Shown here: positions 1 through 64,000 of the stretch, piece after piece
Layout of the letters: each line of letters opens with the position of its first letter
Numbering within the stretch: the first letter of the stretch is position 1
Assembly: GCA_044224815.1 (NCBI GenBank)
Contig: JBGAJR010000019.1
Span: forward strand, 1 to 64,000
Length of the DNA stretch: 64,000 bases
Direction of reading: 5' to 3'
DNA from: Polyangiaceae bacterium
GTDB taxonomy: Bacteria; Myxococcota_A; Polyangia; Polyangiales; Polyangiaceae
Position numbers and translations under genes: made by a program
The notes under the pieces: model-generated
What the model was told of the DNA's origin: nothing
The model's database searches: none
Seen by the model: only the letters and a program-made list of their open reading frames with translations

Positions 1-8667: not shown

Positions 8668-8700
8668 CACGAGCCCAACTATACTAGAGTGTCGGGCGCC

Positions 8701-9663
8701 ATGCTGACGGCAGACCAGGCGCGCGCCGCGCTCGACCGGACCCTCGCTGCGACCGACTTTCCCACGCTCGGCCAGAAGTACGAAGGCAAGGTGCGCGACA
8801 ACTACAGCGCGCCCGAGGGCAAGCGGTTCATCGTGGTCACCGATCGCATCAGCGCCTTCGATCGGGTGCTCGGAACGATCCCGTTCAAGGGCCAGATCCT
8901 GAACCGCCTCGCGGCGTGGTGGTTCGAGAGGACGAAGGGCGTCGTCGACAACCATCTGATCGGCGTGCCGGACCCCAACGTGCTCGAGTGCGTGGAGTGC
9001 GAGCCGATCTTGGTCGAGATGGTCGTGCGCTCGTACCTCACCGGGACCACGTCGACGAGCATTTGGACCCACTACGCGCGCGGCGAGCGCGTGTTCTGCG
9101 GACATCGCCTCCCCGACGGGATGAAGAAGAACCAGAAGCTCGCCGCGCCCATCCTCACGCCGGCCACCAAAGCCCCGAAAGGTGAGCACGACGTCTCCGG
9201 CTCGCGCGAGGAGATCCTCGCCGTCGGCCAGGTGACGCCCGCCGACTTCGACACGGCCGCCGAGCTCGCCCTACGCCTCTTCGCCGAGGGGCAGCGTGTG
9301 TGCGCGGAGCGCGGGCTGATCTTGGTCGACACCAAGTACGAGTTCGGCCGCACCAAAGACGGTCGCCTCGTCGTCATCGACGAGATCCACACCCCGGACT
9401 CTTCGCGCTTCTGGCTCGCGCCGACCTACGAGGAGCGCTTCGCGCGCGGTGAAGATCCGGAGCCGCTCGACAAGGACTTCGTCCGCCGCCACTACACGGC
9501 GCTCGGGTACGTGGGCGATGGCCCGCCGCCTCCGTTGCCGGACGACGTGCGCGTCGGCGCAGCGCTCCGCTACGCCGAAGCCTTCGAGCGCATCACCGGC
9601 ACGGCGTTCGTGCCCGACATGGAGCCGCCGCTCCCACGGATTCGACGAAACCTCGGGCTCTGA
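8701..9663 (+). CDS. purC: Phosphoribosylaminoimidazole-succinocarboxamide synthase (SAICAR synthetase, long form)
   Basis: Motifs RISAFD, KYEFG and [12 protein letters not shown] are present. The upstream TATACT hexamer (8680-8685) is a plausible -10. Confidence 0.85.
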
Positions 9664-9711
9664 CGAGGCGCGCGGCTTGTGTACGCGCCGGGCGCCGGCG
9701 ACGATGCGCGC

Positions 9712-10401
9712 ATGGCCAAGGCGAAGACGAAGAAGACGACCGCGAAGAAGGCCGCGCCGAAGAAGGCTGCGCCCAAGAAGGCTGCGCTGAAGAAGGCTGG
9801 GCCGAAGAAGGCTGGGCCGAAGAAGGCTGCGCCGAAGAAGGCCGCGCCGAAGAAGGCCGCGCCGAAGAAGGATGCGCCGAAGAAGGGCGCGCCGAAGAAG
9901 GCCGCGCCGAAGAAGGCGGCTGCGCCCAAGAAGGCTGCGCCGAAGAAGGCGAACGCTCCCAAGGCCGCGGCGGGCGGCGGACATCTCGCGCACGCGTGGA
10001 AAGACGTGTCGGTGAAGCTCGACGGCGAGATGTTCCCCGCGGTCTTCTTCGACTGGAAGTCGTTCGAAGCGGATTCCGATCCGAGCCCGACCGCGAAGTA
10101 CCACCCCGGTCGCGACGGCTCTCATTGGGCGAACGGCTTCGACGAGTACATCGTCGGCGATTGGTCGGACCGAGTGGAGAGCGGAGCATGGGAGCCGATC
10201 GCGGTCGTCGGTCTCGGTCACGCCAGCACGCTCGAGAGCTTCGCCGAAATGAACAACCGCGGCTTCCTCGCGGTGGTTCGTGAGGCTGGCGATCACCCCG
10301 CCGGTACGGTGCTCTGGCTCGACGGCCCGCGCTGGGGCAAGGACGCGCCCGCCGTGATCGGCGCGAGCTTCGGCGCGCTGACCGTCAAGAAGGGGCGCTG
10401 A
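9712..10401 (+). CDS. Histone H1-like Lys/Ala-repeat protein: about 14 (A/G)APKKA repeats fused to a ~150-aa C-terminal domain of unknown function
   Basis: MAKAKTKKTTAKKAAPKKAAPKKAALKKAGPKKAGPKKAAPKK..., then a globular C-terminus. Resembles Hc1/AlgP-type bacterial histone-like tails. Confidence 0.75.
   Translation: MAKAKTKKTTAKKAAPKKAAPKKAALKKAGPKKAGPKKAAPKKAAPKKAAPKKDAPKKGAPKKAAPKKAAAPKKAAPKKANAPKAAAGGGHLAHAWKDVSVKLDGEMFPAVFFDWKSFEADSDPSPTAKYHPGRDGSHWANGFDEYIVGDWSDRVESGAWEPIAVVGLGHASTLESFAEMNNRGFLAVVREAGDHPAGTVLWLDGPRWGKDAPAVIGASFGALTVKKGR
9745..9960. repeat. Tandem 18-nt coding repeat (gccgcgccgaagaaggc-like units, ~12 copies)
   Basis: Seen directly in the sequence. It encodes the KKAAPK repeats. 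Confidence 0.8.
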
Positions 10402-10431
10402 GCGCGCCCGCACCCGAGCTCGCGTACAGGT

Positions 10432-11034
10432 TCAGCGTGCGAGGTCGGTGATCATCGCTTCGAGCGCCGCGAGCCCGGTCGTGATCTTCTTCACGAACGA
10501 GCCTTGGTGCGGAACCAGCACGAAGCGCGGATGCTTCGACCAAATGGCGCGCAGCCTCTGATCGAGCTCCACCGCGCGCGTGAGTGATTCGTTGCGCACA
10601 GGGTTGCCGCCTTCGATCTGGATGCCCCCCACCGCGGCGCTCTCGAAGAAGATGACCCCGTCGTAGCGAGCGAGCTCGGCCTCCAGCGTGGTGCCGAGCT
10701 CGCTGAAGAACATCCCTTCCTTGCCGTGATTGGGCCAGTAGGCCGCGCCGTCCACGGTGCCGCGATCGCAGAGGAGGATGCGGTCGGGGAAGTTGGCGGT
10801 CATCACGTCCTCGAGGTTGCGCTGGACGTGGAAGATCGCCTCCTGCGTCGCGCGTCGCCCCTCCACCGCCTCGACGCGCGGGAACCCGCCGCCGAAGAGA
10901 ATCGTGGCCGACTCGGGGACGATGACGACGCGCTCGCCGATTTCGCGCCGAAAGAGGTCGGCCGCGGTGGTCTTGCCGCCGCCCGGACCACCGGTCAGGA
11001 CGATGCGAATGCGGCCATTGAAGCGGGGAATCAC
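10432..11034 (-). CDS. AAA_28 family P-loop ATPase (NadR/Ttd14-like ATPase-kinase fold)
   Basis: Walker A is LTGGPGGGKTT. Length is 200 aa. Confidence 0.65.
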   Translation of the reverse strand: MIPRFNGRIRIVLTGGPGGGKTTAADLFRREIGERVVIVPESATILFGGGFPRVEAVEGRRATQEAIFHVQRNLEDVMTANFPDRILLCDRGTVDGAAYWPNHGKEGMFFSELGTTLEAELARYDGVIFFESAAVGGIQIEGGNPVRNESLTRAVELDQRLRAIWSKHPRFVLVPHQGSFVKKITTGLAALEAMITDLAR

Positions 11035-11089
11035 GGTCGGTCGAGATTACGACGATCGCCGTGCGATCCGCGAGCGCCGTCTCTTCGAC

Positions 11090-11407
11090 TCACTCGCAAG
11101 GACGGCAAGCGGCGCCGCAGGTGCGAAGGCACGTCTGCTCGTCGCCGCTGCAGTTGCGACGGCACGACGGATTGCCGTCGCGCGGCACCGAAGCCTGCTT
11201 CATGGTGTTCCCGAGCTCCATGGGCGTCGAGGCGTCGCAGCGCGCCTCGCACTGCGCGAGCTCGCCCGAGCACCTCGCCTCACAGGAGCGCGTGCACCCC
11301 TCGCCGCACGTGCCGCTGGTGGGGCCCACCGGCGCCGAGCCCTGCGAAGCGCCGCACGCGAAGACGGTCGCGACGAGGACGAGAGACGCGATCGTGCGGA
11401 CCACCAT
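11090..11407 (-). CDS. Cys-rich small lipoprotein (105 aa)
   Basis: MVVRTIASLVLVATVFACGAS lipobox. The mature part carries 14 Cys. Its start codon overlaps the stop of the upstream M50 gene (TGATG). Confidence 0.6.
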   Translation of the reverse strand: MVVRTIASLVLVATVFACGASQGSAPVGPTSGTCGEGCTRSCEARCSGELAQCEARCDASTPMELGNTMKQASVPRDGNPSCRRNCSGDEQTCLRTCGAACRPCE

Positions 11408-12549
11408 CACATCACCATGGGCGAGGGCATGAAGAGGAGCGCGAAGAAGAGGAGCGTGATGACGGCCACGATCTTGCGACCGAGCGTGAGCGGCGTCGCG
11501 CTCGTGGGGGGATGATCGAGGAGCGGCGTCGCGCGGAGCGAGCCACCCTTTCGCTCCATCGCGAGGAGGAGGCCGAGGCCCGCGAACCACGCCAACCAGA
11601 AGAGCGGATTCACGTCACCGTTCTGGCCGTACCAGGCGAGCGCGATGAGCCCGACGAGCCCGAAGATTCGGACGCCATTCGACATGACCGGCGCGTCCGC
11701 GTCGCCCTGCGCGGGCGGCTGGGACAAGGAGCCGATCACGCCGAGGACCTCGAACCACACGAGCCAGAACATCGAGCTCATCAGGTGGCGGCCGAGCTGC
11801 GTGAAGCCGATGCCGGCGCGGAGATCGCGCGCGGCGAAGCTCGCGACGCTCACGAAGAAGAGCGCGAGGAGCGAGCGGTGCACGATGACCGAGTGCTTGT
11901 CTTGGCGCGGCCCGAAGAGCGCGTACGCGACGTGTCCGCCGTCGAGCTGCCCGACCGGAAGCAGGTTGATCATCGTGACGAAGAGCCCTGCCCAAGCGGC
12001 GAACGCGACGGGCGAGAGCATGAGGTCCATGCCCTCGGGCGTGGGGCCGACCGCGATTCGATCGAAGAGCTTGGTGAGGATCGACTCGCCGAGGAAGATG
12101 CCGTCGTTCTTGCCGAGCAGCGGCACGAACGACGAGTGCGCTGCACCCCACAGGTACATCGGGATGGCGACGGTGAGGCCGGCGAGCGGTCCGGACGCGC
12201 CGATGTCGAGCAAGGCCTTACGGGTGGGGATGCGCCCGCTCATGCGAATGACCGCGCCCATGGTCCCGAACGGCGACAGGTACGGCATCGGGATGAAGTA
12301 GGGCAGCGACGCCGGCACGCCGTGGATACGCGCCGCCACGTAGTGGCCGAGCTCGTGCGCGAGGAGGATCGACAGGAGCGCGCCCGTGAACTGGGCGCCG
12401 TAGATCAGCGCGGCTCGACCGAAGTGCGCCGCCTCGTATCCCGGCGAGCTCGTCCACGCCGTGTAGAACACGCTCGCTGCCGTGAGCGCGAAGAGGAGCA
12501 CGCTGCGCCGGAAGTCGGCTGGCAGGCGCGACGACTGCTCATCCGTCAC
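11407..12549 (-). CDS. Site-2 protease family (M50) membrane zinc metalloprotease
   Basis: HELGHY zinc motif, multiple TM helices and a conserved LLPVGQLDGGHV. GTG start chosen at 12549, preceded by AAGAAGG. ATG alternatives at 12612 and 12666 would overlap the upstream gene more. Confidence 0.7.
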   Translation of the reverse strand: MTDEQSSRLPADFRRSVLLFALTAASVFYTAWTSSPGYEAAHFGRAALIYGAQFTGALLSILLAHELGHYVAARIHGVPASLPYFIPMPYLSPFGTMGAVIRMSGRIPTRKALLDIGASGPLAGLTVAIPMYLWGAAHSSFVPLLGKNDGIFLGESILTKLFDRIAVGPTPEGMDLMLSPVAFAAWAGLFVTMINLLPVGQLDGGHVAYALFGPRQDKHSVIVHRSLLALFFVSVASFAARDLRAGIGFTQLGRHLMSSMFWLVWFEVLGVIGSLSQPPAQGDADAPVMSNGVRIFGLVGLIALAWYGQNGDVNPLFWLAWFAGLGLLLAMERKGGSLRATPLLDHPPTSATPLTLGRKIVAVITLLFFALLFMPSPMVM

Positions 12550-13210
12550 GCCCGGACCTTCTTCGCGCAAGGGCGTCGGCGAGTCGTTGGAGCTGGGTCT
12601 TCCGGCGGGCATCGAGCGTTCCGAGTTCGGTGCGGAGGACGAGATCGCCGCGGGCGAGGTCGCCATGCGTCTCGATGGTGAAGCTCTCGGCCGAGAGCCC
12701 CGCCTCTCCAAGCTGGGTCTCTAGCACGGCCGCGTCCAGGGGATGGGCCTCGAAAACGAGGCGCCGCGCCCCGCGCGCCTCACGGAGCGCAGCCTGGGCC
12801 ATGTCGACGATGCGCGTGGGTTGGAGCTCGAGTGCCGCACCGACCACGCGCTCGGCCAGCACGACTGCCGTGTCGAGCAGCCGCTCGAAGTCGCGCGCCG
12901 CGCGCGCGTCCTCGTCGCTGCGGAGGGCCACGATCTCGGCGGCGACCTTGGCGTCAGCCTCGCGAGCCAAGGCGACCCTCTCTTCCTCCTCGCGCGCGCG
13001 CCCGCGCGCTTCGGCTGCACTCGTGATGCGCGCGGCCTCTTCGTGCGCCCGGGCCAAGATGTGCGCCGCCTCGCCGCGCGCGTCCATCACTTCGCTCGGG
13101 ATCACGCGGCCTCGCGGAAGCCCGCGTGCGGGAGCCGTGACCCCAGCGGCCGCGGTCGGTCGCGCGCTCGCGGCGCCGCGAATCACGGACCCTCGCGTCA
13201 CTCGCGCCAT
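12539..13210 (-). CDS. FliH/SctL (YscL)/V-ATPase-E-like protein
   Basis: Ala/Glu/Arg-rich coiled coil. The C-terminal HPLDAAVLETQLGEAGLSAESFTIETHGDLARGDLVLRTELGTLDARRKTQLQRL matches the FliH/SctL C-terminal signature. Start at MARVTRG. Confidence 0.5.
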   Translation of the reverse strand: MARVTRGSVIRGAASARPTAAAGVTAPARGLPRGRVIPSEVMDARGEAAHILARAHEEAARITSAAEARGRAREEEERVALAREADAKVAAEIVALRSDEDARAARDFERLLDTAVVLAERVVGAALELQPTRIVDMAQAALREARGARRLVFEAHPLDAAVLETQLGEAGLSAESFTIETHGDLARGDLVLRTELGTLDARRKTQLQRLADALARRRSGRDG

Positions 13211-13314
13211 GCTCGCTCCAGCGCCCCCATATCGCCCTCCATGGTACGAGAAATTCGGCCTCATTCCCGGGGATTTCGGCCGCCAGAGACGCAGCCGCCC
13301 TCTACGCTCGATGG

Positions 13315-14136
13315 GTGGTGCTCGCTCGTCGCCTTGTCCTTCGGCTCGCGATCCTCGCGGTCGTCGGGCTCGCATCGAGCTGCGCGGGGAAGGTCGAGCC
13401 GCTCGACACGCGTGATGACGCGGGGTCGTCTCCGACGCCGAGCGCGTCTGCGACCGCCACCGCGCCGACCCTGGTCGCGCTCGCGACGACGACGCCTTCC
13501 GTCGAGTGGGGCTACGTCGACTGCGGCGCGACGCGCACGAAGGCCGCTCACCTCAAGAACACCGGTGGCCGCGCGTTGCGCTGTCAGCTCTCGGTGACGG
13601 GAGACGCGTTCGTCCTCGACGGGGCCCCCGCGCTGTCGCTCGCGCCGGGCGCGGAGGTCGACGTTTCGCTTCGCGTCCGCGTTCCACGCGACGTCGCGCC
13701 GCGCGTTCCGATCGAGGGCGAGCTCGTCGTCGATCTCGGCGAAGGCGCGCCGCTCCGCGTTCGCCTGCGCGTCATCCCCGACGGCGCGATCGTGATGCTC
13801 ACTCCGGCCTCGGCGTCGTTCGGTCCCGTGCCGGTGGGCGACATCGGCGCGCCCATCCACGTCGATGTGGCGAACGAAGGCAACGCGCCGGTCACGATCA
13901 CGTTCGCGGTGCCCGACGCGGACGGATTCGGGCTCTCGTGGACCAATGTCCCGGCCGCGTTCACGCTCACTCCGAAGCAGAAGGAGACGATCCACGCCAC
14001 GTTCGCACCGCGCGCCGCGGGGCCGAAGCGCTTCGACGCCAAGATCACCATCGACGGTGCCGCGTGCGGCAACGTCCCCGATCGGTTGACCCTCACAGGC
14101 GACGCCGTCGGCATCGCCGACGCCGGTCCGGGTTGA
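13315..14136 (+). CDS. Lipoprotein with two tandem Ig-like beta-sandwich domains (ASH/Hydin-like), hypothetical
   Basis: Lipobox LASSCAG. Two roughly 100-aa repeats share the pattern V...L.N.G.A... Confidence 0.65.
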   Translation: MVLARRLVLRLAILAVVGLASSCAGKVEPLDTRDDAGSSPTPSASATATAPTLVALATTTPSVEWGYVDCGATRTKAAHLKNTGGRALRCQLSVTGDAFVLDGAPALSLAPGAEVDVSLRVRVPRDVAPRVPIEGELVVDLGEGAPLRVRLRVIPDGAIVMLTPASASFGPVPVGDIGAPIHVDVANEGNAPVTITFAVPDADGFGLSWTNVPAAFTLTPKQKETIHATFAPRAAGPKRFDAKITIDGAACGNVPDRLTLTGDAVGIADAGPG

Positions 14137-14143
14137 TCCGCGC

Positions 14144-15007
14144 TCAAGTCATGCGTGAGTAGCGACCGTCGGTCGCGCGCACGCGACCTTCTTCGACGAG
14201 CTTCTCGAGGTGCGCGGCGAGGCTCAGTCGCGCGATTGGCCACACGGTCATCGGTGTGTCGTCGTACGCGATCGGCAAGAGCTCTTCTTGGCTCGCGCCT
14301 TCGGGCGTCGCGGCAGCGTCGAGCGCGGCGACGATCTTGTCCTCGCGCTTCTGACGATGCGCTCGGTAGTGACGAAAGAGCGCGCTCGGAGCGTCGATGG
14401 GATCGCCGTGCGCCGGGAGCGCGACCGCGGCGTCGAGCGACTCGAGCCGAGCGAGCTCTCTCAGGTACGTGGCCATGTGTCCTTCACCCGGACCGGGAGC
14501 GATGAGGATTGTCCCCACGCTCGCGACCATGTCGCCCACCACGACGACGCGGGCGCGGCGATCGAACAAGCACACGTGCCCAGCCGCGTGGCCCGGCGTG
14601 TGGAGCACGTCCCACGCTTCGGGCGACGCGCCGTCCAAGACGAGGCGCTCACCATCGTGGAGCGCCCGCGTCGCGATGCCGCCATGCGCGAGAAACGGGA
14701 GGCGCGCGAGCGTGGCCTCGTGCGCCCAGAGCGGGAGACCGAGCGCGCGCGCCAGCGCCTCCGCGCCTCCGACGTGGTCGGGGTGGTGATGCGTGGCGAC
14801 GATCGCGATCGGGCGCCGCCCCTCGCTCGAGAGGCCGCGCGCCCAGGCCAACCACTCCCGTTGCTCGTCCTCGTACGGGGTCGCCGGCTCGACCAGCAAC
14901 ACCTCGCGCGTCCCCAGCGCGTAGCTGTTCGTGTGAGTGGCGGGCGGGAGGGTCGGGGTCTTGGCGCCGACCCATGAAACCGCGCGTGAGAGCTCTCGAG
15001 GCTGCAT
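14144..15007 (-). CDS. MBL-fold metallo-hydrolase
   Basis: THHHPDHVGG (HxHxDH), plus downstream His and Asp ligands HTPGHAAGH and VVGD. Confidence 0.75.
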   Translation of the reverse strand: MQPRELSRAVSWVGAKTPTLPPATHTNSYALGTREVLLVEPATPYEDEQREWLAWARGLSSEGRRPIAIVATHHHPDHVGGAEALARALGLPLWAHEATLARLPFLAHGGIATRALHDGERLVLDGASPEAWDVLHTPGHAAGHVCLFDRRARVVVVGDMVASVGTILIAPGPGEGHMATYLRELARLESLDAAVALPAHGDPIDAPSALFRHYRAHRQKREDKIVAALDAAATPEGASQEELLPIAYDDTPMTVWPIARLSLAAHLEKLVEEGRVRATDGRYSRMT

Positions 15008-15113
15008 GCGCGGGACCGTCCTTTCACCAAAAGCTTCGCGATCTTGGCATGGGAGGGAATCCATCGCCACCTGCGTGCGTATGTCGCGAGTTGTGGTAGC
15101 TCAACTTGCGCCC

Positions 15114-16229
15114 ATGAAGACCGCCGCCGTCACCGGTGTTTTCGCGTTTGCGATCGCCTCGCTTGGCGCGTGCGGCCAAATTCGGAGCGGCCCGCCCGAA
15201 GGCGCCAGCGCCGCGCCCGACAGCGGCATTTCCACCACGACCAACAACAGCGTCTCGGGCGACCAGGCCCTCAAGCTCGCTCCGGCGGCCACCGACTTCC
15301 CCAACGCTTCTTACCGAGCGGTTCACGCCGTCAGCAAGAACCGCGTCTTCGTCGTCGGTGACGAGTCGATCCTCGAGTGGGATGGCAAGACCTGGACGAA
15401 GACCACCGTCGGTGGCGTCGAGCTGAACGGTGTGTGGGGCAACGAGACGTGGGCGCTCGCCGTCGGCTCGTTCAAGAACTCGAATCGCGGCGTCGCCATG
15501 CTGCGCGCGCCCAATCGATGGGTGCAGTTCGCCACCGTCGAACACGGCCTTCGCTCCGTGTGGGGCAGCGGTACGGGAGACGACGATCGCGTCGTGGTCG
15601 TCGGCAACGACGGCGCGACGTACTTCGGCAACCCGACCCGGCCGATGGAGAAGGGCGTCCAGCAAGACGTGCCCGCCGACACTCCGCAGGCGCTCACCCA
15701 AACGCTCTTCTTCCCGGTGATGGCCGCCGTCGGCGGCAACTCGCCCAATCACGTCGTCGTGGCAGGGCCAGTGGGCACCTTCTACAAGTACGACGGCACG
15801 AACTGGAAGGGCGAGGTCCAGAAGATCGATCCCACGCGCACGTACTCGGCGGTGTGGGGCCCGCTCGGCAAGGCGTTCGACGTCGTGCTCGGCGCCAACT
15901 ACTACGGGCTCTGGTACTTCGCCGGCACCGACACGAGCGCGGAGACCGGCAAGCCCGGCTCGATGCTCCTCATGCTCAACGAGGAGCGCGACGACATCCA
16001 ACGCGCGCAGCAATACATCTACGGCATCTGGGGCGAGAGCACGTCGCGCTTCCTCGCCGTCGGAAGCTCGGGTCGCGTCATGCTGTTCGAAGGCAAAGAG
16101 AAGCCGCGCATCATGGACAGCCCCGCCGGCGGCCACGATCTGCGAGGCATCTCCGGCACCGGTTGGGACGATCTCTGGGTCGTCGGCGACGACGGCATCG
16201 TCCTTCACGGCTCGCTCACCCTCGACTGA
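15114..16229 (+). CDS. Lipoprotein, beta-propeller-like, hypothetical
   Basis: MKTAAVTGVFAFAIASLGACG lipobox. Repeated VVVGNDG and WVVGDDG blade-like motifs. Confidence 0.65.
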   Translation: MKTAAVTGVFAFAIASLGACGQIRSGPPEGASAAPDSGISTTTNNSVSGDQALKLAPAATDFPNASYRAVHAVSKNRVFVVGDESILEWDGKTWTKTTVGGVELNGVWGNETWALAVGSFKNSNRGVAMLRAPNRWVQFATVEHGLRSVWGSGTGDDDRVVVVGNDGATYFGNPTRPMEKGVQQDVPADTPQALTQTLFFPVMAAVGGNSPNHVVVAGPVGTFYKYDGTNWKGEVQKIDPTRTYSAVWGPLGKAFDVVLGANYYGLWYFAGTDTSAETGKPGSMLLMLNEERDDIQRAQQYIYGIWGESTSRFLAVGSSGRVMLFEGKEKPRIMDSPAGGHDLRGISGTGWDDLWVVGDDGIVLHGSLTLD

Positions 16230-16404
16230 GGCCTTCGCGCGCGCTGCAGCGGGCGTTAAGAGATCCACACCGCTTCGAGCCAGGGGGCGCACCGCCCCGA
16301 AAGCGCGGCCCCGCGCAAGCGTTGAAGGGCCAAATTTGCGGGTGAGCGTCAAATTACACCTCACTGGCACCGCCGATGCAGAACGCCCTGCCGGAGGTCG
16401 TGAG

Positions 16405-16893
16405 ATGAAGCTCGTGTCGCGTTGGTGGTTGTTGTCGGGGCTCGTCGGGCTGATGGCTGGCTGCTCGGGCGCTGCGCCCGAAGAGGGCACGGCGGTCGCG
16501 TCGGGGGCGGTCGTCGCGGCGCCCGCGGAGCCGGACTACGGCGTGTCGGAACGGTCGCGGGTCATGGACGCGCTTCGCGCGAAGGTGAGGCCGCTCCTTC
16601 GGGACCAAGACATCGTGTTCGTCGTGTCCGACGGCGGGGCCTACGAAACGAGCGGCCGCTTCGTATTCATGCGCGGCACGATTCGCCTGCGTGGCTCACT
16701 CGCCCCCGTCGACTATCGAGGCACGGAGTTCGAAGAAGCCGTCAACGAAGGCTTCTTCGACGACGGGTTCGCCGCGCTCCTCGAGCGCAGGGGCGAGGAG
16801 TGGAACGTCGTCGACTCCGCCATCGGGTCCACCGATGTGCCGTGGGTCGACTGGGATACGCGTTACGGCGCCCCCAAGGCCCTCTTCCGCTGA
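16405..16893 (+). CDS. Lipoprotein with one copy of a ~110-aa repeated domain (unknown function)
   Basis: Lipobox LMAGCSG. The domain ends W(V/E)DWDTRYGAP..LFR and is about 70% identical to the C-terminal half of the next gene. Confidence 0.7.
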   Translation: MKLVSRWWLLSGLVGLMAGCSGAAPEEGTAVASGAVVAAPAEPDYGVSERSRVMDALRAKVRPLLRDQDIVFVVSDGGAYETSGRFVFMRGTIRLRGSLAPVDYRGTEFEEAVNEGFFDDGFAALLERRGEEWNVVDSAIGSTDVPWVDWDTRYGAPKALFR

Positions 16894-17058
16894 CGACGAG
16901 ATCTCGGTCCCGGTCGCGCGGGGACGATCCGAGAGAGCGTGGGGCGTCAGGGCGCGGATCGCCTTGGACCCAACGGTCGTGCGACGCCGCTCGCGGGCGC
17001 GGATTGACCGAAGGATCGCGCAGCGTCGTTCGGCACGGCCGCTGCAGCCAACGCCCCC

Positions 17059-17946
17059 ATGCACGCTCATCGTACGAAGCCGTTCGTCACACTCACCGCG
17101 CTCGTCGTTCTCGCGTCCTCGCTCGTCGGGTGTGGCGCGTCTCCCGCCAGCGAGTCGTCGGAAGAAGAGTCCGCTGGCGCGATCGTGTCGACGGATCGCG
17201 CAGCCATCTTCGACGCGCTCCGGGCCAAGGTGCAGCCCGAGTTCCCGTCGCAGAGCATCCTCTTCGACGTGAGCGCCGGCCGCCTCGCCGAAGCGGCGGG
17301 GTTCGTCTACGTCGAAGGACGCGTCGTCCATCCCGACGGGTCGCCGGCCGTCTATGCGCTCTCCGAAGAAGACCGAATGCTGTCCGACGACCCGCGCGCG
17401 CGGAAGGGAATCTGGGCGCTGCTCCGTCGTGAGGGCTCGGTCTTTCGCGTGCTCGAGTCGCGCACGCTCTTGATGGACGTCGCGGGGATGGAGGACCGCC
17501 CGTGGGAGGAGTGGGCGCAGCGCTACGGCGCGCCGTCGAGCCTCTTTCCGACGAACCGGGCCGGCGCCACCGCCGAGGCTCCGGACTATGGCGTGGCCGA
17601 GCGCACCAAAGTCATGGACGCGTTTCGCGCCGTCGTGAAGCCGCTCGTCCGCAATCAGGACATCGTCTTCGTCGTCACGCAGGGCGGGGCTTACGAGGCG
17701 AGCGGGCGCTTCGTCTTCATGCGCGGACAGATCCGCCTGCGCGGCTCCCTCTCGCCCGTCGACTATCGCGGCACCGACTTCCAGCACGCGATCGACGTCG
17801 GGCTCTTCGACGACGTCTTCGCCGCGCTCGTCGAGCGCAAACCGAGCGGTGAGTGGACCGTGGACGACTACACCATCGGCGCGACCGACGTCCCGTGGGT
17901 CGACTGGGACACCCGCTACGGCGCGCCCACCGCCATCTTCCGCTGA
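17059..17946 (+). CDS. Lipoprotein with two copies of the same repeated domain (tandem paralogue)
   Basis: Lipobox LVGCGA. Both halves end in ...W..RYGAP..(L/I)F(P/R). Confidence 0.7.
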   Translation: MHAHRTKPFVTLTALVVLASSLVGCGASPASESSEEESAGAIVSTDRAAIFDALRAKVQPEFPSQSILFDVSAGRLAEAAGFVYVEGRVVHPDGSPAVYALSEEDRMLSDDPRARKGIWALLRREGSVFRVLESRTLLMDVAGMEDRPWEEWAQRYGAPSSLFPTNRAGATAEAPDYGVAERTKVMDAFRAVVKPLVRNQDIVFVVTQGGAYEASGRFVFMRGQIRLRGSLSPVDYRGTDFQHAIDVGLFDDVFAALVERKPSGEWTVDDYTIGATDVPWVDWDTRYGAPTAIFR

Positions 17947-17966
17947 GACCTACGCGCAAAAAAGAA

Positions 17967-17988
17967 GGGTGCCCGCGAACGGACACCC
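17967..17988 (+). terminator. Hairpin gggtgcccg-cgaa-cggacaccc followed by a tctctctctt tract, between convergent genes
   Basis: Inverted repeat with one mismatch, seen directly. A second perfect hairpin ccgcac-gaa-gtgcgg sits at 18048-18062 for the minus-strand thiolase. Confidence 0.35.
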
Positions 17989-18082
17989 TCTCTCTCTTCC
18001 GGCTCGAACAAGCGTCGCCCAGCCTGCGCGGCTCTTAAGCCGCGCTTCCGCACGAAGTGCGGAGGCGTAGGGCGGCGCGAAA

Positions 18083-19264
18083 TCAGCGCTCGATGACGAG
18101 CGCGAGGCCTTCGCCGCCGCCGATGCAGAGCGTGGCCATGCCGCGCTTGGCGTTGCGATCCTTCATCGCGTACGCGAGCGTGGTGACCATGCGCGCTCCG
18201 GTGGCGCCGATCGGGTGACCGAGGGCCACCGCGCCGCCGCGGACGTTGACCTTCTGGAGGTCGACGTTGGTCAGCTTGGCGCACGCCATCGTGACGACGC
18301 CGAAGGCCTCGTTGATCTCGAAGAGGTCGATCGCGTCGAGCTTGATCCCGGTCTTGGCCGACGCCTCGTTCATCGCGAGGACGGGCGCGGTCGTGAACTT
18401 GGCCGGCTCCTGCGCGCCGCCACCCCAGCCGACGATGCGGCAGAGCGGCTCCAGCTTGTGCTCCTTCACGGCCTTCTCGCTGGCGAGGATGAGGGCCGAG
18501 GCGCCGTCGTTGATCGACGACGCGTTGGCCGCCGTGATCGTCCCGTCTTTGGAGAACGCCGGGCGGAGGCCCGCGAACTTCGACGGGTCGCCCTTGGTCG
18601 GACCCTCGTCGAGCTTCACCATCGTCGGCTCGCCCTTCTTCTGCGGGACGGCGACGGCGGTGATCTCGGCGTCGAACATGCCTTCCTTCTGGGCGGCGAC
18701 GGCGCGACGGAAGCTCTCCTTGGCGAAGTCGTCCTGCGCCTCACGCGAGAAGCCGTACTCCTTGGCGCAGGCGTCGCCGCAGTTGCCCATGTGGACGTTG
18801 CCGTAGGGATCCCAGAGGCCGTCGAAGATCATGCCGTCGACGAGCTTGCCGTCGCCCATGCGGTAACCGCCGCGCGCCTTCTCGAGGTAGTAGGGCACGT
18901 TCGACATCGACTCCATGCCGCCGGCGACGACGAGGTCGCGCTCACCGAGCGCCACGGCGCGGGCGCCGAAGATGAGGGCCTGGAGGCCCGAGCCACAGAC
19001 CTTGTTGACCGTGGTGGCCGGCACGCTGTTCGGGAGCCCGGCGTAGATGAGCGCCTGGCGGGCCGGCGCCTGGCCGATGCCGGCCTGGAGCACGTTGCCC
19101 ATGAAGACTTCGCCGATGGTGTCGGGCGCGAGCTTGGCGCGCTCGAGCGCCGACTTGATGGCGACGGCGCCGAGCTCGGGCGCACGCATCGAAGAGAGCG
19201 AGCCCATGAAGGCGCCGATGGGAGTGCGGGTCGCGGACACGATGTAGACGGGCGGCATGGCCAT
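18083..19264 (-). CDS. Acetyl-CoA C-acetyltransferase (thiolase II)
   Basis: N-terminal VYIVSATRTPIG, active-site Cys NKVCGSGLQ and C-terminal CIGGGEG/NVRGGAVALGHPIGATG motifs. Confidence 0.85.
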   Translation of the reverse strand: MAMPPVYIVSATRTPIGAFMGSLSSMRAPELGAVAIKSALERAKLAPDTIGEVFMGNVLQAGIGQAPARQALIYAGLPNSVPATTVNKVCGSGLQALIFGARAVALGERDLVVAGGMESMSNVPYYLEKARGGYRMGDGKLVDGMIFDGLWDPYGNVHMGNCGDACAKEYGFSREAQDDFAKESFRRAVAAQKEGMFDAEITAVAVPQKKGEPTMVKLDEGPTKGDPSKFAGLRPAFSKDGTITAANASSINDGASALILASEKAVKEHKLEPLCRIVGWGGGAQEPAKFTTAPVLAMNEASAKTGIKLDAIDLFEINEAFGVVTMACAKLTNVDLQKVNVRGGAVALGHPIGATGARMVTTLAYAMKDRNAKRGMATLCIGGGEGLALVIER

Positions 19265-19434
19265 GGTGCTTCTCTCCTAGTAGGTCGCCTCGCGCAGTCC
19301 GGCGAGGCCCAGCGCGGTCGCTATAGCCCGGCCGAGGCCAGGCAGCCACCCGCAAATTGTGCGCCGCAGCATGACCCGCGGCCAGGAGGACCGGCGTTCA
19401 GTTGCCGCGAATCACGATGCCGCGTGGTCGGGCC

Positions 19435-21285
19435 TCAGGGGCGCTCGTCGAGGACGGCGCGCACCTTGGCTCCGAGCGTGCGGGGCGTGATGGGCTTGGC
19501 GAGGAAGTGCGCGTCGGGCGCGATGCGTCCGTGCTCGACGACGGAGCTCTCCGTGAAGCCCGAGACGAACAGCACCTTCATCTCGGGTCGGTTGGGCCCG
19601 AGCATGGCGAGAAGCTCGGGCCCGCTCGTCTCCGGCATCACGACGTCGGTGAGGAGGAGATCGATCGCGCCGGGGTAGCTTGCGCTCGTTCGGAGCGCCT
19701 CGTCGGCGGACTTGGTCTCGAGCACGCGATAGCCGAGCTGGCTCAGGATGCGCCGACTCACGGCACGCACGCGGTCGTCGTCCTCGACGAGCAGGATGGT
19801 CTCCGCTCCGTCGTGACGCGTGACCGCCGGGCCTTCCTCGCGGACGTCGTGCGGCACCTCGTCGATGCGTGGAAAATACAACTTGAAGGTCGCTCCCCGT
19901 CCGACCTCGCTGTAGACCCAGATGTGACCGCCGCTCTGCTTCACCACGCCGAACACCGATGAGAGGCCGAGCCCCGTTCCGCGGCCGACGTCCTTGGTGG
20001 TGAAGAATGGCTCGAAGATCCGCGCGCGCGTGGCGGCGTCCATTCCCACTCCGGTGTCGGTCACGGCGAGCATCACGTACGGGCCAGGGACGACGCCCAG
20101 GTGATCGGCCGCGTAGTCGGCGTCGAGTTCCACGTTGCTGGTCTCGATGAGCAGTCTTCCGCCGGACGGCATGGCGTCCCGCGCGTTGAGCACGAGGTTC
20201 ATCACCACTTGCTCGACCTGACGCGCGTCGAGCAGCGCGGCGCCGAGCGTCGGGTCGGGCTGGATCTTCAGCACGACGTCATCGCCGATCGAGCGCGTGA
20301 TCATCTTCTCCACCTGTCCGAGCACGTCGTTCAGGCTGGTGGGCCGCGGGCGCAGCACCTGGCGGCGCCCGAACGCGAGGAGCTGCGCGGTGAGCTCCGA
20401 GGCGCGGACGCCCGCCGCCTGGATCATCTCGACGTCCTCGCGCGCTTGATGTCCGGGTGGCAGCGCCTCGAGCACGAGCGCGCCGTAGCTCAAGATCACG
20501 GAGAGCATGTTGTTGAAGTCGTGCGCGACCCCACCGGCGAGCCCACCCAGCGCTTCGAGCTTCTGGGTCTCGAGGAGACGTGCCTCCAGCTTTTCTCGCT
20601 CCGACGTATCGCGCACGATCGCCACCACGAGGCGCTCTCCGCGAACGACGACCCAGCCGGCCGTGACGAGGACACGGCGCTCGACCCCAGCGCGCTTGGC
20701 GTGCCCCGCGGTGGCGCCTCCGTTGGCCGCGGCGAGCGCGGCCACGTCCACGGCGAGGAGTGTCTCGCGCGCCACGCCGACGAGGTCTCCCGCGGCGGCG
20801 CCGAAGAGCGCCTCGGCGGCGGCGTTCGCTACCTGCACGCGGTCGCCTCTGAACACGAGCACCGCTTCGGGGAGACCCACCAAGAGGTCGCGAAGGGCGT
20901 GCTCGCTTTCGCGGAGCTCGAGCTCGGCGCGCTTTTGCTCGGTCGTGTCGCTGGAGAGGACGCACACCCCGTCCGAGACCGGGACGAACTTGAGCTCGAA
21001 CCACTTCTTCGTTCCGTCGGGGAACGTGAACTCGTTCTCCATCCGGTGATGCGTCCGGTCGGCCATCGTGCGGCTGAGCTCGCCGAACATCGCCGTGGCC
21101 TCGATGCCGGGATAGCACTCCATCATCGTGCGGCCGATGAGCTCGTCACGCGTCTTGCCCGACTGCGCGACGAGCGCGTCGTTCACGTAGACGTAGCGGT
21201 AGTCGAAGCCAATCACCTGACAACCCTCGAGCAGGTTGTCGAGGACGTGGCCGACCACGCCGCGCGAACGATCCGTCTCCCCCAT
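19435..21285 (-). CDS. Hybrid sensor histidine kinase (PAS, HisKA, HATPase_c, C-terminal receiver)
   Basis: H-box VAHDFNN, N/G boxes LNARDAMP and DTGVGMD...GTGLGLS, and the receiver ILLVEDDD...[10 protein letters not shown]. Confidence 0.85.
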
Positions 21286-21366
21286 CTCGTGCCCCCGCTT
21301 CTTGAGGTAGCGAAGAACGGGGTGAGGACCAAGCGCGCGGGCGGAAAATCAACGCGCGACGCTCGC

Positions 21367-21385
21367 TCGTCCAATGGTTGGACGA
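21367..21385 (-). terminator. Perfect hairpin tcgtccaa-tgg-ttggacga, 55 nt downstream of the Spy-like gene stop
   Basis: 8-bp perfect stem seen in the sequence. No U-tract follows. Confidence 0.3.
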
Positions 21386-21439
21386 ACCTGTGTCATTTAA
21401 GCGCGCTTGAGCTGCGTGTGCAGCACGCGCCTGAGCGCG

Positions 21440-22384
21440 TCAGCGCGGGCCGTGCATCGGCGGGCGCTCGTCGGCGTGCGCCGCGCGGTCACGCAGCATC
21501 GTCGCGACCTTGGCGCGTTGCTCCGGCGTGAGGATCGGGAGGGCTTTCGCCGCGAAATGCACCATCTTCTCCGCGCGGTCTTCGCCCTTGGGGGGCGCGA
21601 GGAGCGCCGTGCCGTCGAAGGAGTCGCTCTTGAACGACTCGAGCGCTTGCTTGCGCTCTTCCCGATGCCCGGCGAAGGCCTCGCGCATCGGCTTTCCGCC
21701 AGCGATCTCCTTCTTGAAGAGCTCTTTCAGCTGGTCGCGTTGGTCGCTCGTGAGATCGAGCTCCTTCCACGCTTCCATGAGCGGACCGCCCATGTGCATC
21801 TTGGCGAAGTGATGCTCGGCCGCGGGCGGCGGGGCGGGCTCCGCGCCGTTCGCGGCCGGCGGGGGCGGACGATGCTCCGCGTGCGTCCCCATCTTGCCCA
21901 TGAACGATTCGCGCATGTGCTTGGGGAGCGCGTCCACGAACGCGGCGCGCTGCTCCGGCGTGAGCGTCTTGTGGAGCTCCACGAGCGAGGCGCGATCCTC
22001 GTCGCGCACCTTCTTCATCGGCGCGGCGACCGCGTCGATCTTCGGCTTCAGGCCCGCCTCGTCGATCGCTCCGGCTTGCACCTGATCGGCGACCGCGAGG
22101 AGGAGCGCCTTGCGCGCCTCAGCGCTCGATTTCCACGCGGTAGCGTGTCGCGCCTCGGCGGCGCGGAAGAGCTCGGTCACACGCGCGCGCTGGGGCGCCG
22201 TGAGGGGAACGTCGCCGAACGTCTCTCCGACGGCCGCGAGCGGTCCGGGCTCGGACGATGCGATGGCCTCGCGGGTGGTGCCGGCGGGCGTCGCGGACGT
22301 GGCGGTCGCGGCGCTGCAGCCGGCGGCCGCAAGGACGAGGGGGAGGGCGAGGAAAGCGAAGCGGGCGCGGGGGCGGAGGTTCAT
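21440..22384 (-). CDS. Spy/CpxP family periplasmic protein (LTxxQ repeats), lipoprotein
   Basis: Lipobox LAAAGCSA. Three LTPEQR/LTSDQR motifs. Confidence 0.7.
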   Translation of the reverse strand: MNLRPRARFAFLALPLVLAAAGCSAATATSATPAGTTREAIASSEPGPLAAVGETFGDVPLTAPQRARVTELFRAAEARHATAWKSSAEARKALLLAVADQVQAGAIDEAGLKPKIDAVAAPMKKVRDEDRASLVELHKTLTPEQRAAFVDALPKHMRESFMGKMGTHAEHRPPPPAANGAEPAPPPAAEHHFAKMHMGGPLMEAWKELDLTSDQRDQLKELFKKEIAGGKPMREAFAGHREERKQALESFKSDSFDGTALLAPPKGEDRAEKMVHFAAKALPILTPEQRAKVATMLRDRAAHADERPPMHGPR

Positions 22385-22620
22385 AGGAGAGAGGATGCGT
22401 CCGTCCGAATCGCGACGCCGCTTAAGTAGTGTGAAGCGCCGGCAGACACACCCGCCCGCGGCCGGCTGCAAGACAGCGCTTTTTCCGCTCAGTCCCGTGG
22501 GGTTGCGGCGCTCGACCACCCGCGACATTCGGCGTCTGGCCCTGGAGTCCGTTCCTCTCCCACATCACGGAAGGCGCGTGGGCGGCGACCTCTGTTACGC
22601 TCCAGGATCGGAGCGCGCCG

Positions 22621-23961
22621 GTGGCATTTTATCCGTGTCCCCACTGCGGACAGCACCACGACAGCACGCTCACGCTGTGCCCGAACACCGGGCGCAGCAT
22701 CACGCCGGGCGCGCCGCCGTCCCGACCGTCGGCGCCGCCGCCGCCGCCCGCGCCGGGTGAGCGCGTGCGCGTCGTTCCGCCGTCCGACGAGGAGATGACG
22801 AGCACCGGCGCGAGCCGCTTGCTCGGCCGCGTGATCGCCGGTCGCTATCGCGTTCGATCGGTGTTGGGCGAAGGCGGAATGGGCACCGTGTTCGACGGCG
22901 AGCACGTGACGCTCGGTCGCTCCGTCGCGATCAAGGTGCTCCATCCGCTGCAAGCGCGCCGGTCGGTGGCGGTGCAGCGTTTCCAGATCGAGGCTCGGGC
23001 CGCCGGCACCATCGGCCACCCGAACATCTGCGAGGTCTACGACATGGGGCAGCTCGAGGACGGGAGCCCGTTCCTCGTGATGGAGCGCCTCTCCGGCGAG
23101 ACGCTCGCCGATCGCCTCGAGCGCGAGGGCGCGCTCTCCGTTCCGGAGATCGTCGACGTCATGATGCAGGTGCTCTCGGGGCTCCATGCCGCGCACGAGA
23201 AGGGCATCCTCCACCGCGACATCAAGCCGGAGAACATCTTCTTGAACGGGCGCATCGGCCTCGCGCCCATCGCGAAGATCCTCGACTTCGGTGTCGCGAA
23301 AGACACCACGGTCGAGCGGCCCGAGGATCTCGAGCTCACGATGACCGGCATGGTGATGGGCACGCCGTTTTATCTGTCGCCCGAACAAGCGCGCGGCGAT
23401 CGCGATCTCGATCGGCGCACCGATGTCTACGCGTGCGGCGTGGTGCTGTACGAAGCGCTCACTGGGACGCGGCCCTTCGCGGGCGACAATTACAATCAGC
23501 TCCTGCGATCGATCCTGCTCGCGGAGCCCACGCCGCTCCGCGACCTCCGGCCCGATCTCCCCGACGGCTTCGAGCACGTGGTGGCGCGCGCCATGGCCCG
23601 TCACCGATCGGCGCGCTACGCGAACGCGCTCGATCTCCAGGACGAGCTCGCGCCTTATCACGCCGGCGCCGCGGTCGTTCCGAGCGGCCGCCTTTCGTCG
23701 CCGCCGGCCCCGTCGCGCCGCTCGGTGCCGCCGCCGGCGCCCTCGTCGGGCGCGGGACCGGAGTGGGACGACAACACGGTGTACGACGCCGAGCTCGCTG
23801 CGCGCGTGAGCGCGCACGCGAGTCAGCCTCCGTCGCAACGTCACCCGGGCGCGGCGCGCGTGGACGAGCTCACCTTCGACGAAGAGACCGTGCGCACCAA
23901 TCAGCCCTCGCAGATCGCCAAGGAGATCCGCGAGCAGCTCAAACGCGGCAAGAAGCCCTGA
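22621..23961 (+). CDS. Ser/Thr protein kinase with an N-terminal C4 zinc ribbon
   Basis: CPHCGQHHDSTLTLCP, then GEGGMGTVF, AIKVL, HRDIKPENIFL, DFGVAK and SPEQ. Confidence 0.85.
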   Translation: MAFYPCPHCGQHHDSTLTLCPNTGRSITPGAPPSRPSAPPPPPAPGERVRVVPPSDEEMTSTGASRLLGRVIAGRYRVRSVLGEGGMGTVFDGEHVTLGRSVAIKVLHPLQARRSVAVQRFQIEARAAGTIGHPNICEVYDMGQLEDGSPFLVMERLSGETLADRLEREGALSVPEIVDVMMQVLSGLHAAHEKGILHRDIKPENIFLNGRIGLAPIAKILDFGVAKDTTVERPEDLELTMTGMVMGTPFYLSPEQARGDRDLDRRTDVYACGVVLYEALTGTRPFAGDNYNQLLRSILLAEPTPLRDLRPDLPDGFEHVVARAMARHRSARYANALDLQDELAPYHAGAAVVPSGRLSSPPAPSRRSVPPPAPSSGAGPEWDDNTVYDAELAARVSAHASQPPSQRHPGAARVDELTFDEETVRTNQPSQIAKEIREQLKRGKKP

Positions 23962-23967
23962 GCGTTC

Positions 23968-26010
23968 TCAGGCCGGCGGCAGCGTGCCGCCCGCGAGGAG
24001 CACCCCGAGCTCGGCTTCTGTGACCACGCGCGTGCCGAACTTCTTGGCCTGATCGAGCTTGGTCTTGCCGGTCTTCTCGCCGGCGACCAAGTACGTCGTG
24101 CCCTTTTTCACCGAGTCGTGGATGGCGCCGCCGCGCGCCTTGATGTCGGCGTGGACGTCTTCGCGTTTCCGCGAGAGGACGCCGGTCACGCAGAACGAGC
24201 TCCCCGTCAGCGCGCCTTCGACCACCGCCTCGCGCGGCTGCGGCTTGCCGACGCCGAGCTCGCGGAGCTTCTGCATCAAGTGCCGCGACGTGTCGTCGCG
24301 CAAGAAGTCGACGACGCAGTCCACCATCTTGGGGCCGAAGCCGCGGATGGCGGCCACGTGCTCCCGCGCCTCGCTCTCGCTCCACCCGAGGAGCGTCTCG
24401 AGCGAGCCGGCCGCCTCGGCGAGTTGCTTGGCGGCGACCTGCCCGACCTGGGGAATGCCGAGGCCGCATAGCAGTCGATCGAGCGTGCGCTCGCGCGAGC
24501 GCTCGATGGAGTCGATCACGTTCTTGGCGCTCTTGTCGCCCATGCGCTCGAGCTCGGTGATCTGCGCCGCGGTCAGGCGATAGAGATCGGCCACGTCTTT
24601 GACGAGGCCGCTGTCGACGAGCTGCTCGATGAGCGAGATCCCGAGCCGATCGACGTCCATCGCGAAGCGCCGCGTGAAGTAGTGCACCGCCGCCTTGAGC
24701 TGCGCCGGGCACGCGCGGTTGGGGCAGCGCACCGTCGCCTCCACGCCGAGCTCGGGGCGATCTTCTTCCCGCAGGCGCGCCTCGACTTTGGTGCCGCACT
24801 CGGGGCACTTGTCGGGCATCACGAACGGCGTCTCGCCGCCGGTGCGCGCTGCCGCGTCCACCGCCACGACCTGGGGGATGATCTCGCCGGCTTTTGCAAT
24901 GTACACGCGATCGCCGATGCGTACGTCGAGGTCGGCGATCTGCCCGGCGTTGTGCAGCGAGGCGCGCGACACGGTGGTGCCACCGAGCTCGACGGGATCG
25001 AGGTTCGCCACCGGCGTGAGCGCGCCGGTGCGGCCGACCTGCACCACGATCTCGCGGACGCGCGTCGCCGCGCGCTCGGCTTCGAATTTGTAGGCGACGG
25101 CCCACTTGGGGAACTTCGACGTGAAGCCGAGGATCTCCTGGGCTCGGTAGCTGTCGACCTTGACGACCGCGCCGTCGGTCTCGAACGGATAGCCGTCGCG
25201 CGCCTCGTCGATGGCTCCGATGGCGTTCATCACTTGCTCCCACGGCACGGTCACCTCGCGCCGGTGGGTGGGGAGGCCTTGCTCGGCGAGCCACGCCAGG
25301 CTCTCTGCGTGTCCGGCGTGCAAGCTCGGTCCTTCCACGAGCTGGTAGAAGATGACGCGGAGCGGGCGCGCCGCGACCTCCTTGGGATCGAGCATGCGGA
25401 TCGACCCGGCGGCGGCGTTGCGCGGGTTGGCGAACGGCTCGAGGCCGGCCGCCTCGCGCTCCACGTTCATGGCCTCGAGATCGCGGCGGTAGAGGACGAC
25501 CTCGCCGCGCAGCGTGATCTTTCCCTGGTGCGGAATGGTGCCCGGGAGGCCGCGCAACGTGCGCGCGTTGACCGTGATGTCCTCGCCGAACTCGCCGTCG
25601 CCGCGCGTCGAGGCTTGCACCAAGCGACCGCCGTCGAAGACCACCTCGAGGCTCCCGCCGTCGAGCTTGGGCTCGACCGTGAAGCGGACGTCGGTCCCGT
25701 CGGGGAGCCCGGTCACCACGCGCCGATGAAACTCGCCCATGTCGTCGGCGGAGTAGGTGTTGTCGAGCGAGAACATGCGGTGCTCGTGCTTCACCTTCAC
25801 CGCGGCCGTGCGCGCCTCGCCACCCACGCGTTGGGTGGGGGACTCGGGAGTGACGAGCTCCGGATGTGCGGCCTCGAGGGCACGGAGGTCGCGGAGGAGC
25901 GCGTCGAACTGGGCGTCGGTGATCGACGCGTCGTCGAGCACGTAATAGCGATAGTTGGCGGCTTCGATCTCGCGGACGAGCGCGGCGTGCTTCTTGGCCG
26001 GGGCGGTCAT
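23968..26010 (-). CDS. ligA: NAD-dependent DNA ligase
   Basis: KxDG adenylation motif region, four-Cys zinc finger (CPECGT...CPNRAC), HhH and BRCT at the C-terminus. The N-terminus YRYYVLDDASITDAQFDALLRDL is LigA-like. Confidence 0.9.
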   Translation of the reverse strand: MTAPAKKHAALVREIEAANYRYYVLDDASITDAQFDALLRDLRALEAAHPELVTPESPTQRVGGEARTAAVKVKHEHRMFSLDNTYSADDMGEFHRRVVTGLPDGTDVRFTVEPKLDGGSLEVVFDGGRLVQASTRGDGEFGEDITVNARTLRGLPGTIPHQGKITLRGEVVLYRRDLEAMNVEREAAGLEPFANPRNAAAGSIRMLDPKEVAARPLRVIFYQLVEGPSLHAGHAESLAWLAEQGLPTHRREVTVPWEQVMNAIGAIDEARDGYPFETDGAVVKVDSYRAQEILGFTSKFPKWAVAYKFEAERAATRVREIVVQVGRTGALTPVANLDPVELGGTTVSRASLHNAGQIADLDVRIGDRVYIAKAGEIIPQVVAVDAAARTGGETPFVMPDKCPECGTKVEARLREEDRPELGVEATVRCPNRACPAQLKAAVHYFTRRFAMDVDRLGISLIEQLVDSGLVKDVADLYRLTAAQITELERMGDKSAKNVIDSIERSRERTLDRLLCGLGIPQVGQVAAKQLAEAAGSLETLLGWSESEAREHVAAIRGFGPKMVDCVVDFLRDDTSRHLMQKLRELGVGKPQPREAVVEGALTGSSFCVTGVLSRKREDVHADIKARGGAIHDSVKKGTTYLVAGEKTGKTKLDQAKKFGTRVVTEAELGVLLAGGTLPPA

Positions 26011-26095
26011 GGCGCGCATCGTACAGCGGTGCTCAGTCGAGGTGAGCTTACGAATCGTGCCGTCCGGTCGGGCGAGTACGAGCCGACCGAACGCG

Positions 26096-27961
26096 TCAGG
26101 GCTTGGACGCGCCGCGCGTCGCGTGCGGCTCGGAGACGATCGTTTCGCCTTCGTCGAGCGGCGGGTCGACCCGGCGCGTCTGCGCCGTGGGCGAGATGCG
26201 CGGGCGCGAAGCGGGATCGGGCGCGGAGGCGCTCGTCGTCGACGCGGGCGGCGCGGGCCGCGAGTCGGGGATCGCTTGCGACTGCGCGGCGAGGGCGCGC
26301 GCGTCTTGGCTGTCGATGCGGATGGTGGGCTCGCTCGGGAGCGATCGATGTTGCTGCTGCCGCTCTTCGAGAGCGCGCGCACCGGCGAGCGCCGCGCGTG
26401 CGAGCGCTCGGATCTCCACCGCGCTCGTGTGCAGCGGCGTCGGCTCTTCGTAGAATCCCGTGGCCGTGTGCGACTGCGGCGCGCGATCGAACGCGGCGAA
26501 TCGCGGGTCGACGTCCGCGGGCGGCTCGCCGCGCACCGCCGGCTCACGCGCGATCGGCACCCGCACCGAGTCCGGGAGCGGCGCGGCCGGTGGCAACGGC
26601 CTTTCGTCGAACGGCGCCGACGACATCCCCTCCGAGTGGACGCCGCGAAGTGCTTCGAGCGCGCTTATGAATTCTTCGGCGCTCTGGTAGCGGAGCTCCC
26701 GATCGCGCGCCATCGCCTTCTTGATGACGAGGTCGAGCTCGGTGGGCAGGCCGGGGCGCAAGCTCGAGAGCGGCTGCGGGTCGTCGCTCAGGATCTTGAG
26801 GAGGATGCCGTGCTCCGACGGCGCCGAGAACGGGCGGGCACCGGTGAGCATCTCGTAGAGCATGACGCCGACGGCGTAGACGTCGACGCGCCCGTCGAGA
26901 TCGCGCTCCCCGCGCGCTTGCTCCGGGGACATGTAGTACGCGGTGCCGATGGCGATGCCGGTGCCGGTGAGGTCGCGCTCCGGTCCGCTCATCGGCTTGG
27001 ACGTGCCGAAGTCGAGCACCTTCACGAACGCGCCGGCGCCGGCGCGTGGCTTGGCGCCGTCGGCGGTGCGATCGACCAAGAAGATGTTGTCGGGCTTCAC
27101 GTCGCGGTGCACGACCCCGGAGCGATGCACGGCGTCGAGCGCGCTCAGCGTCTGCGTCACGATGTCGATGGCCTCGTCGATGGCCATCGGTCGGCCCTCG
27201 GAGATGCGCGTCGCGAGCGACTGACCGTAGAGGCGCTCCATGACGATGTACGGCCGACCGTCCTCGAGTGAGCCGGCGTCGTAGACCACGGCGACGTTCG
27301 GGTGGCCGCACATGCCGGCGGTGCGCGCCTCGCGCATGAAGCGTTTGAGCTGCACCTCGTCGCCGCCGAGATGCGGGTGGAGCACCTTGATCGCCACGAC
27401 GCGACCGATGCCGATGTGCTCGGCCTCGAGGACGACGCCCATGCCGCCCGAGCCGATGGTGCCCCGCACGAGGTACTTGTTGTCGATCGTGCGGAGCCGC
27501 TGCATCGCCGGCGGACCGCTGCGCGCGGCGGCAGGCAGCGGCGGCGGCGTGTTGCGGCGCGCGGCGGCTGGCATCGCGGAGACGGCGCGCGCACCCGGCG
27601 GCGGCGTCGAAGGCTTCTGGCGCGCCGGCGGAGGTGCCGAGGGCTGCTTGCGATCGCCTGGCGGCGGCGGCCGATCGCTGAGCGGTCGCGACCGTGGGAT
27701 GCCGGACGCGCGATCGGAAGAAGGGGGCGGGGGCGCCGGCGGCGCGGGCGGCGGGAACGGCTGAGGAAGCGGCGTCTGTTTCGCGCGCGGGCCACCGGCC
27801 AACGGCGCTTGGCGGGGAACGGAGGGGAGCGAAGGCGCGCGCTTCTGACCACCGTCGGGCTCGCTCGGTCGCAACGACGGAAGGACACCGCCCGTGCGAT
27901 CGCACACGCGAGCTTCTTCCGGGTGCTGTCCCGAGCAGTACGGACAGGGAACGAGCGCCAA
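26096..27961 (-). CDS. Ser/Thr protein kinase with an N-terminal zinc ribbon and a Pro-rich linker
   Basis: CPYCSGQHPEEARVCD, then GSGGMGVV, AIKVL, HRDVKPDNIFL, DFGTSK and SPEQ. Confidence 0.85.
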   Translation of the reverse strand: MALVPCPYCSGQHPEEARVCDRTGGVLPSLRPSEPDGGQKRAPSLPSVPRQAPLAGGPRAKQTPLPQPFPPPAPPAPPPPSSDRASGIPRSRPLSDRPPPPGDRKQPSAPPPARQKPSTPPPGARAVSAMPAAARRNTPPPLPAAARSGPPAMQRLRTIDNKYLVRGTIGSGGMGVVLEAEHIGIGRVVAIKVLHPHLGGDEVQLKRFMREARTAGMCGHPNVAVVYDAGSLEDGRPYIVMERLYGQSLATRISEGRPMAIDEAIDIVTQTLSALDAVHRSGVVHRDVKPDNIFLVDRTADGAKPRAGAGAFVKVLDFGTSKPMSGPERDLTGTGIAIGTAYYMSPEQARGERDLDGRVDVYAVGVMLYEMLTGARPFSAPSEHGILLKILSDDPQPLSSLRPGLPTELDLVIKKAMARDRELRYQSAEEFISALEALRGVHSEGMSSAPFDERPLPPAAPLPDSVRVPIAREPAVRGEPPADVDPRFAAFDRAPQSHTATGFYEEPTPLHTSAVEIRALARAALAGARALEERQQQHRSLPSEPTIRIDSQDARALAAQSQAIPDSRPAPPASTTSASAPDPASRPRISPTAQTRRVDPPLDEGETIVSEPHATRGASKP

Positions 27962-28108
27962 ACCGTGATCCTCGAGGGCTTCGCCGGCCGCGACCGGTCG
28001 AGATTGGAACGTTCTACGGACGAGCTTCCAAGAAGCTTCTCGATGCTACGCGTCGGCGAGAGGGCTCGCCAGCCTCACGCGGCCTTCGCCCTTGAGGCGT
28101 GCAACTCG

Positions 28109-29125
28109 TCAGAATGAAAGATGGAAATCCACGCCGTTGGCCGCGCGGGATCCTCCCACGCGTGGCGTGAGCCGAGCCTGCGAGCCGTGCCCGCCACTCG
28201 GCGACGATGAAATCACGAGGTAGGCGCCGATGCCGGTGAGGATCGCGCCGACGGGCAACGACACGTTCGCGATCCACGCCTGCGCGGACGGAAGGTCACC
28301 CTTCTCTTTCGCGTAAGACTCCGGGGACTGATCGATGCGCGTCTGCGCGTCGTGCACGTTGACGAGGTAAGCGACGCCGAAGCCGGCGCCGAGCGCGAGC
28401 GCGCCGACGCCCGCCGCACCGATCACCCAGCCGAGCCCGGCGTTCGAGCCGCCCGACGGAGCGACTCGGTCGGGCTCGGGCTTCGCCGGTGGCGTCGTGC
28501 TGGGCGGCGGCTCCGGAGCGCGCGGAAGGGGAGTGAGCGGCGGGAGCGTGACCGAGAGGTTCCCACCTTCGGCCGGTACGTCGATCTGACGCATGTATTG
28601 TGCATACGATGGCGCCGCGGCGCGGATCACGTGATTCCCGCCGTCGACCGGGATCGGTGTGCCGAAGCTCGATGGGCGCACCGGCACGTCGTCGAGCGTG
28701 ACCTCGAGCCCGTCGACGATCGTCGTGACCGGCACCTCGACCTTGAGCCGACTCAGCTTGGGCTCGAGCGCGGCGATTCGCTGCTCGGCGAGCGCTGCGC
28801 GGTCGGGGCGCGTGGCGCGCGACGCGGCGAGGACCTCGCGGTGTTGGACCCACGCGGTGGCGATGCGACCGCGCTGCTCGTTGCAGAGGGCGAGGTTGAA
28901 CAACGTGCCCATGGCGCTCGGATCGAGCTTGCGGCTCTCCTCGAACTTGGAGCACGCCGCGTCGACCTTTCCTTCGGCGAGCAGGGTGCGGGCTTCGGTG
29001 AAGAGCGCCTCGGCGGCGGCCGCGCTCTGCGCCGACACTTGCGCGCGCGCGGGCGCGGCGAACGCCACGGCGACGGCGAGGGTGACGATCCCGGCGAGGG
29101 TGGAGGCGCGCATCGTTCGAAGCAC
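28109..29125 (-). CDS. Secreted TPR-like protein with a C-terminal membrane anchor, hypothetical
   Basis: Signal peptide, helical repeats and C-terminal TM segments. It lies 4 nt downstream of the kinase gene, so it is co-operonic. Confidence 0.6.
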   Translation of the reverse strand: MLRTMRASTLAGIVTLAVAVAFAAPARAQVSAQSAAAAEALFTEARTLLAEGKVDAACSKFEESRKLDPSAMGTLFNLALCNEQRGRIATAWVQHREVLAASRATRPDRAALAEQRIAALEPKLSRLKVEVPVTTIVDGLEVTLDDVPVRPSSFGTPIPVDGGNHVIRAAAPSYAQYMRQIDVPAEGGNLSVTLPPLTPLPRAPEPPPSTTPPAKPEPDRVAPSGGSNAGLGWVIGAAGVGALALGAGFGVAYLVNVHDAQTRIDQSPESYAKEKGDLPSAQAWIANVSLPVGAILTGIGAYLVISSSPSGGHGSQARLTPRVGGSRAANGVDFHLSF

Positions 29126-29129
29126 TGGC

Positions 29130-30644
29130 TCAGTTGCGGTCGAGCGCTGCCTTGGACTTGAGCGGATCGACCGGCGCGGCGCTCGGCGCGGCGGCGGGCT
29201 CGGGCGCGCGCGCCGTCGCGTGCACCTTGACCGGTTTCACCGGCGCCGCCTTGGCTGCGCTCGGCGCGGGCGCGGTCGCGGTGGGCTCGGGCTTGGCGAC
29301 GGACGCGGGAGGCGCCGCGGCCGGGGAGACTTCCGCAGTCGCGCTCGGGATGGGCGCGGCGATCTTGGCGGCGCTCACGGTCGGCGCGGTGGCGCCGAGG
29401 GCCGCGGTTGCGATCGGCGGCGGATCGGGCGCCTTTTGTGCGCGCGCGAAGGCGAAAACGAGACCGGCGCTCGCAGCGAACGCCGCGCCGAGGATCATCC
29501 CGTTGCGGCGCGTGACGACCTTGGTCGAGCCGCTCGTCGTTCGCGACGTGGTCGCCCACGCGCGCCCCGTCGCGTGTCCCGATCGCGGCGCGCCCCCGCT
29601 CCGTCGCGGCGACGAATCCACCGCCGAGGGCGGCGGCGCCGAGAGGCGACGAATACGCTCCACCGAGATCGAGGAGTGTCCGCCACCGAAGGGCGCGAGC
29701 TCGGTCGCGAGGTCGAGCACCGATTGAGTGCGCTTCTGCGGATCCTTCTCCAAGCAGCGGCGAACGGCGGCTGCGAGCTCGCTCGGGATGTCGGGGCGGA
29801 GCTCCTTGATGTTGCGGGGCGGATCGGCGGCCACGGCGGCGAGCACCGCCGACGACGACTCACCCCCGAAGGGAATCTTTCCGCACAAGAGCTCGAAGAG
29901 AACGACGCCAAGCGACCACACGTCGCTCCGCGCGTCGACGTTCTTGGCGCTGCGGATTTGCTCTGGCGACATATAGGCCGGCGATCCGAAGACGGCGTGG
30001 GTGTCGGTGAGCGTGATCGCGTCCTTGTCGCCCTGGTCGTGTGCCTTGGCGATCCCGAAGTCGAGGATCTTGATGAGCGGCGTGCGATCGGGGCGCTGGG
30101 TCAAGAAGAGGTTCGACGGTTTGAGATCGCGATGGACGATCCCTTGCGCGTGCGCCTCGGCGAGGCCCTCGCAGGCTTGGAGCACGAAGTCGACGGCCTC
30201 CGCGATCGGGAGCGCCCCGCGATCGGAGAGCACGGCGCCGAGGTCGATGCCCGAGAGGTGCTCCATCACGATGTACGGCAGACCCTCGGGGGTCATCGCG
30301 ATGTCGTGCACGCGAACCACGTGCTCGCCTTTGATGCGCAACGTGGCCTTGGCTTCGCGGAGGAAGCGCTCCGACACCGCCGGATCCTTCTTGGCGTCGG
30401 CGCGGAGGAACTTGATGGCGACGAGCTCGCCGAGCGCCTTGTGTCGCGCCTCGACGACCACGCCCATTCCGCCGCTCCCGAGGACGCGCTCGATGACGTA
30501 CTTCTCGGCCACGACGTCGCCGATGCGCGGCAGCGGGAGGCCGCGCACGGACTCGATGGTCTTCAAGACCTCGGGGTCGTCGATGGTGGTACGATCCGCC
30601 ACGATCTTCGATGGTAGCAGCGGCTCCGATCCGGGGTCACCCAA
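29130..30644 (-). CDS. Ser/Thr protein kinase with a C-terminal TM segment and an Ala/Pro-rich extracytoplasmic tail
   Basis: GSGGMGVVV, AIKFL, HRDLKPSNLFL, DFGIAKA and SPEQ, then the TM helix ILGAAFAASAGLVFAFA. Confidence 0.85.
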   Translation of the reverse strand: MGDPGSEPLLPSKIVADRTTIDDPEVLKTIESVRGLPLPRIGDVVAEKYVIERVLGSGGMGVVVEARHKALGELVAIKFLRADAKKDPAVSERFLREAKATLRIKGEHVVRVHDIAMTPEGLPYIVMEHLSGIDLGAVLSDRGALPIAEAVDFVLQACEGLAEAHAQGIVHRDLKPSNLFLTQRPDRTPLIKILDFGIAKAHDQGDKDAITLTDTHAVFGSPAYMSPEQIRSAKNVDARSDVWSLGVVLFELLCGKIPFGGESSSAVLAAVAADPPRNIKELRPDIPSELAAAVRRCLEKDPQKRTQSVLDLATELAPFGGGHSSISVERIRRLSAPPPSAVDSSPRRSGGAPRSGHATGRAWATTSRTTSGSTKVVTRRNGMILGAAFAASAGLVFAFARAQKAPDPPPIATAALGATAPTVSAAKIAAPIPSATAEVSPAAAPPASVAKPEPTATAPAPSAAKAAPVKPVKVHATARAPEPAAAPSAAPVDPLKSKAALDRN

Positions 30645-30674
30645 ACGGCGGAGCCAGGAGCCCCGCGCACACGT

Positions 30675-31967
30675 TCAGGTACCGAAGGGGAGCATGGAGG
30701 CGCGGTCCCACGTTCCGCTCGCCTCTTCGATACCCCCAGGCCCGTCGCCGCCCGACGCTGCGTCGGCGAAGAATGCGAGGAGCTCGTCGCGTCGCGCGCG
30801 CGCGTCGGCGCGCCCGAGCTCGATCAGCTGGCGGCAATAGGTGCCGTCGAAGAGGAGATAGCTCGCGAGGTCGGCCTCGGCGCCGGCGCCGAGATCGAGG
30901 AGCGCGAAGAGGCGCTTGGTGAGGAGCGGATCGCCGCGGTAGCGGCCGCGGCGCACGTGCTCGCTCGCGAGGCGACCGAGATCTTCGCTCGGACGAACGA
31001 CGCAAGCGCGTACGTAGCGGTAAGGCACGCCGCCGCGCTCGAGGGCCCGCTCGCTCATCGTCTTGACGAAGTCGGGGCCGAAGCCCTTCGTGCCGTCGAC
31101 GAGCACGTTGTTGAGGCGGCTCAAGAGCTCGAGGTCCACGTCGACGTGATCGAGCAAGAAAGCGTTCAGCACCTTGCCGAGCAAGAACGCGGCGCCGGGC
31201 GCGGTGACTTGGTTCTCCACGCCCTCGACTGCGTTCGAGCCTTTGACCTCGCGTGAGCTGCCGGTGACGAACACGTGGGTCGCGCCGAGCCGCAGCGCGG
31301 GGGCGATCGGAGTGTTCTGACGGAGGCCGCCGTCCAAGTAGAGCTCGTCGTCGATGCGTACGGCCGGGAAGAGCAGCGGGATCGCGGCGCTCGCGAGGGC
31401 GTGCTCGGGGCCGATATGGTCTGGCCGAAAGTGCGTGCGCGGTGGCGGCGGCGGGATCTCCACGTCGGGCGCGGTCTGCATGAAGACCACGGTGCGACCG
31501 GTGGACACTTCGGTGGTGGACACGCTGAGCGCGTGGAGGTGACGCTTGCGGAGCGACCGCGCCACGGCGCGCCAGCTGATTTCGCGCTGCACGAGGCTCG
31601 CCATCGGCCGAACGTCGAAGAGGCCGTGGCCCTCCCGCCCGCCGCCGAGCGCGATCCGCGGCAGCCCGACCACTTGCCGGAAGCCGAAGCCGAGCACCCG
31701 CGTGATCTCGAGCTCGGTCCACAGGTCGACGAGCCTCCGCAGGCCGAGCATCGGATCGAGGAGGTGCGCGGCCAGAAAGCACGCGTTGATCGCGCCGACG
31801 CTCGTGCCGGAGAGAATGTCGACGCGCGGCGGCTCTCCGCAGAGCCGCGCGAGCTCGTCGAACACGTACCAGAGGACGCCGACCTCGTAGGCGCCGCGCG
31901 CTCCGCCGCCGGAGAGGATCATGGCGAGGCGCTTCTTCTTCTGGGACGTGATGACGGGCTCGATCAT
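30675..31967 (-). CDS. Patatin-like phospholipase
   Basis: GGGARG oxyanion motif, GTSVG serine motif and DGG aspartate, plus a ~140-aa C-terminal extension. Its start ATG overlaps the stop of the giant gene (ATGA). Confidence 0.8.
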   Translation of the reverse strand: MIEPVITSQKKKRLAMILSGGGARGAYEVGVLWYVFDELARLCGEPPRVDILSGTSVGAINACFLAAHLLDPMLGLRRLVDLWTELEITRVLGFGFRQVVGLPRIALGGGREGHGLFDVRPMASLVQREISWRAVARSLRKRHLHALSVSTTEVSTGRTVVFMQTAPDVEIPPPPPRTHFRPDHIGPEHALASAAIPLLFPAVRIDDELYLDGGLRQNTPIAPALRLGATHVFVTGSSREVKGSNAVEGVENQVTAPGAAFLLGKVLNAFLLDHVDVDLELLSRLNNVLVDGTKGFGPDFVKTMSERALERGGVPYRYVRACVVRPSEDLGRLASEHVRRGRYRGDPLLTKRLFALLDLGAGAEADLASYLLFDGTYCRQLIELGRADARARRDELLAFFADAASGGDGPGGIEEASGTWDRASMLPFGT

Positions 31968-34900
31968 GCGGTGGGCGCCTCGTGCTGGGTGGCCCCCGCC
32001 TCCAATGGATCGGACTTGGCGCCGCGCTCAAGAGAACGCGGCCCCAAGAGCTCCTGTACCGCGGTTCGCTTCCCGAAGAGGACGCGGAGCTGCGGGTCGC
32101 GGATGGTCTGCATCAAGGCGGCGGCGTGCGACATGGCGCGGGTCTTCGCGAGCACCGCCTCGGGCGACCCGGCCGCGGTGAGCGCTTTTGTGCATAATAC
32201 ACGAACCTCGAGGCCGTACTCGCATCCTTGCAGCGTCTCGACCGCGCCGAGCGCGGTCGTCGCGAGGAGCGTCGCCGAGTGGAGCTCGCCCGCAGTGGCG
32301 CGCGCGGCGGCTTCGATCGCGAGCGCATAGAAGTGGAAGCTCACGAGGGTGAGGTCTTCGGCCTGGCGGCGCGCCGCGAGCGCGAGATCGGCGGCGTGCG
32401 CGGCCTGGCCGCGTGCGAGCTCCACCGAAGCGCGAGCGACGGCGGCGTGCACTCCGTCGTAGGCGTTGCCGGTGGCCGCGTTGAGCGCGGACGCGTCGGC
32501 GAGGAACGTGGTCGCGGCGTCGATCTCCCCGCACTCGAGGTAGACCTCGGCGCTGATGATGAGCGTGTCCGCGCGACCGTCTTGATCGCCGTAGCGCTCG
32601 TGCGCGTCGCGCGAACGCTCGAGGTACGCCTTGGCGCGGGCGAAGTCGCCGAGGCGCGCGTATGCCGTGCCGATGTTGGTGAGCGTGTTGGCGAGTTGGA
32701 AGCGCCCACCCATTCCGAGGTCGATCTGGATCGACTCGAGCGCGAGCCCGACGGCGTCTTCGTAGCGACCCTGGCAATACATCGCGAACGCCAGCGCGCT
32801 CTTGGCGCGGGCCTCTTGTCGGCGTGCGCCGACGCGACGGAAGACCGCGATGGCCTCGACATACGCGTCCACCGCCTCGCGGACGCGACCGACGCGGCGG
32901 AGGAGGACGCCGCGCGTGCGCAGCACCTCGGCGCGCGCGCGCGGGAGGACGAGCGGATTCTCTTCGGTGCCGCAGGCGGAGAGGGCGCGGTCGCAGGCCG
33001 CCAGCGCGCGCTGCACCGCCCCGAGCTCGCGCAGGAGCTCGCTCGAGAGCTGCTCCGCCTCCACGGTGAGCTGCGCGCTGCCGATCTTTCGTGCCAGGTC
33101 GGCCGCGCGCTCGGCCAGCGGGAGACCGTGCCGGAGCCGACCTTCGTCGAGATCGAAGCGCGCGGTGCGGACGAGCGCGAGGCCGATGGCTCTCGCGGTC
33201 CCGGAGAGGCGCGCGCCTCGACGCAGCGCCTCGAGGTGCGCGATGCGCTCGCGGCGGCGTCCGAGCACGCGGAGGAGCGCTTCGAGAGACTCGTGCGCGG
33301 TGATCGCGCGCGGGTCTTCGGGCCGCACGAGCGTGAGCACCTTGTTGTAGTAGCGGGCGGCGAGCTTGAGTTGGCTTCCGTTGCGCGCGGCGTTCCCGGC
33401 CTCGACGTAGAAGTCGGCCGCGACCGAGGGCTCGCCGCCGAGCGTGAGGTGGCGGGCGACGATCGCCGCCGACAGCCCACGCCCGAGCGAGCCTTGCCCG
33501 AGGAAGAGGCCGAGCGCGCGATGCATCGCCGCGCGGTCACGCGGCTCGAGCGCCTTGTAGGCCACGTCGCGGGTGAGGGGGTGTCGGAAGTCGACGAGGT
33601 CGCCTTTGCGATCGCAAAGGCCGCGCGCACAGAGGCGGACGAGCGCGTCTTCGCCGTCGGCGTGGGCCAAGTCCACGATCTGATCGGCGGGGAGCGGCCC
33701 GCCAGCGATGGCGAGCCAGTCGACGACGGCGTGCTCCTCGGTGGGGAGCTCGCGCAGGCGATCGCCGAGGAGCTGCTCGAGCGTCGACGGGAGCTGCCAG
33801 GCGTCGGTCTCCGAGCGGCGTACGAGTGCGAAGCGTGGCTCCGCTCCCTCCTCACGCTCCTCACGGATCTCCAGCGTTCCGCGCTCGAGGAGCGCGTCGA
33901 CCATCTCGAGCAAGAAGAACGGGTTGCCGCCGACCTTGGGCAAGAGGTCGGCGCACACCTGCCGAACGCCTTCGCGGACACCGAGCCGGTTCTCCACGAG
34001 GCGCACCTGCTCTTCGGGCGAGAGGCCTTGGAGCTCGATGCGCACGACGCCGTCGAGGATGGCGGCGCAGCGATCGTCGGGGCGCGAGACGAGCACGAAG
34101 AGGATCGGCAAGGGATCCGGCGCGCGGACGAGCTCGGTGAACGTGTCGAGGCTCTGTCGATCCGCCCAGTGGAGCCCCTCGACGACGACGACGAGCGGCT
34201 GCGTGAGCGCGATCGCGGCGAAGAGCGACCGGAGCCCGGAGCCGATCAGCTTGCGTCGATAGGTCGGGTCGTCGTCGTCGCCGCCGCCGAGGGGAGCGTT
34301 GGTCGCGAGCTCGGCGAGCCGCGCGACGACCGGGTTCTGCGCGTCGCCTTGCGCAGCACCGCCGCCCGCGCGCGCGATCAGGGAGACGACGTCGTCGAAC
34401 GGCTCGTCGCCGGTGATGCCGATGCACTCGCGTACCGCCGCAGCCACCGCGCTGTACGGAACCTCCATCTTCACCGGCGAGGCCTCGACGCGGACGAGGC
34501 GCGCGTTGGGCGGGAGCTCGCTCGTGAACGCCGTCACGAGCGCGCTCTTTCCGATACCCATCTCGCCGACGACCGCGCGACACGTGAGCGTGCCCATGCC
34601 GCTCACCGCGTGGTGATAAGATGCGTGGAGATCGTTTCGCTCGACGTCGCGACCGACGAGATCACTCTGCGCGCTGGCCATCGTCGCCACGCGCTCGTCG
34701 CGCGAGAGGCTGCGAAGGAGCGCGTAGATGCGCATCGTCGGCGGGACGTTCTCGACGTCGGCTTGGGGCGCGAGCTCGAGCGTCGGCGCGTCGTCCCACT
34801 TGAACTCGCGCCGCACCAGGCGATACACGCCGCCGGCGACCCACGTTTTGTGGAGCGGCGTGGCTCGCATGAGCACGTCGGCGAGGTGCGTCGCTGGATC

Positions 34901-36400
34901 GTGGAGTCGGTAGCGGAGCAAGTTGCCTTGCGTGTCGCGGAAGCCCGACGCGATGCCGCGCACGATGCCGAGCGACGCGCCCAGCTCGGTGGGCGAATCG
35001 TCGGCGAGGCCGGCGATGGCCTCGTGAGTGTCGAGGGCCAGCCAGGCCGCATCGGATGCGGCGCGCGCGGTGTTGGCCGTGAGCCCGGCCACGGCGTGGG
35101 CCTCGACGTCGCTCGACCAGATCCAGCAGCGGACGCCGCGCTTGTAAGCGATCTCTTCGAGCATGTTGCGCAGGCGATCGAGCATGCGCTCTCCGCGCAC
35201 GCGGTCCGCGACGATGGCCTCGTGGACGCCATGAAGGCGCAGCGTGACGATCGCGACGTGGCGCACCTCGCGCGGTCCAGCCGCCGGCGGCGGAGGCTCC
35301 GGCGCAGCGTCGGACACCTCGCCCCGCGTGGAGAGCGGAGCGCCGCTTCGACGCGACGGCGGCGCCGACGAGTTGCGGGATTCGGGCGGTGACGACGTCG
35401 CCTTGGCGGGGCCGAGCTCCACCTTCGGCGCTTCGCGCGCGACGAGGTTCGAGATCAGCGCTTCGACGCTCGACGCGTCGACGAGCTCTTGCCGAACGAG
35501 GAGCGCGCGTGCGACGGCGCTGGTGAGCTCTCGCGCCGTGCCGTAGCGCTGGTCGCGGTGGGGCATCAGGCACGTCATGACGATCGCCTCGAGCTCGGGC
35601 GGTACGTCGCGCGCGTACGTGCTCGGAGGCTCCACGATGCCGGAGCGCACGATGTCGAGGAGCGCTTCGCCGCCCAGGCCCGAGTGGAGCGGGCGACCGG
35701 CCAGGATCTCCCAGAGGATGACGCCGAGCGAGTAGACGTCGCTGCGCCGGTCGACGCGCTCGCCGCGCGCCTGCTCGGGCGACATGTATCCGAACTTTCC
35801 CTTGAGGACGCCGGTCTCCTCGACGAACAGCTTGGCGCTCGCGATCCCGAAATCGGTGATCTTCACCGCGCCGTCGTACGAGAGGAGGATGTTCTGCGGC
35901 GACACGTCGCGGTGGACGATCTCGAGGGGCGCCCCCGACTCGTCCTTCTTCTCGTGCGCGTAGTGGAGGCCCTTGGCCGCTTCGCCGATGACGTGCGCGC
36001 CGATCCAGGGCGGGAGCCGCGTCCCCTTGGCCTTGGCCGACGACATGAGCATGCCGAGGTCGGGGCCCTCGACGTACTCCATGACGAGGAGTTGACCCTC
36101 GTCGCCGCCGTCGGAGAGCTCGTAGACCTGAACGACGTTGGGATGGTTGAGGCGAGTCGCGAGCTGCGCCTCCTCCACGAACATGGTTCGGAAGCGGCGG
36201 GATGAGCCGTGGGTCGGGAGGATGCGCTTGACGACGAGGAGCTTGTAGGTCCCTTCGGCGCCGCGCTTGCGAGCCAAAAAGACCTCAGCCATGCCGCCCT
36301 CGCCGAGGCGCCGGACGATCTCGAACTGGGCGAGCTCGCGCACTTCTTCGGCCGCGCGGGGCGGCGTCGAGGCGGCGTCGTTGGGGACGGAGGGCTCCAC
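31964..36400 (-). CDS. Giant multidomain protein: N-terminal Ser/Thr kinase domain, a nucleotide-cyclase-like region, a STAND/AAA P-loop NTPase and a C-terminal TPR array
   Basis: Kinase motifs VVKRIL, HRDVSPQN, DFGIASA and SPEQ. Walker A is GEMGIGKSALV. Long TPR-like helical repeats follow. 1478 aa. Confidence 0.8.
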   Translation of the reverse strand: MEPSVPNDAASTPPRAAEEVRELAQFEIVRRLGEGGMAEVFLARKRGAEGTYKLLVVKRILPTHGSSRRFRTMFVEEAQLATRLNHPNVVQVYELSDGGDEGQLLVMEYVEGPDLGMLMSSAKAKGTRLPPWIGAHVIGEAAKGLHYAHEKKDESGAPLEIVHRDVSPQNILLSYDGAVKITDFGIASAKLFVEETGVLKGKFGYMSPEQARGERVDRRSDVYSLGVILWEILAGRPLHSGLGGEALLDIVRSGIVEPPSTYARDVPPELEAIVMTCLMPHRDQRYGTARELTSAVARALLVRQELVDASSVEALISNLVAREAPKVELGPAKATSSPPESRNSSAPPSRRSGAPLSTRGEVSDAAPEPPPPAAGPREVRHVAIVTLRLHGVHEAIVADRVRGERMLDRLRNMLEEIAYKRGVRCWIWSSDVEAHAVAGLTANTARAASDAAWLALDTHEAIAGLADDSPTELGASLGIVRGIASGFRDTQGNLLRYRLHDPATHLADVLMRATPLHKTWVAGGVYRLVRREFKWDDAPTLELAPQADVENVPPTMRIYALLRSLSRDERVATMASAQSDLVGRDVERNDLHASYHHAVSGMGTLTCRAVVGEMGIGKSALVTAFTSELPPNARLVRVEASPVKMEVPYSAVAAAVRECIGITGDEPFDDVVSLIARAGGGAAQGDAQNPVVARLAELATNAPLGGGDDDDPTYRRKLIGSGLRSLFAAIALTQPLVVVVEGLHWADRQSLDTFTELVRAPDPLPILFVLVSRPDDRCAAILDGVVRIELQGLSPEEQVRLVENRLGVREGVRQVCADLLPKVGGNPFFLLEMVDALLERGTLEIREEREEGAEPRFALVRRSETDAWQLPSTLEQLLGDRLRELPTEEHAVVDWLAIAGGPLPADQIVDLAHADGEDALVRLCARGLCDRKGDLVDFRHPLTRDVAYKALEPRDRAAMHRALGLFLGQGSLGRGLSAAIVARHLTLGGEPSVAADFYVEAGNAARNGSQLKLAARYYNKVLTLVRPEDPRAITAHESLEALLRVLGRRRERIAHLEALRRGARLSGTARAIGLALVRTARFDLDEGRLRHGLPLAERAADLARKIGSAQLTVEAEQLSSELLRELGAVQRALAACDRALSACGTEENPLVLPRARAEVLRTRGVLLRRVGRVREAVDAYVEAIAVFRRVGARRQEARAKSALAFAMYCQGRYEDAVGLALESIQIDLGMGGRFQLANTLTNIGTAYARLGDFARAKAYLERSRDAHERYGDQDGRADTLIISAEVYLECGEIDAATTFLADASALNAATGNAYDGVHAAVARASVELARGQAAHAADLALAARRQAEDLTLVSFHFYALAIEAAARATAGELHSATLLATTALGAVETLQGCEYGLEVRVLCTKALTAAGSPEAVLAKTRAMSHAAALMQTIRDPQLRVLFGKRTAVQELLGPRSLERGAKSDPLEAGATQHEAPTA

Positions 36401-36459
36401 CGAGCCAAACAGTGTATCAGGCCGAGAACGGGTGGTATCTTTTAGACCGAGTCCGCGTC

Positions 36460-38031
36460 ATGAGCGACACCGCGCTTCCGGCGCCTCTAGCCCAAGGAAC
36501 GCTCGAGAAGCGGCCGCTCGCGCACCTCCTCGCGTACGTGTACGAGCGGCGCCTCGGCGGTTCGCTTCTGCTCGGTGACGCGGAGAGCCCTATCGGCGCC
36601 GTCGTCTTCCGCGCCGGAGAGCCGATCAAGGCGCAGTCTTCGCAGCACGGCGACGTCTGGGACGCGCTCGCCGAGCTCCCCGCATCGACTGCGTTCGCAT
36701 ACTACGCTGACCACGACGCGCTCCCCGACCACGACGGCGGCGGCGCTGCAGCGCTCGAGGCGCTCATGCGTGTCCTCCAGCGCCGACCGCCGACGGCGCT
36801 CGTCCAGGCGACGCTCGCGCGCATCGGCGAGTCGGCGATGATGCTCGAGCCGGCGCTCAGCGTCGCTTCGCTCGGCCTCGGCCGAGCGGCGCGCGACGCC
36901 CTCGAGCTCTTGCGCGCGGGGCCCTTCACGATTTCTGACGTCCGCGACGCGCCCCCGCTCCGCGCCCAGGCCGACCTCGTCGTGTACGCCCTCCTCATCA
37001 CCAAGGCGGCGCGCATCGGGGCGGGGTCGTCGCCGAACCTCGACGCTCAGCGCGCGAGCTCGACGGACCTCGGCTCGCCGCCGTCGTCGTCGCCCGAGGC
37101 GCCGGTACCCGACTCCAGCGAGCCGGCGGCAGTCGGTCGCGTTCGACTGACGCGATCGAGCCAGAAGCTCGCGCCGCTCAAGGAAGAGCCCACGATCCTC
37201 TCCAGCTACGACGAGCGGGCCTCGCTCCCGCCGCCGCCCAAACCCGCGCCATCGAGCCCCGACTTCGGGGCACGTCGGCAGGAGATCCTCGAGCGCGCCG
37301 CCCACATCGACAAGCAGACCTACTTCGAGATGTTGGGGATCGCGCCCGAGACGCCGACGTCGCAGGTCCAGGCCGTCTTTCTCACGTTGGCCAAGCGCTG
37401 GCACCCCGACCGGCTCGGGCCCGAGCTCGCGGACGTGCGTGACGCCTGCTCGCGAGTCTTCGCTCGCCTCAGCGAGGCGGCGGCCACCCTCGGGAACGAG
37501 GAGCATCGTGCAAAGTACATGCGTCTCCTCGATGAAGGCGGCGCCACTCCCGAGGACCAAGAAAAAATCGGCGCGGTGCTCGAAGCCGCCTCGGCCTTCC
37601 AGAAGGCCGAGGTCATGCTCAAGCGCGGCGACACCGCGAAAGCCGAGGAGTACTGCTCCACGGCGGTCCGCCTCGATCCGCAACCCGACTACACGGCGCT
37701 CCTCGGCTGGCTCGAGTCGCAAAAGCCCGAGAACCAGTCGCCCGAGGCGACGCAGCGGTACGAAGCCGTCATGAGCGCGGCCATCGCCCAGAACGAGCGT
37801 TGCGAGCGCGCGATCTTCTACCGCGGCATGCTGCGAAAGCGACGCGGTGATCCGAGCGCCATCGAGGACTTTCGCCGCGCGTTCGAGCTGAACCCCAAGA
37901 ACCTCGACGCTCAGCGCGAGGTGCGGGTCTTCGACATGCGTTTGCAGAAAGAGCGGGAGAAGTCGGCGCAGCAGCAAGGGAACGGTCCCGATCGCAAGCC
38001 GAGCTTCATCGGGCGCCTCTTCAAGAAGTGA
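36460..38031 (+). CDS. DUF4388 (PatA-like) domain plus DnaJ J-domain plus TPR protein
   Basis: TYFEMLGI...KRWHPDR contains the HPD J-domain motif. The N-terminus GTLEKRPLAHLLAYV...GSLLL is DUF4388-like. Start chosen at MSDTALP to leave a 59-nt divergent intergenic region. Confidence 0.7.
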   Translation: MSDTALPAPLAQGTLEKRPLAHLLAYVYERRLGGSLLLGDAESPIGAVVFRAGEPIKAQSSQHGDVWDALAELPASTAFAYYADHDALPDHDGGGAAALEALMRVLQRRPPTALVQATLARIGESAMMLEPALSVASLGLGRAARDALELLRAGPFTISDVRDAPPLRAQADLVVYALLITKAARIGAGSSPNLDAQRASSTDLGSPPSSSPEAPVPDSSEPAAVGRVRLTRSSQKLAPLKEEPTILSSYDERASLPPPPKPAPSSPDFGARRQEILERAAHIDKQTYFEMLGIAPETPTSQVQAVFLTLAKRWHPDRLGPELADVRDACSRVFARLSEAAATLGNEEHRAKYMRLLDEGGATPEDQEKIGAVLEAASAFQKAEVMLKRGDTAKAEEYCSTAVRLDPQPDYTALLGWLESQKPENQSPEATQRYEAVMSAAIAQNERCERAIFYRGMLRKRRGDPSAIEDFRRAFELNPKNLDAQREVRVFDMRLQKEREKSAQQQGNGPDRKPSFIGRLFKK

Positions 38032-38053
38032 CGTGCGGGGGACGCGCGAAGTC

Positions 38054-39019
38054 ATGAGCGAGCCTCTGTTCGTCAAGCGCGCGTCCGGTGCGCCCGTCTC
38101 CGTCACCCTCGGGGCCATGAACTTCGGCAAGCGCACGCCCGAGGCGGAGGCGCTTCGGATCGTCGATCGCGCCCACGAGCGAGGCGTCCGCATCATCGAC
38201 ACCGCGAACGTCTACGAAAACGGCGCCTCCGAGCGCATCGTCGCGCGGGCGCTCGCGGCGAGGCCGGGCGCGTTTCGCGTGGCCACCAAGGTCGGGCTCG
38301 CGCGTTCGGGCCGACGCGCGGAGGGGCTCGCGCCCGCCGTGGTGAAACGCGCCTTCGACGAGAGCCGCGGTCGCCTCGGGGTCGACGTGATCGATCTCTA
38401 CTACCTCCACGCTCCCGATCACGAGGTGCCGATCGAAGACACGCTCGATGCGGTGCTCGAGCTCGTGCAAAGCGGGAAGCTTCGCGCGTTCGGTGTCTCC
38501 AACTACGCGTCGTGGCAGATCCTCGAGATCGTGCAGCGCTGCACTGCGCTCTCCGCTCCGGGGCCCGTCGTGGCGCAACAGATGTACAACCTCCTCGTGC
38601 GACAGCTCGACGTCGAGTACTTCCGCTTCGCCCGCAAATACGCGCTCCCCACGACGACCTACAACGCGCTCGCGGGCGGTCTTCTCGCGCGGCCGCTGGC
38701 GTTCGATGCGGTGCCCAAGGGCTCGCGCTTCGACGAGAACGCGATGTACCGGCGCCGCTATTGGTCGCGCGCGTTCTTCGAGGCGGTGGAGCGCTATCGC
38801 GCGATGGCCGAGGAACGCGGTCGCTCGCTCGCGTCGCTCTCCTACGGATTCCTCGCCGCGCGTCCCGACGTCGACTCGGTCCTCGTCGGCCCGGCCACGT
38901 GCGAGCACCTCGATGTCGCGCTCGACGGGCTCGCGCAGCCGCTCGACGACGCCACGATGCGCGCGATCGACGACGTCGCGCGCGATCTCGCGGGCACCGA
39001 CGCGACCTACGCCCGATGA
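38054..39019 (+). CDS. Aldo/keto reductase
   Basis: IDTANVYENG...SER, GVSNY and other AKR signatures. Confidence 0.8.
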   Translation: MSEPLFVKRASGAPVSVTLGAMNFGKRTPEAEALRIVDRAHERGVRIIDTANVYENGASERIVARALAARPGAFRVATKVGLARSGRRAEGLAPAVVKRAFDESRGRLGVDVIDLYYLHAPDHEVPIEDTLDAVLELVQSGKLRAFGVSNYASWQILEIVQRCTALSAPGPVVAQQMYNLLVRQLDVEYFRFARKYALPTTTYNALAGGLLARPLAFDAVPKGSRFDENAMYRRRYWSRAFFEAVERYRAMAEERGRSLASLSYGFLAARPDVDSVLVGPATCEHLDVALDGLAQPLDDATMRAIDDVARDLAGTDATYAR

Positions 39020-39819
39020 TCGACGAGACCTTCGCCGCCGCCGTTCGACAGGTCAGGCTCGCGCGCGACATCGGGGAGGTGATCGCGGAGTTCGAGCGCG
39101 ACGGCTACGCGCGGCTCGGGGTCTTGGCCGGGGACGCGATCTTGGAACCGCTCCGTCGCCGCGCCGACGACTTGATGGAAGGGCGGGTCGTGCACGAAGG
39201 CCTCTTCTTCCAGCACGACTCCGACACCGGTCGGTACGACGATCTCACGTACGGCGAGGGCTACCAGGGGCCGAGCCTTCGCTACCGCAAGATCGACAAG
39301 CTCGAGAAGGATCCGCTCTTCCTCGCGTGGCTACGCAACCCGGTGTTCGAGTCGATCGCCAAAGCGGTCGTCGGCCCCGACGTGTACCTGCTCCGCGCGA
39401 TGATGATGACCAAGCCCGCGAACGGCGGGACGCCGCTCCCTTGGCATCAAGACGCCGGCCTCTTTTGGGGCGTGACGCGCGACCCGAAGCTCCAGCTCTG
39501 GACCGCGCTCGACGACGCGCCGAACGAGGCTGGTTGCGTGGAGGTCTTTCCGGGAACGCACCACCGCGGCCTCGTCACCAAGACGGGCGGCGTCGTTCCG
39601 GCCGACATCGCCGCGCGCGCGGACGCAGAGTCGCACGTCGTCCGCGTACCTGCGCGTGCCGGCGAGGTCATCCTCATCCACAACTTGATGTGGCACCGCT
39701 CGGGCGTGAACACGACGCCGCAGACTCGCCGCGGCTTTTCGGTTTGTTTCGTCGACGAAGAAACGCGGTGCACCCGCAAACGCAGGGCACCGCGTCAATT
39801 CTTGCGAGTGTTCGACTGA
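39016..39819 (+). CDS. Phytanoyl-CoA dioxygenase (PhyH) family Fe/2OG oxygenase
   Basis: LPWHQD...H.D ligands and a C-terminal WHRSGVN. Its ATG overlaps the AKR stop (ATGA). Confidence 0.7.
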   Translation: MIDETFAAAVRQVRLARDIGEVIAEFERDGYARLGVLAGDAILEPLRRRADDLMEGRVVHEGLFFQHDSDTGRYDDLTYGEGYQGPSLRYRKIDKLEKDPLFLAWLRNPVFESIAKAVVGPDVYLLRAMMMTKPANGGTPLPWHQDAGLFWGVTRDPKLQLWTALDDAPNEAGCVEVFPGTHHRGLVTKTGGVVPADIAARADAESHVVRVPARAGEVILIHNLMWHRSGVNTTPQTRRGFSVCFVDEETRCTRKRRAPRQFLRVFD

Positions 39820-40536
39820 TCAGGGATCGGTGCAGCCGGTGCCGTCGTAGCCGCAGCAGGCGGTCGAGTCGAAGGTGTTGCCCGGCTGGTTGCTCGTGCA
39901 GCACTGGTACATGTTCATGCCGTTCGAGTCGGTCGAGTCGTCCCAGCTGTAGCAGTTGTCGACCTCGACGGTGCCGCAGCCGTTGTTGATGAAGTCCTGG
40001 CAGGCCGGCGTCTCCGCGCCGCCGGGCTCGGCTTCGCAGTACGTGGCGAGGCGATCGCAGTCGTTGGTCGTGGTGCCGTCGTCCGTGAGGAAGTCGGGCA
40101 TCGAGAAGGGGTCGTGACCGCAACCACCGGCGATCTGGTAGCCGATGATCGCGTCCGCGCAGGTGCTCGGGCTCGCCTTGTAGGCAATGCCGACGCAGAG
40201 CGCGCGCTCGATGGTGTCCTGGACCTTGGAGCAGCAGCGCGAGAGCTCGAGGCACGCCGTGTTCGGCTTCTCCGGGGGCTTGATCGAGCCGCCGTCCGGC
40301 TTGTGCGGAGGGCCCGCGTCCGGCTTCGCCGCCGGCTGGACCGGCGGGGTCGTCGTCGTCGCCGGCTGTTCGTAGGGCGTCGCCGTCGTGGCTGGCGCCG
40401 CCGCGGCCGACTTCCCGCAGCCCTTGGCCTTGGGGTTCTCCGCGCACGGGTCGGACGGCTTGTCCGCCGAAGAGCACGCCACGAGGGCCGTCGTCAGACC
40501 GAGGAGGATGGAGATAACGGCGGAGGAGCGCTTCAT
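39820..40536 (-). CDS. Cys-rich lipoprotein (about 24 Cys), hypothetical
   Basis: Lipobox LVACSSA, a Pro/Thr-rich linker and a C-terminal domain dense in Cys, Asp and Gly. Its stop abuts the PhyH stop (tgatca). Confidence 0.65.
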   Translation of the reverse strand: MKRSSAVISILLGLTTALVACSSADKPSDPCAENPKAKGCGKSAAAAPATTATPYEQPATTTTPPVQPAAKPDAGPPHKPDGGSIKPPEKPNTACLELSRCCSKVQDTIERALCVGIAYKASPSTCADAIIGYQIAGGCGHDPFSMPDFLTDDGTTTNDCDRLATYCEAEPGGAETPACQDFINNGCGTVEVDNCYSWDDSTDSNGMNMYQCCTSNQPGNTFDSTACCGYDGTGCTDP

Positions 40537-40767
40537 GGGACCGAGTGTCCTTTCAGGGTTACATCGGTCACCTTCTGCACACCCCATGCCTCATTGGATC
40601 ATGGGCAAATCCTGGGAAATTCCGATTCCGATGGAGTGTTGCGTAGGCGCGTCACCTGGTCCATCGGATCACCACGGTGGCGGCTACAGCCCAAGGGGCT
40701 GAAATCCAAGGAGACTCCTGGACCGGCCTCGTCGCTCGGGTTCCAGACCCGTTTCGGACCTCGGATC

Positions 40768-41994
40768 TCAGCGCAGCGTGGCGTCGGGGCCTGCATCGGC
40801 GCCGTTCGCGGGCGCACCGCCGCCGAGCGCGCTCTCCATAGGCCCGGTCATCGTGAACGCCAGCCCCAGCCCGAGCCCCACGATGACGAGAGCGCTCGCG
40901 ACGAGGCTCCGCGTGAGTCGTGACGGCTGGCGGTTCATCACGGGCGGTGGCGTGGATGCGGCGAAGGCGAGTCGGTGCCCGGTCGTCGGCCCGGGCGGGA
41001 GGCTCGAGACGCTCGAGCCGTCGCCTCGGATGTCTGCCGTGATCGTGCTCGGTGTCGCGAGCCCGAATCGCTTCGCATCTCCCGGCTTCCACACGAAGAC
41101 GTCCACCAACGTCGGCGCTTCGTCGCGCGCGGCGGCGACCGGTACGTGCACGCCGCGCTCGGCCGGCCCGGTCGCCTGCTCCAAGAGGAGCGCGAGCCGA
41201 ACCGCTTGCTGCATGGTGGTCGCGTCGGGCCAGCGCTGCGTGCGATCGAACGCGAGCGCGCGATCGACCACGTCGGCGATCTCGTAGCCCATCGACGGGA
41301 CGACCTCGCCGAGGCGCGGCATCGGATCGGAGGCGGCCATCACGATCTCGGCGCCGGGGGACTTGCCCTGACGCGGCCGCCGACCGCTGAGCAGCGCGAA
41401 GAGGAGCGCGCCGATCGACCACAGGTCGGCTCGGCCATCGACCTCGTCACCGCGCGCTTGCTCGGGCGACATGTACGCGGGCGTACCGAGCGCCTCGCCC
41501 ATCACCTGGGTGTCGCCATTCGATACGCGCGCGATCCCGAAGTCGAGCAGCTTCACTGCGCCCGTGCTGGTGATCATCACGTTCGCCGGCTTGATGTCGC
41601 CGTGCACGACGCCCTGCAAGTGCGCCGCCGCGACGACGTCGAGTAGCGACTCGATGATGCGGAGCGCTTCGCGGAGCGGCATCTGGCGCTTCTTGCGAAG
41701 GAAGTCTTCGAGCGTCGTGCCGGTGAGGAGCTCCATCACGAGGAACGGCGAGCCGTCATCGGCGACGTCGTCGTCGATCATCGCGACGGCGCCCGGGTGC
41801 GCGACGCGGTTGGCGATCTCGCCCTCGCGGAGGAAGCGCTCTCGGATCTCGCGATCGCCTGCCAGGTCGCGGCGCAGGATCTTGAGGGCGCCGCGGCTCC
41901 CGTTGCGATGCGTCGCTGCGTACACGGCCGCGCTCCCGCCGACGCCGAGCAAGGCGTCGAGGTGCCACTTGCCGCGGACCACGCGACCCACCAT
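40768..41994 (-). CDS. Ser/Thr protein kinase, non-RD type (HGD catalytic loop), with a C-terminal TM segment
   Basis: GVGGSAAVY, ALKIL, HGDIKPANV, DFGIAR and SPEQ. The TM helix is LVASALVIVGLGLGLAF. Confidence 0.8.
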   Translation of the reverse strand: MVGRVVRGKWHLDALLGVGGSAAVYAATHRNGSRGALKILRRDLAGDREIRERFLREGEIANRVAHPGAVAMIDDDVADDGSPFLVMELLTGTTLEDFLRKKRQMPLREALRIIESLLDVVAAAHLQGVVHGDIKPANVMITSTGAVKLLDFGIARVSNGDTQVMGEALGTPAYMSPEQARGDEVDGRADLWSIGALLFALLSGRRPRQGKSPGAEIVMAASDPMPRLGEVVPSMGYEIADVVDRALAFDRTQRWPDATTMQQAVRLALLLEQATGPAERGVHVPVAAARDEAPTLVDVFVWKPGDAKRFGLATPSTITADIRGDGSSVSSLPPGPTTGHRLAFAASTPPPVMNRQPSRLTRSLVASALVIVGLGLGLAFTMTGPMESALGGGAPANGADAGPDATLR

Positions 41995-42278
41995 CGCTTT
42001 GGCTGCTTTGACGACCGATTGAGACGGCACGCGCTTCCCCCGCGCGATGAACGCAAGCGGAGTGCCGCGCGGCCCATTTCGGTGTCGAAGCAATGTTTCA
42101 GCGCGGGAGGCCGCGACTTCCAAGGCCCCGCAAATCGTACGTCGCCACGCGCCGCGGTGACGAGGTGCGATGTCACCCCCGCGCGATCCACGGGGGCGAC
42201 GCCGATCCATTGGGGGCGACGTGCGCGCCGACGCACACCGTCGCTGACGTCGGAGCCGTCCGACTCTCCGACGGCTCT

Positions 42279-43151
42279 TCAGACCTTCTCGACGCGCGCG
42301 CTGCCGAGGAGCCCGGCTGGCCGGACGAGCAGGACCGCGATCAAGACGACGAACACGAGCACGTCGACGCCGCCCGAGTAGTCCGTGAGCTTCACGAGCT
42401 CACCGAGGACGCCGAGCAAGAGGCCGCCGAGCATGGCGCCCGTGATGCTGCCGATGCCGCCGAGCACGGCGGCGACGAAGGCGCGCGTGCCGATCACCAT
42501 GCCCATCGTCGGGTAGGCCTGCGATTGATCGAGGCAGAAGAGCACGGCGCCGAGCGCGGCGAGGCTCGAGCCGAGCGCGAAGGTCATCGCGATCACGCGT
42601 CCGGTGCGCACGCCCATGAGGCGGGCGGCCTCTTCGTGCGTGGAGAGCGCGCGCATCGCCTTGCCGAACCACGTGGTCTTCACGATCACTTCGAGGACCA
42701 CCATGACGACGACCGCAGTGACGACGATGGCGATGCGGGTCTTCTCGAACGGATGCGGATACGAGCGGTAGCGCGGCGAGAAGAGGAGCTGCGCGAGGTT
42801 CTGGAGGAGCACCGACATGCCGAGCGCCGTCACGAGCGGCGTCACGCGCACGAGCGGGCTCTTGCCACGACCGCGAAGCGGACGGTACGCGACGCGTTCG
42901 ACGGCGACGCCGAGCGCCGAGCACGCGAGCATGGCGATCACCGTACCGGCGGCCGTCGCCAAGATCGGGTTCGCCTCGCCGCCGAGCGCCATGATGGCGA
43001 AGAGCCCGACGTACGCGCCCATCATGAAGATCTCGCTGTGCGCGAAGTTGATGAGCTTCAAGACGCCGTAGACCATCGTGTAACCGAGGGCCACGAGCGC
43101 GATCATCGCGCCTTGCGCGAGACCGGTGACGAGCGCGTCGACGAGCTTCAT
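42279..43151 (-). CDS. livH: Branched-chain amino acid ABC transporter permease
   Basis: Typical LivH start MKLVDALVTGLAQGAMIALVALGYTMVYG and 8 TM segments. Confidence 0.8.
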   Translation of the reverse strand: MKLVDALVTGLAQGAMIALVALGYTMVYGVLKLINFAHSEIFMMGAYVGLFAIMALGGEANPILATAAGTVIAMLACSALGVAVERVAYRPLRGRGKSPLVRVTPLVTALGMSVLLQNLAQLLFSPRYRSYPHPFEKTRIAIVVTAVVVMVVLEVIVKTTWFGKAMRALSTHEEAARLMGVRTGRVIAMTFALGSSLAALGAVLFCLDQSQAYPTMGMVIGTRAFVAAVLGGIGSITGAMLGGLLLGVLGELVKLTDYSGGVDVLVFVVLIAVLLVRPAGLLGSARVEKV

Positions 43152-43176
43152 GCGATGGGCGCGGTCCGGGCGCCGA

Positions 43177-44328
43177 CTACTGGGCGTTCACCTGGGTGGA
43201 GTAGGTGAACTTCTTGCCCTTGATCTGCACGACCACGATGGGCTTGGTCGCGTTGTGGTTGGGGTCGATCGTGAGCGAGCCCGTCGCGCCCTGGAAGCCC
43301 TTGGTCTGGGCGATCGCGTTCTTGATGTTCTCGCTGGTCGGCTCCGCCGAGCGGTTGATGGCGTCGGCGAGGAGCTTGGCCGAGTCGTAGCCCTGCGCGG
43401 CCATGCTCGTGGGCTCGACCTTGTAGTCTGCACGGAACGCCTTGAGGAACGCCTGGGAGTTCTCCCAGGGCACGTCCGGCGCGTAGTGGTTCGTGAAGTA
43501 CGCGCCCTCGAGCTCGGCGCCCGCGCCCTCGAGGAGCTCGTTCGCGTCCCAGCCGTCGCCGCCCACGAACATCGTGCCGGGCAGCCCCGCGGCCTTGGCC
43601 TGGCGGGCGATCTGCACCATGTCGTTGTAGTAGACCGGCGCGAAGATCACGTCGGGGTTCGCGGCCTTCACGGTCTCGAGGTACGTCGTGAAGTTGGTCT
43701 CTCGGGCCTGGTAGCCCTTCTCGACCGCGATCTTGCCGCCGAGCTTGGTGAAGCTCTGCTTGAAGCTCATGGCGAGGCCGGACGAGTAGTTGTCTTGCGC
43801 CACGTAGAGGAGCGCGGCGTTCGTCTTCTTGAGCGTGCCCTGCACGAAGCGCGCGGCGACGTCGCCCTGCTGATCGTCGGTGAAGCAGACGCGGAAGACG
43901 TATTCCTTGTCCTTGGTCACCTCGACGGCGGTCGACGACGGCGTGATGAGCGGCACCTTGCTGCGGTTCGCCACGAGGGCACCCGGGAGCGTGCGGCTCG
44001 AGGCGACCTCGCCGAGGATGGCGACGGCCTTGTCGCGATCGATGAGCTGCTGGACCTTGTTGGTCGCCTCCATCGGCGTCGACTTGTCGTCCTCGTAAAG
44101 GACCTTGAGCTTCTTCCCCTTCACGCCGCCGGCCGCGTTGATCTCTTTGACCGCGAGGGCGATGCCCTTCTGCGTGTCGATGCCGAACGCCGAGTCGGCG
44201 CCGGAGAGAGACAAGAACGCCCCCACCACGATTTCGTCGTTCTTCGCCTTGTTGCAGCCGAGGCTCGTCAGGCTCGCGGACGCGACGAGGGCCATGGCCG
44301 CCGCACGGCGGGAGATCACAAAACTCAT
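43177..44328 (-). CDS. Branched-chain amino acid ABC transporter substrate-binding lipoprotein (LivK/LivJ family)
   Basis: Lipobox LTSLGCN. Type-I periplasmic binding fold (VVGAFLSLSGADSAFG). Confidence 0.8.
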   Translation of the reverse strand: MSFVISRRAAAMALVASASLTSLGCNKAKNDEIVVGAFLSLSGADSAFGIDTQKGIALAVKEINAAGGVKGKKLKVLYEDDKSTPMEATNKVQQLIDRDKAVAILGEVASSRTLPGALVANRSKVPLITPSSTAVEVTKDKEYVFRVCFTDDQQGDVAARFVQGTLKKTNAALLYVAQDNYSSGLAMSFKQSFTKLGGKIAVEKGYQARETNFTTYLETVKAANPDVIFAPVYYNDMVQIARQAKAAGLPGTMFVGGDGWDANELLEGAGAELEGAYFTNHYAPDVPWENSQAFLKAFRADYKVEPTSMAAQGYDSAKLLADAINRSAEPTSENIKNAIAQTKGFQGATGSLTIDPNHNATKPIVVVQIKGKKFTYSTQVNAQ

Positions 44329-44453
44329 GGCTGGCCCCTTACCACGTGCCCCAAAGCGAGCCCAGCCTCGCCGAAGCGCCAGCATTTCGAGGGGTTTCCC
44401 CAGCGGAAATCGGACGCGGCGCGCCTCACCGATCCGTGGGGCCCGGTCCGGGG

Positions 44454-45356
44454 TCAGGACGCGAGCGACTCTTTCACGAGCCGCCGCAGCCATGCCTTGG
44501 CCGGGTCGGCGTGGGTGACCGCGTGCCATACCATCTGGAGCTTCAAGCGGGGCGGCGGGCAAGGGTGCTCGAGGACGGTGACCGGGAACGTCTCGCGATA
44601 CCGCTCCAGCAGCCGGCGCGGCGCCGTGAGGAGGAGGTCGGTGTCGGCGAGCAGCCACGCCATGCCCGTGAAGCTGTACGAGCCGTAAACGATGCGCCGC
44701 GACGCCGCGGGGCCGCGCGCGTCGCTCGGCTTGAGGTCGCCGCGAAGGCTGAGGAGCGCGTGGTCGGCCTCGAGGAAGCGGCGCACGGTCAGCGGCCTCC
44801 GCGCGAGCGGATGGTTCTTGCGGCACCCCACCGCGAACTCGTCGTCGAAGAGCGACGTGCGGAAGAAGCCTTCCGGGAGATCGCGGTAGAAGCCCGCGCA
44901 CGCGACGTCCACCGCCCCCGACTGGAGCGTCGCGCTCGGAAGCTCGCCGCCGCTCGGCTGGAGCGACACCTGGACGAGCGGCGCCTCTCTCCGGAGGCGC
45001 GGGAGGAGCCGTGGCATGAGGAGGATCTCCACGAAGTCGGTGGCGGCGATCGTGAAGCGCGTCCGTGCCTTCACGGGATCGAAGGCCGCGCGGTGCGTCT
45101 CGAGGGCGCGGGCCTTGGCGGCGAGCTCCTCGATGGCGGGCCGGAGCGACTTCGCCGTGGCGGTCGGCGCGACGCCCTTGGCCACACGGACGAAGAGCGG
45201 ATCGTCGAACTGAACACGCAGCTTGGCGAGCGCGTGGCTCACCGCGGACTGCGTGACCTCGAGCTCACGCGCCGCCCGCGACACGCTCAGGTGGCGGTAG
45301 AGCGCTTCGGCGACGAAGACGAGGTTGAGGTCGAGCTTGGGCCGCACGCTCCGCAT
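44454..45356 (-). CDS. LysR family transcriptional regulator
   Basis: N-terminal wHTH (LSVSRAARELEVTQSAVSHALAKLR) and a LysR substrate-binding domain. Confidence 0.85.
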   Translation of the reverse strand: MRSVRPKLDLNLVFVAEALYRHLSVSRAARELEVTQSAVSHALAKLRVQFDDPLFVRVAKGVAPTATAKSLRPAIEELAAKARALETHRAAFDPVKARTRFTIAATDFVEILLMPRLLPRLRREAPLVQVSLQPSGGELPSATLQSGAVDVACAGFYRDLPEGFFRTSLFDDEFAVGCRKNHPLARRPLTVRRFLEADHALLSLRGDLKPSDARGPAASRRIVYGSYSFTGMAWLLADTDLLLTAPRRLLERYRETFPVTVLEHPCPPPRLKLQMVWHAVTHADPAKAWLRRLVKESLAS

Positions 45357-45366
45357 TATGAACGAT

Positions 45367-45394
45367 GGTCATGATGATTGTGAATGTCATGACC
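45367..45394. promoter_or_regulatory. Operator-like dyad: two palindromic TCATGA hexamers with 19-bp centre spacing in the LysR/DJ-1 divergent intergenic region
   Basis: gGTCATGAtgattgtgaatgTCATGAcc sits in a locally AT-richer stretch (T-N11-A-like). Confidence 0.4.
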
Positions 45395-45542
45395 GTTGAT
45401 GAATCACCGCGCCGGCGCACAATGGTCCGCATGAAACAGCGCTCCCTCGGGTGGGTGATCGCCGGATGCGTGGCGTCGGTGTTCGCGTGCGCGGCCGCCC
45501 CGCCCAGGCCGGCCGAACCCCCCGGAGCGCGTGGAGGCAAAG

Positions 45543-46247
45543 ATGGAAAAGGCGGTCCTCATCGTCGTCACGAGCAACGATCGGCTCGGCGATACCGGCA
45601 AGAAGACGGGCTACTACCTCTCGGAGGTCACGCACGTGGTGTGGCCGCTCACCGCCGCGGGCTATCGGGTCGACTTCGCCAGCCCGCGGGGCGGCGCGGC
45701 CCCGATGGACGAGAGCAGCCTCAAGCTCGACGACCCCGACAACGCGCGCTTCGTCGACGACCCGGTGCTGATGCAGCGCATGCGCGAAACGCTTCTTCTG
45801 GCCAGCGTCGATCCGAGCCGCTACGTCGGCGTGCACTTCGCCGGAGGTCACGGCGTGATGTGGGATCTCCCGTCCAATCCGGAGGTCGCGCGCGTGGCCG
45901 CCGGGATCTACGAGGCCGGCGGCGTGGTGGCCGCCGTGTGCCATGGTCCGGCCGCGCTCGTGGACGTGAAGCTATCGAGCGGCGCGTGGCTCGTCGCGGG
46001 GCACGACGTGGCCGGATTCACGAACGCCGAAGAAGAAGCGGTGGGCCTCACCAAGGTCGTCCCGTTTCTCATCGAGACGCGAATGACCGAGCGCGGCGCG
46101 CGCTTTCACCCCGCGCCCAATTGGCAGAGTCAGGCCGTGGTGTCCGATCGGCTCGTCACCGGGCAGAACCCGGCGTCCGCGCACGCGGTCGGTGCGCGGC
46201 TGGTCGAGACGCTCCGCGCCGTTGGCGTCAAGAGAAGTATGCGTTGA
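45543..46247 (+). CDS. DJ-1/PfpI family protein (class I glutamine amidotransferase-like)
   Basis: MEKAVLIVVTSND N-terminus and a nucleophile-elbow AAVCHGP. Confidence 0.75.
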   Translation: MEKAVLIVVTSNDRLGDTGKKTGYYLSEVTHVVWPLTAAGYRVDFASPRGGAAPMDESSLKLDDPDNARFVDDPVLMQRMRETLLLASVDPSRYVGVHFAGGHGVMWDLPSNPEVARVAAGIYEAGGVVAAVCHGPAALVDVKLSSGAWLVAGHDVAGFTNAEEEAVGLTKVVPFLIETRMTERGARFHPAPNWQSQAVVSDRLVTGQNPASAHAVGARLVETLRAVGVKRSMR

Positions 46248-46452
46248 GAGCCCCGCCCGTCACTTCCGCGAGCTCCTCCGCTGCCAACTCGCAGCCAGTG
46301 AAAGGCCTCAAGAACCAGCTGAGAGCGCCTCCCGAAACGCGTTCGAGATCTGCCGTCACGAGCTCGGCAGGGTCGCGTCGTTCATCAGCGCTCGGCTTCG
46401 CGTCGTCGTCGCGTTTGGTCATCGCCGGATCGTGTCGGGTCGTGTTGGTCAT
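46228..46452 (-). CDS. Candidate small peptide (74 aa) with two double-glycine leader-like motifs
   Basis: AELVTADLERVSGG and ELAAEELAEVTGG both fit the L(-12), E/D(-8), L(-7), V(-4), GG consensus. GC3 is lower (~65%) and the 3' end overlaps DJ-1 by 20 nt. Confidence 0.3.
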   Translation of the reverse strand: MTNTTRHDPAMTKRDDDAKPSADERRDPAELVTADLERVSGGALSWFLRPFTGCELAAEELAEVTGGALNAYFS

Positions 46453-46679
46453 CGAGGCCTCCGACAGCCGAGTGCAGGATGCGCGCCATTCGCCGCCTCG
46501 CCGAAGCCCCGGGGATTGCGACGGCTCTGGGAGACGTTGGGGGCAACGCTTCGCACGACCGTGAGAGTCGTCGCCGTGTCGCGCGCCGAGAAGTGCGTCG
46601 ATCGCCTCGTTGGCTGGCGTAGTCGGTCACCCGCGACCGCATGCTGACGAAGCAGGCGGAGCGACGTACCCTGCGCCCC

Positions 46680-47810
46680 ATGCTCCTTCGAACGTCGCTC
46701 CATCTCTTCGTCAGAATCCTGCCTTTCGCCTGCGGCGCGGTGGCCCTCGCGGGCGCGTGCACGGATGACGACGCGAGCCCGTCGCCGGCGGCGGTCGATG
46801 CTGGAGGGTTCGACGTGACGTCTCCTGGTCTCGACGCCGCGCAGGCAGACGCCACGCCTGCCGACGTCGTCGTCGTGGACGCTCCGAGCGACTCCTCGTC
46901 CGACGTTTCGAGCTCGGTCGATGCAGGCGACGGGGCTGTCGATGGCGATGCCGACGCGGGGCCCGATCGAAGGATCGTCTTCGTGTACGCCAACGACATT
47001 TGGGTGATGGACGCAGACGGCTCGAATCGCGTGAACCTCACGAGCTCGCCGAGCGTCAACGACGTCGCGCCGGCGTGGTCACCGGATCACAAGAAGATCG
47101 CCTTCCAGAGCGATATGGACGACGGAAGCGGCGAAATCTACGTGATGGACGATACGGGCGGGAACGTCGTGCGCCTCACCGTCGATGTCGGCGAAGCCGA
47201 CGTCGCCCCCGCCTGGTCGCCCGACGGCACGAAGGTCGCGTTCGAGAGTCGTCGCGATCACACTGTCTCGTCGATCTACGTCATGGACGCTGCGAACGGC
47301 GCCAACGTGATTCGCGTGACCAACGCCACGCCGGCCAGCGATCAGAGCCCGTCATGGTCGGCAGGCAACAAGATCGCCTTCTTCACCAACGAAGGATCGA
47401 TCGGCCTTCACATCGCCGTCGTGGATCTCGACCTCGGCGCGGCCCCGGACGGAGGCGCGGACGGCGGCGCCGCATGGGGAACGAACCGCAACGGGTTCGT
47501 CGGCGATCCGGCGTTCGGCCTCTACGCTTCGTGGTCGCCGGACGGCACGAAGATCGCGTTCGGAGGCGACGCGCCCGGCGTGCGGCAGGTCTACGTGATG
47601 AACGCGAACGGCTCGAGCCAGACGCGGCTCAGCACGAGCGGGCTCGCGGAAGACTGGCCGCGCTGGTCGCCCGACGGCACCGAGCTCGTCTTCCAGCGAA
47701 ATGTCGGCGGCCGAACGCAGCTCTTCAAGATGCCCGCGGGCGGCGGCGCGGCCGTCCAGATCACCGACTCGGACGCAGGCTCCGGAAGCTCGGGCGCGTC
47801 TTGGCATTGA
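46680..47810 (+). CDS. TolB-like beta-propeller lipoprotein
   Basis: Lipobox LAGACT. Five or more PAWSPDG.KIAF blade repeats. Confidence 0.75.
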   Translation: MLLRTSLHLFVRILPFACGAVALAGACTDDDASPSPAAVDAGGFDVTSPGLDAAQADATPADVVVVDAPSDSSSDVSSSVDAGDGAVDGDADAGPDRRIVFVYANDIWVMDADGSNRVNLTSSPSVNDVAPAWSPDHKKIAFQSDMDDGSGEIYVMDDTGGNVVRLTVDVGEADVAPAWSPDGTKVAFESRRDHTVSSIYVMDAANGANVIRVTNATPASDQSPSWSAGNKIAFFTNEGSIGLHIAVVDLDLGAAPDGGADGGAAWGTNRNGFVGDPAFGLYASWSPDGTKIAFGGDAPGVRQVYVMNANGSSQTRLSTSGLAEDWPRWSPDGTELVFQRNVGGRTQLFKMPAGGGAAVQITDSDAGSGSSGASWH

Positions 47811-47849
47811 CGGGGAATCACGCGCGCGGGGCGACCGGGCGCGATGTCC

Positions 47850-48905
47850 TCACGGGGGGGCGAGCGGCTGGCCGTCCACGCCGAAGGCTCGGCGACGCTC
47901 TTCGCCTCGGTCGTTCACCCAGGTGATCAACCTCACGCGGCTGTTCGGGTGAAAGCCGATGCGGACTTTGGCCCCGACACGGAGCTCCGGTGAGGTGACA
48001 TGGACCATCACGTTGGTCCGGGCTCCCTTGGCGAATACGAGCGGCGCGAGCCCCGTTTGAAAGACGATGTCCTCGGACGGAACGAGCATCAGCCCCGTCG
48101 AAGACGCACCTGCGAAAAAGACCGTCGCCTCGTAGTCGGCCGCCCACTCGTCGGGCAGCGCGAACGCGTCGGCGGCCGGGTAGCGGGGAGCCCAGACCCA
48201 AAGCTCCTCGTCCGTCTCGATCGTGGTCTCCGTCGGCGCGGCGCTCAGCCCGGCGTGGATGGCGCGCGCGAGCGATCGCGAAGCTCGGGCGCGCGGGCTT
48301 CGCGCGGCGATGGCGGCGAGCTCGGCGCGTCGCGTCGCGTCGACCGGCCCACGTTCGAGGCGCTCCGCGACCCAATCGACGAGCGTTGCGGAGAGAATCT
48401 CGGCGTTCGCGAGGACTACCCACACCGCACGTGACACCGCTCGCTCGTCGCGCTCGACGATCGCTCGAATCAGCACCTCACGCGCGCGCGGCATCACGGC
48501 GCGCACGAGGTCGTAGAGCTCGCTCCCGTCAGTCGTCCACGCGTCAACGGGCCCGAGCACGCCTTCGGTCGCCGCGAAGACGGCCTCGCCGAGCGCGCCG
48601 GCCGCGGGCGCCGACTGGTGGATCATCCACAAGGACTGTCGCAAGTGGACGCTCAGCGCGCGATCATCGGTGTCGCGCTGCACGAGCTCCCACAAGAACG
48701 GGACGACGACGGGGGTCACCGGGTAAATCGTCCCTTGATGCCACACGTGGCCCGCGAGGACCTCGTCGTCGGCGTCGAGCTCTCCGCGCGAGAGCCCGAT
48801 CAAGGTCGCGCCCACGTCGTCCCCGCGCGTCGACTCGTCCGACGCGCCGTAGGCGCCTGCCAGACGGCTCCAATCGACGGCTCGCACGCGCGCTTCGAAC
48901 GACAT
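47850..48905 (-). CDS. Hypothetical protein (351 aa), co-operonic with the P450
   Basis: High GC3. There is a 21-nt gap to the upstream P450 gene. Confidence 0.55.
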   Translation of the reverse strand: MSFEARVRAVDWSRLAGAYGASDESTRGDDVGATLIGLSRGELDADDEVLAGHVWHQGTIYPVTPVVVPFLWELVQRDTDDRALSVHLRQSLWMIHQSAPAAGALGEAVFAATEGVLGPVDAWTTDGSELYDLVRAVMPRAREVLIRAIVERDERAVSRAVWVVLANAEILSATLVDWVAERLERGPVDATRRAELAAIAARSPRARASRSLARAIHAGLSAAPTETTIETDEELWVWAPRYPAADAFALPDEWAADYEATVFFAGASSTGLMLVPSEDIVFQTGLAPLVFAKGARTNVMVHVTSPELRVGAKVRIGFHPNSRVRLITWVNDRGEERRRAFGVDGQPLAPP

Positions 48906-48926
48906 CGGCTCCTCGTGTGACTCGCT

Positions 48927-50135
48927 TCAGCGGTCGGCGCGCGGTGAAAGTCGGACCGGGAAGGTCTTCAGGCCGCGCAGATTCACGAGGTCGCGCCATT
49001 CGATCCGCGCCTCGTCGGTCTCGATCTGGGGGAAGCGCGCGAGCAAGCGCTCGAACGCGACCTGAGCCTCCAAGCGAGCGAGAGGCGCGCCGAGGCAGAA
49101 GTGGACGCCGCCGCCGAAGCCGATGTGCGGGTTGGGTGAGCGACCGACGTCGAACCGATCCGGGCTCGCGAAGACGCTCGGATCGCGGTTGGCCGAGCCC
49201 AGCATGCACATGAGGAGCGATCCCTTGGGGATGACCTTGCCGGCGACTTCGACATCGACGTGCACGGCGCGTGCGTTGGTGTTGACCGGGCCGTCGAAGC
49301 GCAGCATCTCGTCGACGGCGGTGGGGACGAGCGACGCGTCGGCGCGAAGACGCGCGAGCTCGGCCGGGTGGCGGAGTAGCGCGAGCATGCCGTTGCCGAT
49401 CAAGTTGGCGGTGGTCTCGTGCCCGGCGATGAACAGGAGCACGAGCTGGGAGATCAGCTCGTCGGTGCTCAGCCGATCGCCGTCCTCCTCCGCGCGGATC
49501 AGGGTCGAGAGAACGTCGTCGCCGAGCGCGTCGCGTCGACGTGCGACCTGCGCCTTCAGATACGCCGTGAGCTCGACGAGCGCGTCGTTGGCCGCGAGCC
49601 GCTGCTTCTTTCGCGCCGTCGGCTCGACCACCACCGCGACCGCGTCGGACCAACGCCGGAGCTCGGCGTAGTCGTCGATCGACAGGCCCAGGATGCGCGC
49701 GATCACCCGCACGGGGAAGGGCTGCGCGAAGTCGCGCATGAGATCGATCTCGCGGGCGTCGCCCATCGCGTCGATGAGCTCGTCGGCCGTGCGCTCGATG
49801 AAGCCGCGCATCGCTTCGACGGCCTTGGGGGTGAATGCGCGCGCCACGAGTCGCCGCAGTCGGGTGTGCTCGGGCGGATCGAGGCTGAACATCCACGACT
49901 CGACGCAGCGCTCGAGCGGGCTCTCCGCGATGTACGGACGAACGAACCCGTACCCGGCCCATTTCCGAATGTCGCGGCCCAGCCTGGGATCTTTCATGAG
50001 CGAGACGCAGTCCGCGTGCCGCAGCACGTACCAGATGCCCAACGCGTCTTGGTGCACTGGCTCGGCCTCGCGCGCGCTCGCGAGCGCCGGGTACGGATCG
50101 CGTCGAAACTCGGGGCTCAAGAGGTCGAGCGGCAT
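48927..50135 (-). CDS. Cytochrome P450
   Basis: Haem-binding FGGGVHFCLGAPLA, EMLRF (ExxR) and the I-helix AGHETT. Confidence 0.85.
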   Translation of the reverse strand: MPLDLLSPEFRRDPYPALASAREAEPVHQDALGIWYVLRHADCVSLMKDPRLGRDIRKWAGYGFVRPYIAESPLERCVESWMFSLDPPEHTRLRRLVARAFTPKAVEAMRGFIERTADELIDAMGDAREIDLMRDFAQPFPVRVIARILGLSIDDYAELRRWSDAVAVVVEPTARKKQRLAANDALVELTAYLKAQVARRRDALGDDVLSTLIRAEEDGDRLSTDELISQLVLLFIAGHETTANLIGNGMLALLRHPAELARLRADASLVPTAVDEMLRFDGPVNTNARAVHVDVEVAGKVIPKGSLLMCMLGSANRDPSVFASPDRFDVGRSPNPHIGFGGGVHFCLGAPLARLEAQVAFERLLARFPQIETDEARIEWRDLVNLRGLKTFPVRLSPRADR

Positions 50136-50200
50136 CCGCCCAGCATACGGAACGCTCGCGCCACTCGGGGGCGCTCTCCGCTTCGCCGAGCCGTGGGGCC

Positions 50201-51118
50201 TCAGGCGCGGCGGCGGCGCGCGCGGGCCGCGAGGCCGGCGAGGACTGCTGCGCCGAGCGCGACGTCGGAGAGGCCGAGCCCGGCGCCCACGCCCGCCGCG
50301 CGGCAGGAGCAACCGCCGGGCGACGTCGCGGTCGCGGTCGTCGGCGTGGGCGGCGCCGTGCTGCACGCGAGCGCCTTGATGGTGATGGGCGACACGCCGC
50401 CGGTCTCGTCACTCGTTCTCTGATCGCTCGACGGATAAATGGCGCAGATGCCGCGCTGGTCGTCGTTCTCGAGGGTGCGAAGGCCCGTCTGTCCGCGGTC
50501 GTAGCGCGGCTCCATCGTCGAGCCGCCCACCTTGGAGTGCGCGAGCCCCAAGAAGTGGCCGGCCTCGTGGGTGATGATCGACTGGAGGTCGTAGCCCGTC
50601 GGCGGGAGCGGCTCCTGCGACGTCACGCCCTTGTCGGCGGTGTTCACCTCGATGTCGGCGTCGAGGATCTCGCCGTTTTCGGCGTTGAAGGTCACGGTCG
50701 TCAACGCGAGCGGGTTGCCCGCGTCGTTGTACGGCCACGTCTTGTCACGAAAGACGATGACGTTCTCGTTCGCGCCCGGGTTCGTCTTGTCGTAGCCCAC
50801 CGTCGAGGTGTCGGTCGGCGTGAGCTCGATCACCTTCACGCCGGGCGTGCACACGCCATTTTTGGCCGTCCACGGCGCGAACGCGGCTGCGATGATGGAT
50901 CGCGCCTTCGTGATCTCGGCCTTGGCGCTCCCCGCCTTGTTGACCGTGTACGTCACGCACTGGTTCTCCCAGTAGAGCGACGGGCCCTTGGCCGCGCAGT
51001 CGTCGCTGCCCACCGGATCGGTGCGCGTGCGGCAATACGCGTACGCCTCGTCCGCGGAGGCGAGCCAAGAAGCACACACGACCAAGAAAGCGACCGCGCG
51101 GGGCCGAAGCACGCTCAC
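50201..51118 (-). CDS. Secreted matrixin-like (M10) zinc metalloprotease with a MYXO-CTERM sorting domain
   Basis: HEAGHFLGLAHS and a Met-turn. The C-terminus GGCSCRAAGVGAGLGLSDVALGAAVLAGLAARARRRRA matches MYXO-CTERM. Confidence 0.8.
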   Translation of the reverse strand: MSVLRPRAVAFLVVCASWLASADEAYAYCRTRTDPVGSDDCAAKGPSLYWENQCVTYTVNKAGSAKAEITKARSIIAAAFAPWTAKNGVCTPGVKVIELTPTDTSTVGYDKTNPGANENVIVFRDKTWPYNDAGNPLALTTVTFNAENGEILDADIEVNTADKGVTSQEPLPPTGYDLQSIITHEAGHFLGLAHSKVGGSTMEPRYDRGQTGLRTLENDDQRGICAIYPSSDQRTSDETGGVSPITIKALACSTAPPTPTTATATSPGGCSCRAAGVGAGLGLSDVALGAAVLAGLAARARRRRA

Positions 51119-51188
51119 ATTATGCAGGTGTGCTCTCCGGCCTGCACCTGGTCATCGTGCGCGGTCGAATTTCGCGCCTGCTCACATG

Positions 51189-51905
51189 TCAGGTATCGGT
51201 CCGCACCTTGTCCCAAGACGCGTGGGTGGGCTTCGCGTCCGTGAGCCACTCGAGCGCGTACTGCCGCTCGCGTGCGATCGACGTCGCCGTGGCCAGCGCA
51301 TCGGGGCCGAGCTTCGCGTAGGCGCGTCCGCGGAAAGGGAAATCCTCGTCGATCACGCGGCGAAGGTCTCCGGCCGTGCGCGCGGCTTCGGCGGCGTCGG
51401 CCACGATGCGGCGGAGCGGTGCGGTCATCGGGCGGGCGGCCGTGTTCGCGCGCCAATGCCAAAGCTCCGCGAGGTCGCGGGCGTGTTCGAGGTCCGTGGC
51501 GCTCCGAAGCTTGGCGCGCGACGTCAGAAGGGGGAGGGGGAGCGCCGGCTCGAACCAGCTCGGCGCGTCGAAGGCGCCGTCGGGCGTGGCCGCGCGATCC
51601 CACGGGCCGAGCGTTCGCGTGAAGGAGAGCGCCCAGGCGAAGACCGAGAGCGCCTCGAGCCGCCACTCGGCGTCGATGCGCGCGCGCTCGGAGAAGCCAC
51701 CGAGCGCACCCGCAAGGAGCTTCTTCTCCTTGGGCGAGAAGATGGCGGGCTCGCTCGCCACGAAGCGACCGAGGCGAGCCCCGAGCGCCGCCCACTTCTT
51801 GCGTGAATCGCCGTGCGAGAAGGCGAGCCCACCCTCGACGCGCGAACGAATGTAGAGTGCAGCGATCGCACGCCCGCGATCGAGCGCGCGATCGGCGGTG
51901 ATCAC
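51189..51905 (-). CDS. Hypothetical protein (DUF4272-like), GTG start coupled to the upstream gene
   Basis: High GC3 over 238 codons. Its start overlaps the amidohydrolase stop (GTGA). Confidence 0.5.
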
Positions 51906-54514
51906 TGCAGATCGGCGGCGCTGCGCGGCCAGAGCTTGGCGTTGGCGAACGAGAAGCCTTCGATGCCGACGACCTTGGTGAAGGTCTTTCCGTTGACGTA
52001 GGGCGGCGGCGGGTAGGGCCCGTTCGTGGCCGTGCCGTAGCGCACGAAGATCGTGTCGTCGATGCGGAGACCGCCCGAGACCACGAACTCGTAGAACTTG
52101 TTCGTCGCGCCGTCGGGGATGGCGTCGGTGATGGCGAGCGAGCCTGCCGTGCCGCCGTCGTTGATCTCGACGAGCATGCACTTCAGCTCTTCGGCGCGCG
52201 CGCCGCCCGTGGCGATGTCGGCGGCGGGCACCACGATCGGCGCGAACGGAAGCGCGGTGCCCGCGTCGGTGATCGTGACCTTGGGGCTCGAAATCTGCGG
52301 GATGCCGAACTTCTCCTCGTAGAGGCCGCTGATGCTCACCTTGTTGCCGATGACGACCGTCGGCGACGTGGACGCCGTGAAGACGAAGAGCCCACTCAGG
52401 CCCTGCGTTCCGGTCTGCACGAAGAACCCGCGCGCCGAGCCCGAGAACGGCTGGGGCTTGAGCGCGGTGACGTAGGCGTCGCTGAACGACACGATCGCGC
52501 CCGGCTTGGGGTGATCGGGATCGTTCGGATCGCGGATCGCGTGGACCGTCGTGGGGCACGGATCGCTGCCGCGGTTGGGCGCCTTGCAGAGATCGCAAGC
52601 GTCGCCGATGCCGTCGCCGTCGTTGTCGGCTTGGCCAGCGTTGGCGGCGAGCGGACAGTTGTCCTCGCCGTTCATGATCCCGTCGCCGTCGACGTCGTCG
52701 GCGAGGACGTTGTCGCACGCGTTCTTGGGATCTGTGGGGCAGCGATCGCAGACGTCGCCGATACCGTCGCCGTCCGTGTCGGCCTGCTTGCCGTCGTCGA
52801 GCTTGCGGATGGCGTTGAAGACGTTGGGACAGTTGTCCTTGTCGTTGGCCACGCCGTCGCCGTCTTCGTCGTCCTTGGTGACGCCGCTCTTGTACTCGGC
52901 GCGCATCGGGACGCAGCTCGGCTCGTTGGTGGGCGTCTCGCCGCCGCAGAAATAGAGCGGGTAGATCGACTCGCCCGCGGCGCGGATGCCGGCGAGCGTG
53001 ACGCCCGAGATGTCCTTCGCCACGCACGCCTTCTTGGCCACGGAGCAGACGTCCTTGTCGAACGCCTCGCAATCGGACGCCCCGATGGCGGGCGAGTCCA
53101 TGAGCGCGGTGTCGCCGTAGAGCGGCACGCCGCCGCGCATCACGAGCACCACGTCCTCGACGCCGGCGTCGATGACCGCGCGGTGATCGGTGCGCTGCTT
53201 GCCGTTGAAGATGGCGATGTCGGCGACGTAGCCGGCCTTGAGCTGCCCGAGCAAGTGCTCGACGCCGAGGGCGTAGGAGCCGTTGATCGTGACCATGCGC
53301 CAGAGGTCGGTGTCGGAGAAGTGCTTGCCGTAATACGACTGGTTGAGCGAGTCGGCGCACTTGAGCTCGCGGAGGAGGTTCATCGAGCCCGAGGGCACCC
53401 AGTCGGTACCGAGCGCGATTTGAACGCCCATCGCGTCGTAGAGCGTGACCGGCGCGGTGTCGCCGTAGAGATCGACGTTGGAGCGCGGCGACCACACGAG
53501 GCGCGCCATGTCCGCGCGGTAGAGCGCGACGTCGTCGGCGCGCATCGCGATGCCGTGGATGACCGCGGTCTGCGGCTTGATGAGGTCTTGCTTGCCGCCC
53601 TGCGCGTCGTCGGCCGTTTGGCAGACGAACTCGTTGTGCGCTTCGGCGCCGACGCCCTCCGCGATGTGCGGGAGGTAGCCGTCGAGCGGATCGATGTCCG
53701 AAGACGTGGTGCGCGAGGTGCCGTAGTCGCAGCCCGACGCGAGCATCTTGCCGCTCGAATCACCGAGCGGGAACGTGTCGGAGTTGGCCGTCTTGACGGA
53801 GATGCCTTCGAACTGCGACGGGTCGTCGCTGTCGATGTTGCGGACGAGGCCCTTCTGGCCACCGGCCGCGGCGGCCGCCGTGACGCCGGCCATGATGTAG
53901 CGAAGCTCGGCGAAGCGAACGACGTTCGCGCTCGCTCCGCTCTTCACCTTGATCTCGGTGTGACCGTTGAGACCTTTGCGCCACTCGTGGCGGTGGTCGT
54001 AGCGCTCGTCGCCGTGCGTCGCCGGCGGGTTGTTGGCGTACGTGATGTGATCGTGGGCGTTGATGAGCCCCGGCGAGATGACGCCGTCGGCGCAGGTGAT
54101 CACCGAGGCCGTGTCGTATCCGGCGGTGCCGGCGCAGTCGCAAGCCGCGCACGCGATGAGCCCGCCATCGTCGACGAGGACCTCGCCACGGCGCAGCGTC
54201 TCGTCGGGCAAGAGCACGGTGCCGCGGAAGATGCGGCCCTTACCGGAGCCGGTCGACGTGACCTCGCAGGTGCCCGACGCGGCGGCCGGGAGCGGCGGCC
54301 GACTGCACTCGGTGACCTTGTTCTCCGGGTTCTGCGGGAGGTCGCCCTTGCCGGGCGCCTTGGCGTCCGTGCCGGCGTCTTCGCCGCCGCCGTCGTCCCG
54401 TGAGCCACTGTCCGGGGTGGGGGTCACGCTGTTGTTCGACCGATCGCCGGAGCTGCAGGCGCCGATGCTGATCGTCACTACGAAAGGAAGGACCGCGAGG
54501 GCTCGAAGGTGCAT
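51902..54514 (-). CDS. Lipoprotein amidohydrolase-family enzyme with C-terminal thrombospondin type-3 calcium-binding repeats
   Basis: Lipobox [17 protein letters not shown] is the HxH metal site. The [15 protein letters not shown] and [14 protein letters not shown] repeats are TSP3-like. Confidence 0.75.
52530..52840. repeat. Coding TSP3-like (DxDxDGxxDxxD) repeats
   Basis: Recurring gacggcgacggcatcggcgacg-type units seen in the sequence. Confidence 0.6.
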
Positions 54515-54716
54515 CCAGTTCCTGCTGGCTGGGGCAGGGGAGGCGCCGCTCGCGAGGCCGAAGCTCGCGAGAAAACGGGCTTTCCCGGCCTATAGTGGCC
54601 ACACATTGACCGATGGTCGGCCCCGATGCCACTGAAAACGGGTACGGGCGTGACGTCCAGGTGACGCGCTAAAGGCAGCTTGCGCGGGCCGCGAAATCTC
54701 CTAAGAAAAGCGCCGC

Positions 54717-56240
54717 ATGGCCAAGCTCCAAGGTGAACGCGAAGGGCGCGCTGCGTGGCGCGCCCGCGTGCGCGAGCGCCTGGCAGCGGAGCGGGGACGT
54801 CTCGACAAAGAGGCTCCGTTCGCGGTCGCCCTGCTTTACCCGTCGCCGTACGCCGCGGGGATGAGCTCGCTCGGCTACCAGCGGATCTACCGCGCGGTGC
54901 AAGAAGCGCCCGGGCTCGCGGGTGAGCGCGTGTTCTTGGACGACGAGGCCGAGACCGATTTCTCGAAGCAGACGCGCCCGCTCACGTACGAGAAGGAGCG
55001 GCCGCTCGACGACTTCCCGGTCGTCGCGACCAGCGTGGCCTACGAGCTCGAGATCGCCGGCCTCGTGGCGATGCTCGATGCGGCAGGCATCCCCGTGCGG
55101 CGTGACGAGCGCGACGAGCGTCATCCGTTCATCCTCGCGGGTGGTCCGCTCACGTTCTCGAATCCGCTGCCGCTCGCGAGCTTGGTCGACGCCATCGTGA
55201 TCGGCGAAGCCGAGGAGATCGTCGTCCCGGTGCTCCGCGTGCTCGAGTCCATGCAGGGCTCGCCGCGGCACGCGGTGTTGGCCGAGCTCGCCAAGATCCC
55301 GCACGTCTTCGTCCCGGCGCTCCACGGCGAGGCGCTCCCGATCGTGGCCAAGGCCGACGCTTCGCTCCTCCCGGCGTGGGCGCCGATCATGACGCCGCAC
55401 GCCGCGCTCTCGGACATGTTCCTCATCGAGACCGAGCGCGGCTGCTCCCGCACGTGCACGTACTGCGTCATGCGACGCAGCACGAACGGCGGCATGCGGC
55501 TCGTCCCCATGGAGCGGATCCTGGAGATCATCCCGTCGGACGCGCGCCGCGTGGGGCTCGTCGGCGCGGCGGTGAGCGATCACCCGCGCATCGTGAACAT
55601 CGTGAGCACGCTCGCCGACCGCGGCGTCGAGGTCGGGCTCTCGTCGCTCCGCCCCGATCGGTTGACCGACGACTTCGTGGGTGCGTTGAAACGTGCAGGA
55701 TACAAGACGCTCACCACGGCCATGGATGGCCCGAGCGATCGCCTACGCGGCATGCTCGAGCGTCGCGCCAAGGAGAAGCACCTGCAGCGCGCGGCCGAGC
55801 TCGCGCGCCAGCATCGGATGGATCGGCTCAAGCTCTACCTGATGATCGGCCTTCCGTCGGAGACCGACGCCGACATCGACGAGTGCGTCGCGTTCGTGAC
55901 CGAGCTGTCCAAGGTCGCGCCCATCTCGCTCGGCATCGCTCCGTTTTGCGCCAAGCGAAACACGCCCCTCGACGGCCAGCCGTTCGCCGGCATCGACGTC
56001 GTGGGCGCGCGGCTCGAGCGCCTCAAGCGCGGCTTCAAAGGCCGCGTCGACGTCCGCTCCACGAGCGCGAAGTGGGCGTGGGTCGAGTACGTGCTCGCGC
56101 AAGGCGGCGCCGACGAGGGCCTGCTCGTCGTCGACGCCGTCCGAGCGGGCGGTCGCTTCGCCGACTTCCGTCGTGCGTTCGACTCACGCCCGGAGCCCAA
56201 GCGGCCGCTCCGCCGTTCGCTCGCGATCGCGCCTGTCTAG
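54717..56240 (+). CDS. B12-binding domain radical SAM protein (class B)
   Basis: CSRTCTYC (CxxxCxxC) and an N-terminal cobalamin-binding Rossmann-like domain. Confidence 0.8.
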   Translation: MAKLQGEREGRAAWRARVRERLAAERGRLDKEAPFAVALLYPSPYAAGMSSLGYQRIYRAVQEAPGLAGERVFLDDEAETDFSKQTRPLTYEKERPLDDFPVVATSVAYELEIAGLVAMLDAAGIPVRRDERDERHPFILAGGPLTFSNPLPLASLVDAIVIGEAEEIVVPVLRVLESMQGSPRHAVLAELAKIPHVFVPALHGEALPIVAKADASLLPAWAPIMTPHAALSDMFLIETERGCSRTCTYCVMRRSTNGGMRLVPMERILEIIPSDARRVGLVGAAVSDHPRIVNIVSTLADRGVEVGLSSLRPDRLTDDFVGALKRAGYKTLTTAMDGPSDRLRGMLERRAKEKHLQRAAELARQHRMDRLKLYLMIGLPSETDADIDECVAFVTELSKVAPISLGIAPFCAKRNTPLDGQPFAGIDVVGARLERLKRGFKGRVDVRSTSAKWAWVEYVLAQGGADEGLLVVDAVRAGGRFADFRRAFDSRPEPKRPLRRSLAIAPV

Positions 56241-56241
56241 A

Positions 56242-56262
56242 GCAGGAGGGTTCCCCTCCTGC
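56242..56262 (+). terminator. Perfect 9-bp hairpin gcaggaggg-ttc-ccctcctgc immediately after the radical SAM stop
   Basis: Seen in the sequence. It is the first of a cluster of hairpins. Confidence 0.4.
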
Positions 56263-56644
56263 ACCGGGTCTAGTGGGAGCTGCGCTCCCCTCGATTCGTT
56301 GACACGAATCGAGCCTCCCCTCCTCTCAGGTTCGGGGAACCTTCGCACGCACGCGCCGCGAGGGCGCGCGCGTGAGGCTTGCTTGGGGCGTGTCTCGACC
56401 TGGACGTCACGCGTGAGGTGCGAGGACCCACTCTTTTCCTTCTCTCCGCGGCGAGAGAAGCGGAGAGCGCGGGCGCAACGGTGCTTTGCGCGGCCGCAAG
56501 CTTGTCGCAACACAATCTCGTTTTGAGAGTCGCGCCTCTCGATTCGACGGAGCGCGCGTCCTACGTTCTTCGAAACGGCGAGAAATCGACGCCGCGAGCG
56601 CTGGCACGTGCGTTGCTGACTCCGAGCCTCGTCAGGAGGATCTC

Positions 56645-57265
56645 ATGCTCTCGTTTTCGCGTTTTGCCCGCACCTCGCTTCTCGGTCTCGCCATCGCCGC
56701 CTTCCCGGTGATCGCGCAGGCCGCGGACTTCGACATCGACACCGCGCACACCCGCGTCGGCTTCGGCGTGCGCCACCTGATGGTGTCGACCGTCCACGGC
56801 ACCTTCGGCAAGTTCACGGGTGCGGTCGTCCTCGACGACCAAGACGTCACCAAGTCCAAAGTGAACCTCGAGATCGACGTCGCCTCGATCGACACGCGCG
56901 AGCCCAAGCGCGACGATCACCTTCGCTCGCCTGACTTCTTCGACGCCGCGAAGTTTCCGAAGATGACCTTCAAGTCGACCAAGGTCGAGAAGGACGGCGA
57001 CGGCCTCAAGGTGACCGGTGACCTCACGATCAAGGCGATCACCAAGCCGGTGGTCCTCAAGGTCGGCGCCCTCTCGCAAGAGGTGAAGGATCCGTGGGGC
57101 GGCACGCGCCGCGGCACCACGGCCTCGGCCAAGATCAGCCGCAAGGACTTCGGCCTCACGTGGAACAAGGCGCTCGACGGCGGCGGTGTCGTCGTCGGCG
57201 ACGAGGTCGCGATCGAGCTCGAGGTCGAGCTCGTGAAGAAGGCGCCCGACGCGAAGAAGGGCTGA
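56645..57265 (+). CDS. YceI family periplasmic protein
   Basis: Signal peptide, then DFDIDTAHTRVGFGVRHLMVSTVHGTF, the YceI signature. Confidence 0.85.
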   Translation: MLSFSRFARTSLLGLAIAAFPVIAQAADFDIDTAHTRVGFGVRHLMVSTVHGTFGKFTGAVVLDDQDVTKSKVNLEIDVASIDTREPKRDDHLRSPDFFDAAKFPKMTFKSTKVEKDGDGLKVTGDLTIKAITKPVVLKVGALSQEVKDPWGGTRRGTTASAKISRKDFGLTWNKALDGGGVVVGDEVAIELEVELVKKAPDAKKG

Positions 57266-57328
57266 CCCCGGCGCCGGTGCGCTCAGTTTTACCGGGGTGA
57301 GGGAAGCGAGCTATAAGTTCGGGGCGTC

Positions 57329-58000
57329 ATGGCCACCTCGAAGAGCTCCCTCGCCCCGGTGATGTACGTGGGGTTCGTTCTCCTCGCAGGCATCCTCGTC
57401 TACAGCTTCGTGGCCTCGGCGCGCGAGGGTGAGCTCCGTCGACGCTGCTCACCGACGTGTTTGCTCCGCCCCGACTATGCGGGCGCGGACCGCACGGCGC
57501 CGATGTTCACGCTCCCGAACATGCAGGGGAAGCCGGTGTCGCTCGAGGCTTACAAGGGCAAGGTCGTGGTCCTGAACTTCTGGACCAAGACGTGCGGCCC
57601 GTGTCTCGAGGAGATGCCCGAGATCGTGGAGCTCACCAAGATCCTGAAGGACAGGAAGGACGTCGCGGTTCTCACGGTGTCGACCGACGACGGCCCCGAC
57701 GACGTGCGCGGCACGCTGAAGGGCGTCCTCCGCGAAGACCCGCCGTTCGAGGTTCTGTTCGATCCGGACTCTAAGATCGTGGCCGGAAAGTTCGGAACGA
57801 GGCTCTACCCCGAGACGTGGATCATCGATCAGCGCGGCGTCATCCGCGCGCGCTTCGACGGCGCGCGCATGTGGAGCAACCCGGCGGTCGTCGAGCTCGT
57901 CGATCAGGTGCGCGCCGGCGGCTACTGCCCGATGGAGGTCCGCGAGGGACGTCCGAGCGGTGAGGGCGCGCGCGTGTGCAACGACGTCAGCGGTAGCTGA
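57329..58000 (+). CDS. TlpA-like thiol-disulfide oxidoreductase (thioredoxin fold, membrane-anchored)
   Basis: WTKTCGPC CxxC motif and an N-terminal TM helix. Confidence 0.8.
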   Translation: MATSKSSLAPVMYVGFVLLAGILVYSFVASAREGELRRRCSPTCLLRPDYAGADRTAPMFTLPNMQGKPVSLEAYKGKVVVLNFWTKTCGPCLEEMPEIVELTKILKDRKDVAVLTVSTDDGPDDVRGTLKGVLREDPPFEVLFDPDSKIVAGKFGTRLYPETWIIDQRGVIRARFDGARMWSNPAVVELVDQVRAGGYCPMEVREGRPSGEGARVCNDVSGS

Positions 58001-58025
58001 TCGGCGGCGACTCCGCGCGTCGGCG

Positions 58026-59153
58026 TCACACTCCCGGCGGAAGCGCGGGCGCCTCGACGGTCGGCGTCGTCTCGCGCGGTCGGGTTCGAGCGTCGTGGTC
58101 ACGCGTCAGCGCCGCGCGTTTCGCTTTGCGGATCGATGCCGCGCGCGCCTTCGCGACGTGGGTCTCGCTCCGCGCTCGCTCGAGCTCGGCGCGATCCGCG
58201 AAGGGCTGCGGCCGCGCGCCCGTCTCGCGAAGATAGGTGGGCAGATCCACGATCTCGTAGCCGACGCGCTCCGGACGCGTGGGATCCCACGCGCGCTTCT
58301 TGAGCCAATCGAGGATCTTGGGGAGCGCGCGGGCCGTCACCCATCGCACGTCGTGGAGGAGGATCGTGCCGCCACCCGCGTAGTCGATCTGCTGCGTGAT
58401 GCTGTCGGCGAGCCCGTCGTCGTCCTCGCGCGTCATGTCGCCGGCCTCGATGCTCCAGAGCACGAGCTCGGCTCCGCGGCGCCGAAGGATGTCCTCGGTG
58501 AAGGCGTCGAGCCCGCCGTAGGGCGGTCGGAAGAGGATGGGCGTGCGACCGATGGTCCGCTCGATCGATGCCTCACCGGCGTCGATTTGTCGGAGCGCGG
58601 CTTCGCGCGTGCCCGCGGTGAGGAGCGAGTGATCGTGCGTGTGGTTGCCGATCAAGTGACCGCTCGCGAGGATGCGGCGCGCGAGATCGCGGCTCTGCGC
58701 TTGTCGGGGCTCGTCGCCGTCGAGGTATCGACCGATCAAGAAGAAGCTCGCCGTGACGCCGTAGCGATCGAGGGTCTTCAAGACGACCGGGGTCGTCTCC
58801 GGTGATGGCCCGTCGTCGAAGGTGAACGTGACCAGGCGTCGGCCGCTCTCGTCGGGTCGCTCCGGTCCTTCGGCGAGAAGCCACGCCCGCGACGCGCTCA
58901 CTTGCGGGTTGAGGCGCGGCCACGGCACCGGGTCGGGCAGATCGCTTCCCGATGCGAGCGGTGAGAGCGGCGTGAGCGCGGGCGCGGGTGGCGCCTCCGG
59001 TGCGTCCGCGGGCTTCACCGACGGGAGCGCGCGCGACGCGATGCGGACCGCGCTATCGCGAAGGCGGTTCCCATCGGGGCGCCCGAGGCCAACCCAGCTC
59101 CCCACGACGAGCGCGAGGAGCGGCAGGCCGATTCGCGACAGCTCACCAGGCAT
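58026..59153 (-). CDS. Polysaccharide deacetylase (NodB homology domain)
   Basis: TFDDGP and HTHDH motifs. N-terminal signal or TM segment. Confidence 0.75.
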   Translation of the reverse strand: MPGELSRIGLPLLALVVGSWVGLGRPDGNRLRDSAVRIASRALPSVKPADAPEAPPAPALTPLSPLASGSDLPDPVPWPRLNPQVSASRAWLLAEGPERPDESGRRLVTFTFDDGPSPETTPVVLKTLDRYGVTASFFLIGRYLDGDEPRQAQSRDLARRILASGHLIGNHTHDHSLLTAGTREAALRQIDAGEASIERTIGRTPILFRPPYGGLDAFTEDILRRRGAELVLWSIEAGDMTREDDDGLADSITQQIDYAGGGTILLHDVRWVTARALPKILDWLKKRAWDPTRPERVGYEIVDLPTYLRETGARPQPFADRAELERARSETHVAKARAASIRKAKRAALTRDHDARTRPRETTPTVEAPALPPGV

Positions 59154-59228
59154 CGACCGCGAAGTGTAGTTTGGTGTAGGTATTGGTGAGCAACTTTGCG
59201 GCCCCACGAGCCGAGCCGCTCTGCCAAG

Positions 59229-60371
59229 ATGCGCGGCGTCGTGAAGCACGGAATCGCGCCCAAAGTCCTCGCCTCGCAAGTGACCGCCACGGCTGCTTGG
59301 GCCCTCGATGGCCCGCTCCCGCCCGCCGCGGTGGTGCGCGACGCCGAGGCCATCGAGGCCCAATGGACGGTCGAGCCGGGGTGCGTGCGCTACTTCGAGC
59401 TCCTGCTCGCCGCGCACTTCCTCACCGTCGGCACGTTCTGCCCGACCGACGTCGACGCCCGGATTCGTCACCACGCGTGGAGCGAGATCGAGGATCCGGA
59501 GGTCCTCGCGGCGTTCGTCGCGTCCGTCGACGCTGTCGCCGAGCTCGATCCGCGACCGGTCTCGGCTCGCGTGCTCGACGTCGCGAGCGAAGGACCGCAT
59601 GGCCACGGGCTCTCCGGTCACGACGGCGAGTGGTTCTCGGTTCGCGCCGGCGCGCTCGGTCGCGCCTACGCGATCGGCGCACCTGCGATCGCGGAGCGCG
59701 TCCTCGCGGCCATCGACGAAGAGCTCGTGCGCGAGGCGGCCGCGTTCGACGCTGCTGTCGCGAGTGGAGAGACGCGAGCCATCCTCACGACGGCCACCGT
59801 CCTCGCGCACAACTTGGGCGATCTCTCGCGCGTGGTCGAGGCGTGGCCCAAGAACGTCGCCGCCGCGGACGTGCGCGCTCGCCTCTCGCGCCTCGGTCAC
59901 TTGCCCGACCGCGCGCTCTACGGCGGCGCGTTCTTCGTCGCCGGTGCGGTGAACAAGAGCGTGATGGCCGTGGAGAACCATCGCTTCCTCGCCCTCCGCA
60001 AGCCGCGCTCGCTTCGCCAGTCGCGCGCGCTCCTCTTGCCGATCGGGCCGTTTTTCGAGCCGTGGGGCCACGCCGTCGCGCGCGCGCTCGAGGAGCCGGA
60101 TCGCGCCGAGGTCGTCGAGGCGCTCCTCGAGACGCACCTCCGCGGCGAAGATCAGCTCGGGGTCTTGCGCGCGCTCCGCGGGATGGCCGAAGCCGGCGTG
60201 GGGCCGTGGGACCGCGTGATCGAGCGGCTCCCGGCGCGTCTCCGAAAGATCGCCGGCGCGGGCGCGGTCGCGGCGGGCATGCGCATCACCGACGCCGCGT
60301 TCCGTGCGCGGCTCGACAACCGCGCGCGCGCCGCGCTCGACGAGGCGCGTGCGCACCTGCGTGGCGCTTGA
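59229..60371 (+). CDS. Hypothetical protein
   Basis: High GC3 over 381 codons. Confidence 0.5.
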   Translation: MRGVVKHGIAPKVLASQVTATAAWALDGPLPPAAVVRDAEAIEAQWTVEPGCVRYFELLLAAHFLTVGTFCPTDVDARIRHHAWSEIEDPEVLAAFVASVDAVAELDPRPVSARVLDVASEGPHGHGLSGHDGEWFSVRAGALGRAYAIGAPAIAERVLAAIDEELVREAAAFDAAVASGETRAILTTATVLAHNLGDLSRVVEAWPKNVAAADVRARLSRLGHLPDRALYGGAFFVAGAVNKSVMAVENHRFLALRKPRSLRQSRALLLPIGPFFEPWGHAVARALEEPDRAEVVEALLETHLRGEDQLGVLRALRGMAEAGVGPWDRVIERLPARLRKIAGAGAVAAGMRITDAAFRARLDNRARAALDEARAHLRGA

Positions 60372-60409
60372 CACTCCGCGCGCGTGACCCTCAAGTGCAC
60401 CTCCCGTCG

Positions 60410-60982
60410 ATGATCGATCCCGCGCGCCAAAGCTTGCTCAGCCTGCTGTCTGCGCACTCGCCGGCCGACGACGTGGAGCGCGCTCACGTCACGGCCGTCC
60501 ACGCGCTGGTGAGCTCGGAGCCGGAGTGCTTCGCGCGCGGCACGTTCGTGCCCGGTCACCTCACGGCGAGCGCGTTCGTGGTCGACGGCGCGGGGCGTCT
60601 CCTCCTTCATCATCACCGGCGCCTCGATCGGTGGCTCCAAATGGGCGGCCACGACGAGGGCGAGCACGATCCCGAGAAGACCGCGCGCCGCGAGGCAGAA
60701 GAAGAGTCGGGCCTCGTCGATCTCGAGCTCGTGCGCATCGGCCCGAGCGGGCTCTTGGACGTGGACGTGCATCGCATCCCGGAAGGCAAGCGCGAGCCAG
60801 CGCACCTCCATCACGATCTCCGCTACCTGTTCGTCACTAGGTCACCCGACGCGATTCACGCACAGGTCGAAGAGTCGCTCGATCTCGCGTTCTTTCCGTT
60901 GCGTGAGGCAGAGGCCAAACTCGGCGAAGCGTCGGCGCGCCGCGTGATCGCCAAAATCCAAGCCGCGCTCGACCGAAGGTGA
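60410..60982 (+). CDS. NUDIX hydrolase
   Basis: Nudix box GGHDEGEHDPEKTARREAEEESGL. Confidence 0.8.
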   Translation: MIDPARQSLLSLLSAHSPADDVERAHVTAVHALVSSEPECFARGTFVPGHLTASAFVVDGAGRLLLHHHRRLDRWLQMGGHDEGEHDPEKTARREAEEESGLVDLELVRIGPSGLLDVDVHRIPEGKREPAHLHHDLRYLFVTRSPDAIHAQVEESLDLAFFPLREAEAKLGEASARRVIAKIQAALDRR

Positions 60983-62367
60983 GCGCGCCCGCGCCGCTCC
61001 CCGAGATCGACGCACCCGCGGACGATGCGTCGGGTCGCTCCGAGCTCGCACGCCTCGTGTCGCTCGCGTGGCCCATCACCCTCGCCCAGCTCGGCATGAT
61101 GAGTCTCCACCTGGTCGACACGGCGATCGTCGGTCGGAGCTCGGTCGAAGATCTCGCGGGCGTCGCGCTCGGTCGATCGATCGCGTTTCTCACCGTGTCG
61201 GCGGGGATGGGTATTCCGTTCGCGCTCGAGACCTTGGCCACGCAGGCCGTGGGCGCCGGTGAGCCCGAGGTGGCGTGGGCCGCCCTCCGCGGCGCGCTTC
61301 GCGCCTCGCTCGTCGCCATCGTTCCGTTGTCGGTCGTGGCCGTGGCGATCACACTGGCGCTCCCGCGCTTCGGGGTCGAAGCGGCCATCGCGGATCGCGC
61401 GCTCTCGTTCGTGATCGGCAACGCGCCCGGCTCGTACGGCTTCCTCCTCTTTCTCGCCGCCAAGACGTTCCTTCAAGCGCATGGCCGCACGAGCCCGGCT
61501 TTGGTTGCCGCCGGTATCGCCAACGTCGTCAACCTGATCGTGTGCTCGCTGCTCGTCCGCGGTGACGATGCGCTCCGCTCCGTTGGGCTCTCGGGAATGG
61601 GCCTGCCGCGACTCGGCGCGTTCGGCGCCGGGCTCGCGGCCAGCATCGCGTCGCTCCTCCTCGGCGCGCTCACCTTCTATGCCGCCTGGCAGACGCGCCC
61701 GCGTGACGCGTCGACCGCCCCGCCGCTCGCGATGACGCGGGTCGCGCGTATCGGTTTGCCGATCGGCCTCCAGCTCCTCGCCGAGGTCGGCGTCTTCTCG
61801 GTCGTCGCGCTCGTCGCGGGCCGTTTGGGGGCACGCGTCGTTTCGGCGCATCAAGTGGCCATCGGCCTCGCGAGCACGACGTTCATGGTGGCGCTGGGGG
61901 TGGCGGGCGCCACCGCGGTGCGAGTCGGCATCGCGGTCGGTGCGGGCCGCTCGCCGCGGCGCGTCGGATTCCTCGGCGTGGGGCTCGGCGTGGGCACGAT
62001 GAGTCTCGGCGCCGCCATGTTCTTGACGGTGCCCGAGCCGCTCGCCCGCCTCTTCACCACCGATCCCGACGTCATCGCCACGAGCGTGCGGCTCCTCCGC
62101 ATCGCCGCGCTCTTCCAACTCTTCGACGCGACCCAGGGTGTCATCGCTGGCGCGTTGCGCGGTGCGGGCGATGTGCGATTCCCGTTCGCCGTCATGTTGG
62201 TCGGCTACTGGGCCGTGGGCTTCCCGCTCGCGCTCGTCCTCGGCTTCCACCTCGGTTGGGGGGCGGCGGGGCTTTGGTGGGGGCTCGCCGCCGGTCTCGC
62301 CTTCGTCGCCGCGGCGCTCTTGGCGCGGTTCACGTACATCGCCGCGCGCCCGATCGCGCGGGCGTAG
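60979..62367 (+). CDS. MATE family efflux transporter
   Basis: 12 TM segments and the MATE N-terminal pattern WPITLAQLGMMSLHLVDTAIVG. Its GTG start overlaps the NUDIX stop (GTGA). Confidence 0.8.
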   Translation: MSAPAPLPEIDAPADDASGRSELARLVSLAWPITLAQLGMMSLHLVDTAIVGRSSVEDLAGVALGRSIAFLTVSAGMGIPFALETLATQAVGAGEPEVAWAALRGALRASLVAIVPLSVVAVAITLALPRFGVEAAIADRALSFVIGNAPGSYGFLLFLAAKTFLQAHGRTSPALVAAGIANVVNLIVCSLLVRGDDALRSVGLSGMGLPRLGAFGAGLAASIASLLLGALTFYAAWQTRPRDASTAPPLAMTRVARIGLPIGLQLLAEVGVFSVVALVAGRLGARVVSAHQVAIGLASTTFMVALGVAGATAVRVGIAVGAGRSPRRVGFLGVGLGVGTMSLGAAMFLTVPEPLARLFTTDPDVIATSVRLLRIAALFQLFDATQGVIAGALRGAGDVRFPFAVMLVGYWAVGFPLALVLGFHLGWGAAGLWWGLAAGLAFVAAALLARFTYIAARPIARA

Positions 62368-62460
62368 CGCGATCGGCCTTGCCGATTCGCGCGCCGGAGC
62401 CACACCTAAACCATGGGCTCGTGACCGCTGGTCGCGGACCTGCAGAAGGAGGCACCGCGG

Positions 62461-63930
62461 GTGGTGCGAGGGCTCTCGGGAGCAGTTGGCCTGATGCTCG
62501 GCGCGTTCGTCGCCGGATGCGGGTCGCTGCCGGCCGTGCGCGCCCCGGCCCGCGGTCAAGGCATCGGATACGAGGTGGCCGTCTCGCGCGATGGTGCCAC
62601 GTTGGTCGTCGAAGCACGCGTGCCCCCGGGCGTGCCGCCCTACTTCGGCGTGGCCACGGGCGCCGTCCGATACGTGCAAGACCTTCACGTCGCGGTCGAC
62701 GATCCGCGTCGCGACGACGACGGCGACGACTGGACGCGCGTCGCGGCGACCGACACGTTTTATTGGCTGCCCGACTGCAGCGATCATGGTTGTCGCATTC
62801 GCTATCGGTTCGCGCTCGGCGCTGCGGCGCGAGGCCTCGCCGACGTCGATCGCGCGCGGGTCGTCGCCGACGGCGTCGTCGAGTCTCCCCCGTCGACCTG
62901 GCTCCTTCGCCCGATCGGCCTCGCGCACGCGCCTTACCGCTTGCACGTGCTCCTGAACGGTGACGTGAAGGTCGCGAGCGGACTCTTTCCGGCGAGCGGC
63001 CGCGCCCCGCTCACCTACGAAGGTGACGTCGCCGATCTCCGGCTCGCGCCGTACACGGCGATCGGTCGTTTCGAGACCGTGCACGTCGTCGATTCTTCGC
63101 GCGGGATCGATCTCGACGTCGCCGTGCCCGCCGCGTTCGGCGATCGCTTGCCTGACATCGAGTCGTGGGCTCTGCGTAGCGCCAGCGTCGTCGCCGACTA
63201 TTACGGCGCCTTCCCCGTGCCGCACGCGCTCGTCGTGGTCGCCGAGGGCGAGGACAAAGATGGCGTGAGCCACGGACGAACGCTCGGCAACGGGGGCGCG
63301 GCGAGCGTCGTTTGGCTCGGTCCCGATGTCACGAGCGAAGCGCTCCGTGACGACTGGGTGCTCCCGCACGAGCTCGTGCACATGGCGCTCCCCTCGGTGA
63401 AAGACGATCGCCACCGTTGGTTCGAGGAGGGCGTCGCCACCTACGTGGAGGGCGTCGCGCGCGCGCGGGCGGGTGATCTTCCCGAAGAGGCGTTCTGGGC
63501 CACTCTCCTGGACGGCCTGCCCAAAGGCCTTCCTCACCGGGGGGATCGCGGGCTCGATCACACGCCCACCTGGGGCCGTCGGTATTGGGGCGGTGCGCTC
63601 TTCTGCTTCCTCGCCGACATGGAGATTCGCCGCCAGAGCCAAGGACGAGCGACGCTCGCCGACGCGCTGCGCGGCGTGTCTCGGACCGGCGGCAACGTCT
63701 CGGTCGGTTGGACCCTCGAGCGCATCCTCGCCACCGGCGACGCGGCGGTCGGTCTCTCCGTCTTGAGCAATCTCCACGACCGCATGGGCACCCGTCCGAT
63801 GCCCGTCGATCTGGGGGCGCTCTGGACGCGCCTCGGGGTCAGAATCGACGAAGGGCGCGTGGTGCTCGACGACGACGCGCCCCTGTCCGCGCTTCGTCGC
63901 TCGCTCACACGGGCGGACGAAAGGGAGTGA
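62461..63930 (+). CDS. Lipoprotein, putative HExxH zinc metallopeptidase
   Basis: Lipobox FVAGCGS. HELVHM...EEG is a zincin-like signature. Confidence 0.55.
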   Translation: MVRGLSGAVGLMLGAFVAGCGSLPAVRAPARGQGIGYEVAVSRDGATLVVEARVPPGVPPYFGVATGAVRYVQDLHVAVDDPRRDDDGDDWTRVAATDTFYWLPDCSDHGCRIRYRFALGAAARGLADVDRARVVADGVVESPPSTWLLRPIGLAHAPYRLHVLLNGDVKVASGLFPASGRAPLTYEGDVADLRLAPYTAIGRFETVHVVDSSRGIDLDVAVPAAFGDRLPDIESWALRSASVVADYYGAFPVPHALVVVAEGEDKDGVSHGRTLGNGGAASVVWLGPDVTSEALRDDWVLPHELVHMALPSVKDDRHRWFEEGVATYVEGVARARAGDLPEEAFWATLLDGLPKGLPHRGDRGLDHTPTWGRRYWGGALFCFLADMEIRRQSQGRATLADALRGVSRTGGNVSVGWTLERILATGDAAVGLSVLSNLHDRMGTRPMPVDLGALWTRLGVRIDEGRVVLDDDAPLSALRRSLTRADERE

Positions 63931-64000
63931 GGCGTGCGCTATCACCTCGGACTTGGCCTCAGGTCCGAATGGGGGGTTCAATAGGGTTCGTGGGGTGGAC

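Follow-up and report, generated by a model that had tools for sequence, protein, structure and literature searches.

The gene for a giant, PknK-like Ser/Thr kinase and the patatin gene directly downstream of it, both located in the 64,000-nucleotide stretch of Polyangiaceae DNA analyzed here (the window), are best read from genome comparison as a two-gene, translationally coupled chromosomal unit inherited across the order Polyangiales, with a range that takes in Polyangiaceae, Sorangium, Labilithrix, Pendulispora, and Sandaracinaceae-type genomes. Since the two genes are adjacent in nearly every related Polyangiales genome examined, their products probably work together, and our preferred reading, to which we give a probability of roughly 0.55, is of a chromosomal, order-wide signaling unit, not an immune system, in which a cytosolic lipid hydrolase is under the control of a PknK-like STAND kinase. 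An earlier note on this DNA had placed the pair in a minus-strand run of four ORFs; all four are present where it had put them, each with a coding-type GC3 of 0.85–0.88. The features of the locus, with the subdivisions of the giant gene, are as follows:

36412..38031, plus strand: divergent DnaJ-TPR gene (DnaJ and TPR matches; likely start, ATG at 36460)
31964..36400, minus strand: giant gene, PknK-like (ORF, 1478 aa, with Pfam domains and 120 orthologues)
35534..36325, minus strand: kinase domain, residues 26–289 (Pkinase, E 6.1e-37)
34673..35269, minus strand: pseudo-cyclase, residues about 378–576 (class III cyclase-homology fold lacking catalytic residues)
34094..34660, minus strand: STAND (AAA_16) NTPase core, residues 581–769 (AAA_16, E 7.1e-17)
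32081..34093, minus strand: helical arm and TPR sensor array, residues about 770–1440 (TPR_12, TPR_1, and TPR_2 matches)
30675..31967, minus strand: patatin-like lipid acyl hydrolase gene, cytoplasmic product (ORF, 430 aa, PF01734)
29130..30644, minus strand: STK2, a membrane-anchored Hanks Ser/Thr kinase (ORF, 504 aa, Pkinase E 1.3e-52)
28109..29125, minus strand: TPR/PEGA-like membrane protein with a signal peptide (ORF, 338 aa, weak TPR_2 and PEGA matches)

The ATGA overlap that had been claimed for the stop codon of the giant gene and the start codon of the patatin gene can be read directly in the sequence. The two further junctions depend on the choice of start codon: a 30-nt gap between the patatin gene and STK2 results if STK2 begins at TTG 30644 and is lost if it begins at the in-frame GTG 30602, which is also possible, and the 4-nt gap between STK2 and the fourth gene is obtained only with GTG 29125, the gap being 16 nt with ATG 29113, from which the product starts with a canonical signal peptide (MRASTLAG...). 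A long antisense ORF (32228–35392, plus strand) was dismissed as a high-GC artifact because both the coding GC3 signal and the homologues belong to the minus-strand frame. GC content is even along the whole window, and the neighbors of the pair are ordinary chromosomal genes (ligA, a thiolase, a LysR regulator, and a P450). No promoter-like sites turned up in a scan of the interval 25.9–36.7 kb, whose terminator-like sites lie within coding regions and occur at about the rate expected by chance.

Of the 75 species loci that could be evaluated, 74 have the patatin gene immediately downstream of the STAND-kinase gene, and the same arrangement is seen in Sorangium and in Sandaracinaceae-type genomes. 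Across these paired loci (74/75), the 4-nt overlap is kept in 41, and the gap is at most 15 nt in 53. In the Sorangium So ce strains, the giant protein is 54% and the patatin 61% identical to those encoded here, with a 4-nt overlap and unrelated flanks; in Pendulispora, too, the pair sits amid unrelated flanking genes, and in four Sandaracinaceae-type loci, again with unrelated flanks, the giant protein is still collinear over its full length at 32–38% identity, the patatin being at about 42% (measured for locus L084). Both genes are single copy and in a chromosomal context. Compared within the same loci, the giant protein is 56–69% and the patatin 66–73% identical, versus 43–57% for LigA, so that by this measure the pair evolves more slowly than the neighboring ligA. 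It could be objected that such adjacency is functionally meaningless, that the two genes simply stay together as a stable transcription unit, and that the giant protein is a generic PknK-type regulator: myxobacterial genomes are crowded with kinases, four of which lie inside 14 kb at the present locus, and at one locus (L056), the giant kinase gene is present without the patatin. However, the pair outlasts complete turnover of its flanks in at least four different contexts, persists down to 32–38% kinase identity, and retains the start/stop overlap in most genomes; because persistence of this kind is unexpected without selection, we regard a meaningless adjacency as very improbable.

The proposal that all four genes form one operon did not survive the comparison: the giant and patatin genes are the only two conserved together, and the other two are not found beside the pair elsewhere. 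STK2, which has a single predicted transmembrane helix (residues 382–400) and is probably co-transcribed with the pair in this genome, has no orthologue adjoining the pair in other loci; its sole good match (49% identity) lies elsewhere in L036. The fourth gene product, with a signal peptide, TPR, a weak PEGA match, and two hydrophobic helices, has a relative only in L036, where that gene adjoins the STK2-like gene. These two genes, the fourth product being the partner of STK2, are a separate cassette that happens to adjoin the pair in this genome; in locus L003, ligA follows directly after the patatin gene. Most Polyangiaceae and Labilithrix loci carry the DnaJ-TPR gene divergently upstream of the giant gene; absent from the Pendulispora, Sorangium, and Sandaracinaceae-type loci, it is a frequent neighbor outside the core.

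The domain architecture that had been suggested for the giant protein (kinase, cyclase-like region, STAND NTPase, TPR) holds throughout, the cyclase-like region included. Pfam places Pkinase at residues 26–289, AAA_16 at 581–769, and TPR at 1236–1306; 120 full-length orthologues with 62–100% identity are available for comparison, and their mean conservation is 80% in the kinase versus about 65% in the other domains. The kinase domain scores 127.9 bits against PF00069 (cutoff 31.7), and residues K58, H163-R-D165, N170, D183-F-G185, and P208-E209 are invariant among the 120 orthologues. The more distant Sorangium and Sandaracinaceae-type orthologues retain the Lys, the catalytic Asp, the Asn, and the DFG and SPE motifs, with HRD changed to HSD or HCD in two of them. 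The kinase domain is predicted to be active on the strength of these motifs, and with neither a transmembrane helix nor a signal peptide predicted, the giant protein is best read as a cytoplasmic, PknK-like Ser/Thr kinase.

Between the kinase and the NTPase lies a region for which there is no Pfam match even at E ≤ 10. An AlphaFold2 model of residues 367–586 has a pLDDT of 90.6, and when it was compared with the PDB using Foldseek, the top 50 matches were all class III adenylyl/guanylyl cyclases (E values down to 2.5e-12, with a probability of 1.0); assignment to the class III nucleotidyl cyclase fold (Guanylate_cyc, PF00211) comes from the predicted structure only. With catalytic positions assigned by motif register and secondary structure, the β1 metal-binding Asp is replaced by R388 (R, H, Q, K, or V across orthologues), the transition-state Asn by H, Y, or F at position 505, and the Arg by V509. 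An active class III cyclase has two metal-binding Asp residues, the Asn, and the Arg and matches the family HMM, and the catalytic residues are absent here across all lineages examined, which makes the domain a pseudo-cyclase; it probably serves in dimerization or ligand binding. When the PDB was searched by sequence, with a profile covering the stretch from the pseudo-cyclase through the NTPase to the arm, only marginal P-loop matches and no solved relative were returned.

The identification of a STAND P-loop NTPase was borne out. The AAA_16 match scores 62.8 bits (cutoff 32.6), and all of the hallmarks of the clade are intact: Walker A (G612-x-x-G-x-G-K618-[ST]) is invariant among the 120 orthologues; Walker B reads hhhh-E741 followed by Gly or Ser, with Glu in 109 and Asp in 11 orthologues; and the sensor-1 R773 and the GxP motif (G825-N-P-F), just past the AAA_16 core, are likewise invariant and are followed by the C-terminal TPR array. 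The distant orthologues, too, keep GxxGxGK[ST], hhhh[E/D], R773, and GGNPF. Because Walker B has a single acidic residue ([E/D][G/S]), ATP hydrolysis may be weak. No HTH or other DNA-binding domain is detected in the C-terminal 478 aa, even at E ≤ 10, and the MalT model gives 14 bits against a cutoff of 537; the protein is thus not a MalT/LuxR-type STAND regulator. Mean conservation of the TPR region is about 65%, the same as in the rest of the giant protein outside the kinase, so the region is not hypervariable and, as judged from the orthologues, the TPR sensor is not diversifying.

The patatin scores 109.8 bits against PF01734 (E 2.5e-31, cutoff 27.7) and has the oxyanion loop (G20-G-G-A-R-G25), the GxSxG nucleophile motif (G54-T-S56-V-G58), and the DGG motif with the catalytic Asp (D212-G-G214) of patatin-like phospholipases, all three invariant in 120 orthologues; the Ser-Asp dyad (S56 and D212) is intact. 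Neither a transmembrane helix nor a signal peptide is predicted, and its sequence is best read as that of a soluble, cytoplasmic lipid acyl hydrolase. The AlphaFold2 model (pLDDT 54.5) is too low in confidence for use. Homologues with 35–46% identity in other lineages have no such kinase upstream, and a comparison with these unpaired proteins found no Ser or Thr that is conserved specifically in the kinase-paired patatins: all eight conserved Ser/Thr positions in the paired proteins are Ser or Thr in most or all of the unpaired homologues as well, one of which has Cys at position 148. We therefore propose no phosphosite. The conserved C-terminal tail of the patatin and the presence of the DnaJ-TPR gene do not strictly co-occur.

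In its overall plan, the giant protein resembles Mycobacterium tuberculosis PknK (Rv3080c), which also combines an N-terminal Hanks kinase with an AAA_16 STAND module and MalT-like TPRs and is likewise cytoplasmic and without an HTH, and the NCBI annotation pipeline names two of the orthologues (P0014 and P0036) PknK. Unlike PknK, it carries a pseudo-cyclase between the kinase and the NTPase and is paired with a patatin in a conserved, translationally coupled arrangement; PknK, to our knowledge, shows neither feature. The module order, (kinase)-class III cyclase fold-AAA_16-TPR, is shared with cyclase-STAND-TPR proteins, among which the mycobacterial Rv0386-type proteins are cyclase-ATPase-TPR-LuxR, and with the TOMM system kinase/cyclase fusion model TIGR03903. 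Sinorhizobium cyclase-AAA_16 proteins of this group were found here, and the distant plasmid matches from tblastn bear annotations for adenylate/guanylate cyclase domain proteins and for a TOMM kinase/cyclase fusion. In contrast to these proteins, the cyclase domain of the giant protein is without catalytic residues in every lineage, and there is no HTH. A TOMM assignment was rejected: TIGR03903 gives 160.6 bits against a cutoff of 705.75 and matches the kinase and NTPase-TPR parts only, leaving its cyclase segment unmatched, and the neighborhood contains no TOMM biosynthesis genes.

The earlier note had seen in the adjacency of a STAND NTPase and a patatin the logic of Avs/NLR-like or CBASS-type defense. 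There is some outward likeness to both. As in CBASS with CapV, a patatin-fold lipase gene lies beside a gene that attracts a “cyclase” label; as in Avs, bacterial NLR-like STAND proteins, and PLP-1, a fungal NLR with the architecture patatin-NB-ARC-TPR, an enzymatic output is linked to a STAND NTPase whose sensor is made of TPRs. However, a dead class III fold stands in place of the CD-NTase of CBASS, the pair is slow evolving and part of the core genome, and, unlike in PLP-1, the patatin has its own gene, with a kinase as the fused output. No CD-NTase is present in the annotated neighborhood (19.4–43.2 kb of the window), the patatin reaches 43.4 bits against a cutoff of 200 for the CBASS lipase model NF041079, and PADLOC run on residues 371–1478 returned only a weak TPR match to PDC-S39 and no STAND or Avs model. 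We found no defense or mobile-element genes around the pair, no homologues on phages, and no close homologues on plasmids, where matches are below 35% identity. Slow evolution, a non-diversifying TPR region, the lack of matches to defense models, and the lack of close mobile homologues leave the defense analogy unsupported, and a distribution covering 74 of 75 related species loci is not the sporadic one of an anti-phage system. A STAND NTPase beside a patatin is, by itself, no indication of a defense system. The further suggestion, a phospholipase tied to a signal-transduction ATPase system, is reasonable given the 74/75 pairing and the intact STAND and patatin motifs.

The same evidence bears on regulated cell death of the NLR type, in which the STAND/TPR part would sense a phage or a developmental or kin signal and the kinase would unleash the patatin on the cell's own membrane, be it in abortive infection or in developmental autolysis. 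The combination of an N-terminal enzymatic domain with a STAND NTPase and TPRs is NLR/Avs-like, the patatin has weak similarity to CBASS lipase models (E 2.4e-11 and E 2.8e-12), patatins are membrane-lytic effectors both in CBASS and in PLP-1, and developmental lysis does occur in myxobacteria. Against this stand the single-copy, vertically inherited nature of a pair more conserved than ligA and the sensor, model-score, and gene-context results just given, and we consider cell death unlikely. Its most specific form, a core-genome death switch of the Polyangiales in which the STAND/TPR kinase, cued by infection or development, would phosphorylate the patatin and so cause lysis, is more doubtful still; if true, it would open altruistic lysis in multicellular myxobacteria to genetic study and would be an instance of bacterial kinase-relayed NLR signaling to a separate phospholipase executioner.

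Under the preferred reading, control of a cytosolic lipid hydrolase by the PknK-like kinase, an intracellular cue would be bound by the TPR or pseudo-cyclase part of the giant protein and would induce nucleotide-dependent oligomerization of the STAND module; oligomerization would activate the kinase, and the active kinase would in turn control the patatin, via phosphorylation or direct binding, with altered turnover of membrane or storage lipids as the outcome. That the two proteins interact, which of them controls the other, and which lipid is the substrate are all inferences here: neither adjacency nor translational coupling proves an action of the kinase on the patatin, and the physiological role of the pair is argued from its evolutionary pattern only. 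Control might also run in reverse, with a product of the patatin (a free fatty acid or lysolipid) being sensed through the pseudo-cyclase or the TPRs of the kinase, whose real substrates would lie elsewhere; regulators of lipid metabolism are an example of what such substrates might be. The tight linkage of the pair would fit this, as would the lack of a pair-specific phosphosite in the patatin, and the strong conservation of the dead cyclase fold (about 65% on average, with numerous invariant positions) suggests that it has kept a binding function; fatty acids and other small ligands are regulators of some class III cyclase domains. Yet a complex or an enzyme-substrate pair would account at least equally well for translational coupling and roughly equimolar expression, and the present data fit either direction; we hold reversed control to be rather unlikely.

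The literature searched contains no published description of a kinase-STAND and patatin pair and no mention of a patatin together with PknK, and the eLife paper on conflict systems (PMC7159879) does not mention patatin. Kinase control of the lipase, as we prefer to read the pair, would make it a physiological or developmental control circuit akin to those of eukaryotic patatin-family lipases. These are under kinases in several cases (cPLA2 under MAPK, ATGL/PNPLA2 under AMPK and PKA, and yeast Tgl4 under Cdk1), and the likeness, a Ser/Thr kinase regulating a cytosolic patatin-fold hydrolase, is one of proposed logic and not of orthology. Myxobacteria have hundreds of eukaryote-like kinases, almost none with a known target; comparative genomics here nominates a patatin lipase as the specific partner of one large STAND kinase, and what was an anonymous “PknK-like” gene thereby yields a kinase-to-lipase hypothesis that can be tested in cultured Sorangium, Labilithrix, or Pendulispora. 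We know of no earlier bacterial case of a patatin-family lipase controlled by a Ser/Thr kinase. If confirmed, the pair would be a counterpart to the regulation of cPLA2, ATGL, and Tgl4 in eukaryotes, and a function would be assigned to the conserved pseudo-cyclase between the kinase and the STAND switch.

We examined four minus-strand open reading frames that an earlier note had called in this window, all of which are present at exactly the positions claimed and have the codon-position GC profile (GC1/GC2/GC3) expected of real genes (4/4), the window having a GC content of ∼69% and a uniform composition:

31964-36400, minus strand, giant protein (1478 aa) with kinase, cyclase-fold, STAND NTPase, and TPR parts
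30675-31967, minus strand, patatin (430 aa)
29130-30644, minus strand, STK2, a Hanks-type membrane kinase
28109-29125, minus strand, TPR/PEGA membrane protein

The TGA of the giant gene overlaps the patatin ATG, as claimed (ATGA). The other two spacings depend on the choice of start codon: the 30-nt gap before the STK2 gene stands if TTG at 30644 is the start and is lost with GTG at 30602, and the 4-nt gap before the TPR/PEGA gene stands with GTG at 29125 and becomes 16 nt with ATG at 29113, the more plausible start, which yields a canonical signal peptide. Long opposite-strand reading frames (e.g., 32228-35392, plus strand) were rejected as high-GC artifacts.

Using an alignment of the cyclase-fold and NTPase parts as query and one genome per species, we obtained 80 loci from Polyangiaceae, Labilithrix, and related MAGs (50-70% identity). 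As expected from the proposed link between the STAND-kinase and patatin, 74 of the 75 loci that extend far enough have a patatin ortholog (56-76% identity) immediately downstream, on the same strand, with a 4-nt overlap in 41 of the 74 and a gap of at most 15 nt in 53. Sorangium So ce genomes keep the two genes (giant 54%, patatin 61% identity), again with a 4-nt overlap, amid completely different flanking genes, and four Sandaracinaceae-type loci also have them, with a giant kinase that is 32-38% identical and collinear over its full length and a patatin that is ∼42% identical (L084). More distant patatins (35-46% identity; loci L085-L087, L089, and L090) have no such kinase upstream; locus L088 is uninformative, its contig ending too soon. 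Giant gene and patatin form an old two-gene unit with coupled translation, and adjacency without functional meaning is very improbable. In the sole exception, L056 (13255-15809), the giant gene is followed, in place of patatin, by a 766-aa reading frame on the opposite strand; a 766-aa gene without Pfam matches also lies just after patatin in Pendulispora (L001).

The other two genes do not belong to this unit. When all window proteins were compared by tblastn with the scanned loci and the Pendulispora locus, STK2 and the TPR/PEGA protein were not found adjoining the pair in any other locus, and in L003 ligA directly follows patatin; the proposed four-gene operon is therefore not upheld as a conserved unit. 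Good matches to both proteins (49% and 45%, respectively) occur in just one other locus, L036, where they are adjacent at ∼3-2054, on the upstream side of the giant gene and ∼7 kb away from it. Because they occur together there, we regard them as an independent two-gene cassette, which looks mobile. Other features of the neighborhood are as follows:

36412-38031 (likely ATG at 36460), plus strand, DnaJ (J-domain) and TPR gene, divergent, ∼60 nt ahead of the mechanical start of the giant gene
26096-27961, minus strand, Hanks-type kinase
23968 to ∼26050, minus strand, NAD-dependent ligA
22435-23961, plus strand, Hanks-type kinase
51902-54589 and 18083-19276, minus strand, amidohydrolase with thrombospondin type 3 repeats and thiolase

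In most loci of Polyangiaceae and Labilithrix, the DnaJ-TPR gene is syntenic and precedes the giant gene in divergent orientation; Pendulispora, Sorangium, and Sandaracinaceae-type loci lack it, which places it outside the core. So short a divergent spacer points to a mis-set start codon in one of the two genes. Four Hanks-type kinases fall within 14 kb (22435-36400), with ligA among them, and ligA and the 22435-type kinase stay near the pair in several other species. The amidohydrolase and thiolase also lie near the pair in Pendulispora albinea (L001 1-2137 and 22695-23879), a co-occurrence that hints at long-range synteny across genera. Two Sandaracinaceae-type loci encode a protein with a cNMP-binding domain (PF00027) and a DUF4215 protein at a distance of three to four genes on the downstream side of the pair (L091 11550-12848; L093 10519-11847), a curious find given the dead cyclase domain of the kinase. 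In Sorangium, a further giant kinase (1717 aa; Pkinase-AAA_16-GAF-STAS) is encoded on the other strand, a few kilobases away from the pair (L082 16006-21159; L083 14635-19788).

Pfam places three domains in the giant protein, some of whose orthologs carry the NCBI label "PknK":

residues 26-289, Pkinase
residues 581-769, AAA_16
residues near 1236-1306, TPR repeats

The kinase appears active, to judge from K58, HRD163-165, N170, DFG183-185, and PE208-209, all invariant in 120 orthologs. Two distant orthologs (L084 3471-7736; L092 2733-7004) are non-RD kinases with HSD or HCD in place of HRD; the catalytic Asp, the Asn, and DFG are kept. A loss of Walker B and sensor motifs, which the earlier note had entertained, is not borne out: the NTPase has Walker A (GxxGxGK[ST] in the orthologs), Walker B (hhhh[E/D] followed by G or S, the second acidic residue being replaced), the sensor-1 arginine R773, and the GxP motif GGNPF. 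Family profile searches found no HTH in the giant protein, which is therefore not a MalT/LuxR-type regulator.

Residues 377-580 have no Pfam match even at E ≤ 10 and do not match the TIGR03903 cyclase segment. A structure predicted from 27 orthologs (pLDDT 90.6) has class III adenylyl or guanylyl cyclases as all of its top 50 Foldseek matches in the PDB (E down to 2.5e-12, probability 1.0, identity 10-21%), so the "cyclase-like" call is correct at the level of fold; it does not extend to activity. With canonical motifs read onto the predicted secondary structure, that is, in motif register rather than by residue-level superposition, the β1 metal-binding Asp is replaced by R388 (R/H/Q/K/V among orthologs), the second, D431, is only partly kept, and H/Y/F505 and V509 stand in place of the transition-state Asn and Arg. 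The modeled domain is thus predicted not to be an active cyclase, and since the losses recur in Sorangium, Pendulispora, and Sandaracinaceae-type orthologs, the pseudo-enzyme state appears to be old.

The patatin (PF01734, 2.5e-31) has an oxyanion loop (G20-G25), and its Ser-Asp dyad, the conservation of which had been singled out for checking, is invariant in 120 orthologs, as is the loop (nucleophile S56 in GTSVG; D212 in DGG). Neither a TM helix nor a signal peptide is predicted, and the protein is therefore taken to be cytoplasmic. It belongs to a large family of ∼400-aa patatin-like proteins (588 cluster representatives at E ≤ 1e-30), only distantly related to PlpD and to CBASS lipases (43 bits for the lipase model, cutoff 200). 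An AlphaFold2 model of full-length patatin had low confidence (pLDDT 54.5) and was left unused. Many Polyangiaceae and Labilithrix orthologs (L002-L079) have an acidic, Gly-rich C-terminal extension of ∼30 aa (30675-30764 in the window; residues ∼401-430) with the conserved end SG[TS]-W-[DE]...S..[IL]P[ILF]GT-COOH; Sandaracinaceae-type paired patatins and unpaired homologs lack it, and Sorangium has it only in part. The extension resembles a docking peptide, perhaps for a TPR domain, but its presence does not strictly track that of the DnaJ-TPR neighbor.

Several results speak against the Avs/NLR/CBASS defense reading put forward earlier. No CD-NTase was found near the pair, the cyclase fold being class III and inactive; PADLOC matched the full-length giant protein to generic kinase models and its NTPase-TPR part alone to no STAND defense model. 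Across the same genome pairs, the giant protein (56-69%) and patatin (66-73%) are more conserved than the essential LigA (43-57%), and conservation in the TPR region equals that of the NTPase (∼65%), which is not the pattern of a sensor in an arms race. The pair is surrounded by ordinary chromosomal genes (ligA, thiolase, LysR regulator, P450, aldo-keto reductase), no phage homologs were found, and plasmid matches are below 35% identity, those to the STAND part bearing annotations of cyclase-AAA_16 proteins or TOMM kinase/cyclase fusions. That the pair is a conserved death switch of the NLR kind, which the STAND-TPR architecture might recall, is unlikely.

In the giant protein, a kinase that looks active is joined to a STAND module of the ATP-switch type, a TPR sensor, and a dead but conserved cyclase fold; its partner is a cytosolic patatin whose catalytic residues are intact. 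We favor, at slightly better than even odds (∼0.55), a reading in which the giant kinase controls patatin and lipid turnover. In the control steps that we infer, a signal would be bound by the TPR or pseudo-cyclase part, binding would lead to STAND oligomerization and kinase activation, the kinase would regulate patatin via phosphorylation or docking, and this would adjust membrane or storage-lipid turnover. The L056 locus without patatin, the single acidic residue in Walker B, and the failure to find a paired-specific phosphosite in patatin count against this model. The reverse direction, in which the kinase would take its signal from a lipid released by patatin, we consider quite unlikely.

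PknK-type kinase-AAA_16-TPR proteins are among the closest known relatives of the giant protein. Cyclase-AAA_16-TPR proteins and TIGR03903 fusions share its module order but differ in having an active cyclase and other gene contexts, and CBASS/CapV, fungal NLR PLP-1, and eukaryotic kinase-regulated patatin lipases resemble the pair by analogy only. Literature searches found no description of the pair; what appears new is a STAND signaling kinase that contains a pseudo-cyclase and has a dedicated patatin partner encoded by a gene of its own. The pair may offer a concrete, testable kinase-target hypothesis in an under-studied kinome.
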